A stretch of 64,000 nt of DNA from Acholeplasmataceae bacterium (GCA_963675245.1 OY775910.1:320001-384000), one strand, 5' to 3'. Shown: positions 1 to 64,000, counted from the first letter of the stretch. A program made the numbers and translations. The notes: generated by a model from the sequence alone, not told the origin.

Positions 1-277
1 GAAGAACTTGTCTGCATGATCCACATGGACTTACTGGTCCTTCTGTATCAGCAACCACCGTAATTTGCTCAATATCTTTAGGATTATATCCTTGGCTCAT
101 TAGTGAAAAAATTGCACTTCTTTCTGCACAATTTGATAATCCTAATGCTGCATTTTCAATATTTGCACCATACACAACCGTACCATCCTTAAGTCTAATA
201 GCAGCACCAACTTTAAAATGTGAGTAAGGTGTATATGCTCTTAAGCGTGCCTTTTTTGCATGTTCTAAATCATTCAC
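1..277 (-). CDS. cdd: Cytidine deaminase (3' end runs out of the window; absent from the ORF track)
   Basis: Manual translation from GTG at 277 gives MNDLEHAKKARLRAYTPYSHFKVGAA...GANIENAALGLSNCAERSAI...PCGSCRQVL, with the CAE and PCxxC zinc motifs. It overlaps the ybeY stop (GTGA) and has GGAG upstream. Confidence 0.95.
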   Translation of the reverse strand, partial: MNDLEHAKKARLRAYTPYSHFKVGAAIRLKDGTVVYGANIENAALGLSNCAERSAIFSLMSQGYNPKDIEQITVVADTEGPVSPCGSCRQVL

Positions 278-699
278 GATTCAAGACTCCTTTCAAGCTT
301 CGCTTTTTTTAATATGTCTTCTTGTTTTTCTGTCATTTCTTTTTCTTCTTCTTTCGTATGATGATCATACCCTTTTAAATGAAGATAACCGTGAACAGCT
401 AAAAAGCCAACTTCACGATTAAAACTATGTCCATAAGTTGTCCGTTGTCTTTCTGCTTGATCTAAGCATATGAATACATCACCCAATGACTTATCTTCGG
501 GTTCGTCATTCACAAAACTTAAAACATCAGTAATGCGATCAATATTTCTAAAGACACGGTTCAATCTTTTAATTTCTGCTTCATCAACAAAGATTAACTG
601 CATTCCTTCTGTTTCATGTACTTTTTTAAATATTTGTCTCATAAGTTTATCAACACCAGTAATGTCTTTACTCGTTTGATTATGAATGGTTACTTTCAT
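274..699 (-). CDS. ybeY: rRNA maturation endoribonuclease YbeY
   Basis: TDVLSF and HGYLHLKGYDH (HGxLHLxGxDH) motifs; phoH-ybeY-cdd order. Start at 699 chosen by RBS spacing. Confidence 0.95.
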   Translation of the reverse strand: MKVTIHNQTSKDITGVDKLMRQIFKKVHETEGMQLIFVDEAEIKRLNRVFRNIDRITDVLSFVNDEPEDKSLGDVFICLDQAERQRTTYGHSFNREVGFLAVHGYLHLKGYDHHTKEEEKEMTEKQEDILKKAKLERSLES

Positions 700-1642
700 G
701 ATGATCATACCTTTCTAAGATATGTTGAACAAGTGGATGTCTAATGACATCAACATTGTCAAATGAAACAACATCAATACCTTCTAAACCATGTAATAGT
801 TTAACAGCATGACTTAATCCAGAGTGGTTTCTAGATTGTAGATCAGTTTGGGATGGATCTCCAGTGATGACCATTTTAGATGAAAAACCTAGTCTCGTTA
901 GAAACATCTTCATTTGTGCAGTTGTCGTGTTTTGTGCTTCGTCTAATATGACAAATGCATTTTCAAGCGTACGACCACGCATATATGCGAGTGGCGCTAT
1001 TTCTATAATGCCTTTTTCCATTAAATTCACAGTTTGTGCATTTCCTAACATTTCATATAACGCATCATATAATGGTACAAGATAAGGGTCTATTTTTTCT
1101 TTTAAGTCACCAGGTAAAAACCCTAGTGATTCACCCGCTTCAACCACAGGTCTCGTTAAAATTAATTTTTTAACAGACCCCTTTTTAAGTTCAGCAACCG
1201 CGCTAGCGACTGCTAAATATGTCTTACCAGTGCCAGCAGGTCCTATACCAAAAGTTAAATCATATTTCTTAATCGCTTCAACATATGATCGTTGATTAAA
1301 GGTTTTCGGATAAACCGCTTTACCCATATCATTTGTGATAATCTTTTCACGTTTGTGATAAAGTGAATCAATACCCTCTAAGCGATCCATTTCAGCCATT
1401 TTTATGATATACATGATATCTCTTTCATTCAGTTGAACGTGGTGTTCAGCTAACGATACTAAGACGACAAAAATAGCCTCCAAAAGTGCCTTCATTTCTG
1501 GTTTCGCGTCCGTGATAATGTCACTACCACGTACCGATACGTGAATGCCTAGGTACTGTTTGAAAACTAGTAGGTTTCGATCTTGAATGCCAACGACCCG
1601 GCTGATCGTTTCGGCATGATGAATTTGTTGATTTAACTTCAT
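680..1642 (-). CDS. phoH: PhoH family ATPase
   Basis: GPAGTGKT Walker A, RPVVEAGESLGFLPG, APLAYMRGRT, DEAQN. Confidence 0.95.
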   Translation of the reverse strand: MKLNQQIHHAETISRVVGIQDRNLLVFKQYLGIHVSVRGSDIITDAKPEMKALLEAIFVVLVSLAEHHVQLNERDIMYIIKMAEMDRLEGIDSLYHKREKIITNDMGKAVYPKTFNQRSYVEAIKKYDLTFGIGPAGTGKTYLAVASAVAELKKGSVKKLILTRPVVEAGESLGFLPGDLKEKIDPYLVPLYDALYEMLGNAQTVNLMEKGIIEIAPLAYMRGRTLENAFVILDEAQNTTTAQMKMFLTRLGFSSKMVITGDPSQTDLQSRNHSGLSHAVKLLHGLEGIDVVSFDNVDVIRHPLVQHILERYDHHESNHS

Positions 1643-1731
1643 TCAACCGCCCCTTCTTCTATACATTAATTATACCATAATCTATAAGATTAAGGCTTTC
1701 TCAATCCATAAAATCATCAATTACAAATGAA

Positions 1732-1751
1732 AACGCACCATCAGGTGCGTT
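1732..1751 (-). terminator. Rho-independent terminator of rpsU
   Basis: AACGCACC-4-GGTGCGTT hairpin followed by a U-rich tail on the minus strand. Confidence 0.75.
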
Positions 1752-1756
1752 ATTTG

Positions 1757-1930
1757 TTATTTTTTCTTCGCGCGGTTTGCACGAATACGGTCTTTACGTT
1801 CAACACTAGGCTTAACATAGAATTGACGTTTACGAGCTTCGCGGAGGGTTCCTGATTTAGAGACGTCACGTTTAAAACGGCGCAATGCGTCTTCAAGTGT
1901 TTCCTTATCTCGAACAACTGTTTTAGGCAT
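1757..1930 (-). CDS. rpsU: 30S ribosomal protein S21 (57 aa; absent from the ORF track)
   Basis: Manual translation [57 protein letters not shown]; strong GGAGG SD. Confidence 0.97.
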
Positions 1931-1972
1931 CTTCTGCCCTCCTTCCGCGGCTACAATTATTTAGCCGTAGTT

Positions 1973-2001
1973 ATTATATATGATTTTAATGTAATTGTCA
2001 A
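1973..2001 (-). promoter_or_regulatory. sigma70-type promoter of rpsU
   Basis: Exact TTGACA-17-TATAAT on the minus strand. Confidence 0.85.
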
Positions 2002-2068
2002 AGTTATATGCGTATATTTTTATTAAAATTACATACAAAGAAAAAAGCACTAACTGTGCTTTTATCTT

Positions 2069-2293
2069 TTAATGAAGAAAGTTTGAGAGTACAACAAATA
2101 CAATAAGTAATGTTGTAATGACAAGTGTTGCTCTCGTTAAGAACAACTCGAACCCTCTGTCTTTCTTATTTTTAAATAATTCAGATTTTTCACCGCTAAA
2201 TGCACTAGCTGCATCTTCATTTGAATTCTGTAATAATACAGCAACAACGAGTAGTACAGCTAAGACGATGACTAAATAATCAGCCCAGATCAT
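2069..2293 (-). CDS. secG: Preprotein translocase subunit SecG
   Basis: 74 aa, two TM segments, VLLQ...ASAFSG...ELF...RGFE pattern; hairpin terminator at about 2043-2063. Confidence 0.93.
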   Translation of the reverse strand: MIWADYLVIVLAVLLVVAVLLQNSNEDAASAFSGEKSELFKNKKDRGFELFLTRATLVITTLLIVFVVLSNFLH

Positions 2294-2363
2294 AATATTC
2301 CTCCTAAAACCTAATTAATGATACCAAATATATGCATTTTTGTCAATCATATTTGACGATAGT

Positions 2364-3401
2364 TTAAGCGGTTATATCATCAATAAATGCTTGAATGTCA
2401 GAAATCATGATCAGTGTTGATGTAAACCCACCACTTGCAATATACCACGCTTCACCATTTAGTGCATAAATATGACTATTTTGTCCAGCTTCTGTACTTG
2501 TCACTAAACTATTATTCAAGACAGCATCTAGCGTGGATTCGTTGCCGATTGCAGCTGCTCTGTCAAGAAGAAACAATACTTCTGGATCAACAGCAGATAC
2601 ATACTCATAACCTACTAAATCACCATGTGAACCACCTGAGTCAACATTATCATCAGCAGGAATAAACCCAAATTCATCATATAACACAGCATATCTTCCT
2701 GTTGGTCCATAAAATGATAATGCTTGACCATTAACAAGGATAAATAACGCCTCATGTGTATTTGTCATATCAGAGATGATAGTCATATCATCAACAATTT
2801 CATCTAATGTGTTTTGTAGATCATCGGCTACAGAAGGGAAAATCTTTGCGAGATTTTGTGCATTCCTTGTTAACCCTTCTAGATATTCTCCAAAGATTAA
2901 TGTCACATCTAAAATATCAGCATTTGGATATTGTTCCTTTAATGCATCATACGCACCTGTTGAACGTGAACCAAGAATGATGAGTTCTGGTTGAAATAAA
3001 TCTAAAACATCATAATCTGGTAAAAACAATGTGCCGACATGCTCATAATCACTTGACTCATATGCACTCAAAAATGTCGGTATATTGGTTTGCACGATAC
3101 CTAGTAATGAAATACTTGTTTCATCAATACCAACATAATCTAACATATCCAAGGCATCATAACTAAAGATGGCTACTCTACTTGGATTTGTTAAAAATGT
3201 TTCTGTAATCTCTTGACGGTTTAAACCTGTCGTATCATAACTCGTTCCTGATTCGCCAAGCTCTGCACCTGATAACACACTATGTGTAATTGATACTTCT
3301 TCACGTATAAACGTGTTGTCGTCATTATTAGGAATTGATGTACAACCAAGAAGTGTGAAACTAATGACCACAGTCATTATCATTATAAATCCTTTTTTCA
3401 T
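2364..3401 (-). CDS. Siderophore ABC transporter substrate-binding lipoprotein (CeuE/YclQ/FatB type)
   Basis: Lipobox LLGC; NPSRVAIF, VGTLFLPD, SHG and WYIASGG motifs. Confidence 0.9.
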   Translation of the reverse strand: MKKGFIMIMTVVISFTLLGCTSIPNNDDNTFIREEVSITHSVLSGAELGESGTSYDTTGLNRQEITETFLTNPSRVAIFSYDALDMLDYVGIDETSISLLGIVQTNIPTFLSAYESSDYEHVGTLFLPDYDVLDLFQPELIILGSRSTGAYDALKEQYPNADILDVTLIFGEYLEGLTRNAQNLAKIFPSVADDLQNTLDEIVDDMTIISDMTNTHEALFILVNGQALSFYGPTGRYAVLYDEFGFIPADDNVDSGGSHGDLVGYEYVSAVDPEVLFLLDRAAAIGNESTLDAVLNNSLVTSTEAGQNSHIYALNGEAWYIASGGFTSTLIMISDIQAFIDDITA

Positions 3402-4216
3402 TCTAATTCTCCTTTATTTAAAGATACCAATGTATCTATATTTTTGTTTTCATATTGATTTTGATAGAATAAACAAATTTTTCTTCCGTTATAACCAGCA
3501 ATACAAAAATCATGATCAAACGTACGATCTAAAATATCTTTTTCAATCATCTCATCCACACTACCTTCAGCTAATATTTCACCATCTTTCATCGCGATAA
3601 TATGATCTGAAAATGCGGCTGCAAAATTAATATCATGCATGACAACTACGATTGTTTTCCCGAGTTCTTTAACCATTTTTTCTAACATAGTCATCATTTC
3701 TACCGCGTGCTTCATATCGAGATTATTAAGTGGTTCGTCTAATAATATGTATGGCGTATCTTGTGCCAGCACCATCGCGATATAGGCGCGCTGTCTTTGC
3801 CCACCAGACAATTTTTCGATCGACTTATTTTCGATATCGGTTAATTTCATATACGAAATGGCCATATTAATCATCGCGATATCTTCCGTTTTTAATCGTC
3901 CTTTAGAGTGTGGAAAGCGACCAAATGTAACAAGTTCTCTCACAGTCACACGCATCGCAATGTGGTTGGTTTGTTTTAAAATAGCAAGTTTCCTAGCAAT
4001 CTCATCTGACTTCATGGTAGCCATATCAATACCATCGATAAAAATATCACCTTGATTGGGGGATATCAATCTTGAAACCACACTTAAAAGTGTTGATTTA
4101 CCCGCACCATTCGCACCAATAAGTGCTGTAATTTTACCTTCTTGTATATGAAGATTAATATTTTTCAAGACATTTAAATCTTGATATGATTTGTCAATAT
4201 TTCTAATTTCAATCAT
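3398..4216 (-). CDS. Iron-siderophore ABC transporter ATPase (CeuD/YclP type)
   Basis: GANGAGKS, LSGGQRQR, LLDEPLNNLDMKH. Confidence 0.93.
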   Translation of the reverse strand: MIEIRNIDKSYQDLNVLKNINLHIQEGKITALIGANGAGKSTLLSVVSRLISPNQGDIFIDGIDMATMKSDEIARKLAILKQTNHIAMRVTVRELVTFGRFPHSKGRLKTEDIAMINMAISYMKLTDIENKSIEKLSGGQRQRAYIAMVLAQDTPYILLDEPLNNLDMKHAVEMMTMLEKMVKELGKTIVVVMHDINFAAAFSDHIIAMKDGEILAEGSVDEMIEKDILDRTFDHDFCIAGYNGRKICLFYQNQYENKNIDTLVSLNKGELE

Positions 4217-5211
4217 GTACGATTCTCCTTTAAGATGAGATAAATCATATAAAAGCCTCCAACTAAATTAATGAGCACTGTCACTGTCGTTTGATAACCG
4301 GTTTCTGCAATCATCGTTTGTCCTAAGACAAGGAAGATGATGGCTAACAAACTTGACACAATCATTAATTCTTTATGTTTATAAGTTTGAAGTAATTCTC
4401 GTGCTGCATTGACTGCAAGCAATCCTAAGAAAGCAATCGGTCCAATGAGTGCTGTAGATATGGCCATCGCGAACGCGATATAAATGAGTGCACCATTCAT
4501 TTTTTTATGATGAGGAACACCTAATCCAATCGCTTCAGATTCACCTAGCGCCATCACATCATAATATTTAAATTGGTTCACCAATAATCCAATCATGATT
4601 ATCATGAGTGGTACAGCTAAAATGATAATTGATGTATTCATATTTGTAATCGTTACTTCTGTGCTGATCACAACCGATTGAAATGAGTTTGGATCCATAA
4701 TCGTTTGTAAAAAACTAGAAAGTGATCTTGCAAGTGTGGATAATATCAAACCAACCAGTAATAAAAAGATGATATGATTTCGATCTTTTTTCAAAATAAA
4801 TCGATAAATCAATAATGCTGATCCGACCATAACGATCGTTGCAAAACCAAATCTTAAAAACGGATTTGTAATCAATAACGAATTCGATCCTAAAAAGAAT
4901 ACAATCGCTGTTTGAGATAATACAAATAACGCATCAAACCCAATTAAACTCGGTGTTAAAATTCTGCTATGCGTCATCGTTTGAAAGACCAATGAGGTAG
5001 TCGCGATAAGAACTGCAGATACCACCATCGCGATCACTTGATACCCTCTTCGTTCTAAAATACTGAAGATGGCATCCTTCATCGCGAGTGCCAATACAGG
5101 ATCTTCTGGGAATAAATCATAAGGGGTTGTTATCATCCAAAAAGTCAAATACAACATAACTGATATAACGGCTAACAAAGAGAATATCCAGACATATTTA
5201 TGCTTTATCAT
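4213..5211 (-). CDS. FecCD-family permease (CeuC/YclO type)
   Basis: FQTMTHSRILTPSLIG and GPIAFLGLL; multi-TM. Confidence 0.92.
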   Translation of the reverse strand: MIKHKYVWIFSLLAVISVMLYLTFWMITTPYDLFPEDPVLALAMKDAIFSILERRGYQVIAMVVSAVLIATTSLVFQTMTHSRILTPSLIGFDALFVLSQTAIVFFLGSNSLLITNPFLRFGFATIVMVGSALLIYRFILKKDRNHIIFLLLVGLILSTLARSLSSFLQTIMDPNSFQSVVISTEVTITNMNTSIIILAVPLMIIMIGLLVNQFKYYDVMALGESEAIGLGVPHHKKMNGALIYIAFAMAISTALIGPIAFLGLLAVNAARELLQTYKHKELMIVSSLLAIIFLVLGQTMIAETGYQTTVTVLINLVGGFYMIYLILKENRT

Positions 5212-6172
5212 ATGACATCCTCCGATAGATAATGATTAAGAATATCAATGCACCTAAGATGCCCATCGTAAAGCTTATCGCGACTTCATAAGGAAAAATA
5301 ACAACTCTTGAGATAATATCATTAATTAATACAAAGGATGAACCAAAGAGAGCTACATCAACCATATTTTTCTTGACACCATCCCCATAATACATCGTAA
5401 CTAAATTAGGGATGATCAATCCAATAAATGGTAAGTGACCAACCATCACGAAATTGACTGCTGTAATGGCTGAGATAATGATTAATCCAAGCGCGATAAC
5501 AAACTTGTAATTCACACCTAAATTTTTAGCAAAGTCTTCACCCATACCAACAATTGAAAAACGTGTCGCATAAATGAATGCTAATACAATTACGGGAATC
5601 ACTAGAAATAATAATTCATAAGTTCCAATCGCTTTATTTGCAAATCCACCAACACCAATTGTTTGTATAAACTGTAAGGCATTAAACTGATATGCAATAA
5701 ATGTTGATATAGCAGCTATCATCGCTCCATACATCATACCCACTAATGGTACATAAATAATATTTTTAAATTGAATGCGGTTAAGCATCAATATAAAAAT
5801 AATGGATGACACGAGCGCAAACGCGAATGCGAACACCGTTCTAATCACAACCGTCTGATTACCGAACAATAAGAAACCTATGAGCAATCCTAAAACAGCA
5901 GCATTCGTTGTTCCTGCAGTTGAAGGTGCAACAAATTTATTTCGACTGATTGCTTGCATAATAAGTCCTGCAATGGATAATGCAGATGCAGATAATATAA
6001 TCGCAACCGTTCTAGGAATTCTTGAGATCCATAACACTTCCCACGCATGAGCATCACCCTTAAAAAGTGCACTAAATGTTAAATCTAGTACACCAATTCT
6101 TAAAGACGTGATGACAAGTAAAGAAAAGACGATAACCAGGATAATTCTTTTATGACTAAGTAGACGTTTCAT
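5198..6172 (-). CDS. FecCD-family permease (CeuB/YclN type)
   Basis: SRIPRT, GLIMQAISRNKFVAPSTAGT, LPFIGLIIPN; start codon uncertain (6172-6220). Confidence 0.92.
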   Translation of the reverse strand: MKRLLSHKRIILVIVFSLLVITSLRIGVLDLTFSALFKGDAHAWEVLWISRIPRTVAIILSASALSIAGLIMQAISRNKFVAPSTAGTTNAAVLGLLIGFLLFGNQTVVIRTVFAFAFALVSSIIFILMLNRIQFKNIIYVPLVGMMYGAMIAAISTFIAYQFNALQFIQTIGVGGFANKAIGTYELLFLVIPVIVLAFIYATRFSIVGMGEDFAKNLGVNYKFVIALGLIIISAITAVNFVMVGHLPFIGLIIPNLVTMYYGDGVKKNMVDVALFGSSFVLINDIISRVVIFPYEVAISFTMGILGALIFLIIIYRRMSYDKA

Positions 6173-6482
6173 GTATGCTTTCATCAACCTGATAAACTTC
6201 ATATTTATCCTTAACCACATCGATTAGTCCTTCTGGTTTTTCTTTCTTCTCTTGGTGCATCTTGATATGCGCTGGACTAGCTTCCCATCTGTAATATGCA
6301 TTCTTATCTGTGAAATAGATGGACATGCGAACAAAAGAAATGCCATTGGTTGTTCGAATGGCAATTTCTCTTTTTTCAAATCCATCAAATGTTAAGAGTG
6401 GTGACTCTTTTTTAAAACGCTCTAAAAATGTATTGAGATGTGCTTCTTGCACATGAAATGTTTTACTTACGATGTACATCAA
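6156..6482 (-). CDS. ABM-fold monooxygenase, HmoA/IsdG-like putative heme-degrading protein
   Basis: ERF...GF...WEASPAHIKMH...KP pattern resembles Bacillus HmoA (WEKSDAHIAGH); GGAGG SD. Confidence 0.75.
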   Translation of the reverse strand: MMYIVSKTFHVQEAHLNTFLERFKKESPLLTFDGFEKREIAIRTTNGISFVRMSIYFTDKNAYYRWEASPAHIKMHQEKKEKPEGLIDVVKDKYEVYQVDESIHETST

Positions 6483-6571
6483 AATCCTCCTCTGTAATCA
6501 CATCAATTTTAAAGTAATCGTTGTTGTATTACAAAGGATACGATAAAGATTATAAAGACCCCTTTTGTTTA

Positions 6572-6586
6572 TAATAATTAGTATCT
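6572..6586 (-). promoter_or_regulatory. Possible Fur-like box at the -35 position of the iron operon promoter
   Basis: AGATACT-A-ATTATTA matches 11/14 positions of TGATAAT-N-ATTATCA; TATAAT at 6549-6554; AT-rich background makes the match weak. Confidence 0.35.
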
Positions 6587-6614
6587 AAATCATAATAAAG
6601 ACGAGTATTCTCGT

Positions 6615-7136
6615 CTATTTCTTTCTTTCTGTTCTTACAGCTGGCACACCTTTTAACAAACTGTTTGCAGGTGCATCTTTAACAACAACTGCACCAGCAG
6701 CAATAATACTATGTTCGCCAATATGAATCGGACCGATTAACGTCGCACCAGCATAAATCATACTACCACTACCAATTTTAGGATGTCTATCTACTTTTTC
6801 AAATGTATTCGCTCCAAGCGTCACACCATGATAGAGTACACATCCATCACCGATTTCTGCGGTCTCTCCAATCACCGTGCCCATCCCATGATCAATGAAG
6901 ACTCCTGTACCTATTTTGGCTGCTGGATGGATATCTATACCGGTTTTCTTTCTTGTACGATAACTTATCCATCTTGCATAATTAAATCTTCCTTTAAGCC
7001 ATTGTTTGTGTGCTCTCCTGTGTCTTCTTAAGGCAATCACACCAGGATAGGTAAAATACACCATGAAACAACATGGTGCTGCTGGATCATATAATTTTGC
7101 TGCTCTAACATCTTTTATGACACACTCTTTTTTCAT
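6615..7136 (-). CDS. cysE: Serine O-acetyltransferase
   Basis: DPAA, YPG, TGIDIHPAAKIG, FIDHGMG, YHGVTLG, RHP hexapeptide repeats. Confidence 0.93.
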   Translation of the reverse strand: MKKECVIKDVRAAKLYDPAAPCCFMVYFTYPGVIALRRHRRAHKQWLKGRFNYARWISYRTRKKTGIDIHPAAKIGTGVFIDHGMGTVIGETAEIGDGCVLYHGVTLGANTFEKVDRHPKIGSGSMIYAGATLIGPIHIGEHSIIAAGAVVVKDAPANSLLKGVPAVRTERKK

Positions 7137-8059
7137 TGATATAACTCCGTTGATAAATAACGTTCTCCCGTGTCAGGAATAATCACGACAATTCGTTTAC
7201 CTTTGTTTTCATCTCTTTTAGCTAGGATGGTTGCAGCATATAATGCAGCTCCTGCTGAAATACCAGCAAACACACCTTCAGTTCTAGCAAGTATTCTTGC
7301 CGTATCAAATGCTTCTTTACCAGTTACTTTAATCACTTCATCAATCACATTGACGTTTAACACTTTAGGTATAAATCCTGCACCAATACCTTGTATTGGA
7401 TGAGGTCCAGGTTCTCCACCTGATATCACAGGAGATTCAGCTGGTTCTACTGCAATAATCTTAATATCTTTTAATTCTTTTTTAAGGACTTCTCCGACAC
7501 CCGTTACGGTACCACCTGTACCAACACCAGCAACAAAGAAATCGAGATGATTATCCGTATCAGCAAGAATTTCTTTCACTGTGGTTTGTCTATGAACTTC
7601 AGGATTTGCTAAATTCTCAAATTGCATGGGCATAATCGCATCAGCATGTTGATCGATCATTTCTTGGGCTTTTGCAATAGATCCCTTCATCCCTTTAGTT
7701 TTATCTGTTAAGATGACGTTTGCACCTAATGCCTTAACGATTTGAACACGTTCTTTTGATACACTCTCAGGCATCACAATCGTTAATGGATATCCCTTTG
7801 ATGCACATATGAATGCGAGTCCTATACCGGTGTTACCTGATGATGGTTCAACAAATATTGTATGTTCATTTACTAAACCTTCATTTTCAATCGCTTCAAT
7901 TAATCCTTTAGCGAGTCTATCTTTCACGCTTGATAATGGATTAAAGTATTCTAGTTTAGCAACGATTTCAGCTTTAGCATCCACTAATTTAGCATAACGT
8001 TCAAGTGATAATAATGGTGTGTTTCCAACTAAGTCTATAATTGATTTTGATATGTTCAT
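7133..8059 (-). CDS. cysK: Cysteine synthase A
   Basis: SVKDR PLP lysine, EPSSGNTG, GTGGT, IQGIGAG, PDTGERYLS. Confidence 0.97.
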   Translation of the reverse strand: MNISKSIIDLVGNTPLLSLERYAKLVDAKAEIVAKLEYFNPLSSVKDRLAKGLIEAIENEGLVNEHTIFVEPSSGNTGIGLAFICASKGYPLTIVMPESVSKERVQIVKALGANVILTDKTKGMKGSIAKAQEMIDQHADAIMPMQFENLANPEVHRQTTVKEILADTDNHLDFFVAGVGTGGTVTGVGEVLKKELKDIKIIAVEPAESPVISGGEPGPHPIQGIGAGFIPKVLNVNVIDEVIKVTGKEAFDTARILARTEGVFAGISAGAALYAATILAKRDENKGKRIVVIIPDTGERYLSTELYQ

Positions 8060-8154
8060 TTAATTCACTCCTTTGACCGTATCTCATTATATCGCTTTTC
8101 ACTTTATAAATCATATGATATGCTATATAATAGCCATATCAAAAAGGAGGCATT

Positions 8155-8763
8155 ATGCAAATAAAAAGATTCCCACTAGGAAACCTCAAAAGTAATTGTT
8201 TTATTGTTCATAACAATCAAAAGGCTTATATCGTTGATCCAGGGTATGAAAGTCAAGACGTGTTAGACTTTATTAACGACAATCAACTCGATGTATCCTT
8301 TATTTATATTACACATGGTCACCCTGATCACATTGGTGGTATTAACTTTTTAAATCAATTTTTAAACGTGCCTGTATATGCACCACTAAAAGATCAATGG
8401 TGGATTGATGTGTATGGTCCTTCTCAAAACATCAATGCGACTGTCACAAATTACATCAAAGAACCATTTGACATTAGCTTTAATGGTGAAGCACTAAAGG
8501 TTTATGATACCCCTGGTCATTCTGAGGGTGGTACTGTCCTTTATAGTAAAACACATCGTTATCTATTTACTGGTGACACGTTGTTTTTTGAAACAGTTGG
8601 TAGAACAGATATTCCCCATGCTGATAAAGATGTATTAGTTCAATCAATTAAACGAATGTATGATCTATTTCCAGAAGATACAGTCGTTTATCCAGGTCAC
8701 GGAAAAGAAACCAGTATTGGTCATGAACAAACACATAATCCATTCGTAAGAAAAGGCGCTTAA
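8155..8763 (+). CDS. MBL-fold metallo-hydrolase (glyoxalase II-like)
   Basis: THGHPDHIGG, TPGHS, FTGD, PGHG. Confidence 0.92.
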   Translation: MQIKRFPLGNLKSNCFIVHNNQKAYIVDPGYESQDVLDFINDNQLDVSFIYITHGHPDHIGGINFLNQFLNVPVYAPLKDQWWIDVYGPSQNINATVTNYIKEPFDISFNGEALKVYDTPGHSEGGTVLYSKTHRYLFTGDTLFFETVGRTDIPHADKDVLVQSIKRMYDLFPEDTVVYPGHGKETSIGHEQTHNPFVRKGA

Positions 8764-8774
8764 TTGCGCCTTTT
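8751..8774. terminator. Bidirectional terminator between the MBL hydrolase and glnA
   Basis: AAAAGGCGC-loop-GCGCCTTTT. Confidence 0.8.
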
Positions 8775-8784
8775 ACATTGTTTA

Positions 8785-10131
8785 TTATATAACGTTTAAA
8801 TATTTTTCAAGTTCAAAAGCTGTTACCTTAGTCTTATATTCATCCCATTCTTTTGTTTTAGCTTCCATAAGTTTTTCATATAAGAAATCACCCATCGCTG
8901 ATTTCATTAATTTAGATGAACTAAAGTTTGCAATCGCTTCTTGTAGTGATCCTGGTAAATTTTTAATACCCATCCGTTTACGTTCATGTTCTGACATTTT
9001 AAAGAGGTTTTTCTTAATAGGTGAAATTGTCTTCAAATCACTCTTTAAACCATCTAGACCAGATGCCAATAACGCACTGATTGCGAGATATGGATTTGAT
9101 GATGGATCAACTGAACGCACTTCAATACGTGTCGCGTTGCCGCGAGCAGCAGGTATTCTAATCATCGTTGAACGGTTTGCGTCACTCCATGAAATATAAA
9201 CAGGTGCTTCAAAGCCAGGAACGAGACGTTTATATGAATTAACAGTAGGATTTGTCGCTAAGCAGAATTCACGTGCGTGTTTCATGACACCTGAGATAAA
9301 TTGAAGTGCAGTGTGTGATAATTGATTTGATGTGTTTGGATCATAGAATAGATTATTACCATCTACATCTGAAATAGAGCAGTTTGTATGCATACCTGAT
9401 CCATTAATACCTTCAACTGGTTTTGGCATGAATGTTGCATGATAACCATGACGTCTAGCCACGTTTTTTACAACGACTTTAAACGTTTGTATGTTATCAC
9501 ATGCTTCTAAAGCATTATCAAAATGGAAATTAATTTCATGTTGTCCATAAGCTACTTCATGGTGTGAAACTTCCATTTCAAACCCCATATTTTCTAGTTC
9601 TAACACGATATCTCTTCTAACATCTTCTGATTCATCGATAGGTGCTAAATCGAAATAACCACCCATATCTGAGAATTCCATGGTTGGTTTACCATCATCA
9701 CCTAATTTGAATAAAAAGAATTCTGGTTCTACACCAACATTAAATTTACCAAATTTAGGATTGAATTTACGCATTTCTTCTAGATTGCGTTTAAGAATGT
9801 ATCTTGGGTCCCCTTCAAATGGTACATGGTCTGTGGTATAAATATCACAAATTAAACGTGCAACCTTACCATGAGGAATGGTTTCCCATTCAAGAATGAG
9901 CCAAGTTGATAAGTCAGGATATAAATACATATCTGCTTCATCAATACGAACGAATCCTTGAATTGATGAACCATCAAACATGACTTCATTGGCAAGTGCT
10001 TTTTCTAGATTCGTTACTGGAATCTCAACATTCTTAACAACACCAAGCATATCCGTAAATTGAAGACGAACATATTTGACATTATTGTCTTTTGCTGATT
10101 GTAGGATATCAGCACGTGAGTAGTTCTTCAT
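8785..10131 (-). CDS. glnA: Glutamine synthetase type I
   Basis: [44 protein letters not shown]-17-TTTAAT upstream. Confidence 0.97.
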
Positions 10132-10289
10132 AAGATAACCCCTATTTTCTATAGATTTATGCTTTAATTAAATAGTAAAACATATAATTTGTCAATATTT
10201 GGGTAATATTTATATAAAAATTTACATATGTAAACGTTATTTTGTGCTCTGGCACATAATTTTAAACAAAACGCCCATCTAAATGGACG

Positions 10290-11567
10290 TTAAATTCTAT
10301 CTAATATAATAAGTGTTTCAATAGATGTTGTTTGTGGAAACATGCGAATTGGATAAGCATGTGTCACACGATATTGCTCTTTTAACATATTGATATCTCT
10401 TGCCAACGATTTGACATCACACGATAAATAAATGATGCGTTTAAATGACATATCCAATACTTGATCGATAAATCGTTTGAATAATCCATTACGAGGTGGA
10501 TCGACAATCAAGATATCTCCATCATAATTTTTTATCACATTTTCAGCGCGATCTTCAATCACTTCAATCCGTGACAAACGCTCTTTATCTATGATATCTT
10601 TCGCCATCGAAACATTTTCTTGATTTGATTCAATCATCGTTATTTTTTTGGTATTGTCATATACAGAATAACCAATTGATCCAATACCACTATATGCTTC
10701 AACAACTTCTAAGCCGTGATCAACATAACTCGCAATCACTTCATATACTTCTCGCATCATTGGCCAGTTCACCTGGAAGAAAGATCGATCATTAATCACG
10801 ACATCAAAAGATTTTAGTGCTTGTGTGATTTCATTTTCACCATAAAGGACAATGGATTCATCACTAAGAATGAGTCGATCATTTGTTTTTAGGTTTAACG
10901 TAATACCTACGACTTCTTTTTCTCTAGCCAACTTATCAACGAGTTTTTCTAATCCATCAACTTCTTTTTTAGTCGCAACAAACGTTATGAGTATTTGATT
11001 TTGTTCATTCGATCTAAATACGACATGTTTTAATACGCCTTCTTCAATAGGTACTGTAATACGATTAATTAAATTAACAAATCTGTTTGTAATTGAATCA
11101 GCGAGTATAAAGAGAGGTACTTGAACTAATGAATAATCTCGTTTATATAACCCTAACTTTAAAATTGGTTCTGGTAACACATGAAAGACAGATTTATTAC
11201 GATAATTAACAAATCGTTGATCGGTCAATGTTTTCGTAATCTCTAAATCAACATCTGCGATTTTCTTAAATGTATCTTTGGTTATTTTTTCTTGCCATTC
11301 AATTTGTTTTTCATGTTTAAGATGATAGAGTTCAATACTTCCTAATTCAGATGTATCGTGTGTTCGATCCTTACTGATTTTAAGAAGTTTTAAAATAGAT
11401 CCTTCACCGAAACTTTTATTTAATTTTTCAATGATAACTTCTGCACATTCACCAGGAAGTAACCCCGCTACAAATATGACATAACCTTCTGGCTTACACA
11501 CACCTTGACCTTTATAATCTAAATCAATAGCCGTTAGTTTGACCATATCACCAACAGTTAGCATCAT
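10290..11567 (-). CDS. rlmD: 23S rRNA (uracil-C5)-methyltransferase, RlmD/RumA family
   Basis: N-terminal TRAM-like domain, YRNK, SFFQVN, VDPPR, YLSC, MFPQT; start set by the GGAGG SD. Confidence 0.88.
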   Translation of the reverse strand: MMLTVGDMVKLTAIDLDYKGQGVCKPEGYVIFVAGLLPGECAEVIIEKLNKSFGEGSILKLLKISKDRTHDTSELGSIELYHLKHEKQIEWQEKITKDTFKKIADVDLEITKTLTDQRFVNYRNKSVFHVLPEPILKLGLYKRDYSLVQVPLFILADSITNRFVNLINRITVPIEEGVLKHVVFRSNEQNQILITFVATKKEVDGLEKLVDKLAREKEVVGITLNLKTNDRLILSDESIVLYGENEITQALKSFDVVINDRSFFQVNWPMMREVYEVIASYVDHGLEVVEAYSGIGSIGYSVYDNTKKITMIESNQENVSMAKDIIDKERLSRIEVIEDRAENVIKNYDGDILIVDPPRNGLFKRFIDQVLDMSFKRIIYLSCDVKSLARDINMLKEQYRVTHAYPIRMFPQTTSIETLIILDRI

Positions 11568-12765
11568 TGTCATCCTCCTTATAGTGTCTTGCAAGTCCGC
11601 CTTGCGCGGTCTCTTTATATGCGGTATGCATATCAAGACCAGTTTGATACATTGTTTCAATGACTGTATCCAATGAAACCTTTCTAGAATCACTTAAAAA
11701 ATAAGCGAGTCCACATGCGTCTATCGCACGAAGTGCAGCAACCGCATTTCTTTCAATACAAGGTATTTGAACAAATCCATTGACTGGATCACATGTTAAT
11801 CCCAAGTGATGTTCCATCGCTATTTCAGCAGCGTATTCAACTTGTTCAACTGATAATTTAAAAAGGGTTGCGTGTGCGGCAGCAGCCATTGAACAAGCAC
11901 TACCAATCTCAGCTTGGCAACCGGCAACGGCACCACTAATCGATGCGTTATACTTAATTAAATTTCCAATTAATCCTGCAATAGCTAATGCCTTTATTAC
12001 TCTTTTTTCAGTGATAAACTGATGCTTTTCTTTCATGTAATATAACACCGATGGTAATACTCCACAAGCGCCACAAGTCGGTGCTGTAACAATTAAACCA
12101 CCACTCGCATTCTCTTCACTTACGGCGTAGGAATACGCACTAACAAGGCGATTTTCTGTTATTTCAGAAACTTCATTCTTGAGTTTTTTATTGTATAATT
12201 CGGGTGCTTTTCTTTTAAGTTTAAGTGGACCAGGTAGCGTTCCTTCTGTCGTTATACCACGATGAATAGCATCTTTCATTGATATCCAAATTCGCTTTAA
12301 AAAAACTTCAATATCGGGACCTTCAACCTCAACAACATAGTCATATAAACTGATACCTTTTTGTTTACAATATTGTTTAATTTTTTTAAATGTATGGTGT
12401 GGATAAATTTCTGGAATTTCATCGATTTCACCATCAAAAACAATACGTCCACCACCGACACTTGAGACACCTTTTTCAATTAACAATTGATCATCCTTAT
12501 ATACTTTTATCCATAAATAGTTAGGATGTTTTTCGAGATCGATGGTTGTTGAAAAAGTCACGTCGCAACCCGCGAGTGACTCCACAATAGCATCCTCTGT
12601 CAAGTGTCCTTTACCAGTCAATGCGAGTGAGTTAAAAAGCGTAATGTCAAAGCGATTCGCTTCAGGGTACGCAAACTTGATACGTTTGGTTGCCATAGCA
12701 GGTCCCATCGTATGGGAACTGCTTGGACCATAACCAATTTGGTAAAGATGTCTTATGGATTGCAT
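11548..12765 (-). CDS. sdaA: L-serine ammonia-lyase, Fe-S dependent, single chain
   Basis: GPSSSHTMGP, SLALTGKGH, TAPTCGACG, GCQAE, LGLTCDP, PCIERN. Confidence 0.95.
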   Translation of the reverse strand: MQSIRHLYQIGYGPSSSHTMGPAMATKRIKFAYPEANRFDITLFNSLALTGKGHLTEDAIVESLAGCDVTFSTTIDLEKHPNYLWIKVYKDDQLLIEKGVSSVGGGRIVFDGEIDEIPEIYPHHTFKKIKQYCKQKGISLYDYVVEVEGPDIEVFLKRIWISMKDAIHRGITTEGTLPGPLKLKRKAPELYNKKLKNEVSEITENRLVSAYSYAVSEENASGGLIVTAPTCGACGVLPSVLYYMKEKHQFITEKRVIKALAIAGLIGNLIKYNASISGAVAGCQAEIGSACSMAAAAHATLFKLSVEQVEYAAEIAMEHHLGLTCDPVNGFVQIPCIERNAVAALRAIDACGLAYFLSDSRKVSLDTVIETMYQTGLDMHTAYKETAQGGLARHYKEDDNDANCW

Positions 12766-12809
12766 GATATGACCTATAGAATAATAATGTTATCTCTTTC
12801 GTTATATGA

Positions 12810-14303
12810 TTATAAGTTGCTGAATTTCCTGATTAAGTAATCGACATAGTATTGTGGATCAAATGGTTTACCTGTCGCGATAACCATGACCTCTTCAGCC
12901 GATTTAGATGAAGCGAACTTATGAATATGTTCTTTTAACCATGCATTAATCAGTTCAATCTTATTACTTCTCACAGCTGTTTCAACATTGAAATCCTTAT
13001 TCATTGCGTCATAAATTTGAGCCGCACATGCGCTACCTAATGCATAGGTTGGAAAATAACCAATCGAACCATGCGCCCAGTGGATATCTTGTAACACACC
13101 TTCAGCATCATTCTTTGGTCTCTTACCGACATATTTACTATATAAGAAATTCCAACGTTTAGGTAGATCTTTCACTTTTAATTTACCACTAATAAGTGCT
13201 CTTTCAATTTCATATCTCACTAAGATATGAAGTGAATAAGTAAGTTCATCAGCTTCAATTCGAATGAGTGAACGTTTCGCTTCATTGATAAATTTATAGA
13301 AATCTAATACTGATACATTTTTCAACTGTTTAGGAAATAGTTCGACAAGTTTTGGATAATGGGTTTCCCAAAATGCATACGAACGACCAATCATGTTTTC
13401 AAACATACGGGATTGTGATTCATGAATGCCTAAAGTTGTACCACCATGAAGTGCTGTATCATCATATTTCTCATCATTTTGTTGTTCATAAATACCATGT
13501 CCCATTTCATGGATCACTGAGAATATTGATGATTTAATATCATCTTCATGATAATGGGTTGTGATTCTAGTATCTGTACTAGTGACACCTGACGTAAATG
13601 GGTGTGCACTTTCTTTTAATAACCCTTTTTCTTTATCGTAATGAAAAACATCCATTAAGTAATCAGCAAATGCTCTTTGCTTGTCAATAGGGAATGGTCC
13701 TTCTTTAAGTCTTTTTGGAAAACGAAGACTTGATTTCGTTACTTCTGCTACGAATGGTACAAGTTGTTCTTTAATCGTATTGAAGAACTTATCATAGGCG
13801 TCAACACCCATACCTTCTTCATAAAAGTCTAATAAAACATCATAACCTTTTAATTCATCAGTTTCTAAATATTTGACAAGTTTACGTTGGAAAGCAACTA
13901 CTTTTTCAAGTGTTGGAGCAAATGATTCAAAATCATTATTCTTCTTCGCATTTACCCAAACTGGTAGTGATGACTGAACAAGCATTTGATAAGCTAGGTA
14001 TTCATCCTTAGGTACCTTTTGAACAATACGTAAGCCTTTCTCCGCTTTTTTAATTTCAACTTTAAAATCAGGATCTTCAAGTTCATCTATATGACTATAT
14101 AGATATTCAATCGCTTCGATATATGCTGGATCCGCTTCTAAATTATAAGCTGCTTCAGCTAATACCCCAAATTGTTTATCTGCATATGCATAACCTTTGA
14201 TTGGTGCTTCGGTTTCCTTATCCCAACCCATCAGCCAAATCGCGTATTCATAAGCTTTTAGTTTTGCCAGTTGTTCCTTATACGTTTTAATATACTGTTC
14301 CAT
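12810..14303 (-). CDS. M32 family carboxypeptidase
   Basis: HPF, HEMGH, HESQS, IRIEAD, QDIHW, YFPTY. Confidence 0.95.
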   Translation of the reverse strand: MEQYIKTYKEQLAKLKAYEYAIWLMGWDKETEAPIKGYAYADKQFGVLAEAAYNLEADPAYIEAIEYLYSHIDELEDPDFKVEIKKAEKGLRIVQKVPKDEYLAYQMLVQSSLPVWVNAKKNNDFESFAPTLEKVVAFQRKLVKYLETDELKGYDVLLDFYEEGMGVDAYDKFFNTIKEQLVPFVAEVTKSSLRFPKRLKEGPFPIDKQRAFADYLMDVFHYDKEKGLLKESAHPFTSGVTSTDTRITTHYHEDDIKSSIFSVIHEMGHGIYEQQNDEKYDDTALHGGTTLGIHESQSRMFENMIGRSYAFWETHYPKLVELFPKQLKNVSVLDFYKFINEAKRSLIRIEADELTYSLHILVRYEIERALISGKLKVKDLPKRWNFLYSKYVGKRPKNDAEGVLQDIHWAHGSIGYFPTYALGSACAAQIYDAMNKDFNVETAVRSNKIELINAWLKEHIHKFASSKSAEEVMVIATGKPFDPQYYVDYLIRKFSNL

Positions 14304-14382
14304 AATATCCCTTCTTTCTTAACATGATTATAGCATAGTTGTGTAGGCAAATCATTGATTATCTACATAAACTCTTCGTTAA

Positions 14383-14585
14383 ATCAAAAATGGTGCCATA
14401 TCCAAATAACAAGGCACCATTTAAACTATAAGAATAAGATTTTATTGTAAATGTGTAATGCTATATATGTACATTACTGGAGTGTTGGCCTAATATGCAT
14501 ATTTATTAATTGTTGTTTTCCACCCCAGGATACTGAAACATTATTAATCTGATTTTATCACATATATCATGATTTGACTATCTCT
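14383..14585 (-). ncRNA. Candidate structured small RNA (possibly 6S-like)
   Basis: ORF-free 370-bp gap with TATAAT at 14591-14596, nested complementary segments, and its own terminator hairpin at 14388-14422. Confidence 0.35.
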
Positions 14586-14609
14586 TTTCAATTATATTTA
14601 AACATAAAA

Positions 14610-14646
14610 AAAGATGTTAGTGGTTTTTGTATCCACCAACATCTTA
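14610..14646 (-). terminator. Terminator of the SDR gene
   Basis: AAGATGTTGGTGG...CCACTAACATCTT (one G-U pair) followed by a U-run. Confidence 0.75.
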
Positions 14647-14669
14647 TCATTTCAATTAACTGTGTGCTT

Positions 14670-15539
14670 CTATAAACTAAATGAAACATTCATTAAGTCC
14701 TCAGATTCATCCCAGAGACTCATCGCTAATTTTTCATCATAATAATTCGCAGCTCTTTTGGATGTACCAATTTTTCCAAATACTTCTAATAAACCAATGG
14801 GTCCATATAATGCACCACCTTCAATATGATTTGATAATGCCGCTTCAATCGTCGGTCTTGCACCTTCTTTAACAGAAGATAAAAATGGACCAATTACATA
14901 TTTAGCAAAAAATCTTATAAACGGGTTAGGTACGATATTTGTGTTCATCACCACACCAGGATGTGCAGCAATTGACAATATTCTTTTACCTGATGCTTTT
15001 AAACGTTTATCTAATTCCATCGCGAATAACAAATTGGCAAGTTTAGATTGGGCATATGAACCCATACGGTGATATGTCTTTTTTGATTGTAGATCATCTA
15101 ATTTAATCTTTCCATATCTGTAAGACATCGACGTCACTGTGACAATTCGAGACGCAAATGAATCAGGCATGATTGGTAATAATTGTTGTGTTAAGTAAAA
15201 ATGACCTAAATAGTTAACCCCAAACATACGTTCAAATCCATCTTCAGTCGTTTGATATTTTCCCCACAAGACTCCTGCATTATTAATTAAAATATCTAAA
15301 TGGTCATATTGTGACTTAAATGTTTTAATAAATTCATCAATCTCTTTTTTACTATTTAAGTCCAATTTAATAAATCTTAGTTTTAAGTTATCTTGAACAG
15401 ATAACATTTTTTCGATCGCTTTTGTTGCCCGGCTTTCATTTCTGCATGCTAAAACAACTTCTAATCCTTCTTGTGCCAGTACTAAAGCCGTTTCATAACC
15501 GATGCCACTATTCGCCCCCGTGACAACTGCTACTCTCAT
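14670..15539 (-). CDS. Short-chain dehydrogenase/reductase (retinol-DH/WWOX-like)
   Basis: TGANSGIG, NNAG, YAQSK, HPG. Confidence 0.93.
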   Translation of the reverse strand: MRVAVVTGANSGIGYETALVLAQEGLEVVLACRNESRATKAIEKMLSVQDNLKLRFIKLDLNSKKEIDEFIKTFKSQYDHLDILINNAGVLWGKYQTTEDGFERMFGVNYLGHFYLTQQLLPIMPDSFASRIVTVTSMSYRYGKIKLDDLQSKKTYHRMGSYAQSKLANLLFAMELDKRLKASGKRILSIAAHPGVVMNTNIVPNPFIRFFAKYVIGPFLSSVKEGARPTIEAALSNHIEGGALYGPIGLLEVFGKIGTSKRAANYYDEKLAMSLWDESEDLMNVSFSL

Positions 15540-15542
15540 GCT

Positions 15543-16049
15543 CTATTTGTCGTCCTTTGGCATTTGTGCTTTTCCGACAACTTTGTCATCTTCAATTTTA
15601 ACAACATTCTTAACATAAGTGTCACTATCGAACGCCTTATATGTTGTTAGGAAACAAGCAATTTTAGCCACTTTATCGCCTACATTTAAATCAACATAAA
15701 TGACTGTGTCGCGATAAACATTTTCAATTTGAATGAGTGATTTATCATTTTTATCGCGTAATGCAACATTTTTTTTGATATAGCTTTGATTTTCTTGATC
15801 CATACGGACAAGAAGTTCCAATTGGTCATCAACTAAGAACCCTCTAACTGTTGCGGGTCTACCAATTAAATCAGCTGTACCTACTACTTCGTACAAGTAG
15901 GTTGCTTCTTGATATGCTTCTTGTATACTACCACTGAATTTGATGTTTTCAAATGCATCATTAACAATCTTGCTCGCTTTTCTTCCAAGTTCGTTAATTT
16001 TTTCAGTTGCATTATCAACCATTTTACGAATATCAGGTTTCTTATCCAT
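15543..16049 (-). CDS. Hypothetical protein
   Basis: 168-aa ORF ending 3 nt upstream of the SDR start; no recognised motif. Confidence 0.75.
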   Translation of the reverse strand: MDKKPDIRKMVDNATEKINELGRKASKIVNDAFENIKFSGSIQEAYQEATYLYEVVGTADLIGRPATVRGFLVDDQLELLVRMDQENQSYIKKNVALRDKNDKSLIQIENVYRDTVIYVDLNVGDKVAKIACFLTTYKAFDSDTYVKNVVKIEDDKVVGKAQMPKDDK

Positions 16050-16141
16050 TGATTCTACCCCATTTCATTAGAATATCATGTTTTCATTCTTGTTGTTATC
16101 ACTCTTATTATACCATTATTTAGACATCTTTAATATCAACA

Positions 16142-17482
16142 CTAAACGACGAATAATAAAGTTGCGATTGAAAAATAGACCACAAGAGAAATAATATCAT
16201 TGATGGTTGTCATAAATGGACCAGACGCTGATGCAGGATCCACATTGAGTTTTGATAGTGTCATAGGGACAAGTGTTCCCATCACTGAAGAAATCGCCAT
16301 GACCGTCATTAATGCGATAAATACCGCTAAGGCGACTTTTAAAGGTTCAGCATTACCGATATGAAAAATATTTAAATAGATGGTGACATAAATAAATGCA
16401 ATGCCTGCGACCATCACGCTATTAATTAAACCAATAACTGCTTCTTTACCAAAATGACTAAAAGCATCTTTTCTGCTATCTAGTTCATGTTGATGTATTC
16501 CTAAAATGGTGACAGCTAACGCTTGTGTCCCGATATTACCAGCTTGTCCTAAAATCATTGGCTGGAATAAAATAAGTGCCGTTACAGCTTCTAAGGTTGC
16601 CCCATATCTTAATAGGATTGTAATGGTTAATAGATTTAATATGACACCAATAAATAGCCATGGTAGTCTTTTTCGAGAACGTTCAAATGCATTGGTCGTT
16701 GATTCATAATCGGTGATTTGTGCCATACGTTCATAATCATCTTCATAGTCTTCAACAATCTCATCGAAAATATCATCCGCAGTAATAATCCCTAATAATT
16801 TATTATCTCTTCCTAAAACAGGAAGGGCATGTTCATCATAATCTCTGACGCGAGAAATCGCTTCTTCAATCGTATCATCCGCATAAACGAATACAATGTT
16901 TTCATCCATGATTTGATGAAGTGACGTTGAAGGTCTTGCAATAATTAGATCTTTAATATCCAACATGCCTTGTAGTATATCATTGTCATCTGTGATATAA
17001 ATCGTATCAATATAATCTGCTTCTTTAGAACGAGCTACAATCTCGCTAGTCGCTTCTTTAATGGACATATTAACGTTTAATGCCATAAAGTCTGTGGTCA
17101 TGATAGACGCAGCTTCATCTTCTTCATAAGTCAATAATAATCTTATGGTCTTTGCTTTATACTTAGGTAATAGATTTAATAAATCACTTTGTCTATCAAT
17201 ATCATGATGCTCAACAAACTCTTTTAAATCATCACTTTCAAGTAAGTTGAGTAATTTCTTTTGACGACTATCAGCAAGCATTTCAAATAAATCAGATTGT
17301 TCGTCATATTCAAGTTCAACAAAGATATCTGCAAGTAAATCAATCGGACTGAGGATGGTAATACGTTTTTGATGTTCTTCATTTTCACGCTCAAAAACAC
17401 GTGCTATATCATAGGCATGCACATGGGTTAATGCTTTTTTTAAAGATTCATCATTATGTTTGAAATTTAATTTTTTAGCCAT
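16142..17482 (-). CDS. mgtE: MgtE-family Mg2+ transporter (copy 2)
   Basis: N-domain, CBS pair, RLPWL, AGNIGTQ, DPASASGPFMTTIND. Confidence 0.93.
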   Translation of the reverse strand: MAKKLNFKHNDESLKKALTHVHAYDIARVFERENEEHQKRITILSPIDLLADIFVELEYDEQSDLFEMLADSRQKKLLNLLESDDLKEFVEHHDIDRQSDLLNLLPKYKAKTIRLLLTYEEDEAASIMTTDFMALNVNMSIKEATSEIVARSKEADYIDTIYITDDNDILQGMLDIKDLIIARPSTSLHQIMDENIVFVYADDTIEEAISRVRDYDEHALPVLGRDNKLLGIITADDIFDEIVEDYEDDYERMAQITDYESTTNAFERSRKRLPWLFIGVILNLLTITILLRYGATLEAVTALILFQPMILGQAGNIGTQALAVTILGIHQHELDSRKDAFSHFGKEAVIGLINSVMVAGIAFIYVTIYLNIFHIGNAEPLKVALAVFIALMTVMAISSVMGTLVPMTLSKLNVDPASASGPFMTTINDIISLVVYFSIATLLFVV

Positions 17483-17491
17483 ATAACCCTC

Positions 17492-18802
17492 CTATAATAA
17501 CATGAGTGTCGATAAGCCAAAATAAACGAATACCGTGGTAATATCGATTAAAGTCGTGATTAAAGGACCGGATGCAACCGCTGGGTCCTGTTTAAACCAT
17601 TTTAAAATTGATGGAATTAATATCGCGATGACTGGTGCTAAAAATACGGTTGTAAATATAGACATGCTGACAATCATCGCCATCGTTAATGGCTCAAATT
17701 GAGACGTTAACGATGAGAATAAATATGTAATACCAAATGCGAGTGCACCAATCGCGATCCCATTTAATAAACCCGTTAAAACTTCTTTCATTAAACTTCT
17801 CGTTATACCCTTTTCATCCGTTTGGTACATCCTAAGCGTAACAGCTAATGTTTGCGTCGCGACATTACCAGCAGATCCGGAAATGAGTGGTTGAAAGATC
17901 ACGATAATCGCGATCGTTGTAATCACTTCTTGAAATAACGATGTGATTAAAGACACTGGGATAGACACTAGTAACAATAAAACAAGCCATGGTAACCGGT
18001 GCATCGCCATTTTAAAAGGGTGTGCTTGTATCGTATCTGGTAATCCAGCTAAACGTTCGAAGTCTTCTTGTGCTTCTTCTTCATAACGGTCTAACGCGTC
18101 ATCTAAAGTAATCATGCCTAATAATTTTTGATGTTCATCACAAACAGGCATTTCATAGGCATCATAGTTATTAATTGCTTGCACCGTCTTCATGATTGAA
18201 TCCGTATCAATCACATAAGGATAATCCTCAATTAAATCACCAATCGTTTGCGGTGGTTTAGATTTTAATAAATCCTTGAGTGTTACAATCCCTAAATATT
18301 TATTATCATCATCAACGACAAATATACGATTAATGGTTTCTACTTCAGGTGCTTCTTTAATCACTTGTTTCGTCGCTTTTTTAATATCTAAATCAGGTTT
18401 TAAGAAGATGATATGTGTTGTCATCGCTGAACCGGTCTCATCATCTTCATATTCAAAGAGAGTTTTCATGTCATCGATATTTTCAAGTGACGCTAATAAC
18501 TCTTCTTGATCTTCTTCTTCCAATTCTTGAATGAGGTCAACGGCGTCATCTGGTTCCATTTCCTCAATAACTTCTTTTTGTCTGGAAATATCAAAATCAG
18601 ATAACACTTCAACAGCATCTTCAGGCTCTAAGTAAGAAACAAGTTCAGCTAATTGCTCATTCGAAATAATATGATACAGTGTTTCTCTCTCTTCCTTTTC
18701 TAACGTTAAAAACGCTTGAGCTAAATCATACCCATGCGTTTCTTCTAAATAGAGTTGTAATGGTTTTTTCTTATTGTTTTTAATGAGTTCTTGTAACACC
18801 AT
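17492..18802 (-). CDS. mgtE: MgtE-family Mg2+ transporter (copy 1)
   Basis: MEPDDAVD, CBS pair, RLPWL, AGNVATQ, DPAVASGPLITTLID. Confidence 0.93.
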   Translation of the reverse strand: MVLQELIKNNKKKPLQLYLEETHGYDLAQAFLTLEKEERETLYHIISNEQLAELVSYLEPEDAVEVLSDFDISRQKEVIEEMEPDDAVDLIQELEEEDQEELLASLENIDDMKTLFEYEDDETGSAMTTHIIFLKPDLDIKKATKQVIKEAPEVETINRIFVVDDDNKYLGIVTLKDLLKSKPPQTIGDLIEDYPYVIDTDSIMKTVQAINNYDAYEMPVCDEHQKLLGMITLDDALDRYEEEAQEDFERLAGLPDTIQAHPFKMAMHRLPWLVLLLLVSIPVSLITSLFQEVITTIAIIVIFQPLISGSAGNVATQTLAVTLRMYQTDEKGITRSLMKEVLTGLLNGIAIGALAFGITYLFSSLTSQFEPLTMAMIVSMSIFTTVFLAPVIAILIPSILKWFKQDPAVASGPLITTLIDITTVFVYFGLSTLMLL

Positions 18803-18816
18803 ATCACCTCAATGGT

Positions 18817-19476
18817 TTAATCGATTTTCTTACCAAATATCATATGAGCAGTTTTTAGAGATAAAATAATAGATCTATGTCCTTCTTTGATATGCATTAA
18901 ACGATTAAACGCGTCTTTTCTTTCTACAAATATTTCTTGATTTAATTTTAAATGATTTTCATTTAAAAAGACAAGTAATTCTTTTTCATCAACGACACGG
19001 GTTAACTCAAAATGTTCACCTTCATTCACTTCTGCAAGTGATAATGTCGAAAATTCAGAGATATAACCTGATCTATCAGGTATAGGATTACCATGTTGAC
19101 AATATTTTGGATGATCTAAAAAATCATCTAATCGGTTGAGTAAGGCATCCGTGCTATTATGTTCTAATCGTTCAGCATCAGCATGAACATCTTCCCATGC
19201 AAACCCTAATTTCTCAGTTAAAAACACTTCCCATAAACGGTGTGCTCTTAACATTCTAACCGCTTCTTTCTGGCCTTTTTTAGTTAAAGATATACCATGA
19301 TAAGGTATAAAGGAAAGCAGTTTTTTTGATTCTAACTTCTTAACCATTTCATTAACACTTTGATCACTATAACCAAAATGTGTGACTAATTCACTTGTTT
19401 TAACGATGGGTTGTTTCTGCTGTACAGTAAGTTCATAAATAACTTTCATGTAATCTTCTTCTGCACGATTCATCAA
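18817..19476 (-). CDS. DtxR/MntR/SloR-family metal-dependent repressor with C-terminal FeoA-like domain
   Basis: EEDY, SVNEMVKKL, HRLWEVFL, AERLEH, CQHGNPIP. Confidence 0.93.
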   Translation of the reverse strand: MMNRAEEDYMKVIYELTVQQKQPIVKTSELVTHFGYSDQSVNEMVKKLESKKLLSFIPYHGISLTKKGQKEAVRMLRAHRLWEVFLTEKLGFAWEDVHADAERLEHNSTDALLNRLDDFLDHPKYCQHGNPIPDRSGYISEFSTLSLAEVNEGEHFELTRVVDEKELLVFLNENHLKLNQEIFVERKDAFNRLMHIKEGHRSIILSLKTAHMIFGKKID

Positions 19477-19484
19477 ATCACCTC

Positions 19485-20312
19485 TTAACCTAATGCAACA
19501 TCTAACATCATCATGATAATAAAACCTACCATGACACCTAATACGGCATAATGCGCACCATGTTTAGATTGTTTTTGTTGTGCCTCTGGAATAAGTTCTT
19601 CAACTACAACATAAATCATCGCACCAGCAGCAAACGCTAAAGCATATGGTAATAATGATTGTATTCTTGTGACTAATATCGCACCCAATACACCTGCGAT
19701 TGGTTCTACTAAACCAGAAGCTTGTCCGTAAACAAATGCTTTTGTTCTGCTCATACCTTCTTGTCTTAAAGGAATGGAGACTGCTGCACCTTCTGGAAAG
19801 TTTTGAATACCAATACCTAAAGCGAGACCAATAGCACCTAATGTAGCTGCTAAGACATTACCACCAGTATAGTAGTTAATTGCCCCAAATGCAACACCCA
19901 CAGCTAAACCTTCGGGGATATTATGAAGCGTAATCGCGAACACTAAAAGAATCGTTCTTTTTAAGCGTGTCGGAATCCCTTCTTTTTCATGTTCTGGTCC
20001 AAAGTGCATATGGGGAATCGTTTTATCTGCGATATATAGAAAAATACCACCTAATGCAAAACCAATCGCAACAACAATCCAGGCAATCGCACCTTGACTA
20101 TCTGCCATTTCTATGGCTGGTGAAAGTAATGACCAAAAAGAGGCTGCAATCATCACCCCAGATGCAAATCCTAACATTAAATTAAATACATTTCTATCGA
20201 TTGTTTTAAAGAAGAATACGAGTGATGCACCAAGTGCTGTTACACCCCATGTGAATGTTGTTGCCATTAATGCTTGTATCCAAGTAGGCTGTGCCATAAA
20301 CCACTCAAACAT
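19485..20312 (-). CDS. ZIP family (GufA/ZupT-like) metal transporter
   Basis: HNIPEG and QNFPEG motifs, FAAGAMIYV, ELIPE. Confidence 0.95.
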   Translation of the reverse strand: MFEWFMAQPTWIQALMATTFTWGVTALGASLVFFFKTIDRNVFNLMLGFASGVMIAASFWSLLSPAIEMADSQGAIAWIVVAIGFALGGIFLYIADKTIPHMHFGPEHEKEGIPTRLKRTILLVFAITLHNIPEGLAVGVAFGAINYYTGGNVLAATLGAIGLALGIGIQNFPEGAAVSIPLRQEGMSRTKAFVYGQASGLVEPIAGVLGAILVTRIQSLLPYALAFAAGAMIYVVVEELIPEAQQKQSKHGAHYAVLGVMVGFIIMMMLDVALG

Positions 20313-20330
20313 ATCATCAACTCCTTTATT

Positions 20331-20346
20331 TTAAGGCTTGCCTTAA
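20331..20346. promoter_or_regulatory. DtxR/MntR-type operator
   Basis: Perfect inverted repeat TTAAGGC-TT-GCCTTAA between the -10 element and the SD of the ZIP gene. Confidence 0.75.
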
Positions 20347-20356
20347 TTCTATATTA

Positions 20357-20385
20357 AGTATAGCATAATAAATAAAATGAGTCAA
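20357..20385 (-). promoter_or_regulatory. Promoter of the ZIP-mntR-mgtE-mgtE operon
   Basis: TTGACT-17-TATACT with an extended TG. Confidence 0.8.
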
Positions 20386-20407
20386 TAAAAAAGAGGCTTA
20401 CGCCTCT
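20386..20407 (-). terminator. Terminator of tldE (stop codon lies in the loop)
   Basis: AGAGGC-GTAA-GCCTCT followed by a U-run. Confidence 0.75.
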
Positions 20408-21708
20408 CCTGAAATGGCTAATGATTCTAAATAGACACTTGGTGATCCAATAGATGAAATACTGAATTTCAAATCATTGCCTAATCCTTTGACATGATTG
20501 AGCATGTCGAAGAAATTACCGGATGCGACGACCATCTTCACAGGATGATCAATTACACCATTTGAAATCTTGTACCCACTAGCTTGCATTGAGAACTCAC
20601 CTGATACAGCATTTGCACCCGCATGTAAACCACTAATATCCGTAATATAGATACCTTCTTCAATCGGCTTAATCAGTTCATCAAAACTTTGTTCGCCAGG
20701 TACTAAATATAAGTTGGTTGGATTAATGCCATTACCAAATCCATTACCGGTTGGTTCAACATTAAACATTTTAGCAGTTTTTAAATTGTGTAGGAACCCT
20801 TCAAACACACCATCTTTAAAGACATAACGTGTATGACATGCAACTCCTTCATCATCGAATGGCATTTGGAATGGTGCTTCCTTAGATAGTGGATCATCTA
20901 TAATAGATATATTTTTACCTAAAACTTGTTCTCCAACTTTATCTTTTAATTTCGTTAAATTTCTTAACGCAGACTGTCCATTAAATGTTGAACTAAACAT
21001 CCCTAACATCTGGCTAAATATTTTATTTGATAACACAGTTGGATAACGTTTCGTAGGTACTGACGTACCACCAACCTTCTTTTCTCCACTTGATACGACT
21101 TCATTAATGACTTCTTGTGCATCAAATGTTTCAAAGTCTTTACCGATATTGACATAAAACTCTGTTTTAATATCATCATCTTTCTCAAAGACACCACCTG
21201 CGAAGATATATGCATAATTCGCATTCCTTGATAAATTTAATCCTTTAGAGTTAACAATGGTTGTAGTATTGACGGATTCAACGTACCCAGTTTGTTGGAC
21301 TGTTTTTGCGAGCGGACTTTTTAAAATGCCAGCTTCAATTTCTTTTAGCATGTTGATTTTATCAGTGACTGGTACTTGACTAAAATCAAAATCACTTGGT
21401 TCAACTTCTGGATAGTTATCTGAACCTTCATAAATGATTGCTGGTTCAGAGACTGTTAATGCTTTCACATTTTCAATCAATTGTTCAATCATGTATTCTG
21501 CTGTTTCATCATTTGTATGTTCAAAAGAAACACTCGCTAATTTACCTTCATAAACACCACGAATTCTGATGCTTTCAACATCACTGATCGTGTGGTCTTC
21601 AAGTTTTTGTTGATATACTTTAAGCTGAAGTGACTTTTCTCTTGTAACAAATACTTCAATATCAGAAAGACCTTTACTTAATCCTAATTCGATCCATTTT
21701 TTATACAT
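20398..21708 (-). CDS. pmbA: TldE/PmbA family protein
   Basis: PFDDEG, GFLHN, TGN, GEFS, SGN, GSPS; no HExxxH. Confidence 0.92.
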   Translation of the reverse strand: MYKKWIELGLSKGLSDIEVFVTREKSLQLKVYQQKLEDHTISDVESIRIRGVYEGKLASVSFEHTNDETAEYMIEQLIENVKALTVSEPAIIYEGSDNYPEVEPSDFDFSQVPVTDKINMLKEIEAGILKSPLAKTVQQTGYVESVNTTTIVNSKGLNLSRNANYAYIFAGGVFEKDDDIKTEFYVNIGKDFETFDAQEVINEVVSSGEKKVGGTSVPTKRYPTVLSNKIFSQMLGMFSSTFNGQSALRNLTKLKDKVGEQVLGKNISIIDDPLSKEAPFQMPFDDEGVACHTRYVFKDGVFEGFLHNLKTAKMFNVEPTGNGFGNGINPTNLYLVPGEQSFDELIKPIEEGIYITDISGLHAGANAVSGEFSMQASGYKISNGVIDHPVKMVVASGNFFDMLNHVKGLGNDLKFSISSIGSPSVYLESLAISGEA

Positions 21709-23093
21709 TATTTTTGACCTCCTGATCCGCCAACAGTCATACCTGTAACACGAAGTGGTGGTTGTCCAACATCAACAGGAATACTTCCTGAAACTGATCC
21801 ACACATACCTTGGCCAAATGTTAAGTTATCAGCTACTCTATCAATCTTAAATAAGATATCTTTACCATGTCCAATGAGCATAGCACCTCTGACTGGTTTT
21901 GTAATTTTACCGTCTTCGATCATATAACCTTCTAAGACAGCAAAGTTAAACTCGCCTGTTGCTGGAGACACTTGTCCACCACCAAGTTTTTTAGCAAATA
22001 ATCCATGTTTTGTATCTTTAATAATATCTTCAAGTTTATCTTTACCAGGTGCAATATAGGTTGAGTTCATACGTGAGGTTGGAGAGAATTTATACGATTG
22101 TCTTCTTGCAGAACCAGTTGATGCCATTCCCATCATCATACCACGACGATAATCAACCAAATATCCCTTTAGTACGCCATTTTCGATGAGTAAGTTCTTT
22201 TGCGTTTTCTTACCTTCATCATCATAAGATAATCTTCCCCAAGCACCATCAACATCGCCATCATCATAGGCTGTTACGACATCAGATCCGACCTTCTCAC
22301 CAATCTTACCAACAAATGGTGATAAGCCTTTTGAAATGGCTGTTGCTTCTAATGGATGACCACATGCTTCATGGAAAATAACACCACCAAAACCGTTATT
22401 TAAAATAACTGGCATGACTTGTGGTTCAATTTCTTCAGCACTTAATAATGTGATAGCTGAAGTCGCTGCTTCTAATGCTAATGCCTTAAAATCAATCATA
22501 TCAAAAATTTCAAATCCAGCATAACGACCTGGTGCTTCATACCCATATTGCATTACACCATTTTCGCTCGCAACTGCTTGAACCACAATACGTGTATAAA
22601 CGCGCACGTCATCTTGATAAACACCTTTTGAATTAGCAATCAATACTGATTGTCTTTTTTCGATAGATTGTGCAATAGCCTGAACAATTCTTGGGTCTTG
22701 CGCTTTCATTAAATTAGATAATTCGACTAATTTTTCTGAACGTTCCGCATTTGAAACATCTTCAATTTGTTTTTCAACAGTTGTCACGTAAGGTTTCTTT
22801 TCACCAAGTGGTACACTCTTCTTTACATCACCAGAAAATGAAGCTCTTAAATTTTTTACAACATCTAAAATAGCTTCTTTGTTCACATGATTTGTGTAGC
22901 CATATACTTCATCAACACCTTGAATTAGACGGACACCTACTCCATGTACATTACCACTGCCAAGCTGTGATACATCACCATTAGTAACAAGCATTTGTTG
23001 AGTTAGTGTATCTTCTAAAAAGATTTCAACAAAGTCAGCACCCGTTGATAGACCTTCATCAATTAGTACTTGTAAATCTTTTTTCTCAATCAT
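21708..23093 (-). CDS. tldD: TldD metalloprotease
   Basis: HEACGHPLE, YDDEG, STGSARRQSY, RMNST, GMCGS, GQP; start set by SD spacing. Confidence 0.95.
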   Translation of the reverse strand: MIEKKDLQVLIDEGLSTGADFVEIFLEDTLTQQMLVTNGDVSQLGSGNVHGVGVRLIQGVDEVYGYTNHVNKEAILDVVKNLRASFSGDVKKSVPLGEKKPYVTTVEKQIEDVSNAERSEKLVELSNLMKAQDPRIVQAIAQSIEKRQSVLIANSKGVYQDDVRVYTRIVVQAVASENGVMQYGYEAPGRYAGFEIFDMIDFKALALEAATSAITLLSAEEIEPQVMPVILNNGFGGVIFHEACGHPLEATAISKGLSPFVGKIGEKVGSDVVTAYDDGDVDGAWGRLSYDDEGKKTQKNLLIENGVLKGYLVDYRRGMMMGMASTGSARRQSYKFSPTSRMNSTYIAPGKDKLEDIIKDTKHGLFAKKLGGGQVSPATGEFNFAVLEGYMIEDGKITKPVRGAMLIGHGKDILFKIDRVADNLTFGQGMCGSVSGSIPVDVGQPPLRVTGMTVGGSGGQK

Positions 23094-23097
23094 AATT

Positions 23098-24888
23098 TTA
23101 TCCTTTCGTCGTTTTTTCATCATATTGCAATTCGTAAAGATTACGATATAATCCTTTTTGTCTTAATAACTCTTGATGATTTCCAGATTCTTTGATTTCA
23201 CCTTTTTGCATCACGATAATACGATCCGCATGCTGAATAGTTGATAATCTGTGGGCAACAATTAACATCGTTGATATGTTCATCATTTTTTCTAAAGATT
23301 CTTGAATCAACTCTTCTGTTTCACTATCAATATTTGCGGTTGCTTCATCCAAGATCATCAATGATGGTTTATAAACAAGCGCTCTAGCAAAACTGATGAG
23401 TTGTCGTTGTCCACTCGAGAAGTTATTACCACGCTCACGTACGATATGATCATAACCATCAGGTAATGTGTCAATAAATGTATTTGCACCAACATACTCG
23501 CTAGCAGACTTAACTTCTTCCATGGTGATCTCATTATCACTTAATGTGATATTATCTTTAATCGTGCCAGAGAATAAGAAGACATCTTGAAGCATTTGTC
23601 CTATCTTATCTCTTAATGAAGAACGTTTAATTCGTTTGATATCCATGCCATCAATTAATATTTGACCTTTTTGAATCTCATAGTTTCTAACAATTAAACT
23701 TAAAATGGTTGTCTTTCCTGAACCGGTTGCACCAACAAACGCTACCGTTTCACCTGGATTCACTTTAAAACTAACACCTTTTAATACCCATTCATCAGGA
23801 ATATACTGGAACCATACATCTTTAAATTCAATTTCACCAGAAAATGATTCGAGTTCAATCGCGTCTTCATCATCAACAATCGATGGTTTTGTGTCTAAAA
23901 CATCAAATACCTTTTCTGCACTAGCAAATGCATTTTGAAGCATATTGAACTGTTCTGCAATTTGTTGAATTGGTTCAAAGAAGTTACCAACATATTGATA
24001 GAATGAATAAAGCAATCCTGTTGATAAAACACCTATTAAAACTTCTTGGAAACCAAAATAAAGTGTGAGTACACTTCCAATCATCGCGATCATAAAAATT
24101 GTTGGTCGATAAATACCGAAAACGAGAATTTCACGTAAATAGCTCTTCTTTAGATGTTCACTTCGTTCTTTAAACTCACGACGCTTTTTATCTTCTTGAT
24201 TGAAAATCTGAGTTACTTTCATACCTGATAAATTTTCAGATAAGAACGCATTGACTTCAGAAACGTTTTGACGAACTAAACGATAACTTGATCTCGAGAA
24301 TTTTCTAAACAATACACTAGCAATTAATACAAGTGGCACTGTGATTAATACGATTAATGCCATTTTCCAATTCAAAGCAAATAAGATGAAGACAATAGCA
24401 ACTAAGTAAATTAAGTTTCTTACGAGATTAACACCGATGTTCGTATACATTTCAGATATCGCATTCGTATCGTTTGTGACACGAGTAACTAGTTTTCCAA
24501 CAGGGACTTGATTAATCTGTTCAATCGCTAGACTTTCAATGTGTTTAAACACATCATCTCTTAGTTCCATGACAGTTTTTTGCCCAACTTTTTGAAGTAG
24601 AATTTCTTGGAAATACGCGACAACATTTGCTAAACCTAAGACGACAACGAAGCTCGCACTAACAAGAACAACTCTTAAAATCTTACCTTCTCTATCCAAA
24701 ACATCACTCGTAACTGTATCAATAATAAATCCAACCATTAACGGTGGCAATAATTGAACTGCTAAAGCAATAAACATCAATATTACAATAACAACAAATT
24801 GTTTCTTATAGGGTTTCATGTACGAAAGGAGTCTTTTTAGAACTTCTTTGTCACTTCTTTCCCGAGTGTTATCTTTGAAGTCTTTCAC
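23098..24888 (-). CDS. Heterodimeric ABC exporter subunit with canonical Walker B (BmrD/TM288-like)
   Basis: TMD+NBD, GATGSGKT, FSSGQRQ, LDEATAN. Confidence 0.93.
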   Translation of the reverse strand: MKDFKDNTRERSDKEVLKRLLSYMKPYKKQFVVIVILMFIALAVQLLPPLMVGFIIDTVTSDVLDREGKILRVVLVSASFVVVLGLANVVAYFQEILLQKVGQKTVMELRDDVFKHIESLAIEQINQVPVGKLVTRVTNDTNAISEMYTNIGVNLVRNLIYLVAIVFILFALNWKMALIVLITVPLVLIASVLFRKFSRSSYRLVRQNVSEVNAFLSENLSGMKVTQIFNQEDKKRREFKERSEHLKKSYLREILVFGIYRPTIFMIAMIGSVLTLYFGFQEVLIGVLSTGLLYSFYQYVGNFFEPIQQIAEQFNMLQNAFASAEKVFDVLDTKPSIVDDEDAIELESFSGEIEFKDVWFQYIPDEWVLKGVSFKVNPGETVAFVGATGSGKTTILSLIVRNYEIQKGQILIDGMDIKRIKRSSLRDKIGQMLQDVFLFSGTIKDNITLSDNEITMEEVKSASEYVGANTFIDTLPDGYDHIVRERGNNFSSGQRQLISFARALVYKPSLMILDEATANIDSETEELIQESLEKMMNISTMLIVAHRLSTIQHADRIIVMQKGEIKESGNHQELLRQKGLYRNLYELQYDEKTTKG

Positions 24889-26645
24889 GCGACATCACCT
24901 CCTGAAACCAATTTTTCAAGACGTTGACGTCTAACCATATCACGATATAACTCTGATGATTTCATCAATTCATCGTGACTACCTACTGCAGATAACTTAC
25001 CATGATCTAACAAGATAATCTTATCCATTTTTTTAACAGTTGAAATACGATGAGCGATAAATATCGTCGTTTTACCTTGACGAATTTTATGAAGATTATT
25101 AATAATGGCATCTTCTGTTTTAGTATCAACTGCTGATACAGAATCATCTAAAATCAAAACTTCTGGATCTTTAGCTAAAGCACGTGCAATAGATATACGT
25201 TGTTTTTGACCACCGGATACCGTTACACCACGTTCACCTAATATCGTTTCAAATCCTTCTTTGAAATCCATCACATTATCATAAATATCCGAAAGCTTAG
25301 CTGCATGATGGACGAGTTCTTCATCAATTGATTCATGCGCAAAGCCAATATTTTCAGTAATTGATGTAGAAAATAAGAAATTATCTTGAGGGACATAACC
25401 AACTGTTTCACGCACTTGTTTAAGGGGTAAGTCCATGATGTCATGACCATCGATAAATATCATTCCTTTTTCTATATTATAGATCCTTAAAAGTAAATCC
25501 ACGAGTGATGATTTACCAGAACCAGTACGTCCTAATACACCGACCATTTCACCTGCTTTAATACTAAATGAAATGTTTTCTAATACATCTGCATCACCAT
25601 CAGGGTATTTAAACGAAAGTCCTTTGGCTTCAATCGAACCTTTCAGTTCATCAACTTCTACAACATCGTTGTGATCAGCAATATCTATTTCATAATCTAA
25701 GAACTTGGAAATACGTTCTGCACTAGCTTTTGCTTGTGAATTAATCTGAACGAATCTCGATAATGCCATCGTTGGCCACATCAGTGTAAAGAAATATGCG
25801 ATATATTCAGTAAGTTGACCACCAGTAAATCCGGTTTGTGCAAAGTTAATTACTCTCAAACTACCGATGATCACAATCACTAAAATAACGATATTTAATG
25901 CAATAGATAATGCAATATTAATACCGACCATATATTTAACGAATCCGATGTGTTTGTTATATAAATTTTCGTTTTTATCTCTAAATGCAAAAAATTCTTT
26001 TACTTCTCTTACAAATGCTTTAATCACCGTGATACCGGAGAAGTTTTCTTGTGTGAAATCAGATAATTCTTCAAACGCTTGTTGTCTTGCTTTAAAACGT
26101 TTTGACATCGCTTTTCTAATCAATACCATTGCGAATGTCAATAAAGCCATTGGGATAGCTGCAAATATCGTCATTCGCCAATCTAATGAAAACATACGAT
26201 ATAAGGCAAATCCACCCAAGGTTAGACCATCGACTAACATTAAAATACCCGGACCATAAGACATCCTGAGTGCTTCTAAATCATTAATAAAGAACGTCAT
26301 CATACCCCCGACTTTTTGTTCCTTATAATAATTTTGAGATAATTTAGTCGCGTGTTCAAACATGACGTTTCTTAACTGAAATTCAATGCGTCTAGAAGCA
26401 CCAAAAATTGTATATCGCCATATAAATCTTCCTACTGTAATAATAACTGCAATAATGGCTATACGTGTGATAGCTTCAATAATATTTGCCTGAACTTGAC
26501 TTCCATCTAACTCATCGATAATTCCCCCGACAAGTCTTGGAATTTCTAATTGGATCCAGTCTATTGCGACTAAAACTGCAATACCAACGAGAAAGTAAGG
26601 TAAGAATTTTATATAATACTTACCAAAATGTTTACTAAATAGCAT
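24885..26645 (-). CDS. Heterodimeric ABC exporter subunit with degenerate Walker B (BmrC/TM287-like)
   Basis: GRTGSGKS, VSGGQKQR, LDDSVSAVD. Confidence 0.93.
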   Translation of the reverse strand: MLFSKHFGKYYIKFLPYFLVGIAVLVAIDWIQLEIPRLVGGIIDELDGSQVQANIIEAITRIAIIAVIITVGRFIWRYTIFGASRRIEFQLRNVMFEHATKLSQNYYKEQKVGGMMTFFINDLEALRMSYGPGILMLVDGLTLGGFALYRMFSLDWRMTIFAAIPMALLTFAMVLIRKAMSKRFKARQQAFEELSDFTQENFSGITVIKAFVREVKEFFAFRDKNENLYNKHIGFVKYMVGINIALSIALNIVILVIVIIGSLRVINFAQTGFTGGQLTEYIAYFFTLMWPTMALSRFVQINSQAKASAERISKFLDYEIDIADHNDVVEVDELKGSIEAKGLSFKYPDGDADVLENISFSIKAGEMVGVLGRTGSGKSSLVDLLLRIYNIEKGMIFIDGHDIMDLPLKQVRETVGYVPQDNFLFSTSITENIGFAHESIDEELVHHAAKLSDIYDNVMDFKEGFETILGERGVTVSGGQKQRISIARALAKDPEVLILDDSVSAVDTKTEDAIINNLHKIRQGKTTIFIAHRISTVKKMDKIILLDHGKLSAVGSHDELMKSSELYRDMVRRQRLEKLVSGGDVA

Positions 26646-26707
26646 AAAAAATACCCTCAAGTCTATAAAATACTCATAACTATTATAATTGATTTTTAAT
26701 CATAATT

Positions 26708-26742
26708 AAAAATAAAAACGTTTTTAACACGTTTTTATTTTT
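26708..26742 (-). terminator. Terminator after the SHOCT/DUF2089 operon
   Basis: 14-bp inverted repeat AAAAATAAAAACGT...ACGTTTTTATTTTT. Confidence 0.65.
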
Positions 26743-26748
26743 TGTTGA

Positions 26749-27129
26749 TTACTCAACAACGATTTTAACTGTATCGCCATCGCCAGATTCAACGTTGACG
26801 ATTTCGCCTTCCATACCTTGTGTAACCATTTCGATGATCGAGTCTACATCGACATCAACATCACCGAAATTCGCTTGGAACTTTTTGTTTTTAAGTAGCT
26901 TAGCGAATTCAACTGGGATTTTAACATTAACTTTATCGCCATCAGATGAGTTGATTAAGATTTTTAATAACTTAAATGGTCCTTTATTTCTTTGAACTAC
27001 AGTTGCATTTACTGTTTCATGTGATTCTAAAGCAGACAGTAAATCTTCTGCTTCCTTTGCATTTATCGTACCACTTGATAACATTTCAAGTATTTTTAAA
27101 CGTTCTTCTTTTAATTGATCTTTTGACAT
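26749..27129 (-). CDS. SHOCT-like domain protein (YvlB/LiaX N-terminus-like) with a C-terminal beta-rich domain
   Basis: EERLKILEMLSSGTINAKEAEDLLSAL; GGAGG SD. Confidence 0.85.
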   Translation of the reverse strand: MSKDQLKEERLKILEMLSSGTINAKEAEDLLSALESHETVNATVVQRNKGPFKLLKILINSSDGDKVNVKIPVEFAKLLKNKKFQANFGDVDVDVDSIIEMVTQGMEGEIVNVESGDGDTVKIVVE

Positions 27130-27155
27130 AATTTATTTCCTCCGAATTTTTTTTA

Positions 27156-27284
27156 TTATTCCATTTCTTCTTTATGTTCTAATGCTGCCAATAATTCATC
27201 CGCTTCCTTTGCGTCTAACGCACCTGTAGAAAGCATATTAAATATATGTACACAGCAACTTGTATTTTGTTTATTGAATGCCAT
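27156..27284 (-). CDS. 42-aa stand-alone SHOCT-like microprotein (absent from the ORF track)
   Basis: MAFNKQNTSCCVHIFNMLSTGALDAKEADELLAALEHKEEME; GGAGGAA SD; clear similarity to the N-terminus of the downstream gene. Confidence 0.85.
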   Translation of the reverse strand: MAFNKQNTSCCVHIFNMLSTGALDAKEADELLAALEHKEEME

Positions 27285-27306
27285 CGTATTTTCCTCCATT
27301 CAATGT

Positions 27307-27423
27307 TTAATTTTTTGATTCGTAACGATCAAATAATTTCAATGCAAATGCAACTAAGTTATAAGGTTGGTTTAGGCTCTGTCCTAAAATCGTCTGTTTG
27401 ACCTTTTGGTTGTTTTTTCTCAT
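27307..27423 (-). CDS. 38-aa hypothetical microprotein (absent from the ORF track)
   Basis: MRKNNQKVKQTILGQSLNQPYNLVAFALKLFDRYESKN; AAGGAGGA SD directly after the DUF2089 stop; fills the operon gap. Confidence 0.75.
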   Translation of the reverse strand: MRKNNQKVKQTILGQSLNQPYNLVAFALKLFDRYESKN

Positions 27424-27436
27424 AAAAACATCCTCC

Positions 27437-27841
27437 TTATTTCTTCAGCAACTTCATTGCCTCCTCAAAGCTGATTTCCTTTTTGCTGAGTTTATTTAAA
27501 ACATCATTTCGAGATGATTTATTCTTTTCTTCCTGGCGCTCTTCTTCTGCTTCAAGCGCTTCATCCACTGTATAGCCAAGTCCTTCGACTGCTTCATCCA
27601 ACATTTTTTTAACTGTAGGATAACTGATGTTTAATTCTTTTTCGACAGCTTTAATATTGCCACGGTTCTTAACGAACACTTCGATAAAGTATAATTTTTC
27701 AGTATCTAAATAGTTAAACTTTGAAAGTGAAAATGATCCGTCTATCGTTGTACCACAGTGATCACATTCTAATTTTACTGCATGTAAATCATGTTTGCAT
27801 ACTGGACAAGATGTTAATATTGGGTATGTTCCTTTTTTCAT
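27437..27841 (-). CDS. DUF2089-like protein (Zn ribbon + HTH + SHOCT-like tail)
   Basis: CPVC...CDHC, RGNIKAVEKELNISYPTVK, C-terminal VLNKLSKKEISFEEAMKLL. Confidence 0.88.
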   Translation of the reverse strand: MKKGTYPILTSCPVCKHDLHAVKLECDHCGTTIDGSFSLSKFNYLDTEKLYFIEVFVKNRGNIKAVEKELNISYPTVKKMLDEAVEGLGYTVDEALEAEEERQEEKNKSSRNDVLNKLSKKEISFEEAMKLLKK

Positions 27842-27853
27842 AATTATTCTCCT

Positions 27854-28207
27854 TTAAATTGTTTTGATGTAAATCTTTGCTTCATTTTTAGCATCTACTT
27901 CAACTTTTATACCTCTAACCATAAACTCACTAAATAATTGTCTATAAGTTACTGGAAATGATTCACTCACGATCTCATCCATTTTTTTCCTTATGAACAT
28001 TTTTGCAATGCCAATTGGAATTGGACAAGCGAGTAGGAATGCTAGAAAGACTGATAATCCTGGACTTTCATTAATTCTAATGCGCACTTTTATGAAATGT
28101 GCTTTTTTAAGTTTGTAGTGTTTTTCGTGACCATAGAGTTCCCGATAGGCCTTTTTCGGTGAAACATCTTTTGATTCACATTTAGTTAAGACTTCATAAT
28201 TTTCCAC
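27854..28207 (-). CDS. Hypothetical protein, divergent paralogue of 26749-27129 with a hydrophobic insert
   Basis: GTG start with GGAG SD; degenerate SHOCT-like N-terminus; FIKVRI...PIPIGIAK...VEVD...KIYIK. Confidence 0.75.
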   Translation of the reverse strand: MENYEVLTKCESKDVSPKKAYRELYGHEKHYKLKKAHFIKVRIRINESPGLSVFLAFLLACPIPIGIAKMFIRKKMDEIVSESFPVTYRQLFSEFMVRGIKVEVDAKNEAKIYIKTI

Positions 28208-28247
28208 TTTTCTTCTCCAAAACTTAATTTTTTTGATTTACACCTTG

Positions 28248-28276
28248 ATTATATTAATTAATTTTCATTTTGTCAA
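28248..28276 (-). promoter_or_regulatory. Promoter of the SHOCT/DUF2089 operon
   Basis: Exact TTGACA-17-TATAAT. Confidence 0.85.
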
Positions 28277-28374
28277 GCATTTTATTCACTTTTTATTAAA
28301 AAAATTAATTTCGACCTTAATAATCTTAATATTTTGGCTTAAATGCGTTATAATAATTAAGAACAGAAAGGAGA

Positions 28375-29592
28375 ATGATTATGCATTCACTCATTGAACG
28401 TTTCTTGCGTTATGTTAAAATTGATACACAATCAGATCAAGATTCACCCTCTTGTCCTTCAACAGAAAAACAAAAAAATCTTTCAAATCTACTTGTGAAA
28501 GAATTGAAAGAAATGGGACTAGATGCTTTTTTAGATAAGGATGGTTACGCGTACGCGTTAATTAAAGGAAATAAAACATCTGCTCCTGCTATAGGATTAG
28601 TTGCTCATGTAGACACATCACCCGACGCACCTGGCAAGGATGTTAATCCACGTATTATTAAAAACTATGATGGGTCATTAATTAAACTTAATGAAACCTA
28701 TCAAATGGATCCTGAAGGTTTTCCAAGTTTATCAAGAGTTATTGGTCAAGATATTATTGTGACTGATGGTTCAACTCTTTTAGGTGCTGATGATAAATGT
28801 GGGGTTGCTGAAATTATGGAAGTTGCCAAATATTTCACTGAAAACCCAGATGAACCTCATGGTGATATTTATATTTGCTTTACACCTGATGAAGAAATTG
28901 GTCGTGGTGCTGATCGTTTTGATCACAATTTCTTTAAAGCAGACTTTGCCTATACAGCAGATGGTTCTGAAGTGGGTGGTTTAGAATTTGAAAACTTTAA
29001 TGCTGCTTGGGTTTATTTAGATTTCACTGGTAAATCTATTCACCCTGGTTCTGCAAAAAATAAAATGATTAATGCGACACATGTCGCTATGGCATTTCAC
29101 GCGATGCTTCCTGAAAGAATGACACCAGAAAATACAGAAGGCTACGAAGGATTTAATCATTTACATAAATTAACAGGTGAAGTTGAATTTGCTCATAGTG
29201 CTTATTTAATTAGAAACCATGATATGAAGAAATTTAATCAACAAAAAGAAGACTTCAATCGTATCGCTAATTATCTCAATGATAAATATGGTTATCCTGT
29301 TGTGAAAATAGAGATTAAAGATAGTTACTACAACATGTATGAAATCATCAAAGATAATATGGCACCTGTTGATCTTGCAAAACAAGCCATCATGAATGTT
29401 GGGTTAACACCTACAATCGAACCCATTAGAGGCGGTACAGATGGTGCTAGACTCACATATGATGGTTTAATCTGTCCAAACATTGGTACAGGTGGTTATC
29501 AATTTCATGGACGTTTTGAATTCGCTTCTATTAATCAGATGCATCAAGCGGTTGATGTATTCATTGAAATTATTAAACTAGCAGCTAAATAA
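28375..29592 (+). CDS. pepT: Peptidase T
   Basis: RFLRYVKIDTQS, AHVDT, LLGADDK, TPDEEIG, RGGTDG. Confidence 0.96.
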   Translation: MIMHSLIERFLRYVKIDTQSDQDSPSCPSTEKQKNLSNLLVKELKEMGLDAFLDKDGYAYALIKGNKTSAPAIGLVAHVDTSPDAPGKDVNPRIIKNYDGSLIKLNETYQMDPEGFPSLSRVIGQDIIVTDGSTLLGADDKCGVAEIMEVAKYFTENPDEPHGDIYICFTPDEEIGRGADRFDHNFFKADFAYTADGSEVGGLEFENFNAAWVYLDFTGKSIHPGSAKNKMINATHVAMAFHAMLPERMTPENTEGYEGFNHLHKLTGEVEFAHSAYLIRNHDMKKFNQQKEDFNRIANYLNDKYGYPVVKIEIKDSYYNMYEIIKDNMAPVDLAKQAIMNVGLTPTIEPIRGGTDGARLTYDGLICPNIGTGGYQFHGRFEFASINQMHQAVDVFIEIIKLAAK

Positions 29593-29597
29593 AAAAT

Positions 29598-29623
29598 AAC
29601 GAGAACACTCAAATGTTCTCGTT
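29598..29623. terminator. Bidirectional terminator
   Basis: AACGAGAACA-6-TGTTCTCGTT flanked by A and T runs. Confidence 0.8.
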
Positions 29624-30556
29624 TTTATTTAATTGAAGTTCATCGATTGCACCATAAAAGAAACAATATCCCATCACCATCACATGTTGCGTTGTATCAA
29701 AATCGACTCTTTTAGCCTGATTGTCATCAATTAAAAGACTAACAAAATTGATACGATGAAATGAATATCCTTCTTCTTCATCGATGATTGATTCATATAA
29801 GATGTCAATATAAATGTAATCATCTCCGTAAATAACATCATATAGATCTGAATCTAAGTAATCTCTACCTTCTGCACGTAGATAGTCGAATTGATAATTT
29901 GACTCTTCTATTTCCACTTTTAATCTTACAATCAACGAATCACCTGCAGATACAGGAACCGTATAATAGGTTTCAACAGGTGCTGGACTATTGATTATCT
30001 GAGGTGATTCATAATGGTTTAATGGATTTATCTCAAAATAATCCATAATGCTATAATCATCCATATATATGCCTGATATCTCAACATAATCAGATGTGTA
30101 AACTTTAATTTCTGTGATTGCGCCATAATATGGTTGTGCAAAAGTACTCGCAATGAGAGCACCTAATCCACTGACCACCCACCACAATGCTGTGTAAATG
30201 AAATTTTGTGAGAATATCCAATTCAGTGCTAATACGACTGCGAGACTTGCTGAATTACATGCCAAAGATAGGGTGAATGACTTTTTGTAATTCTTTAAAA
30301 CGATGTTATAAGCGAGCGCTTCAACGATAAATACCAACACTTCTAAAATGCCTAACCATAAGTAATAGCGATCATGAAACACTAGTCTCAAGAGTAAATT
30401 CATCGTTAGATTGGTTGCGAAATTCACAAGTATAGCTACAACAATGACTTTATTAGATTTTAGTTTAAACATGTATATAACAAGAAGCTCAATCGCGATA
30501 GTTAAAAAAAGTGCGAAACTTAATCCTATTATGACATCTATAAAATCAATTAGCAT
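29609..30556 (-). CDS. Hypothetical membrane protein with an acidic C-terminal soluble domain
   Basis: About 5 N-terminal hydrophobic segments, then a Tyr/Asp-rich domain. Confidence 0.75.
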   Translation of the reverse strand: MLIDFIDVIIGLSFALFLTIAIELLVIYMFKLKSNKVIVVAILVNFATNLTMNLLLRLVFHDRYYLWLGILEVLVFIVEALAYNIVLKNYKKSFTLSLACNSASLAVVLALNWIFSQNFIYTALWWVVSGLGALIASTFAQPYYGAITEIKVYTSDYVEISGIYMDDYSIMDYFEINPLNHYESPQIINSPAPVETYYTVPVSAGDSLIVRLKVEIEESNYQFDYLRAEGRDYLDSDLYDVIYGDDYIYIDILYESIIDEEEGYSFHRINFVSLLIDDNQAKRVDFDTTQHVMVMGYCFFYGAIDELQLNKNENI

Positions 30557-30566
30557 AAAAATTTCC

Positions 30567-31100
30567 TCAATCGTAAGTCGTCAAATCAAGATCAATTGTA
30601 TTTGTCGTAGCTTGTTCACCATCATATATAATAATATGTAATATATCTCCCTCAAGTTGGTAATCAACCTCATATATAGCCGTTTCTGTTGCTGTACTTG
30701 ATATTTTTCTTGAATATAAGAAATTTTCTTTTAAATAAACCGTTGATATCCCACTTTCACCAAAGCCTGTTCCTATTAAGTACACTTTATGATGATCATT
30801 TTCCAATGATCTCATACCATGAAAACCAAAAATATTGATAATCAGCAACACAAACATTAATGAAATACCTAAGAGTAAAGTCATCGTTTTAGATGCTTTA
30901 CCCTTCATTGATGTTGTCACATACACCAATACAGATATGACAAATAATGTTAATATGATGATAATTTCATCCCATCTTGTCCAAAACTCGTAATTTAAAG
31001 AAATATTCGGGAGAATAGATTTTAAACCATATAAAATAAAAAACAATAATCCAAAAATGATTGTCAAGATTAAAGAGATTTTTTTAACTTTGTTTTTCAT
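30567..31100 (-). CDS. Hypothetical membrane protein
   Basis: 3 TM segments followed by a soluble tail. Confidence 0.75.
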   Translation of the reverse strand: MKNKVKKISLILTIIFGLLFFILYGLKSILPNISLNYEFWTRWDEIIIILTLFVISVLVYVTTSMKGKASKTMTLLLGISLMFVLLIINIFGFHGMRSLENDHHKVYLIGTGFGESGISTVYLKENFLYSRKISSTATETAIYEVDYQLEGDILHIIIYDGEQATTNTIDLDLTTYD

Positions 31101-31188
31101 ATTTTCCCCACTTTGAATAAAGATTAGTTGCTATGATTTTACATGAAACATAAAGAAAAAGCAATGCTCGATTGCTTTTCATTTTGTA

Positions 31189-31419
31189 CTACTTTAATAA
31201 TTTTTCAATTGCTTTAACACTTGGAACCTGACCACTTGAGACAACTTTTTCATCCACGACTAATCCAGGTGTTCTCATAATGCCATAAGCTAAGATATCT
31301 TCATAGTCTGTTACTTTTGTAATCGTTGCTTCAATTTTTAAGTTACTTGCAGCTTCTTTTGCGTTTTCAGCGAGTTTGATGCAGTTTCTGCATCCCGATC
31401 CTAAAATTTTAATTTCCAT
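31189..31419 (-). CDS. Small thioredoxin-like redox-active disulfide protein
   Basis: IKILGSGCRNC...YGIMRTPGLVVD. Confidence 0.93.
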   Translation of the reverse strand: MEIKILGSGCRNCIKLAENAKEAASNLKIEATITKVTDYEDILAYGIMRTPGLVVDEKVVSSGQVPSVKAIEKLLK

Positions 31420-31435
31420 TTCTTTTCTCCTTTTA

Positions 31436-32455
31436 CTAAGTTAATAAATATCCGAATGCATTAAATGCATAACCTGTCAAGATAATTCCAATCACAACAA
31501 TCCCAATAAATGTCAAGAGCAGCTTTGTTTTAACCACTCTTTTTAATAACATGATTGATGGTAAGCTTAATGCTGTCACTGCCATCATGAATGCGAGTAC
31601 TGTACCAATACCGACACCTTTTAATACAAGTGCTTCTGCAATAGGTAACGTACCAAAGATATCCGCATACATTGGGACACCTGCAAATGTTGCGATTATC
31701 ACTGAGAATGGGTTGTTTTCTCCAAGCACCGTTTCAATCCACGTTTGTGGAATATAACCATGAATGATTGCACCTATACCGACACCAATCAATATATATA
31801 TCCAAACTTTTTTGATAATGTTAATGACTTCACCAACTGCGTATTTGTGTCGTTCTTTTTTAGTTTGCTCCAAAATCACGTTACATGATTCATCGCTTTT
31901 CGCAGAAACAAAATCTTCTATATATTTATCCATTTTAAATAAATCAATGAGAGTTCCGCCAATGACCGCAACCACTAAACCAAACACGACATACGCGAGT
32001 GCCACTGGCCATCCAAAGATACTTGCGAGTAATATGACTGAAGCTAAGTCAACAAGTGGTGATGAAATCAAAAACGAAAACGTCACACCAACCGGTAATC
32101 CTGCTCTCGTAAATCCAATAAAAATTGGGATAGATGAGCATGAACAAAATGGTGTAACCGTCCCTAACAATGCACCAATGATGTTGCCAGGAATCCCTTT
32201 AAACTTTGTTAAGATCTGTTTTGTTCGTTCAGGTGTAAAGTATGTTTGAATATATGACGATATATAAATTAAAACTGATAGTAAGATAAAAATCTTAACA
32301 ACATCATAAAAGAAAAATGATAGGCTCTTAAATAAATATGATGTTTCATCAATGTTAAATCCGTTAATAAGCAGCTTATTAACGAGCCACTCTAGCCATG
32401 TCATCTTCAATAAGGCATCGTTTAACCATATGAAAATATCACTTATAATTTGCAT
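31436..32455 (-). CDS. ArsP/DUF318-family permease
   Basis: TPFCSCSSIP, FLISSPLVD, GVPMY, SLPS. Confidence 0.92.
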   Translation of the reverse strand: MQIISDIFIWLNDALLKMTWLEWLVNKLLINGFNIDETSYLFKSLSFFFYDVVKIFILLSVLIYISSYIQTYFTPERTKQILTKFKGIPGNIIGALLGTVTPFCSCSSIPIFIGFTRAGLPVGVTFSFLISSPLVDLASVILLASIFGWPVALAYVVFGLVVAVIGGTLIDLFKMDKYIEDFVSAKSDESCNVILEQTKKERHKYAVGEVINIIKKVWIYILIGVGIGAIIHGYIPQTWIETVLGENNPFSVIIATFAGVPMYADIFGTLPIAEALVLKGVGIGTVLAFMMAVTALSLPSIMLLKRVVKTKLLLTFIGIVVIGIILTGYAFNAFGYLLT

Positions 32456-32736
32456 CCTCTATCCTCGGTTCTAAAATCTTTTAATGTTTGAAGAAATGCA
32501 ATCATTTCATCTAGTTTATCTTTATCTATACGATATTTAATCCAATTGCCATCACGATGTGATGTTGCAATACCTGCTTTTTCAATTTGTTTTAAATGGT
32601 ATGATAACGTTGGCTGAGAGATTGGCAATTTGTCAATCATCGTACAACTACATGATTCGCCTGCTATCAACAACTTAATAACATCTAATCTAACCGGATC
32701 AGAAAAGACTTTAAAATATGCAGCAAACTTTTCCAT
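32443..32736 (-). CDS. ArsR/SmtB family repressor
   Basis: FKVFSDPVRL, ESCSC, SQPTLSYHLK; start set by the GGAGG SD. Confidence 0.93.
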   Translation of the reverse strand: MEKFAAYFKVFSDPVRLDVIKLLIAGESCSCTMIDKLPISQPTLSYHLKQIEKAGIATSHRDGNWIKYRIDKDKLDEMIAFLQTLKDFRTEDRGCKL

Positions 32737-32749
32737 ATATCCTCCATCT

Positions 32750-32769
32750 ATATAGATAAACATCTATAT
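32750..32769. promoter_or_regulatory. ArsR-type operator
   Basis: Inverted repeat ATATAGAT-AAAC-ATCTATAT just upstream of the SD. Confidence 0.7.
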
Positions 32770-32860
32770 TTATATCTATCAATATTATAGCACGACGCAA
32801 TACATAAAAAAAGATTTTTTGTCTATTATAATAAAAAAAACCTATAATCAACAGGTTTTT

Positions 32861-34126
32861 TTAAGATTTCCAAGTACTCTTTTGTAATTTTTCATAATTA
32901 TCAATCGATTGAATAAGCTTCACCGCAGGATCAAACCCACGATTTGCAGCTTGTTGCCAAAGCTCTCTAGCCTTTTGTTCATCTTTTTCAACGAGTCTAC
33001 CTTCATAATAAATCATTCCTAGATTATAAAGTGCATTAGGCATACCATTATTAGCTGCTTTTTCATACCAATATATAGATTGCTCTACATTGATTTCAAC
33101 ACCATCACCCTTTTGATACATCACCGCTAAATTATATGCCGCATTCGGATGGTCTTGCTTTGCTGCTTTTGTTAATAATTCATGGATGGTGTTCCAATCT
33201 TTATCATCTAATTTAATCAAAATCATCGCTAAATGATAAAGTGCATCGCGATCATCTTTAACTGCTGCTTTCTCATACCATTTGATCGCTTCTGAAATAT
33301 TTTGTTCCACACCTTTTCCGTTTTGATAATATAAACCAACGTAATAAGCCGCTTCCGTGTGTCCTTGTTTCGCTGCTACCATAAACCATTCAAATGCTTT
33401 TGACGGGTGCTTAGGATCTTTCTCATCCAACACTTTAGCTAATGTATAAGCAGCTAGTGCATATTGTTGGCTTGCTGCACGTTCTAGATAGAATTCTGCT
33501 TGTTTATACTGCTCGAGTTCAATCGCCCAGATACCTAATGCGTAAAGTGCATATGGATGATCTTGTTTGGCAGCTTGTTCATAATAAATGCGTGCTTGCT
33601 CTTGCGAATTGCTTGTACCTTCTCCAATTGTTTCATAAATCATACCAAGCATATATTGTGAATCACTATATCCTAGTTCAGCAGCTTTTTTAAACCAATC
33701 TATGGCTGTAAAAATATACCGTTGAACATAAAAACCATAATAATAATATGTGCCAAGTATATGCGTTGAAACAGGATCTCCCATTTCAGCTTCTAATTTA
33801 ATAAATTGATAACTTTGATGGAATAGTTCTTTTGACTTTTCATCATTTCTAATGGCACCATGACCTGTGTGATAAGCAAGTCCCATCGCGTAACCACATT
33901 TATAAGAGCCTAGATTATGTCCTTTAATATAATATGACCAAGCTTTATCTTGATCAAGAGAAACGCCATCACCTAATCCATAAAAGCGACCTAAAAAATA
34001 ATAAGCGTCTGGGAAATCTTGTTCCGCAGCTTTTTCAAAATGTTGTATTGCTAATAAGGTGTTTTTTTTAGGTGTGTTTAACGTGTAATATGTTAATGCT
34101 GTTTCGTAATGTTTTTGTCCGTTCAT
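32861..34126 (-). CDS. Sel1-like repeat protein
   Basis: About 10 repeats of A.y.LG..Y..G.GV......A..WY.KAA. Confidence 0.93.
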   Translation of the reverse strand: MNGQKHYETALTYYTLNTPKKNTLLAIQHFEKAAEQDFPDAYYFLGRFYGLGDGVSLDQDKAWSYYIKGHNLGSYKCGYAMGLAYHTGHGAIRNDEKSKELFHQSYQFIKLEAEMGDPVSTHILGTYYYYGFYVQRYIFTAIDWFKKAAELGYSDSQYMLGMIYETIGEGTSNSQEQARIYYEQAAKQDHPYALYALGIWAIELEQYKQAEFYLERAASQQYALAAYTLAKVLDEKDPKHPSKAFEWFMVAAKQGHTEAAYYVGLYYQNGKGVEQNISEAIKWYEKAAVKDDRDALYHLAMILIKLDDKDWNTIHELLTKAAKQDHPNAAYNLAVMYQKGDGVEINVEQSIYWYEKAANNGMPNALYNLGMIYYEGRLVEKDEQKARELWQQAANRGFDPAVKLIQSIDNYEKLQKSTWKS

Positions 34127-34194
34127 TCATTCATCAACTCCATATTTATGATAACATATTAGCACATTTTTTTCTCTTTGAGCGCATATAAAAC

Positions 34195-34216
34195 AAAAAG
34201 ACCCGAAGGTCTTTTT
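34195..34216. terminator. Terminator
   Basis: AAAAAGACC-CGAA-GGTCTTTTT (UUCG loop on the minus strand). Confidence 0.8.
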
Positions 34217-34220
34217 CATA

Positions 34221-34649
34221 TTAAATATCTGCAAATATACGATCAACTTGATGTTCATCACCAAATGAAAATTTATATTTATTATATGTCTTTTCATCAG
34301 GTGGAAATAATTGTAGTTCTATCAGCTTATGAATGATGTTAAACATCTCTGACATCACAATATCAATGTTTCTATTATTGATCGGAGATTGTATGCAAAT
34401 CGTGTCGTTTTTGACATCCAAACTTACAATCTTTAATATCATCTTTTTATAAAAAACTGAGTTGAAAATGCGTTGTTGCTCCAACAAACTAATCCCACGG
34501 TTCACCATAAAAATAATACACGGTTTCTTATGAAAACCTTGTTTATCTTTTTTGGAAATAAATTGCACGCGATAGCCGTCTATGGTTTTTTCATATAAGC
34601 CATCTCTAATATGCATGTTTAATAAGATTGCTTGATCTTTAAATCTCAT
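34221..34649 (-). CDS. Hypothetical protein
   Basis: ORF with a G-rich SD and a terminator; no recognised motif. Confidence 0.65.
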   Translation of the reverse strand: MRFKDQAILLNMHIRDGLYEKTIDGYRVQFISKKDKQGFHKKPCIIFMVNRGISLLEQQRIFNSVFYKKMILKIVSLDVKNDTICIQSPINNRNIDIVMSEMFNIIHKLIELQLFPPDEKTYNKYKFSFGDEHQVDRIFADI

Positions 34650-34721
34650 TGTCCCCCACCTCATAATGCCTTTACATATATTATACAATGAACATGTAAA
34701 AACGAGAAGAAAAACACCGTT

Positions 34722-35336
34722 TCATAAGATATCATGCAGTATATCAAGATAAATTGCATAACCTTTATCATTCAGATGAATGCCATCTGTCGTGAATTGT
34801 GGGTCAAGTTCATGATGATCATCGAGTAGTGGATGATATAAATCGATATAGTTAATGCCTTCAATTTTCTTTAATAGTTGATTTACATCAATCGAAAATT
34901 GTGGGTCTCGATCAATGACATATGTTCCATGTGGAAAATACGTCTGATTAATAGGTGTTAAACTGATCAAGTTGATGCTCACATGTCCTAAATTACGTTT
35001 CAAGGTAGACACAATTTCACTCATATGCTGCGCAGTTTTTTGAGCCGTATGCGTTAATAACACTTCATCGTTTAGTCCTACATGAAGTAAAACTTGTTTT
35101 GGTTTTAATCTCATTACTTGATCAAGTCGATCCATCACACCATTTGTCGTATCACCTGGGATGCCAAAATTGACAATTTTATCTTCTAGATCATATGTTT
35201 TTAAAGGAAAATACGCGACAAGTGAATCCCCAACAAATATGATATCTTTAGGTGATTCTAATGCTGAAAATCTTCTAACATGACGTTGATAATCCGCTTT
35301 AATAATCGCTTTCAGGGTGGTTAAATCCCTTTTCAT
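34722..35336 (-). CDS. SGNH/GDSL hydrolase
   Basis: FVGDSL, GIPGDT, GLND, DGIH. Confidence 0.92.
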
Positions 35337-37291
35337 TTCATATCCGCCTTCAATTCAAAAATTAAGTCTCTAAGTTCGGCAGCACGTTCGAAATCAAGTC
35401 GTTTAGCTGCTTCACCCATCTCATGTTCAAATTCTTCAATGATTCTTTGACGATCTTTATTGTCAAGTTTCCTATATGTTGTTTCTTCTTCAATGACTTC
35501 AGATTTCATACTGATTTGATCTCTGATGTCTTTCGTCACAGTAACCGGTATAACGTTGTTTTCTTCATTGAATGTAAGCTGTTTTTGACGTCTTCGATTG
35601 GTTTCATCAATTGCGTATTGCATGGCTGATGAGATACTATCAGCATACATAATCACTTGACCATGCACGTTTCTCGCTGCGCGACCTATCGTTTGGACCA
35701 AACTTCTTTCGCTTCTTAAGAACCCTTGTTTATCGGCATCTAGAATCGCGACTAAAGAGACTTCTGGTAAATCTAAACCTTCTCTTAATAGATTAATCCC
35801 AATTAAACAATCATATTTACCTAGTCTTAAATCTCTTAAAATCGTAATACGCTCTAATGATTTAATTTCACTGTGAAGATAAGCTACTTTTAACCCTAAC
35901 TTCTTAAAATAACCCGTTAACTCTTCACTCATGCGAATCGTTAAGGTTGTGACTAAGACACGTTCGTTATTTTCTGCTCTTTTCTTGATTTCAAAGTATA
36001 AGTCATCCATTTGACCGTTTGATGGTCTGATTTCAATTTCCGGATCCAGTAAGAACGTTGGTCTAATAATCTGCTCAACGACAGGAATATGTTTATTCAT
36101 TTCATAATCGCCAGGAGTTGCAGATAAATAAATGACTTTATCTAATTTTTCTTCAAATTCGTCAAATTGTAATGGACGATTGTCTAAAGCTGAAGGCAAT
36201 CTAAAACCGTGATCAACTAATGTTTGTTTTCTTGATCTATCACCCCGATACATACCTCTAACTTGTGGTATCGTTACATGTGATTCATCAATGATCATTA
36301 AGAAATCTTTACCAAAAAAGTCAATAAGGGTTGCTGGTGTTTCTCCCGCTTCTCTTAATGATAAGTGTCTTGAATAGTTTTCAATACCTGATACAATGCC
36401 GATTTCTTCTAGCATTTCAATGTCGTATTTTGTACGTTGTTCAATACGCTGTGCTTCTAATAATAAATCATTAGACTTGAAATAAGCGATTTGTTCAGCT
36501 AATTCATTTTTAATACGTCTAATCGATTCATGAAGTTTATCCTTATCTGTAACGAAATGCGTCGCAGGAAATATGGATATATAATCTAAATCTTGCAGTG
36601 CTTTTCCACTGACAACATCAAATGTTCTAATTGTTTCAATCTCATCACCAAAAAAAGATACTCTCACACCATGGGCATGTTCATAAGAGGGAATAATTTC
36701 CACAGAATCACCACGCACTCTAAACGTCCCACGGTGAAAATCAATATCGTTTCTTTCAAATGTCAATTCAACGAGTTTATTGATGAGATTATCTCTACCA
36801 TAAGCTTCATCTCTTTTGATAAAAAGCATCGCGTCTTGATAAGTTTCAGGATCCCCTATCCCATAGATACACGAAACAGACGCGACAACAATCACGTCTT
36901 CTGCTCCCAGCAATGCTGCTGTCGCGCTATGTCTCATTTCATCAATTTCATCATTGATGGATGAATCTTTTTCTATATATGTATCAGACTTTACAACATA
37001 AGCTTCTGGCTGATAATAATCGTAATAAGAAATAAAATATTCAACGCGGTTATTCGGAAAGAATGACTTTAACTCACCATATAATTGACCCGCTAACGTC
37101 TTATTAGGTGCTAAAATTAATGTTTTCTTTTGAATACTTTGGATAATATTAGCAATCGTAAATGTTTTACCTGTACCTGTCGCACCTAATAACACTTGTT
37201 CACGTTTGCCCTCAATAAAATGATTCTTTAATGTCTCAATCGCTTTTATTTGGTCACCTTTAGGTGTATAGGGAGATTTTAAATCAAACAT
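35333..37291 (-). CDS. uvrB: Excinuclease ABC subunit B
   Basis: [31 protein letters not shown]-terminal UVR motif. Confidence 0.98.
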
Positions 37292-37300
37292 GTTGACCTC

Positions 37301-39007
37301 CTAGGTGTCGCGATCGGTCTCCTTAGACTTTGGCATCGCTTCTGTTTGTGGAATATAAAGTGGCTCAATCACTGATTGAGCAATATTCAACAAATGGTCT
37401 GCCATACGTTCGATATTCGATAAAATATCGACGAAGTTTTCAGCTAATGAGAACGTCACTTGTCCAGCTTTCAAGCGTTCAATATGACGATAACGATATA
37501 TTTCTTCATATTTATCAACAACGTCTTCATTGTGAACGACACGATAAGCTATTTCTGGATCATTCTTTTCAAAACTAAATAATGTATCATTAATCATTTC
37601 TTCGATCACATTAAATAAATTTTCTAGCTCTTCTTTTCCTTCGTCACTTAAAGATTGTCCCTCTTTATAACGATCTTGGAAGAAATCAAGAATATTTGTT
37701 AAGTGATCACCGACACGTTCAAAGTCTTTGATTGTGTCAAGGTCTCTTGAAAGTTTTTTAGAGTCATTCGCTTCTAAACCGCTTTGTGCAATTTTAATTA
37801 AATAGTCATGTAATCTGATATCATATTGATCAATCAATTCTTCATGTTCATAGCCTTCACGAACAAGATCTGCTTGGTCCTTAGTGGCATAACTTCTAAC
37901 AATATGGAAATAGTCTTTAACGACTGATCCCATATACAGTATACCTTTTTTAACAAATTCAAGGGCGAGATTTGGTGATTGATAGATGATTTTTTCATCG
38001 AAAATATCTTCCGGTATCGCATTTTTCTTTTTATCCTTAACAACAATTTTCGATAACCATATCATTTGCTTAATGAACCAATACATCACAAACGTCATAG
38101 CGATATTTTGGAAAGCATGTGCAAACGCAATCGTATACATCGAATATGGTGTTAAGAATCGATCTTCAAACCATTGAATCATCGCTTCATAAGGAATAAG
38201 AATAATTAAGAATACAACAGCACTTATAATATTGAATAATATATGAATAAACGATGCTCGTTTACTTTCTGTATTACCACCAATAGAGGCTAAGAATGCA
38301 GTAATCGTGGTCCCGATATTTGCACCAAGTAAAATAGGTACTGCGCCTTGTAATGTGATTGATGCAACCCCGCTTGCATTAATATTATATAGTGTTTCTA
38401 AAATACCAATCGCTGCTGAAGACGATTGGATGATCATCGTAAAGACAGTTCCGAATGTGGTACCTAAAAACCAATTTCTTGAGAACGTTTCAAACATGCC
38501 TTCTGCGACATTTGTTTGAGAAAATGTTTTTAATTCAGCTCCCATGATTTGTAATCCATAAAATAACATACCAAGGCCTAAAATGACACCACCGATTTGT
38601 TTAATTTTACGCTTACTAACAAATTGCATAACGACACCAACAGCAATAAAATATAATCCCCATTTAGCAATTGGTAATGCGATAATGAACGCCGTAACCG
38701 TCGTTCCAATATTCGCACCCATAATGACACCTACACTTTGAGGTAATGTCATTAATCCTGCTCGTAATAAGCCAATCATTAACGCCGTCGTTCCTGAAGA
38801 TGATTGTATTAGTGCAGTCATCAACACGCCCACTAAAATACCCTTTAATGGTGTGTTTGTTGTTTTTTCAATAACAAGTTTCAAGCGACTTCCTGCGACA
38901 GATTTTAAGGATTCACTCATAAGATTAATACCAAAAAGAAATAAAGCGAGACCCCCAAAAATGTACATTAGCTGATCAGCGAATGTTGAAGCGGCTAATA
39001 TGGTCAT
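37301..39007 (-). CDS. Na+/Pi cotransporter with C-terminal PhoU-like domain
   Basis: Two QSSS and two GANIGTT motifs; ERVGDH and ERMADH. Confidence 0.95.
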   Translation of the reverse strand: MTILAASTFADQLMYIFGGLALFLFGINLMSESLKSVAGSRLKLVIEKTTNTPLKGILVGVLMTALIQSSSGTTALMIGLLRAGLMTLPQSVGVIMGANIGTTVTAFIIALPIAKWGLYFIAVGVVMQFVSKRKIKQIGGVILGLGMLFYGLQIMGAELKTFSQTNVAEGMFETFSRNWFLGTTFGTVFTMIIQSSSAAIGILETLYNINASGVASITLQGAVPILLGANIGTTITAFLASIGGNTESKRASFIHILFNIISAVVFLIILIPYEAMIQWFEDRFLTPYSMYTIAFAHAFQNIAMTFVMYWFIKQMIWLSKIVVKDKKKNAIPEDIFDEKIIYQSPNLALEFVKKGILYMGSVVKDYFHIVRSYATKDQADLVREGYEHEELIDQYDIRLHDYLIKIAQSGLEANDSKKLSRDLDTIKDFERVGDHLTNILDFFQDRYKEGQSLSDEGKEELENLFNVIEEMINDTLFSFEKNDPEIAYRVVHNEDVVDKYEEIYRYRHIERLKAGQVTFSLAENFVDILSNIERMADHLLNIAQSVIEPLYIPQTEAMPKSKETDRDT

Positions 39008-39110
39008 AACAATCCTCCTAAAAACGTACTAACTCAATTTTACCTTAAAAGACTCTCAATTTAAACCTTTTGTGTAAATATTTTTTGCATTGTTTGTTTT
39101 TATAAAAACA

Positions 39111-39142
39111 AAAAAAGAGTTCCGCTTTGGACGGAACCCTTT
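39111..39142 (-). terminator. Terminator of pfkA-ppdK
   Basis: AAGGGTTCCG-7-CGGAACTCTT followed by a U-run. Confidence 0.8.
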
Positions 39143-39152
39143 ACTGTACGAT

Positions 39153-41777
39153 TTAGCGAGGATTTTTGATGTTTGCGTGAGCCGCAGCAAGTCTCGCAAT
39201 TGGTACTCTAAATGGTGAACATGAGACATATGTTAAACCGATATTGTGACAGAATTCAACTGATTCTGGGTCACCACCGTGTTCACCACAAATACCAAGT
39301 TTAATATTTGGTCTTGTTTCTTTACCTAACTTAGATGCCATCTTCATGAGTTTACCAACACCTGCTTGGTCAACATGTGCAAATGGATCATTGACGAAGA
39401 TTTTCTTTTCATAATAATCGCTTAAGAATTTACCAGCATCATCACGACTGAATCCAAATGTCATTTGTGTTAAATCGTTTGTACCAAAGCTGAAGAATTC
39501 AGCTTCTTTTGCAATTTCATCAGCGAGTAATGCAGCTCTTGGAATTTCAATCATTGTACCAACATGATATTCTAATGAAATGCCTGATTCTTTAATAATC
39601 GCATCTGCCACTTTAACAACGACATCTTTGACGAATTTAAGTTCTCTGACTTCACCAACAAGAGGAATCATGATTTCAGGTACAACTTTTAAGCCTTCTT
39701 TAGTAACAGCGATGGCTGCTTCAATCACGGCACGTGTTTGCATTTCTGCAATTTCAGGATAAGTGATGCTTAAGCGAACACCACGGTGTCCTAACATTGG
39801 ATTACTTTCATGTAATTCAATAATCGTATTTGTAAGTTCACTGACAGGGATTCCCATATCAACAGCTAAATGTTGGATATCTTTAGGATCAGTTGGCAGG
39901 AATTCATGTAGTGGTGGGTCTAAGTAACGAATGGTAACAGGGAAGCCTCTCATTGCCTTATAAAGACCAATAAAGTCTTCTCTTTGCATAGGTAGAATCT
40001 TCTCTAAAGCTTTTTTACGTTCGTCTTTATTCTTAGCAGCAATCATTTCTCTTACTGCAGAAATTCTGCCTTCTTCAAAGAACATATGTTCTGTACGGCA
40101 TAAACCAATACCATGTGCACCAAAGTCATAAGCTACTTTTGCATCATGTGGGTTATCAGCATTTGCTCTAACATCTAATGAACGATATTTATCAGCCCAA
40201 GCCATTAATGTTTCAAAATCACCAGAAACAGTTGCATCCATAGTTTCAACTTTTTGGCCATAAACCTTACCAGTTGAGCCATCTAATGAAATCCAGTCGC
40301 CTTCTTTAAAAGATTCGCCACCGACTTCAAATACTTTTTCTTCTTCATTAACATGGACTTGACCAGCACCAGCAACACAGCATGTACCCATACCACGCGC
40401 AACGACTGCTGCGTGTGATGTCATACCACCACGAGCTGTTAAAATACCAGAAGCAACTGCCATACCTTCTATATCTTCAGGTGATGTTTCTTCACGAACT
40501 AAGATAACAGGTAAGCCATCAGCTTCATGTAATTCTTTCGCACGATCAGCAGTGAAGACGACACGTCCAGTAGCAGCACCAGGAGATGCATTAAGACCTG
40601 TTGTAATGACTCTAGCTGATTTTAATGCTTTTGGTTCGAACTGTGGATGTAAAAGAGAATCCAATTGTTTTGGCTCTACTTTTAATACAGCTTCTTTTTC
40701 TGATAAAACGCCTTCTTTTACAAGATCAATCGCGATCTTTAAAGCAGCTTGTGCTGTACGTTTACCATTTCTTGTTTGTAACATGAAAAGTTTTCCACGT
40801 TCAATCGTGAATTCCATATCTTGCATGTCACGATAATGTTCTTCTAGTTTTTCAGCAACTTTAACGAAATCTTTGTAAAGTTGTGGATTATCTTTTTGTA
40901 ATTCTGCAATTGGTTTAGGTGTACGAATACCTGCAACAACATCTTCACCTTGTGCATTAAATAAGTATTCACCATATAATACTTTTTCGCCAGTAGATGG
41001 GTTACGTGTAAAGGCAACACCTGTACCAGAATCATCACCCATATTGCCGAAGACCATACTTTGTACGTTTACTGCTGTACCCCATTCATATGGAATACCT
41101 TGTAAACGACGATATGTATTCGCACGTGGGTTGTCCCATGAACGGAATACAGCTGTAATCGCTTCAATTAATTGCACACGTGGATCTTGTGGGAATGGTT
41201 CTCCTTTAAGTTCTAAATACTTTTCTTTGTATTCTGCAACTAATCTTCCCATATCGTCTGCGTCTAATTCTGTATCTTGTTCAACGCCTTTTGCTTGTTT
41301 CATGTTGTGTAAGAGTTTTTCATAATTATCTTTTGAAATTCCCATAACAACATCAGAAAACATTTGAATAAAACGACGATAAGAGTCATAAGCGAAACGT
41401 GGATTATTCGTGAGTTTTGCTAACCCTAAAACAGCTTCGTCATTCAAGCCTAAGTTTAAGATGGTATCCATCATACCTGGCATTGATGCACGTGCACCAG
41501 AGCGAACAGATACTAAGAATGGATCCGCAGGATCACCAAACGTTTTGCCAACCACCTTTTCAGTGACTTTTAACGCTTCATTAATTTGTTTAATGATGTC
41601 CTCTGAAATGACTTTACCTTTATCGTAGTAGTCATTACATGCTTCTGTTGTTACTGTGAAACCTTGTGGTACTGGTAAACCAAGCGATGTCATTTCAGCT
41701 AAGTTTGCACCTTTACCACCGAGAAGATTCCGCATACTTGCGTCGCCTTCTTTAAACAAGTAAACATACTTTTTCAT
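39153..41777 (-). CDS. ppdK: Pyruvate, phosphate dikinase
   Basis: LLGGKGANLAEM, SMPGMMDT, GGMTSHAAVVARG, GTNDL, CGEHGGDP; true start is MKKYVY at 41777. Confidence 0.98.
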   Translation of the reverse strand: MKKYVYLFKEGDASMRNLLGGKGANLAEMTSLGLPVPQGFTVTTEACNDYYDKGKVISEDIIKQINEALKVTEKVVGKTFGDPADPFLVSVRSGARASMPGMMDTILNLGLNDEAVLGLAKLTNNPRFAYDSYRRFIQMFSDVVMGISKDNYEKLLHNMKQAKGVEQDTELDADDMGRLVAEYKEKYLELKGEPFPQDPRVQLIEAITAVFRSWDNPRANTYRRLQGIPYEWGTAVNVQSMVFGNMGDDSGTGVAFTRNPSTGEKVLYGEYLFNAQGEDVVAGIRTPKPIAELQKDNPQLYKDFVKVAEKLEEHYRDMQDMEFTIERGKLFMLQTRNGKRTAQAALKIAIDLVKEGVLSEKEAVLKVEPKQLDSLLHPQFEPKALKSARVITTGLNASPGAATGRVVFTADRAKELHEADGLPVILVREETSPEDIEGMAVASGILTARGGMTSHAAVVARGMGTCCVAGAGQVHVNEEEKVFEVGGESFKEGDWISLDGSTGKVYGQKVETMDATVSGDFETLMAWADKYRSLDVRANADNPHDAKVAYDFGAHGIGLCRTEHMFFEEGRISAVREMIAAKNKDERKKALEKILPMQREDFIGLYKAMRGFPVTIRYLDPPLHEFLPTDPKDIQHLAVDMGIPVSELTNTIIELHESNPMLGHRGVRLSITYPEIAEMQTRAVIEAAIAVTKEGLKVVPEIMIPLVGEVRELKFVKDVVVKVADAIIKESGISLEYHVGTMIEIPRAALLADEIAKEAEFFSFGTNDLTQMTFGFSRDDAGKFLSDYYEKKIFVNDPFAHVDQAGVGKLMKMASKLGKETRPNIKLGICGEHGGDPESVEFCHNIGLTYVSCSPFRVPIARLAAAHANIKNPR

Positions 41778-41817
41778 TTTGTATTTTCCTTCCCTTGAAA
41801 TGTTTATTTTATAAGTA

Positions 41818-42768
41818 TTATGATACCTTTTTAACCAAACCGTATAATTGACTCTTTGGGCGTAATTGATCGACAATGTTCGCAAACGGTAAGTAAACCA
41901 TGCGATTATCTCTCACACCGACACATACACCATAAATGCCATCATTTAAGAGTTCAATGGCATATTCACCCATTCTAGATGCTAGAATTCTATCATCTGG
42001 ACACGGTGAACCACCTCTTTGAATATAACCAAGAACCGTTGCTCTTGAACTAAAACCTGAAAGTGTAGAAATTTCTTTTGCTAATGCATGAACATCAAGT
42101 ATCTTTTCAGTGACAACGATAATTGCATGTCTTCTACCTTCATCTTTATAATGTTTAATGGTCTTAATCATTGTATCTTTATCAACAGGATTTTCAGGTG
42201 TGACGATAAATTCTGCACCACCGCATATACCAGCATGTACCGCTAAATCACCACAACGTCTTCCCATAACTTCAATAATTGAAACACGTTGATGAGAACT
42301 TGATGTGTCTCTTAATTTATCAATCGCGTCAACAATCGTTTCAACTGCTGTCGCGAAACCAATCGTATAATCAGTACCAGAAATATCGTTATCAATGGTT
42401 CCAGGTAAACCAATTGTTTTTACACCTAATTTAGAAAGTGCCATCGCACCACGATAAGTACCATCTCCACCGATTGTGATTAACGCTTCAATACCTCTGT
42501 CTTTTAGATTTTTAGCTGCTATTTTCCGTGTTGCCAATTCGTGAAATTCAGGTAATCTAGTTGTTCCTAAAAATGTACCACCTCTTGATAACATACCCGA
42601 TACACGCTTATGATCAAGAAGTTCCATGTCGTTTTCAACAAGTCCTCTATAGCCATCTCTAATGCCATATACTTCGTGTCCATAGAATTCACCAGCACGT
42701 ACAACCGCACGAACTGCAGCATTCATTCCAGGAGCATCTCCACCAGATGTCAAAACACCAATTTTCAT
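41818..42768 (-). CDS. pfkA: ATP-dependent 6-phosphofructokinase
   Basis: TSGGDAPGMN, GGDGT, PGTIDND, MGR. Confidence 0.96.
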   Translation of the reverse strand: MKIGVLTSGGDAPGMNAAVRAVVRAGEFYGHEVYGIRDGYRGLVENDMELLDHKRVSGMLSRGGTFLGTTRLPEFHELATRKIAAKNLKDRGIEALITIGGDGTYRGAMALSKLGVKTIGLPGTIDNDISGTDYTIGFATAVETIVDAIDKLRDTSSSHQRVSIIEVMGRRCGDLAVHAGICGGAEFIVTPENPVDKDTMIKTIKHYKDEGRRHAIIVVTEKILDVHALAKEISTLSGFSSRATVLGYIQRGGSPCPDDRILASRMGEYAIELLNDGIYGVCVGVRDNRMVYLPFANIVDQLRPKSQLYGLVKKVS

Positions 42769-42812
42769 GTCTACAACCCCTTTCTAAACAAAAATCCATA
42801 CATCATGCTTAT

Positions 42813-42832
42813 TATATCATATATATGATATA
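42813..42832. promoter_or_regulatory. Perfect 20-bp palindrome over the pfkA -10 region
   Basis: TATATCATATATATGATATA; TTGACA on the minus strand at 42840-42845. Confidence 0.45.
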
Positions 42833-42867
42833 TTTTGAATGTCAATTCAGCAAAAAATGAGTCGTTA

Positions 42868-42882
42868 AGAAACCGATTTCAA
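42868..42882 (-). promoter_or_regulatory. cre-like (CcpA/LacI-type) site
   Basis: TTGAAATCGGTTTCT fits WTGNAANCGNWNNCW. Confidence 0.5.
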
Positions 42883-42941
42883 CAAACATATCATCATTTT
42901 TATGTTACAATAAAAGAAAAACAGAAAATGGTGATTTAACA

Positions 42942-44186
42942 ATGAAAAATTTGAAAGGTGCAGCACTCCTAGGCCAATCTGGCGGACCTACATCGGTCAT
43001 TAATTCAAGTGCGGCTGGTGTTTTCCTAGAAGCACTTAAACAAGAACAAATTACAAATGTTTATGGCGCTGTCCACGGTATTAAAGGCATTTTAAACGAA
43101 GAGTTCTATGACATTGAACAAGAAGACGTTGAAGAACTCAAACGTTTAAAGAACACACCTTCTTCAGCAATCGGTAGTGTTCGTTACAAATTAAAGAATC
43201 CTAAAGTAGATGATTCTGAGTATCAAAGACTATTAGAAGTATTTAAGAAATATAATATTCGTTTCTTCTTCTACAACGGTGGAAATGATTCGATGGACAC
43301 ATGTAACAAAATTTCTAAATTCTTTAAAAAGAATGAATGGGATTGTAATGTCATGGGTGTACCAAAGACGATTGATAACGACTTAAATGTGACAGATCAC
43401 TCACCAGGTTATGGTAGTGCTGCTAAATATGTATCTACTTCACTTATGGAGCTGTATCATGACGCGACAGTTTATGATACAAAACAAGTCACTATCGTTG
43501 AAATTATGGGTCGTAATGCGGGTTGGTTAGTGGCTGCATCTGCACTTGCACAATATAAAGGACAAGGACCAGATCTTATTTATTTACCAGAATTACCATT
43601 CAATTTGGAAGAATTCCACACTGATTTAGCAAAAGTATTAGAAGAAAAAGGTAAAGCGATTGTTGCTGTTTCAGAAGGCATTAAAACAGCTGATGGTAAA
43701 TATATCCCTGAACTATTCCAAGAATTAAACAGAGATGCTTTCGGCCATGCACAACTTGGTGGTACTGCACAAGCATTAGCTGATGAAGTTAAACAAAAAT
43801 TTGGATGTAAAGTACGCGCAATTGAATTTTCACTCTTACAACGTTCTGCTGCTCACCTAGCGTCTAAAGTGGATGTTGAAGAAGCATTTAAAGCGGGTCA
43901 AAAAGCGGTTCAAGCAGCTGTACGTGGCACATCGGATAAAATGGTTGGATTCAAGCGTATTTCTTCAAACCCATATAAAATTAAGTATGCATTAATCCCA
44001 CTCGCGAAAGCGGCTAATACAGAACAAAAAGTACCACTTGAGTGGATCTTACCTCATGGTAAGGGTTTAACACAAGATTATGTGGATTATGCACTACCAC
44101 TTATTCAAGGTGAATCAAAAGCGAAACTCGAAGATGGTCTTCCAAGATTTGCTCAACTCAATAAAGTAAGAGTTACTAAAAAATAA
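42942..44186 (+). CDS. pfp: Probable PPi-dependent 6-phosphofructokinase
   Basis: GQSGGPT, GGNDSMD (Asp), PKTIDND (Lys), MGR. Confidence 0.85.
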   Translation: MKNLKGAALLGQSGGPTSVINSSAAGVFLEALKQEQITNVYGAVHGIKGILNEEFYDIEQEDVEELKRLKNTPSSAIGSVRYKLKNPKVDDSEYQRLLEVFKKYNIRFFFYNGGNDSMDTCNKISKFFKKNEWDCNVMGVPKTIDNDLNVTDHSPGYGSAAKYVSTSLMELYHDATVYDTKQVTIVEIMGRNAGWLVAASALAQYKGQGPDLIYLPELPFNLEEFHTDLAKVLEEKGKAIVAVSEGIKTADGKYIPELFQELNRDAFGHAQLGGTAQALADEVKQKFGCKVRAIEFSLLQRSAAHLASKVDVEEAFKAGQKAVQAAVRGTSDKMVGFKRISSNPYKIKYALIPLAKAANTEQKVPLEWILPHGKGLTQDYVDYALPLIQGESKAKLEDGLPRFAQLNKVRVTKK

Positions 44187-44192
44187 CTGTCA

Positions 44193-44260
44193 TAAGATGT
44201 TAGCCTAGCTAGCATCTTTTTTTATGTAAAGAAAAAGGAGCGAATCAATATCGCTCCTTT
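44193..44260. terminator. Two convergent terminators (pfp on +, giant gene on -)
   Basis: AAGATGTTAG...CTAGCATCTT with a T-run; AAGGAGCGA...TCGCTCCTT preceded by an A-run. Confidence 0.75.
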
Positions 44261-44273
44261 AAGTTAATACATG

Positions 44274-47200
44274 TTATTCAGCATCTTTTAAGACTTGAAT
44301 TAATTCTGCACGATCGACGCGTTCACTTAGACTTTCATCTGTCCAACGTGGAACTAAGAATAATGGGTTTGAACTACCTGGATCAATTAAGTCATCAATG
44401 ATGAAGTAAAGTATTGTGTTATTGTTATTGAACAATGTATCAATTTCTCCATCTGTCTTACCTGTGACATCAGCAACCGTAATTCCAAGAACTTCAGTAA
44501 TATCATTAATATTCAGAATGACCATTGCATCGTAAACGCCAACGATTTCTTCTTCTTTCATATCTTTACCTGGATCTAGTGGATCATAAGTTGTTGATGG
44601 TTCTAATGCATCTGCATAAGATTCTAATGTCGCGATACCACTACTAATAAATCCAGTAGAGATGAGTCTATAAACTGTTAAGCTATCAAGGGCAATGAGA
44701 TCACCTAATACCGTTCTAGTAAATGATGAATCGTTAATGGTTCCAAATGATCCTAATTGAGCCGTATCATTGCCACCATTGATAATAATCATTGCTTCAA
44801 TCACATCAGTGACTTCAGTCGCTTCCATATAGTCAAGTGGGTCGTCATTCATATGAGCAGTACTTGGTTCATCAAGTGTCGCTGCAATATTATCAGACAA
44901 TAAATTATGAATGAGATATGAATCAAATGCTGAGAATAGATGTGTTGGATCTCCAAGACCAATGTAATCAAGCAACTTCAACTTGCCGACTGTAATCGTA
45001 CTTAATGCGAAACTGCCACTTAAATCATTGAATCCTAGGACTGTTGGTCCCATAGCGTCTAATAAAGCTTGGATTTCATCTGCTTCCATACGACTTGTTC
45101 CACTAGCAGATGTATATGCTTCTGGAACAGAAGTATCATCTACTGAAAGTGCCGTTTCAATTTGTTCTGTCATTAAATTATGAATGATATAGGACTCATA
45201 ATCAGTTGATAAACCTACTAAGATACCTGTACCTAATCCTAAGTAATGTAGGTCTTGTAGATCTGATAGACCTACGGTTGTAATTGAAACTGGTGAACCA
45301 AAGTCTAATATACCAATAACGTCCATTGATTGAATCAATGCTTCAACTTCTAATGGTTTCATCCAATAATTACCTTCAACACTTAAATCATATGCTTCAG
45401 GAATGGTCAATTGGTCAACTGTTAATGCTGATTCAATTTGACTGGATACCATCTTGTGGATGATGTATGATTCATAATCGGTTGTGTAGGTACCTACTAA
45501 TCCTGTACCTAAGCCTAAATAATGAATGTTAAGTAAATCCGCTTTGCTTGTTGAACTGACTGAGAAGCCAGAACTGAAATTAATATCTAAAACATCTGGA
45601 CTCATCGCGATAATAAGTGCTTCGACTTCTAATGGTTTCATCCATGTATTACCTAATGTCGCGTCAACATAATACGCTTCAGGTAAATTGCCTTGATTCA
45701 CATTAAGTGTTAAATCAGCTTCAATTTGATCGGTAATCATCTTATGAATGATATATGAATCTAATTCATCTAGAGCAACAACATCTGGATCATCACCTAA
45801 ACCTAAATAGTGAACATCCATCAATACGCTACTATTAATAGTGCTGATTGAGAAACCGGTATTGAAATCAATATTCAATACAGTTGGTCCCATTGCAGTA
45901 ATCAATGCCTCAACTTCTTTTGCTTTCATCCAGTAATTTAGAGTTGTAGGCTCTTGGAAGTATGCTTCTGGAATTGTTAATTGGCTGACATTGAGTGTTG
46001 GATCCGATTCTATTTGTTCTGTAATGAGTTTATGTATAATATAAGATTCATAATCGGTTGTATATGTACCAACAAGTCCTGTACCTAAACCAAGATAATG
46101 AACATCCATTAAGACATCACTACTAATTGTACTGACTGAGAAACCAGTATTGAAATCAATATTGAGTACATCAGTGCCCATCGCGATGATGAGTGCTTCA
46201 ACCTCTTCTGGTGCCATCCATGTGTTGCCCAATGTTGGATCAACGTAATATGCTTCAGGAACGGTCAATTGATCTACACCGAGGTTAACATCATTTTCAA
46301 TTTGTTCTGTAATGAGTTTATGTATAATATAAGATTCATAATCGGTTGTATAAGTACCTACTAATCCTGTACCTAAACCTAAATAATGAACTTGCATGAG
46401 TTGAGTGCTTGTGACTGTACTAATAGAGAAACCCGTACTAAAGTTGATATTTAAAGCATCGGTACCCATCGCGATGATGAGTGCTTCTACTTCAAGAGGT
46501 TTCATCCATGTGTTACCTAATTTAGCATCAACATAATACGCTTCTGGAACAGTCGTTTCATCAACATTAAGTGTTAAATCCGCTTCAATTTGCTCTGTGA
46601 TTAACTTATGAATGATATAAGAGTCATAATCTGTTGTATACGTACCTACGAGTCCTGTACCTAAACCTAAATAATGAACTTGCATAAGTTGATCGCTTGT
46701 GACTGTGCTGATCGAGAAACCTGTATTGAAATCAATATTTAACACGTCTGTTCCCATCGCGATGATGAGTGCTTCTACTTCAAGTGGGTCCATCCAAGTG
46801 TTGCCTAATTTAGCATCAACATAATACGCTTCTGGAACAGTAACTTGATCCACATTAAGCGTTAGGTCCGCTTCAATTTGCTCTGTGATTAACTTATGAA
46901 TGATATAAGACTTATAATCTGTTGTATACGTGCCCACTAAACCTGCACCTAAACCTAGATAATGAACTTGCATAAGTTGATCGCTTGTGACAGAACTAAT
47001 GGAGAAACCTGTACTAAAGTTGATATTTAAAACATCGGTTCCCATCGCGATGATGAGTGCTTCTACTTCAAGTGGGTCCATCCACGTGTTACCCAATTTA
47101 GCATCAACATAATACGCTTCTGGGACAGTCGTCTCATCAACATTTAGTGTTAAATCAGCTTCAATTTGTTCTGTAATTAATTTATGAATAATATAAGAGT

Positions 47201-50200
47201 CATAATCTGTCGTATAAGTACCAACTAAACCTGCACCCAAACCTAAATAATGAACCTTCATGAGTTGATCGCTTGTGACTGCATTAATAGTAAAACCGGT
47301 ATTGAAGTCAATATTAAGAACATCCGGACCCATCGCGATAATAAGTGCTTCTACTTCTAATGGTTCCATCCAATCATTTAATGTTATTGAATTTTCGAAA
47401 TACGCCTCAGGTACAGTTGTTTGATCGACATTTAATGTCGCGTCAGCTTCGATTTGTTCTGTAATTAATTTATGAATAATATAAGAGTCTAGTTCCTCTG
47501 TGCCGGAAGCATTAGGATCATCTCCCAAGCCGAGATAATGAACTTTCAATAAATCTGTGCTTGTGACGCTACTCATAGAAAAACCAAGATTAAAATCAAT
47601 ACCTAATTCATCCATGGTTTGTATTAACGCTTGGATTTCATCTGCATTTAATCTAGTATAACCAGAATCATCATTATATGCTTCAGGTAACGTTAATTGA
47701 TTGACATTAAGTGTCGCATCTTTTTCAATCTGATCGGTAATCAGGTAATGAATAATATATGAATCATAATCATAACCAGCAACACCAACCTGATCTTCAC
47801 CTAAACCTAAATCATGTAAATTTTGTAATTCATTAACCGTCACGCTTGTAATAGCAAACGATTCAGAAAGTGATGTAATATTCAACACTTCTGCGCTCAT
47901 CGTAACAACCAATGCACGCATTTCATCTGTCTTCAAGCGTACAACCGTTGGATATGAAGCGATTGTTTCATATGCTTCAGGTAATGATACATTATCAATT
48001 GGCACAGCAACTACATTATTAAGTGCAGTAACGACTTGATCTGAGATCATCTGATTGATAATCTTAGATTCTGCATTTATAACACTCATGATTTGATCAT
48101 TTGTTATGGTATCAATTTGAAGATCTGTTGGATCTGTTTCTGGAGGTAATGTATTGACCGCTACAAATAATTTATGAATTTCATCTTTTGTTATCATACC
48201 AGCATAATCACCAGTCAATGCGAACGCATCAGCAGGGATAGTTAATGACGCTTGACCACTAATGGCGAGATTAAGAACAGCATATAAATACTCGGATTTA
48301 AGTAGTGCTTCATCATCAATTGATTTAATTGTATTTAAACCTAAGTCAATGTCATCAAAATTATCTGAAATGCCTAATTCTTTTAACCCATTAAAGATAT
48401 AGAATATTTCATCTTTAGATAATCTTTCGCTACCACCAGCTGGTGTATATAATGCTGGTGCAGGTATATCGAAATCGGCAGAATTAAATAGTGGGGTTGC
48501 TGAATCTGTTCCAGCAATCGTATCAATAATAAAATCATCAAGAAGAAGTTGTGAAATCATTGACTGCAAGAATTTACTGTCTACAAATTGATAGAAATCA
48601 TTATCTCTATCCTCAAGTGGGTCAGCACTTTCAGGAATATAAGAGGTCACTTCAAATAACCCTAATAATGATCCAATACCCGGATTTTCAATATCGATCA
48701 TACTAAATGAAATCATGATACTTCTCAATTCATTTCTAGAAATACGATTGACTTCTAGTTGATCAATTAAGTCTGCATCTGCATCTGCTTGACTACCTTT
48801 AGCATCAATCGGAACTGTAACATCTAATGTCATATCACCGAATGAACCAGCGAGTTGTTCCCCAATATAGTTACTAAAACCATCAAAACCTATAAGAGAC
48901 GCTAATATAAAGTATATGAAGTCAGAATCAATAAAGGTTGTAAAATCATCTGGAGATTCTACAGGGCTTACTAAACTTGTAAATGTATTAATACCGATAT
49001 CTTCCATATCTACTAATGAGATAGAAGTGAAAACTTTTCTAAATTCTGCTTTTGGTAAACGACCAACTTCAATCTGATCAATATTACCTAAATCAGCATC
49101 TGATTGTTGGCCTAACATCTCTACTGGTAGTGTTAAATCAAGTGTCGACATATCAATACCAAGTGATGGTCCAAGTTGATCAGAGATCAGGTTTGTTACT
49201 GCAGGATCCTGTAAGATGCCATCAATCACTGAATAGATATATCCAGAGCTTAAGAAACGATCAAAATCATCATGACCTGTTGTTACATCAATGTTTCTAT
49301 CAAACATTTCTGTAAACATATCTAGCCCAATGTCTTCAAAATTACTTAATTGCATCGCTTTTAACATCAACAAAATATTGGTTGCCTCTTCTGTAACTAA
49401 GACATCCGTTGGTGCATAAGCAGCATCCAATAAAAGTGGGTCCATACCAAATATCGTCGCATCCACAGTAAATAAATCTTGTGCATCATTAATCGTGTCA
49501 GCTAATCCTTGTTGGAAAAGAGGATCAGTAATTAAGTCACTGATAATACCATGAATAAGTGATGAGCTCATGAGTGCATCAATAGACGCATCATCTGTTT
49601 GATTGAATGCTTGTAAGAAAACGCTGATATCGTTACCTCTTAATTCTCCAATCGTCGTAAAGCCCATCGTTTGATTCATATCATCAAGGAGTGTGGCCAC
49701 ACCATTGATTAAATCCGTAAATGCACCCGCTTCTAATACACCGTTCGCATTCACTAAATGCGCCGGTGTAGCAAGTACATGTCCAAAGAGTGAATCAGAT
49801 AAAGATGCACCTTGACTATCAATTAAGTTAGTGACAGATGCGCGTAAAATCAATGAATTATCTAAATTTCCAAATGCAGCGTTTGCTTCAGTAACATCTG
49901 CAAACTTCGTGATGACTTCAATTGGTAAACCTGATGCCACTGCCATATAAGACTGTACACCAGAAGCACTTAAGGTCACACCATCGACTTCACCTATTGA
50001 TGTAGCTATATCAAATACTGCACCAATTAATGCGCTAATTTCTGTATCCCATGCTGTATTTTCAATTTGATCAGAGCCGATAGGTAGAGAATCAGGAATG
50101 GTTAAATATTCCGATAATGAACCTTCATTAGCGAGTTTTTGTAGTTGATTAACAATGTTATAGAATATTAAATCCGAACGATCATCAGTACTTGTTAAGA

Positions 50201-52688
50201 AATCTTTGATCGTTGGTAAGAATCCTGTTAAATCAATATCTTCATATCCACCATCAACACCGACAGTGTGATTGGCAGATAAATAAGCAGCAGCATCATG
50301 AGCAAAATCAATAATCGTGCCTATATCATCGCTTAACAACATATCTGATGGTGTATAGACAGTATCGGTCATATCAAGATAACTGATGATATTTCCAAAT
50401 ACAGTTTCATCTACTTTTGTGAGTATTTGAAGACTTGTGAGCGCTGTTCTAAACGCTGTGTAGTCATCTGGTAACATATCACCAAATGCTGAAACAAGCG
50501 CAAGTTTATCATCAAGTGATGACTCACTAAAAGCACCTAAATCAGTAAACTTTATAACCTTGTTTAGTTCTTCTGCAACTGTAATGATGTTGTTAATTTC
50601 TTGACCAATATTGAAATCAAAATCTTCATTCGCATCGAGTAAAACACCTTGAACAATCGTTTTTAGTCCATCATCAGCAATCATGTTATCAATCGCGAAT
50701 GGTGCAACCATTTCTAATGCACTACCCACTAAGTCACTGCTTTCAAAGATAGCAGAGACAATCGCTTTAAGACTCGTAACATTATCTTCATCACCCATAA
50801 CCATATCTGCATATGCTAGCATATCTGGATCTTCTGCAAAGATTGTCTCAATACTCAGTTTCAATGCTTCATTATAGATATCACCGATATTTTCGATTTC
50901 ATGACCCCAGTCAATTTCAGCAAGGGAAATCGCGAGATCACCTGCTAATTCATCAGCAATCTGATCACCACCGACTAGGTATAAAGCAAAATCTACACCA
51001 ATTGGTAACCCATTAACAATAAGTTCCATATCTGCTAACTGGGTAAATAATGCCGTAACAAACGTTTCAGTTTGTGCAGCTATAATCTCTTCAATGTTAC
51101 CACCGCTATTTAAAATGCCTACTAAGTCAACGGTTGAATCTGTTAGAACTAATTCTAATAAATCAGCAATTTTGCTAATTTGTCCATCTTCACCAATGAA
51201 GAATGATGGACCATCATGATATAAATTATCTGGATCTTGGTCTTCATCATAACCAAGAATAAAAGCAAGTTTTTCTCTTAAATATGCTTCAGGATCATCT
51301 GCCCACGCAATGCTTTGTTGCATTTCAGGTAACATAATCGCATATTCAATACCTAAGTTTAATGCAGCAAGCAAGTGTAGATTACCAACCGCACGAATGA
51401 CATCAATTAAAGCTGTAATTTGATCAGCATCTAAATTTGCAAGTGCACTTGGATCATCCATAAGTGCGATTATTTCAGCAGGAGACATAAAATCACTTAA
51501 TGCGCCAACCAAAGCAGCAACGCGATTAAATTCTTCTTGCCAATTAGTATCCACTAAATATTGAAGTGTCGCTTGTAGTGTATCGCTTGTCCAATCAATA
51601 TCTGCTAACGGTCCTGTAGTGACCAGTGTTGGAATAAGTTCTGGTGCTTTTTCAAGTCCAGAAGTGAGTAAATAACTAAGTAAATCGGATTTACCGATTG
51701 TTTGAATAATGAGTTGCGCATTGGCAATATCATTATCGTCAATGGTTGATAAGTCCGACCAATCGCGATCTAAATAACCATTGTTTAAAATAATAGATGC
51801 AACATCTATAATATTTTCTAGTTCTTGAATAAAATTGACGCTTGCATTTTGAATAGTAGGATCGTTGATGATTGGTGTAAACATAGAATCAAACACATAA
51901 CGATCAAAAGAGACACCGTTCACGGTAATCGCATTTGTTATTTGACCAAAGCCACCTGCATTCATCTCATCAATTTCTTGTAAGTATTTATCAATTTCAT
52001 CATATGGACTAGCTGTTTGACTACCATTTGATAACGTTGTCGCATCAGCAGGATCGCTTAATGTCGGAATTGATCCCGGGTCAAGTTTTCCAATAAAACT
52101 ACTAAAAACTAAAAGGGGAAGTAAAGCAACAAACGCGACTAAAACGCCACGTACACCACCAATTAACCCTCCTGAAAAGCGACTTAATAGACTAAGCTTA
52201 AGTTTTTTCTTTTTCTTGAACTTCTTATTGTTTCCCATTTCTTCATGTTCAAGTTCTAATGCCTCATTTTGTTTGGCAAGCATTCTTTTAAGAAAGATGT
52301 GTTTCCAAATAGGGCGGAAAATGATTAACGTTAGTAACCAACGAACAATAGGAAATAGTATCGCATATAAAATGATTTTAAACACTAAATCTAAAATCAT
52401 AAAAATAACTGGTGTAATAGCGGGATCTGCATAGTAGTTTCTAAAATCACTTAAGATGCCTCCAGCAAGACCGTTAGCCCAATCAATAATACCAACCATG
52501 CTTTCTTGCGTCGTGAAAAACCATGTGAGTGTAAATTGAGCAATCATCACAATCGTTAAGGTTGCTGTTACGACATAAGCAAGTAAAAACCAGGCAGATT
52601 TTGCGGTCCCCCTTTTCATTCCTAACAGGAAATGTATTAGTACAAAGAAACCCACAAGCATCCATTGCATTTGCAGCAAAGTTGGCAT
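44274..52688 (-). CDS. Giant (2804 aa) acidic membrane-anchored repeat protein with a CvpA-like N-terminal membrane region
   Basis: Single uninterrupted ORF; about 4 N-terminal TM segments (LGMKRG...LSRFSGGLIGGVRG); Asp/Leu/Ile-rich repeats. Confidence 0.88.
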   Translation of the reverse strand: MPTLLQMQWMLVGFFVLIHFLLGMKRGTAKSAWFLLAYVVTATLTIVMIAQFTLTWFFTTQESMVGIIDWANGLAGGILSDFRNYYADPAITPVIFMILDLVFKIILYAILFPIVRWLLTLIIFRPIWKHIFLKRMLAKQNEALELEHEEMGNNKKFKKKKKLKLSLLSRFSGGLIGGVRGVLVAFVALLPLLVFSSFIGKLDPGSIPTLSDPADATTLSNGSQTASPYDEIDKYLQEIDEMNAGGFGQITNAITVNGVSFDRYVFDSMFTPIINDPTIQNASVNFIQELENIIDVASIILNNGYLDRDWSDLSTIDDNDIANAQLIIQTIGKSDLLSYLLTSGLEKAPELIPTLVTTGPLADIDWTSDTLQATLQYLVDTNWQEEFNRVAALVGALSDFMSPAEIIALMDDPSALANLDADQITALIDVIRAVGNLHLLAALNLGIEYAIMLPEMQQSIAWADDPEAYLREKLAFILGYDEDQDPDNLYHDGPSFFIGEDGQISKIADLLELVLTDSTVDLVGILNSGGNIEEIIAAQTETFVTALFTQLADMELIVNGLPIGVDFALYLVGGDQIADELAGDLAISLAEIDWGHEIENIGDIYNEALKLSIETIFAEDPDMLAYADMVMGDEDNVTSLKAIVSAIFESSDLVGSALEMVAPFAIDNMIADDGLKTIVQGVLLDANEDFDFNIGQEINNIITVAEELNKVIKFTDLGAFSESSLDDKLALVSAFGDMLPDDYTAFRTALTSLQILTKVDETVFGNIISYLDMTDTVYTPSDMLLSDDIGTIIDFAHDAAAYLSANHTVGVDGGYEDIDLTGFLPTIKDFLTSTDDRSDLIFYNIVNQLQKLANEGSLSEYLTIPDSLPIGSDQIENTAWDTEISALIGAVFDIATSIGEVDGVTLSASGVQSYMAVASGLPIEVITKFADVTEANAAFGNLDNSLILRASVTNLIDSQGASLSDSLFGHVLATPAHLVNANGVLEAGAFTDLINGVATLLDDMNQTMGFTTIGELRGNDISVFLQAFNQTDDASIDALMSSSLIHGIISDLITDPLFQQGLADTINDAQDLFTVDATIFGMDPLLLDAAYAPTDVLVTEEATNILLMLKAMQLSNFEDIGLDMFTEMFDRNIDVTTGHDDFDRFLSSGYIYSVIDGILQDPAVTNLISDQLGPSLGIDMSTLDLTLPVEMLGQQSDADLGNIDQIEVGRLPKAEFRKVFTSISLVDMEDIGINTFTSLVSPVESPDDFTTFIDSDFIYFILASLIGFDGFSNYIGEQLAGSFGDMTLDVTVPIDAKGSQADADADLIDQLEVNRISRNELRSIMISFSMIDIENPGIGSLLGLFEVTSYIPESADPLEDRDNDFYQFVDSKFLQSMISQLLLDDFIIDTIAGTDSATPLFNSADFDIPAPALYTPAGGSERLSKDEIFYIFNGLKELGISDNFDDIDLGLNTIKSIDDEALLKSEYLYAVLNLAISGQASLTIPADAFALTGDYAGMITKDEIHKLFVAVNTLPPETDPTDLQIDTITNDQIMSVINAESKIINQMISDQVVTALNNVVAVPIDNVSLPEAYETIASYPTVVRLKTDEMRALVVTMSAEVLNITSLSESFAITSVTVNELQNLHDLGLGEDQVGVAGYDYDSYIIHYLITDQIEKDATLNVNQLTLPEAYNDDSGYTRLNADEIQALIQTMDELGIDFNLGFSMSSVTSTDLLKVHYLGLGDDPNASGTEELDSYIIHKLITEQIEADATLNVDQTTVPEAYFENSITLNDWMEPLEVEALIIAMGPDVLNIDFNTGFTINAVTSDQLMKVHYLGLGAGLVGTYTTDYDSYIIHKLITEQIEADLTLNVDETTVPEAYYVDAKLGNTWMDPLEVEALIIAMGTDVLNINFSTGFSISSVTSDQLMQVHYLGLGAGLVGTYTTDYKSYIIHKLITEQIEADLTLNVDQVTVPEAYYVDAKLGNTWMDPLEVEALIIAMGTDVLNIDFNTGFSISTVTSDQLMQVHYLGLGTGLVGTYTTDYDSYIIHKLITEQIEADLTLNVDETTVPEAYYVDAKLGNTWMKPLEVEALIIAMGTDALNINFSTGFSISTVTSTQLMQVHYLGLGTGLVGTYTTDYESYIIHKLITEQIENDVNLGVDQLTVPEAYYVDPTLGNTWMAPEEVEALIIAMGTDVLNIDFNTGFSVSTISSDVLMDVHYLGLGTGLVGTYTTDYESYIIHKLITEQIESDPTLNVSQLTIPEAYFQEPTTLNYWMKAKEVEALITAMGPTVLNIDFNTGFSISTINSSVLMDVHYLGLGDDPDVVALDELDSYIIHKMITDQIEADLTLNVNQGNLPEAYYVDATLGNTWMKPLEVEALIIAMSPDVLDINFSSGFSVSSTSKADLLNIHYLGLGTGLVGTYTTDYESYIIHKMVSSQIESALTVDQLTIPEAYDLSVEGNYWMKPLEVEALIQSMDVIGILDFGSPVSITTVGLSDLQDLHYLGLGTGILVGLSTDYESYIIHNLMTEQIETALSVDDTSVPEAYTSASGTSRMEADEIQALLDAMGPTVLGFNDLSGSFALSTITVGKLKLLDYIGLGDPTHLFSAFDSYLIHNLLSDNIAATLDEPSTAHMNDDPLDYMEATEVTDVIEAMIIINGGNDTAQLGSFGTINDSSFTRTVLGDLIALDSLTVYRLISTGFISSGIATLESYADALEPSTTYDPLDPGKDMKEEEIVGVYDAMVILNINDITEVLGITVADVTGKTDGEIDTLFNNNNTILYFIIDDLIDPGSSNPLFLVPRWTDESLSERVDRAELIQVLKDAE
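44900..48070 (-). repeat. Coding tandem repeat array, about 11-12 units of 288 nt / 96 aa
   Basis: Recurrent SYIIHKLITEQIE...PEAY...WM.PLEVEALIIAMG...HYLGLG; TTAACTTATG at 46601 and 46889 (288 nt apart). Confidence 0.95.
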
Positions 52689-52768
52689 AGTAGTCCCACC
52701 TTTCCACTACTTTTGTAAAACTAGTTTAATTTTATCAAATCTGATTATAAATCACAAACGATTGATTT

Positions 52769-53665
52769 CTATTTATTATCGTTTTTACGCGCAATAAACG
52801 GATTAACATGTACCATGCAGTGTATGACGTCTGGAAATTGTTTTTCAACACCAATGTGAACTGTTTCTGCGATCTGATGTGCTTTAACCAACGATAAATT
52901 TTGATCCACACCAATTTCAACATCCACATAATATTCTGTCATGTGTCTTCTGACTTTTAAATCATCGATGCTAAGTACACCATAAATATCTAAAATAGCA
53001 ACTCTAATATCATCAAGCAAATCCTTTACAGGTGCTTCATCTACTAAATAAGAAACAGCTTCAATCAAAATTTGAATCGCGAGTCTTAAGATGAATAATG
53101 CAACAATCAAGGCTGCAATCGCATCAAATATTACAAATCCAAATTGAGTGAGTATTAAACCGATTAATGTCGCACCCGTAGACCAACCATCAATAAAGTG
53201 GTTTTTAGCTTCTGCTTTTAAAGTTGGATTATGAAATGTTTTATTTAATTTGAAATAAAAATACGCTAAGAAAATCTTAATGGCAAGGGCGACTGCTGAA
53301 ATATAGACAGTAATCCGTAAAGGTGCACTAACAGACATATCATTTTTAATAATCGATGAAACAGCTTGATAACCTAGTAATATAGCAGTTATAAGAAAGA
53401 CAATCCCTAATGTGAAATAAAGAATACCTTCAAATTTTTGATGACCATAAGGGTGATTTTCATCTGGTTTTTTCGTAGCGATTCTAATCACGAAGAAAAT
53501 AATAATACTCATAAAGACATCAGAAAATGAATTATATCCATCACTGATTAGTGCTTGTGAACCACCATAATAACCAAAACCCAATTTAATACCAGCAAGC
53601 AAAATATTTAATGCTAAACCAATAAAAACGGCATTCATGATTTGTTTTCTGCTATCTTTTGTCAT
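52769..53665 (-). CDS. Cation diffusion facilitator (FieF/MntE-like)
   Basis: SQALISD, KPDENHPYGH, 6 TM, C-terminal AHQIA...VHVNP. Confidence 0.94.
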   Translation of the reverse strand: MTKDSRKQIMNAVFIGLALNILLAGIKLGFGYYGGSQALISDGYNSFSDVFMSIIIFFVIRIATKKPDENHPYGHQKFEGILYFTLGIVFLITAILLGYQAVSSIIKNDMSVSAPLRITVYISAVALAIKIFLAYFYFKLNKTFHNPTLKAEAKNHFIDGWSTGATLIGLILTQFGFVIFDAIAALIVALFILRLAIQILIEAVSYLVDEAPVKDLLDDIRVAILDIYGVLSIDDLKVRRHMTEYYVDVEIGVDQNLSLVKAHQIAETVHIGVEKQFPDVIHCMVHVNPFIARKNDNK

Positions 53666-53678
53666 AATCGAAATCCTT

Positions 53679-56642
53679 TTACTTAACCAATCTTGTAATT
53701 TTCTCTAAAATATATGATTTTTTATCTTTGTAATTATTTTCTTTAATCGAAAAAATCTTCATTTCTTGATCATGCAATTCGTCTTCATAACGAGCATATG
53801 TTCTGGTGAATAACGTCGCTTCCACACGCGTTTCACCATCTTCTATGGTTACAAATCCCATTTTATCATCATTTTTAGTTTTTATCTCTTTTATATCTGA
53901 AATAAATCCAAGTGCTTTAACCATCGGTTTCGTCGATAAATCAATCAATTTGTCCAAATTGTTTTTTTCAATAAAATCTTGATGAACAATAAGGGGATGA
54001 TAAGTTAAGTTAAATCCAAGTGCTTGTTTTTCTCTTTCAGCAAGTTCAGAAAAAGGAAATTCTTCATATGATTTCATCTTGAAATCATCCATGTAAAGTT
54101 CATAATCAGCAAACGACACCTCTTGCTGTTCAAAAAGTGTCCGGTGATTTAAATTAAAACGGTCTAGTGCACCCGCATCAATTAACATCTCAATATTACG
54201 TTGATTTAATACTGATTTTAACCGTAATTTAAAATCCTGATAGTCTTTAAACGTTGCTTCATGTCTTTCTTCTAGAATTTTTGAGACGAGTACTTTTCCT
54301 AAATTCTTAATTTGTGTAAGTGGTAATCGAATTCCTTCTTTTGATAGTTCATAGCGATCAGTACTTAAGTTAATGTCTGGTGGTAAAACTCTGATTTGAT
54401 GACGTTTGACATCTTGAATATAATCAAAAGTTGTTTGACTATTACCGATAACATTTGACATCAATACGGTCATAAACATATCATAATAATTTACTTTTAA
54501 ATAAGTCATTTGATAGGCAACCAAACCATAAGCGACACTATGACTTCGGTTAAACCCATAATCTGCAAACTTAACGATATAATCATATATTTCTTCAGCA
54601 ACCGTTGCACTATAGCCTTTTTGTCTGCATTTTTCGTTAAATCTGATGCGTTCCTTCTCTAATATGTCATGATTCTTTTTAGAGATACCTCTTCGAAGTA
54701 AATCTGCTTCAGATAGCGTGTAACCTGCAAATTCGTGAGCAATCTTCATGATTTGCTCTTGATAAACAATAATGCCATAGGTTGACGCTAGAATAGGTTC
54801 TAAATCTTTATGTAGATAATGAAATGACTCACCATTTCTCCGTTTCACATATGTATCTATATGGTCCATTGGACCTGGTCTGTAAAGAGCGAGTATCGCG
54901 ACGATGTCTTCAAATTCACGTGGTTTTAATTTACGTAATGCAGCACGCATACCTGATGATTCTAGTTGGAAAATACCAAACGTGTCTGCCTCACTTAATG
55001 TCCTGTAAACTTTTGGATCATCCAAAGGAATCTCCATCAAATTAAACTTAGCGTCTTTGTCTTTAATTAAGTCAACCACATCATTGATAATGGCAAGGTT
55101 TCTAATGCCTAAAAAATCTATCTTTAATAGACCCAATTTTTCTAAATCAGATGCTTCCCATTGTGATTGATAATAACCGTTATTATCTAACTGTAAAGGT
55201 AGGTATTTTGTTAAATCTTGTTTCGCTAAAATCATACCTGCAGCATGTGTACCAGTATGTCTAGGTAACCCTTCGATACGTTTTGATACATCTCTTAATT
55301 TCATCATTTCACGATCAGTTTCGTCTAATTTATCACTCGTAATACGCTTGATAATACCTGTGACGCGATTATGATCAATGTCCATGACTCTTGCAATATC
55401 TCTTATGGATGATTTAACGGCGAAGGTCCCGAATGTTACAATCGAAATCATGTGTTCTTTTCCGTACTTTTCACTGACATAACGGATCACATCATCTCTT
55501 CTGTTATCTGGAAAATCCAGATCAATGTCAGGCATTGTAATTCTTGCCGGATTTAAGAATCTTTCAAATAATAAGTCATATTTAATTGGATCAACATCTG
55601 TAATCCCTAAACAATATGAAACAAGTGAACCAGCTGCTGATCCTCTACCAGGACCAACCAAAATACCGTTTTGTTTTGCATATCTAACAAAATCAAAAAC
55701 AATTAAGAAATAATTATCGTAACCCATATCATGAATCACATTCAGTTCATAAATGAGTCTTTCTTGATAAATATCATGATTAACTTTCAATCCTGTTAAT
55801 CGTTTTTTTAATCCCATGATTGCTAACGATTTTAAATACTCAGAAGTCACCGCACCTCTCGTATCATAAACTGGCATATCAAAGACGGGTGAAACCCATT
55901 TAAATGTGATTGTACGCACCAGTTCATCCGCATTATCAAATACAAAAGGATAATCAATAAACATGGCTTGAAGTTCTTTTTGAGTTAAAAATTTATAATT
56001 CGCTGTTTCAGGTATAACAACATCGCTCCTACCTATTTTAAGTAGTGCTTGATATGTTTCTTTATCACCTTCATCAAAATACGATGTTTGATGTAATGGT
56101 AATAATTTGAGTTTGTTTTCTTCAGCAATTTGAGTAAGATAGGGTGCTACTTTAATTTCTAAATCAATGGTATCTAAACATAGTCCAATATAGAGGTTTT
56201 TTATTTCTTTTTTTAATCTTTTAACAAATGAATGCGCATCCGTTAAGTTTTCATTGATGATGTATTTTGTTAGTAATGAATCTTCACCAGAAGTAATGAT
56301 AATTAACCCTTCTTGATGATTGACTAAATCTGCATAATCAAGTTTATGGGTTGATTTTTTAAGTGCTAGTTTTAAAAGATTTTCATAACCCCTTTGGGTT
56401 TTAACATAAGCAAAAAAAGACGTGTCATATATATCAAATATAACGTCTAATTTAAGCCCTATAATCGGCTTAAGACCAGCCTTTTCACTCATTTGAATAA
56501 AGCGATATAATGCATGCAAATTATCATCTGCAAGTCCAATCCATTGAAATCCGTTTTTCTTAGTCACTTCAACGAGATCTTTTAATGGTATGGTGTTTTT
56601 TAAAAGGCTGTATTCACTTTGCATATAAAATGTGGAAAACAT
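53679..56642 (-). CDS. dnaE: DNA polymerase III alpha subunit (DnaE)
   Basis: GPGRGSAAGS, FERFLNP, PDIDLD, HAAG, KIDFLG, YGFNRSH. Confidence 0.97.
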   Translation of the reverse strand: MFSTFYMQSEYSLLKNTIPLKDLVEVTKKNGFQWIGLADDNLHALYRFIQMSEKAGLKPIIGLKLDVIFDIYDTSFFAYVKTQRGYENLLKLALKKSTHKLDYADLVNHQEGLIIITSGEDSLLTKYIINENLTDAHSFVKRLKKEIKNLYIGLCLDTIDLEIKVAPYLTQIAEENKLKLLPLHQTSYFDEGDKETYQALLKIGRSDVVIPETANYKFLTQKELQAMFIDYPFVFDNADELVRTITFKWVSPVFDMPVYDTRGAVTSEYLKSLAIMGLKKRLTGLKVNHDIYQERLIYELNVIHDMGYDNYFLIVFDFVRYAKQNGILVGPGRGSAAGSLVSYCLGITDVDPIKYDLLFERFLNPARITMPDIDLDFPDNRRDDVIRYVSEKYGKEHMISIVTFGTFAVKSSIRDIARVMDIDHNRVTGIIKRITSDKLDETDREMMKLRDVSKRIEGLPRHTGTHAAGMILAKQDLTKYLPLQLDNNGYYQSQWEASDLEKLGLLKIDFLGIRNLAIINDVVDLIKDKDAKFNLMEIPLDDPKVYRTLSEADTFGIFQLESSGMRAALRKLKPREFEDIVAILALYRPGPMDHIDTYVKRRNGESFHYLHKDLEPILASTYGIIVYQEQIMKIAHEFAGYTLSEADLLRRGISKKNHDILEKERIRFNEKCRQKGYSATVAEEIYDYIVKFADYGFNRSHSVAYGLVAYQMTYLKVNYYDMFMTVLMSNVIGNSQTTFDYIQDVKRHQIRVLPPDINLSTDRYELSKEGIRLPLTQIKNLGKVLVSKILEERHEATFKDYQDFKLRLKSVLNQRNIEMLIDAGALDRFNLNHRTLFEQQEVSFADYELYMDDFKMKSYEEFPFSELAEREKQALGFNLTYHPLIVHQDFIEKNNLDKLIDLSTKPMVKALGFISDIKEIKTKNDDKMGFVTIEDGETRVEATLFTRTYARYEDELHDQEMKIFSIKENNYKDKKSYILEKITRLVK

Positions 56643-56725
56643 CTAATCACCCTTTATGTCCATTATATCAATTTAGCTAGTGAAACACTAAAAAAAAATG
56701 CTTTGCAGCATTTTTAATTGGTTAC

Positions 56726-57154
56726 TCAAAAACTTGCAAAACCTTTACCGAATTCAAAGCACTCCTCTTCTTCATCTGAAGATGGTGTTGAATTGATTTT
56801 TAATCCTTGTGCATAAAGGTTAGCACCAGCTTCTTTCACACGTGGTTCCCAAGCATCCATCCATTCACCATCACCCCAGCCATATGAACCAAAGATCGCG
56901 ACTTTTTTACCCGCTAAATCACCTTCAATGTCTTGGAAGAAAGGTTCAAATTCTTCTTCTTCTAATTCCTCAACACCCATCGACGGGCAACCAAACGCAA
57001 TTTTATCAAATGATTGAATGTCTTCAAGTGATACAGCATCCACTGTTCGATAATCTACTTCTAAACCACCAGCTTCAAGACCTTCTTTAATTTTTTCAGC
57101 CATTATTTCTGTATTTCCTGTACCCGTCCAATAGACGAGTAGTACGTCAGCCAT
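56726..57154 (-). CDS. Short-chain flavodoxin
   Basis: YWTGTGNTE, GCPSMG, FGSYGWG. Confidence 0.95.
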   Translation of the reverse strand: MADVLLVYWTGTGNTEIMAEKIKEGLEAGGLEVDYRTVDAVSLEDIQSFDKIAFGCPSMGVEELEEEEFEPFFQDIEGDLAGKKVAIFGSYGWGDGEWMDAWEPRVKEAGANLYAQGLKINSTPSSDEEEECFEFGKGFASF

Positions 57155-57183
57155 AATTTGTCATCTCCTCTTTATACGTCCAT

Positions 57184-57212
57184 ATTATAGGTGATACAAC
57201 ACACGATGTCAA
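57184..57212 (-). promoter_or_regulatory. Flavodoxin promoter
   Basis: Exact TTGACA-17-TATAAT. Confidence 0.85.
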
Positions 57213-57222
57213 AGGATTTAAT

Positions 57223-59280
57223 CTAACCCCTCTTCTTAATCGCGACCATGATAATACCTCCAGTTAAGAGAATCACAGTCATCGGTATAAAATTTTCAAA
57301 TGTGTATGGTTGATTGTGTGCTATAATCACTATCGATCTTTGTGCCATACTATAATTTCCTCTTGCATCTTGACAAATATAAGTGATGATTTGTTCACCA
57401 GGGATATGTGTATCAATATGGGATGGAAAAACCATGATATCATATGAAGACGTTTCTTCATAAATCGTTACGCCATCTAATAAATTTATATCATCATATT
57501 GGTTAATCGTTAGATTACTAAACGTAATAGTCGGTGCGATAAAGTCATCGACATATACCGTTAGCACCTTCATCGCATCATTACCTGAACTATCCATGAT
57601 CTCATAAGTGATTTGATAGACACCTACCGTTTGAACATCCACTTCACCATGAATAATAACATCATCAATTGTTAAATCATCATAATTGTCGTCAACAGAT
57701 TGAATATATGCATATAAATGTAGGGCTTCGCTATGGACTGATATTGTTAAACTTTCTTTAGTCAATTCAATGATTGGTGAGGTAACATCGATAATAAATA
57801 ACTCTGTATCATAAGATGTTATTTGACCAGATGTATCACTCACATGAACTGTAAGTGGATAAATGCCCAATGTCTCATAGTCAACATCATGATCATCGAT
57901 GGTTATCATTAAAGATGCTTTATCGTCATAATTATCAAAAACATCAAAATAGCTATCTAGAACATGTGGTAAAAAATCAGTAATGACGATATCATTAATT
58001 TGTGTCATGCCAGGTGGAGTTATATCTATAATCTCAATGTAGTCGTAATATGTTGATACATTACCACTGGTATCCTCAGCCGTAACAATAATTGGATATA
58101 AACCTATCTTGTCATAATCAATATCCGTTTCAATTTGAATATCTAACACATCTTCATCATAATTATCGGTTACTAAAAAATAAGAAGCTATAAATAGTTC
58201 AGGACTAAAGACAGGGAAGACGAGGTCTTCTTTTTTTGTAATGATAGGCTTAACATTATCAATAACCTCAATCTCTAATGTCTCATTGACTTCATGACCT
58301 TGATCATCTGTTAGGTGATAAAAAATGTGATAACTGCCTATACGATCAATTTGAATATCATGAGAGATTGCAACATCCAAACTATTTAATATGTCATCAC
58401 CGTCACCAACAGATATAATGAACTTCCTTAAGTCATCTAAAGCATCTTCATCATACACGGTCATTGGTGCGGGATTAGTTTGTAATAAGATAAATGGTTC
58501 ACTAACATCAATAATTGTTAAAATCGTCTTCAATTCTGATTGATTACCGCTTTGATCAATCGCTTTAATCGTGACTTCAAAGCTACCTTCTAAATCATAA
58601 TTAATGGTTGATTCATCCATGCTAGGGTGAATAAATTGATCGTAATTATCTTCTACACTAAAATAATCACGCATCAAATAAGTCTCACCTAGTTCAATCA
58701 CAAAATCTTTTTTCTGAATAATCTGCGGTTTTGTTGTGTCAACAATATGGACATAGCTTGATAACGTCGTTTCATTTAAGGAAGTATCCATGACCGTATA
58801 CGTTATATCATATATGCCTACAACGTCATATAGCACGCTATTTGTATGATATGAGATCATCAAGTTTTCGATGTCATCATAGTTATCACTATAATAAAAA
58901 CCCTCCTCATAATCTGGTGGATCAGATCCAACTTCTAATGTGAAGACAGGTAATCGGTCAATTGAGGGACGAATATCATCAATGACATTAAATGTAATGG
59001 TGTATTCTTTTCTGTAATCATACTGTTCAAAGTATGCTTCAAAATCAACATAATACGTTCTAACGATGTTTGTGTTCACGACAGATAAAAACGTTCTATT
59101 CACACCATCGGTTTGCATATATGGTATATCGCTTTGAGCCACACCATCAACGATGATAACCGCTTCAACCATATCTGCATAATCATTGATGTCTGCACCT
59201 AAAGGCACATCAAGAATAGCGTTAAACCAAGAGACAGTGATGGTAGTTAAAATTGTCATAAATTGCGTCAAAAAAGCCAT
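57223..59280 (-). CDS. Surface protein with about 8 bacterial Ig-like (DUF5011-like) repeats and a C-terminal TM anchor
   Basis: Repeated D..P.I...DNYD...G.Y.I...D.SGN; hydrophobic tail ending in KKRG. Confidence 0.85.
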   Translation of the reverse strand: MAFLTQFMTILTTITVSWFNAILDVPLGADINDYADMVEAVIIVDGVAQSDIPYMQTDGVNRTFLSVVNTNIVRTYYVDFEAYFEQYDYRKEYTITFNVIDDIRPSIDRLPVFTLEVGSDPPDYEEGFYYSDNYDDIENLMISYHTNSVLYDVVGIYDITYTVMDTSLNETTLSSYVHIVDTTKPQIIQKKDFVIELGETYLMRDYFSVEDNYDQFIHPSMDESTINYDLEGSFEVTIKAIDQSGNQSELKTILTIIDVSEPFILLQTNPAPMTVYDEDALDDLRKFIISVGDGDDILNSLDVAISHDIQIDRIGSYHIFYHLTDDQGHEVNETLEIEVIDNVKPIITKKEDLVFPVFSPELFIASYFLVTDNYDEDVLDIQIETDIDYDKIGLYPIIVTAEDTSGNVSTYYDYIEIIDITPPGMTQINDIVITDFLPHVLDSYFDVFDNYDDKASLMITIDDHDVDYETLGIYPLTVHVSDTSGQITSYDTELFIIDVTSPIIELTKESLTISVHSEALHLYAYIQSVDDNYDDLTIDDVIIHGEVDVQTVGVYQITYEIMDSSGNDAMKVLTVYVDDFIAPTITFSNLTINQYDDINLLDGVTIYEETSSYDIMVFPSHIDTHIPGEQIITYICQDARGNYSMAQRSIVIIAHNQPYTFENFIPMTVILLTGGIIMVAIKKRG

Positions 59281-59325
59281 ATGATCACCTCTATTAAATA
59301 ATAGTGTTTCACATGGCTTTTTACT

Positions 59326-61149
59326 TTATTCTATGATGCCCTGTAATCTTTCTTGTAAAAATTGATTCTTATACAGATTAAAATACTTTCCTCGTTTTTC
59401 AATGAGTTCATCATGTGTACCCATTTCAATGATTTTACCCATTTCAAGCATGACGATTAAATCCGCATTGACAATCGTTGATAATCTGTGAGCAACGATA
59501 AAACTCGTACGATCTTTCAATAGCTTTTCAGTCGCGTCTTGGATGACGAGTTCTGATTCTGAGTCAATGGATGACGTCGCTTCGTCTAAGATGAGAATTC
59601 GTGGATCGGCAAGTACAGCTCTAGCAAAACTGATAAGCTGCTTTTGACCAACTGACAAGAGATTACCACCTTCACCAACAAATGTCTCATACCCTTTTTC
59701 TAATTTATCTACAAAAGCTGCGACACCGACGGATTTTGCTGCACTGATGACTTCTTCATCTGTCGCACTTAATTTACCATAACGAATATTTTCCATAATG
59801 GTAGTAGAGAATAAATGTGGCGATTGTAATACATAACCAAGTCTCTTATGAAGCCAATGAATACTTCTTTCACGATAATCAATACCGTCAATTAGCAATT
59901 GTCCCTTTTTAGGTTCATAAAAACGTGATAAGAGATTAACCATCGTTGTTTTACCAGATCCAGTATGTCCAACTAAAGCGACGGATTGTCCAGCTTTAAT
60001 CTTAAAATTAAAGTTTTCCAATATCGTTTCGTTTTCATTATAGTTAAATGTAATGTCTCTAAACTCAACGTCACCTTTTAAATCTTCCCAATTGTCTCTA
60101 TGATCATTAAATAAATCACCATATTTTTCAATGACGTCAGGACGATCAACAATTTCAGGTTCAGTTTCAATAAGACCCGTTAAACGTTCTGCGGATGCTT
60201 GCGCATTTTGAAAGTCTGATAATATTTGGGTAATGACCATAACTGGTTCAAAGAAATTGATAGTGTATGCAATAAACATTTGTAGTGTACCAATCGTGAT
60301 AAATATCCCTAAGACATAAACACTACCTTGATACATCGTGACAGCAACCCCAACATACGCTAAGATCAAAATAATACTTGAGAAAATGGCTGACATAATA
60401 ACCGCTCTCACACTCGCTTTTTTTAGCTTACGTGCAGTGACTTCAAACTCATCGTAATTGTCTTGTTCAATCGATAACGATTTTGTTGTTTTAGCACCTG
60501 AGAATCCTTCATTGTATTGCGCTGTAAGTTGTGAGTTATGTTTCTTAGCAATACGATGACGATGAAGAATCGCTTTCTGGAAAAAATACGCGATGACAAG
60601 CATGATTGGTAAAAGTATGGTAATAATTAACGCGAGTTTAACATAGGTAAAATATAACACGATGAGAATGCCAATCATCTGTAAACCAGCCCATAGGAAG
60701 TCGACAATACCCCATGAGACGATCAATGCTAATTTTCTCGTATCTGAGGTCATTCTTGCCATAATCCAACCTTGTGGTGTTTTATCAAAATATGAGTAAG
60801 GTAACCTTTGAATATTTCTAAACGCTTGTTTTCTAAACGTATACGACGTATTCGCTTCGATAATACCAGCTTGCTTAATGAATCCCCAAACACATAGGCC
60901 AAATCCTAATGCTACCAAAATATTGATAACAACAAATATCGGCCATGTTGCATAGTCGTTCCCTAAAAAGAATACATCAATTGCGTAACGGTTAATCAGT
61001 GGCCATGCCACATCTAAAGACGCAACGACAATGACGAAAAACATTAATAATATGATATTTTTACGTGAACTGAAAACGATTCTGATAATCTTTTTCCACG
61101 TATTAAGACTTACCTTCTGCTGGATGTCTTGATCATCTTCATGATGCAT
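59326..61149 (-). CDS. Heterodimeric ABC exporter subunit with canonical Walker B
   Basis: GHTGSGKT, LSVGQKQ, LDEATSS. Confidence 0.93.
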   Translation of the reverse strand: MHHEDDQDIQQKVSLNTWKKIIRIVFSSRKNIILLMFFVIVVASLDVAWPLINRYAIDVFFLGNDYATWPIFVVINILVALGFGLCVWGFIKQAGIIEANTSYTFRKQAFRNIQRLPYSYFDKTPQGWIMARMTSDTRKLALIVSWGIVDFLWAGLQMIGILIVLYFTYVKLALIITILLPIMLVIAYFFQKAILHRHRIAKKHNSQLTAQYNEGFSGAKTTKSLSIEQDNYDEFEVTARKLKKASVRAVIMSAIFSSIILILAYVGVAVTMYQGSVYVLGIFITIGTLQMFIAYTINFFEPVMVITQILSDFQNAQASAERLTGLIETEPEIVDRPDVIEKYGDLFNDHRDNWEDLKGDVEFRDITFNYNENETILENFNFKIKAGQSVALVGHTGSGKTTMVNLLSRFYEPKKGQLLIDGIDYRERSIHWLHKRLGYVLQSPHLFSTTIMENIRYGKLSATDEEVISAAKSVGVAAFVDKLEKGYETFVGEGGNLLSVGQKQLISFARAVLADPRILILDEATSSIDSESELVIQDATEKLLKDRTSFIVAHRLSTIVNADLIVMLEMGKIIEMGTHDELIEKRGKYFNLYKNQFLQERLQGIIE

Positions 61150-62983
61150 CAGAATCACCTGCCTTAATCATGTCAAGGAATTCTTTTTCAAGGCGTCCTT
61201 GGATATCCCAAATCTTCTTATAAAGACCTGGTTTATGACTTAATTCGTCATGGGTGCCAATCGCTTCAATCATACCGTTTTCTAGAACGATAATCATATC
61301 GGCTTCCTTGGCAGTTGTAATACGGTGGGTAATGATGATTGATGTATGGTCTGTATCTTTTTTAGATAATGCTTCTCGAATCATCATATCTGTTTGGGTG
61401 TCAACAGCACTTAAAGCATCATCAAAAATGAGGATTGGTTTATCGCTAACAAGTATACGTGCAATCGCTACTCTTTGTTTTTGACCACCTGAAAGGGTTG
61501 TTCCTTTTTCACCTACAACAGTGTCATAACCTTGTTGGAAGGTATTAATATCTTTTTCTAGTGCTGCGATACGAGCTGCTTCAACAACTCTTTCTCTTGT
61601 GGCTTTTTTATGTGCAATCGCAATATTCTCAAACACTGTTTTAGAATATAGGAATGGGTCTTGTAAAACAACACCAATTTCTTTTCTGATGTATGTCTTT
61701 TTAATATCAGTTAATTTGACGCCATCCATATAAATATCGCCACTCTGATAGTCATACATTCTAAGTAAGAGATTAATGATTGTCGATTTACCTGAACCGG
61801 TACGACCAATAATCGCAACCGTTTGTCCTGCTTTAATATCAAATGAAACGTCTTTTAATAAATGTTCGTTACTATCATCGAATTTGAATGAGACATGATC
61901 AAATCGAATATTGCCTTTAATGTCTGGTGTTTCTTTACCATCAATATCAAATTCACTCGGTTTATCCAAAATTTCATTTAAGCGATCTGATGATACTAAT
62001 GCTTTAGAGAAGTCACTAATTAAACGTCCAAGACCACGTATTGGCCAAATGAGCATACCCACTAGTTGGAGTGCTGCAGCAACAGCAGCAGCATCCATAA
62101 TACCATTTGTGATACCATATGCACCAACAGCAATGATAATTAAATATTGATTGATGCTGATAAAATCCATGGAACCCCAATAGATCGCGATAATCTTAGT
62201 CGCATGAATTTGCATATTACGATAACTACTATTTTTCTCTTCCATTTTTTCAAGTTCAAATGATTCATTCGCAAATGCTCTAACAACACGCGAACCTGAA
62301 ACACTTTCTTGAACAACGGTGATCATTTTTGATTCGCGTTCTTCTACTTCTTTAAACACTTTATCAATCTTAGTGAAATAAATAATTGATGAGGTAGCCA
62401 TAATCGGTGCAATCGATAATGTTATCCAAACCATTGTTGGATTGATGATAGCGAGTTGATAAGCCCCAAAGATTAATGTGAAGATGAGATGTGCGAAATC
62501 TAATAAACGATTCGTTAAAAATAAAGAAGTTGTTTCAATATCTGTTGTCACACGCTGAATTAAGTCACCCGTATCAACATTATTATGGAATTTATAGTCA
62601 AGTTGTTGGATGTGATGATACATTCTAAGACGCATATCTCTCGCAGTACCTTCCATCATATGACCTCTTAACCATAAATCAAAGAATCTTAAAGAAAATC
62701 TAAACACTTGCAGTACCACAAGGCTTAATGCAATTCTAAAAATAATATTTAATACATCTGAGTCCATGGATAAAAACTGTATGACAAAAGACGGTAAGTT
62801 AGCTTCATTTACCGAGACATCTCCCAAAGTCACACCTGGTTGTTCCATCAGTGTTTGGATTAAATATTGTGTAAATAGTGGTACGTTTGAATATGTATAT
62901 TGAAGAATCGCTGTAAATAATACAGCGACAAAAAATAACACCCAGTACCCTTTGCCTAATTTCAATAGCCTCATAACGCGCAT
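61139..62983 (-). CDS. Heterodimeric ABC exporter subunit with degenerate Walker B
   Basis: GRTGSGKS, LSGGQKQR, FDDALSAVD; start set by the GGAGG SD. Confidence 0.93.
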   Translation of the reverse strand: MRVMRLLKLGKGYWVLFFVAVLFTAILQYTYSNVPLFTQYLIQTLMEQPGVTLGDVSVNEANLPSFVIQFLSMDSDVLNIIFRIALSLVVLQVFRFSLRFFDLWLRGHMMEGTARDMRLRMYHHIQQLDYKFHNNVDTGDLIQRVTTDIETTSLFLTNRLLDFAHLIFTLIFGAYQLAIINPTMVWITLSIAPIMATSSIIYFTKIDKVFKEVEERESKMITVVQESVSGSRVVRAFANESFELEKMEEKNSSYRNMQIHATKIIAIYWGSMDFISINQYLIIIAVGAYGITNGIMDAAAVAAALQLVGMLIWPIRGLGRLISDFSKALVSSDRLNEILDKPSEFDIDGKETPDIKGNIRFDHVSFKFDDSNEHLLKDVSFDIKAGQTVAIIGRTGSGKSTIINLLLRMYDYQSGDIYMDGVKLTDIKKTYIRKEIGVVLQDPFLYSKTVFENIAIAHKKATRERVVEAARIAALEKDINTFQQGYDTVVGEKGTTLSGGQKQRVAIARILVSDKPILIFDDALSAVDTQTDMMIREALSKKDTDHTSIIITHRITTAKEADMIIVLENGMIEAIGTHDELSHKPGLYKKIWDIQGRLEKEFLDMIKAGDSDAS

Positions 62984-63057
62984 ACAAATCATTCCTCCAT
63001 GCCACAAATAAGTATACAATACTTATTATGAAATAGCAATCTACAAACGCTTTCATT

Positions 63058-64000
63058 TTACACAAAAAAAGAGCCTGTCGGCTCTTCGCTTGAAAATGAT
63101 AATGATTTTTTCAATAATTCTATTTTATGATTGAATTTATGGAATACCTCAGTCGCTTCTTTGTAGTAAAAATATTTGCTAAATAGTCGATGTGAACTTT
63201 TCTGGAGATACTTAAGAACTTGTACATTATCTGTTAAAAAGTTATTTCCTAAAATAACATGTCTTAGATAAATCAGCAAATTTTCTTTAGAACTCATATG
63301 TTTTGTCTTTATAAACGAAACGATTAATTTTTGATCATTGGAAAGTTTGACGTTTGGTTGCATCTTGAGTAAATGCTTAATCTCATCTTTGTGATGCAAC
63401 CCATCTAATGTTTTCAATTTTATAATGAACCATTTGCTATCCATTGTTTTAACTTGTTCATTTATAAGATTTAATACTGCTTTGTACTGTTGATTAGCAA
63501 ATAGATTTAATGCTTTGGCATAAACATAATTCTTTTTAGGTATACCTTGATGATGACTTAATAATTTTTTATATGATGAAATGCTCATTCTTTGTGAAAA
63601 ATAAGTCATTCTTTGAATTTGTAAATCATTAATTTGCTTATAATATCCTAGCTTTATGAGTTTTTCTTGATACGATGGATATAACAAATGAAAGAGAGAA
63701 GAATTTTCCATTTGTATCGCATTTATTAACAACCATTTATCCCTATATAATAACAATATATCCGAGATACCATCATAAGTCATTTCAGTTAATAATTCGC
63801 TAGCTTCTTGATATCTTGATTCATCAAACAACATTTGACTTACAAGACAAATTAAAATAGCAAACTCTTCATCAGGCATACTACTAATCATTGGTATGAT
63901 TTGTTGATATGTTTGATGAATTTCAGCATTCTTTTTATTAAGAATATACAGTCCTAATTTCAATAAGCTTGTTTGATAATTCATTTGTGTCCCTATATGA
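63058..64000 (-). CDS. Hypothetical alpha-helical (TPR-like) protein, probably 5'-truncated by the window edge
   Basis: The frame stays open upstream of the ATG at 63984 to the window end; helical L/K/Y-rich composition; terminator-like hairpin at 63064-63086. Confidence 0.6.
   Translation of the reverse strand, partial: HIGTQMNYQTSLLKLGLYILNKKNAEIHQTYQQIIPMISSMPDEEFAILICLVSQMLFDESRYQEASELLTEMTYDGISDILLLYRDKWLLINAIQMENSSLFHLLYPSYQEKLIKLGYYKQINDLQIQRMTYFSQRMSISSYKKLLSHHQGIPKKNYVYAKALNLFANQQYKAVLNLINEQVKTMDSKWFIIKLKTLDGLHHKDEIKHLLKMQPNVKLSNDQKLIVSFIKTKHMSSKENLLIYLRHVILGNNFLTDNVQVLKYLQKSSHRLFSKYFYYKEATEVFHKFNHKIELLKKSLSFSSEEPTGSFFV

Follow-up and report, generated by a model that had tools for sequence, protein, structure and literature searches.

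The locus described here is a conserved bacterial regulatory operon. It encodes a zinc-ribbon DNA-binding protein together with two partners, one predicted to be embedded in the membrane and the other soluble, and it probably switches its own promoter according to the state of the membrane. The operon lies on the minus strand of a 64-kb stretch of DNA, the whole of which we call the window.

A conserved gene core around a DUF2089 regulator

An earlier note on this DNA had placed five ORFs, each with its own SD, between a promoter and a terminator. We found all five, on the minus strand: O1 (27854-28207; 117 aa, GTG start), O2 (27437-27841; 134 aa), O3 (27307-27423; 38 aa), O4 (27156-27284; 42 aa) and O5 (26749-27129; 126 aa). 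The gaps among them measure 12-26 nt, and an SD (GGAG/AAGGAGG), read from the sequence, stands 7-9 nt 5′ of each start. As a unit, however, the five-gene operon does not hold. Its conserved core consists of O1, O2 and O5, and O3 and O4 lie outside it.

This core emerged from a synteny set of 80 related loci in Acholeplasmataceae, Izemoplasmatales, Clostridium, Paenibacillus and Bacillus, a range that agrees with the note's taxonomic guess of Acholeplasmatales and Clostridia. An O5-type gene lies 3′ of the DUF2089 gene in 78 of the 80 loci (in 52 of these the gap does not exceed 30 nt), and an O1-type gene lies 5′ of it in 54. In the closest relatives, O2 and O5 are 80-88% identical to the window's proteins. 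A hint of co-transcription comes from a eukaryote transcriptome assembly, in which a DUF2089 protein (88% identical) and an O5 protein (86% identical) share one transcript identifier.

Pfam domains support the proposal of a regulatory module built around O2, a DUF2089 zinc-ribbon/HTH protein. The zinc ribbon matches PF22747 at 53 bits (cutoff 27.6), and cysteines C12, C15, C26 and C29 are invariant across 36 sequences (alignment A1). The HTH matches PF09862 at 79.6 bits (cutoff 33.4), covering the full model from 1 to 47. An acidic linker separates the HTH from a basic C-terminal SHOCT-like hairpin, which scores 20 bits against PF22746 (under the cutoff of 27; E 5e-4). Residues 118-133 also match a hairpin HMM that we trained on the O5 family with the window's row left out (E 2e-5). 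Across the O2 family, the hairpin is net positive in 78% of 36 sequences, and a hydrophobic segment (Kyte-Doolittle ≥ 1.6) occurs in 0/36. We collected 543 O2 homologs, and one scan confirmed at least 506 DUF2089 loci. The parts of the literature consulted contain no tested function for DUF2089 regulators, which are mentioned there in table rows or domain notes.

Paralogous partners of opposite charge

O5 bears a hairpin of the same family at its N terminus: residues 8-37 match PF22746 at 35 bits (cutoff 27), and so do 56 of 56 O5-family members. The remainder is an acidic domain of ~75 residues with the topology β-β-α...α-β-β, which is the "X" of Ravi et al. (2024) and is here called the X domain. 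Both parts are net negative in every one of the 56 family members (mean for the hairpin, −3.0), and none of the 56 has a hydrophobic segment at Kyte-Doolittle ≥ 1.6. The protein has 285 homologs, and one O5 relative carries the source name "YvlB/LiaX N-terminal domain". In the AF2 model of O5, pLDDT is about 90 for the hairpin and about 58 for the domain.

O1 is a paralog of O5. The note had pointed to a C-terminal pattern common to both proteins and a hydrophobic insert in O1; hhalign recovered both, aligning the two families over 102 columns (probability 97.2%, E 4e-11) with an 8-residue insertion in O1. The hydrophobic segment spans residues about 50-68 and has a Kyte-Doolittle maximum of 2.19, and 53/57 O1-family members reach 1.6. 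The charge of the domain is reversed relative to O5, being net positive in 57/57 members (mean +6.0), and a basic linker joins it to the N-terminal hairpin, itself net positive in 70% of the family. There are 88 representative homologs. A further gene with an X domain and no hairpin lies downstream as a third gene in 7 of the 80 loci.

VanZ is a resistance-associated membrane protein. In three database proteins tested (P0272, P0282 and P0291), a multi-pass VanZ membrane domain (PF04892) is fused N-terminal to the O1 module, and 10 loci have O1-type genes of 263-289 aa, counted here as VanZ-O1 fusions; Pfam finds no VanZ domain in the window's own O1. Together with the hydrophobic segment, these fusions strengthen the membrane link that had been suspected, and we predict that O1 is the membrane-embedded partner. 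O1 can nevertheless be dispensable, because the homolog in Acholeplasma laidlawii 8195 has an in-frame TAA at codon 7.

The hairpin of O1 is harder to recognize. It matches neither PF22746 nor the O5-hairpin HMM in direct searches, and the support for it is indirect: the hhalign alignment with O5 spans the hairpin region, the AF2 model (pLDDT 91.3) predicts helices at residues 3-11 and 17-25, and 5/57 O1 relatives touch PF22746 at E ≤ 0.1. The general claim that the partner proteins carry the regulator's hairpin and that O1 and O5 are paralogs is supported. The motif itself, which had been read in four products, stands clearly in O5, falls below threshold in O4 and O2, and in O1 has this indirect support. 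PF09851, which we take to be the classical SHOCT model, gave no Pfam match at E ≤ 1 in any of the five proteins.

The common C-terminal domain of O1 and O5 matched no Pfam model. Foldseek searches of PDB with the O1 and O5 models gave 0 matches at E ≤ 1e-3, a result that means little for O5 because its model is of low confidence, and nothing under E 0.2 came up when the profiles of A1 and A2 were run against the sequences in PDB. The ESM Atlas returned only the proteins' own hypothetical clusters or PF22746 clusters, with scores <0.9, and NCBIfam had no meaningful match for the operon proteins. The positions that never vary hold L, P and G in alignment A2 and a single P in A3, none of them catalytic-looking.

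The note linked SHOCT-like hairpins to YvlB/LiaX-type envelope-stress proteins. O1 and O5 are not of this type, because no Toastrack domain (DUF4097/DUF2154/DUF2807) is detectable in them by Pfam or Foldseek. A weak DUF4097 match was seen in 1/56 O5 relatives (E 0.0076) and in 0/57 O1 relatives. The DGD hairpins of the O1/O5 domain may be distantly related to Toastrack repeats.

Small ORFs between the regulator and O5

By sequence comparison, O4 is a lineage-specific, recent partial duplicate of the acidic N-terminal hairpin of O5. It is 54% identical to O5 residues 11-38 over 28 aa (E 2e-8; DNA alignment A4) and matches the hairpin HMM at E 1e-9. Its score against PF22746 is 22.1 bits, under the cutoff of 27 (E 1e-4), and it has no match to O2. 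The ORF would be 47 aa long from an ATG at 27299; the position of the SD fits the 42-aa start at a second ATG (27284). O3, whose status as a gene is unproven, has no family match in Pfam or NCBIfam, lacks PF22746, scores E 0.95 against the hairpin HMM and resembles no other gene of the operon.

We give somewhat less than even weight to the view that only three genes are functional, O3 being a chance ORF and O4 a decaying duplication scar. O3 has no relatives at E<1e-3 among the ORFs of the 80 loci, the only match to O4 in the protein database is O4 itself, and the O2-O5 gap is short (at most 30 nt) in 52/78 loci. Such scars also arise easily, because the O2 3′ end and the O5 5′ end encode hairpins a few bases apart. 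In the gap of locus L041, a 42-aa ORF copies the DUF2089 C-terminal hairpin, so that here the opposite flank was duplicated independently. Against this view, O3 and O4 both have strong, well-spaced SDs (AAGGAGG in O3), and the O4 frame is open, with a dN/dS relative to O5 of about 0.49 on just 28 codons. Stand-alone hairpin ORFs also recur here in other lineages. In a control that took in 3597 small ORFs (25-70 aa, all six frames) from the 80 loci, just three matched the hairpin HMM at E<1e-3, and all three sit in the DUF2089-O5 gap (L002, L008 and L009); two more were found by eye in the same gap of L004 and L011.

A candidate operator at the promoter

The operon is preceded by a sigma-70-type promoter (28248..28276, minus strand) that matches the claimed consensus at 12/12 positions, with TTGACA at 28276-28271, a 17-nt spacer and TATAAT at 28253-28248. 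It is the sole perfect promoter among 13 promoter-like matches, a count no higher than in shuffles (10.9 ± 3.4). A relaxed pattern that lets a single −35 position and two −10 positions vary (TTGAC[AT], 16-18 nt, TA[TA][AT]AT) occurs in 27/79 upstream regions, the window's included. In an alignment of 15 sequences (A5), TTGACA and 5/6 of the −10 positions are invariant and mean column identity is 71%; the corresponding DUF2089 proteins are 56-66% identical to the window's, and these related promoters are non-independent samples.

Around this promoter lies an array of ATTAA(G/T) boxes (28215..28335, minus strand), the candidate DUF2089 operator. Three boxes lie upstream of the −35 element, one or two over the −10 and two in the 5′ UTR, with ATTAA-N4-ATTAA at 28317-28330 and ATTAA-N7-ATTAA at 28305-28321. 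The array falls within the densest AATTAA/TTAATT stretch of the 64 kb (28251-28380; 6 per 130 nt, next densest 4). Two of the other ATTAA-N4-ATTAA matches in the window, at 41581 and 42155, are within coding sequence. Only cross-species comparison revealed the candidate: a search of the window's intergenic region alone for inverted or direct repeats gave many AT repeats of low complexity, among which no operator stood out.

In the 79 upstream regions we counted 173 copies of AATTAA (shuffles, 64.1 ± 8.3) and 54 of ATTAAG (11.8 ± 3.1). Box spacings peak at 9 (47), 12 (39), 21 (24) and 30 (11). ATTAA-N4/N7-ATTAA was present in 39/78 intervals upstream of the operon, counted on one strand, compared with 26/454 other AT-rich intervals from the same loci, counted on both. 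This strict array occurs in 27/44 loci with a short O1-type gene and in 12/24 loci without one (Clostridium, Paenibacillus, Bacillus). It occurs in 0/10 VanZ-O1 loci and is missing from about half of all loci, counts that are lower bounds for the array because some gene starts are mis-set. Conservation of the array reaches from the Acholeplasmataceae as far as Clostridium and Paenibacillus, and such a conserved, phased array at the promoter suggests that DUF2089 proteins autoregulate their operons. Rfam had 0 matches on 26400-28600, and the conserved 5′ UTR thus belongs to no known RNA family.

At the other end of the operon, the candidate for the terminator described in the note is an AU-rich hairpin with a U-tract past the O5 stop (26708-26742, minus strand). 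Its 17-nt arms (26708-26724 and 26726-26742; inverted repeat I1) are 94% complementary and would form 14-17 bp, and the 100-nt fold has a z-score of −4.55. A terminator scan found none, because it demands at least 3 G-C pairs. Most of 18 relatives with an ABC gene downstream have a hairpin at the same place; L051, where the gap is 21 nt, does not.

Exporter genes beside the operon

Beyond the candidate terminator are two adjacent ABC half-transporter genes (23098..26660, minus strand; 591 and 596 aa), each with ABC_membrane and ABC_tran domains in Pfam. In 66 related loci tested, components of ABC or MFS exporters are the next gene 3′ of O5 in 42 (18 ABC, 22 MFS and 2 DrrA-like ATPase). The other 24 have a non-transporter gene in that position, which in 11 of them encodes a tRNA U5-methyltransferase. 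The MFS genes that we checked begin 0-24 nt past the O5-type gene. Between O5 and the ABC gene, the window and several relatives have a hairpin plus a −10-like box distinct from the operon's (TATAAT-like in the window), and no ATTAA array was seen before the ABC gene; the case for exporter control is for these reasons one of adjacency. The ABC transporters are a possible output of the system.

Pfam assigned the eight flanking genes to an ABC transporter, two TldD/PmbA proteins, a ZIP transporter, an M20 peptidase, an ArsP-type permease and two proteins without a family. None of the nine genes scanned (about 19.5-32.5 kb) encodes PspA/LiaH, LiaF/LiaI, PspC or LiaSR.

A model for signaling from membrane to DNA

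The analyses above show the domain content, the paralogy of O1 and O5, the synteny, the pattern of charge and hydrophobicity, the conservation of the box array and the origin of O4. From them we infer which proteins bind one another, what DNA O2 recognizes, and which signal and output belong to the operon. The interpretation that we favor, at just short of an even chance, is an autoregulated signaling module with three conserved parts. O2, with its zinc ribbon, GerE-like HTH and basic hairpin, would be the DNA-binding output. By binding the ATTAA boxes, whose alternating 9/12-bp spacing gives a 21-bp period flanking and overlapping its own promoter, it would control the operon. O5, a soluble acidic protein with a SHOCT-like hairpin and a small β/α domain, would modulate O2, most plausibly through contact of its acidic hairpin with the basic hairpin of O2. 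In O1, the basic paralog, the hydrophobic insertion of the X domain probably dips into the membrane on its cytoplasmic face. O1 could then signal the membrane's state, or that of a membrane-active compound: it would bind O5 or let it go, the two meeting through their oppositely charged X domains. Adjacent exporter genes would be a likely further output, and O4 could serve as a decoy. The Acholeplasmataceae are wall-less, so in them cell-wall damage is not the signal, which narrows it to the membrane or to transported compounds. A structure prediction for the full-length O2:O5 complex (alignments A1 and A2) scored 0.01 against a mark of 0.32, which is evidence neither way.

A more ambitious version of this model is speculative, and we think it improbable as a whole. 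It would describe a form of membrane-to-DNA signaling that uses neither kinase nor sigma factor, in which O1, as a monotopic membrane protein, and O5, its soluble and oppositely charged paralog of the same fold, set the assembly of O2 on a 21-bp-phased array through two-helix hairpins. Membrane or drug stress would thereby be coupled to exporters in wall-less and walled Bacillota alike, with decoy mini-hairpin genes born repeatedly through partial duplication of the facing hairpin-coding ends of O2 and O5.

In both versions, as in the note's proposal of competing SHOCT-SHOCT contacts, hairpins would contact one another. The earlier note called SHOCT oligomerization established; in the part of the founding SHOCT paper available, the experiments did not support it (PMC3581485). 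The hairpins may instead anchor to the membrane, so that O2 would be retained at the inner leaflet, or let go from it, through its own basic hairpin, and O1 and O5 would be sub-membrane scaffolds that do not touch it. Ravi et al., in the portion of their study consulted, predict that SHOCT-like domains anchor disparate domains at the inner leaflet (PMC11237479), a classical SHOCT did not oligomerize in the one reported experiment, and most O2 and O1 hairpins carry a net positive charge. The uniformly negative O5 hairpin and the acidic O4, however, are ill-suited to anionic lipid, and O5 has no hydrophobic segment in any relative. On this evidence we consider anchoring unlikely.

It is similarly doubtful that O1 and O5 are regulated effectors, protecting the membrane or assisting an exporter in a loosely LiaX/PspA-like manner, while O2 itself senses the signal, for example through its zinc ribbon. 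Three genes behind one promoter under a likely operator would suit such a role, as would the exporters adjoining 42/66 loci and the fusion of the O1 module to VanZ. But regulator and both partners all carry this rare hairpin, with complementary charges, a pattern that direct contact explains more easily, and neither O1 nor O5 has a conserved catalytic-looking residue. A toxin-antitoxin or anti-phage cassette with an HTH antitoxin would account for small genes beside an HTH regulator, and the accessible part of an older report mentions a DUF2089-Fic domain fusion, but this is very improbable: Pfam and NCBIfam find no toxin-like domain, PADLOC gives a 17.7-bit partial LmuB match on O2 and nothing on the other proteins, and the stable housekeeping synteny, with ~60% protein identity across the family of genomes, is unlike that of mobile cassettes.

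The proposed three-part module makes the operon directly testable, since it offers a candidate operator, a minimal system, a predicted membrane component and charge rules for binding. It also provides a natural way to probe the role of SHOCT-like hairpins, a question that dates from 2013. DUF2089 regulators are widespread, and they occur beside exporters and in bacteriocin and antibiotic clusters.

Comparison with known systems

Membrane-sequestered and partner-switching regulators, such as anti-sigma/sigma pairs and LiaF-LiaS, place a soluble transcription factor under the control of a membrane component, with a small adaptor in between, and the logic that we propose for the operon is the same. 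Unlike these regulators, the operon has no kinase, phosphatase, STAS or sigma domain, and its common module is a two-helix hairpin.

O5 shares its N-terminal hairpin family, PF22746, with YvlB of B. subtilis and LiaX of Enterococcus. The C-terminal domain of O1 and O5 differs from theirs in being ~75 residues of β-β-α...α-β-β rather than a β-helix.

DUF2089 genes adjoin ABC exporter genes in other settings. Short DUF2089 proteins are reported in leaderless-bacteriocin clusters (BawC, 98 aa; EntDD14 ORF C, 89 aa), and the mollemycin cluster encodes the DUF2089 proteins Mom1 and Mom3 with a DUF1707 (SHOCT-like) protein. Those proteins are shorter or actinobacterial, however, and the portions of these reports consulted describe no O1/O5-type partner.

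The closest precedent is in Ravi et al. (2024, mSystems; PMC11237479). In the part of that work consulted, contexts of DUF2089 and Toastrack are proposed to relay membrane signals to transcription in a lia-like manner, and one four-gene context combines a sigma factor, an anti-sigma zf-HC2 receptor, a membrane-anchored Toastrack protein and DUF2089. Our operon resembles it in encoding a DUF2089 regulator with hairpin-bearing, membrane-proximal partners, whereas the scanned genes of the window include no Toastrack, sigma/anti-sigma, LiaI-LiaF-TM or PspC. Among our related loci, L073 brings DUF2089 together with a SHOCT-like+Toastrack (DUF4097) protein and with a SHOCT-like protein of 123 aa; in the latter the X-domain HMM found no match at E<1e-3.

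The DUF2089-O5 gene pair is already listed in the same study. Its Table S4 gives DUF2089 followed by "SHOCT-like+X" for Bacillus megaterium BMQ_3692 (ADE70705.1), that is, a zinc ribbon, DUF2089-HTH and SHOCT-like hairpin and then a SHOCT-like hairpin with an unassigned domain, the arrangement of O2 and O5. There, as far as the part consulted goes, the pair occupies one row of the table, which leaves X undefined and gives no analysis. Our work adds that X is conserved as a domain and recurs in a membrane-type paralog, O1, of opposite charge, and it adds the VanZ fusions, the conserved ATTAA array, the adjoining exporters and the extra small ORFs of the window.

Operon layout and conservation

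Five minus-strand ORFs lie 12-26 nt apart in the window: O1 (27854-28207, 117 aa, GTG start), O2 (27437-27841, 134 aa), which encodes the DUF2089 regulator, O3 (27307-27423, 38 aa), O4 (27156-27299, 47 aa, or 42 aa if the second ATG at 27284 is used) and O5 (26749-27129, 126 aa). Reading the sequence, we found a Shine-Dalgarno motif (GGAG or AAGGAGG) 7-9 nt upstream of every start. Its spacing at O4 suits the 42-aa start, and the GTG start of O1 is backed by the N-termini of its relatives (alignment A3). The promoter on the same strand, TTGACA-17-TATAAT (28276..28248), matches the consensus at 12/12 positions; 12 further promoter-like matches in the region are no more numerous than in shuffles. 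A terminator scan called nothing, because it demands at least three G-C pairs; an AU-rich hairpin with a U-tract is nonetheless present 3' of the O5 stop (minus strand, arms 26708-26724 and 26726-26742; fold z = -4.55). A hairpin recurs at this position in most of the 18 relatives with a downstream ABC gene. An earlier note, made from the sequence alone, had described five ORFs with ribosome-binding sites between a consensus promoter and a terminator, and that description of the layout is accurate.

To place the operon in context, a DUF2089 alignment was scanned against species-representative genomes. At least 506 loci were confirmed, and 80 were retained from Acholeplasmataceae, Izemoplasmatales, Clostridium, Lachnospiraceae, Peptostreptococcaceae, Paenibacillus and Bacillus, with gene types assigned by family HMMs. 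An O5-type gene, encoding a SHOCT-like two-helix hairpin followed by an unnamed C-terminal domain (X), lies 3' of DUF2089 in 78/80 loci, all but L030 (a contig of 1.7 kb) and L073. An O1-type gene precedes DUF2089 in 54 of the 80, ten times as a longer form of 263-289 aa. Seven Clostridium-type loci have a third gene downstream, with the X domain and no hairpin, and forms of it of 94-114 aa were seen by eye in Bacillus and Paenibacillus loci. O3 has no relatives among the 80 loci at E<1e-3, and a search of 5.8 billion proteins of 25-83 aa with O4 returned O4 itself alone. Synteny extends from Acholeplasmataceae to Clostridium and Bacillus, and the conserved unit comprises three genes, not the five proposed earlier.

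In Acholeplasma laidlawii 8195 (L039:3130-3465), codon 7 of the O1 homolog is an in-frame TAA (MKQFKT*NKVY...). Beyond it the frame stays intact, and upstream the conserved boxes of the 5' UTR are present. Probably the gene has recently become a pseudogene, or its translation begins again further downstream. Close homologs of O5 (P0005, 86% identical) and O2 (P0123, 88% identical) are labelled p2 and p1 of a single transcript, c18487_g1_i1, assembled from the transcriptome of the eukaryote Anaeramoba ignava. The labels suggest that an Acholeplasmataceae-like bacterium was present in the culture, and they are a hint of co-transcription of O2 and O5.

O1 and O5 as paralogs

In hhalign, the O1 family (A3, n=57) and the O5 family (A2, n=56) align across 102 columns (probability 97.2%, E 4e-11), and O1 has 8 residues inserted relative to O5. 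The shared C-terminal pattern and the O1 insert noticed earlier are borne out, and the two proteins are paralogs with an unnamed domain in common. The AlphaFold2 model of O1 (mean pLDDT 91.3, pTM 0.63) runs hairpin, strand, hydrophobic helix (49-58), helix, helix, two strands. That of O5 averages 63.2 (hairpin ~90, domain ~58), and the domain, at this low score, has the topology beta-beta-alpha...alpha-beta-beta.

Neither model matched a PDB fold at E<=1e-3, a profile search with the O5 family matched no PDB sequence, and no Pfam model fits the C-terminal part of either family. DUF4097 matched weakly in 1/56 O5 relatives (E 0.0076). On these results O1 and O5 are not Toastrack proteins of the YvlB/LiaX type. 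That their two 'DGD' beta-hairpins are very distantly related to Toastrack repeats is speculation.

The families differ in hydrophobicity and charge. A 19-residue Kyte-Doolittle window reaches 1.6 in 53/57 O1 relatives, 0/56 O5 relatives and 0/36 DUF2089 proteins; in the window's O1 it peaks at 2.19 (residues 50-68). Because the strands on either side of the insertion make up a single domain, and because basic sequence flanks it on both sides, we infer that the insertion is monotopic and cytoplasm-facing, not a membrane pass. In three O1 relatives tested, of 264-271 aa, a VanZ domain (PF04892) precedes the O1 module. The O5 hairpin and the O5 domain are each net negative in 56/56 sequences, the O1 domain is net positive in 57/57 and the O2 hairpin is net positive in 78% of 36. 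Such a pattern favours protein-protein pairing by O5, acidic with basic, and argues against binding of lipid or nucleic acid by its hairpin.

Hairpins in the operon products

In Pfam, O5 scores 35 bits against the SHOCT-like hairpin model PF22746 (cutoff 27). O2 matches Zn_ribbon_DUF2089 (53 bits) and the DUF2089 HTH (79.6 bits), and falls below threshold for the hairpin model, SHOCT-like_DUF2089-C (20 bits, E 5e-4). O4 is likewise below its cutoff (22.1 bits, E 1e-4), and O1 and O3 have no match. An HMM of the hairpins in the O5 family, from which the window's row had been left out, recovered O4 (E 1e-9) and O2 (E 2e-5). As a control, at E<1e-3 it matched just 3/3597 small six-frame ORFs of the 80 loci, all three between DUF2089 and the O5-type gene; small AT-rich ORFs therefore do not readily show this motif by chance.

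Of the four hairpins claimed earlier, that of O5 scores above the Pfam cutoff, and those of O2 and O4 are sub-threshold in Pfam and recovered by the family HMM. The degenerate copy in O1 was detected neither by Pfam models nor by the HMM. Three indirect results suggest it: the profile-profile alignment with O5 spans the hairpin region, the confident AlphaFold2 model has two N-terminal helices, and 5/57 O1 relatives touch PF22746.

Mini-hairpins between DUF2089 and O5

DUF2089 and the O5-type gene lie at most 30 nt apart in 52/78 loci and more than 100 nt apart in 21/78, as they do in the window. O4 is 54% identical to the O5 hairpin over 28 residues (E 2e-8), the DNA also aligns, and O4 does not match O2; it arose by partial tandem duplication of the 5' end of O5. 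A dN/dS of ~0.49 for O4, on 28 codons, is weak evidence.

ORFs of 57-61 aa with apparently two tandem hairpins occupy the same gap at L002:3922-4107, L008:3927-4100 and 4112-4285 (in succession) and L009:3933-4106; three of these four match the hairpin HMM at E<1e-3, the second L008 ORF being recognized by eye. Single hairpins of 42-44 aa were seen by eye at L004 and L011. At L041 (3862-3990), a 42-aa ORF directly 3' of a 118-aa DUF2089 gene repeats that protein's C-terminal hairpin (...GLGYKV...KLEKGELSASEAAKLLK). This partial duplication is independent and yields a stand-alone hairpin, mirroring O4, which copies the other flank. Mini-hairpins have thus originated repeatedly, from either flank, and this fits unequal recombination between two facing hairpin-coding gene ends.

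Other small genes also lie here. An extra gene of 96-113 aa, with a SHOCT-like hairpin and a long charged helical tail, is present in three Bacilli/Acholeplasmatales MAGs (L050:3873-4163, L062:3882-4223, L078:1445-1777). A Tyr-rich, basic 35-aa ORF (M.MYN.YYY...EQ...) is conserved in three related MAGs (L040:3861-3968, L047:3861-3968, L055:3858-3965), a different one of 43-45 aa is common to L001 and L003, and L063 and L071 have similar ORFs of 35-37 aa. Small lineage-specific ORFs such as the window's O3 seem to accumulate in this gap.

A candidate operator

Upstream regions of the operon share repeated ATTAA(G/T) boxes around the conserved promoter. Over 79 regions we counted 173 copies of AATTAA, where 100 dinucleotide shuffles gave 64.1 +/- 8.3 (maximum 84), and 54 of ATTAAG, where shuffles gave 11.8 +/- 3.1; these counts are inflated by the phylogenetic relatedness of the promoters. 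Distances between successive boxes peak at 9 (47 cases), 12 (39), 21 (24) and 30 (11), giving a 21-bp period. The pattern ATTAA-N4/N7-ATTAA is present in 39/78 operon upstream windows, on one strand, compared with 26/454 other windows (AT >= 0.72, both strands). It occurs in 27/44 Acholeplasmataceae-type loci, 12/24 loci lacking O1 (Clostridium, Paenibacillus, Bacillus) and 0/10 VanZ-O1 loci. Fifteen aligned promoters have 71% mean column identity, with the consensus AAnGTGTAAATTAAAAAAATTAAG 3' of the -10; DUF2089 itself is just 56-66% identical to the window's at these loci. Within the 64 kb, no other sub-window is as dense in AATTAA/TTAATT as the one holding most of the array, and ATTAA-N4-ATTAA is found 9 times where 1.4 would be expected. 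Because DUF2089 is the sole DNA-binding protein that travels with the array, the economical reading is that O2 would autoregulate through it.

Neighbouring genes

We classified the downstream same-strand neighbour in 66 loci: an MFS transporter in 22, an ABC exporter half-transporter in 18, a TRAM/tRNA U5-methyltransferase in 11, a DrrA-like ABC ATPase in 2, a serine dehydratase in 2 and assorted others in 11. The MFS genes checked begin 0-24 nt 3' of the O5-type gene. In the window, two ABC half-transporter genes follow O5 on the minus strand (24885-26660 and 23098-24888). A hairpin and a TATAAT-like box part O5 from the ABC gene here and in several Acholeplasmataceae loci, and no ATTAA array was seen between them. 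Adjacency is what suggests that the operon may control the exporter. The box, often TnTATAAT, is found in about 8/19 sequences (window 26661-26748 and the equivalent gaps of L001-L024), with no clear -35; the arrangement suggests a terminator/promoter junction common to several species.

Past the ABC genes, the same strand (19485-24888) carries two TldD/PmbA metallopeptidase genes, with products of 471 and 436 aa, and the gene of a ZIP-family metal transporter. The upstream neighbour is a divergent M20 peptidase. Two Clostridium loci have a bactofilin-domain protein (249 aa) upstream of the operon on its strand (L044:2459-3208, L045:2563-3312).

A putative DUF2089 switch and related systems

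The earlier note proposed a partner-swapping regulatory system. Its regulatory, membrane-linked and hairpin-sharing character stands; the five-gene unit does not, nor does the premise that SHOCT oligomerization is established. In the parts of Eberhardt et al. 2013 (PMC3581485) available to us, oligomerization is a hypothesis that the authors' own experiment did not support. The most likely mechanism, which we hold tentatively and at a little under an even chance, is an autoregulated DUF2089 switch with two controlling partners: O5 would act on it as a soluble acidic adaptor, and O1 as its membrane-embedded basic paralog.

The accessible portions of the literature on DUF2089, SHOCT, Toastrack and LiaX/YvlB yielded no functional study of any DUF2089 protein. 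In the available parts of these sources, a 2009 paper notes DUF2089 as an HTH resembling response-regulator effector domains, and bacteriocin, mollemycin and Bacteroides papers carry it in table rows only. The value of the finding is that concrete, cheap experiments on a DUF2089 system are now possible.

The closest precedent is computational. As far as the text available to us goes, Ravi et al. 2024 (PMC11237479) divide DUF2089 into ZnR, HTH and SHOCT-like parts, place it in a sigma/anti-sigma/Toastrack/DUF2089 context with a proposed lia-like role, and predict that SHOCT-like domains anchor proteins at the inner leaflet. A row of their Table S4, for Bacillus megaterium BMQ_3692 (ADE70705.1), already gives DUF2089 followed by 'SHOCT-like+X', which corresponds to the O2-O5 pair. 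One locus, in Clostridiaceae bacterium M8S5 (L073:3876-5553), links the small-domain system to the Toastrack context: DUF2089 is followed there by a SHOCT-like+Toastrack (DUF4097) protein of 441 aa, and this by a SHOCT-like protein of 123 aa. The system described here is a variant of a kind already predicted computationally.
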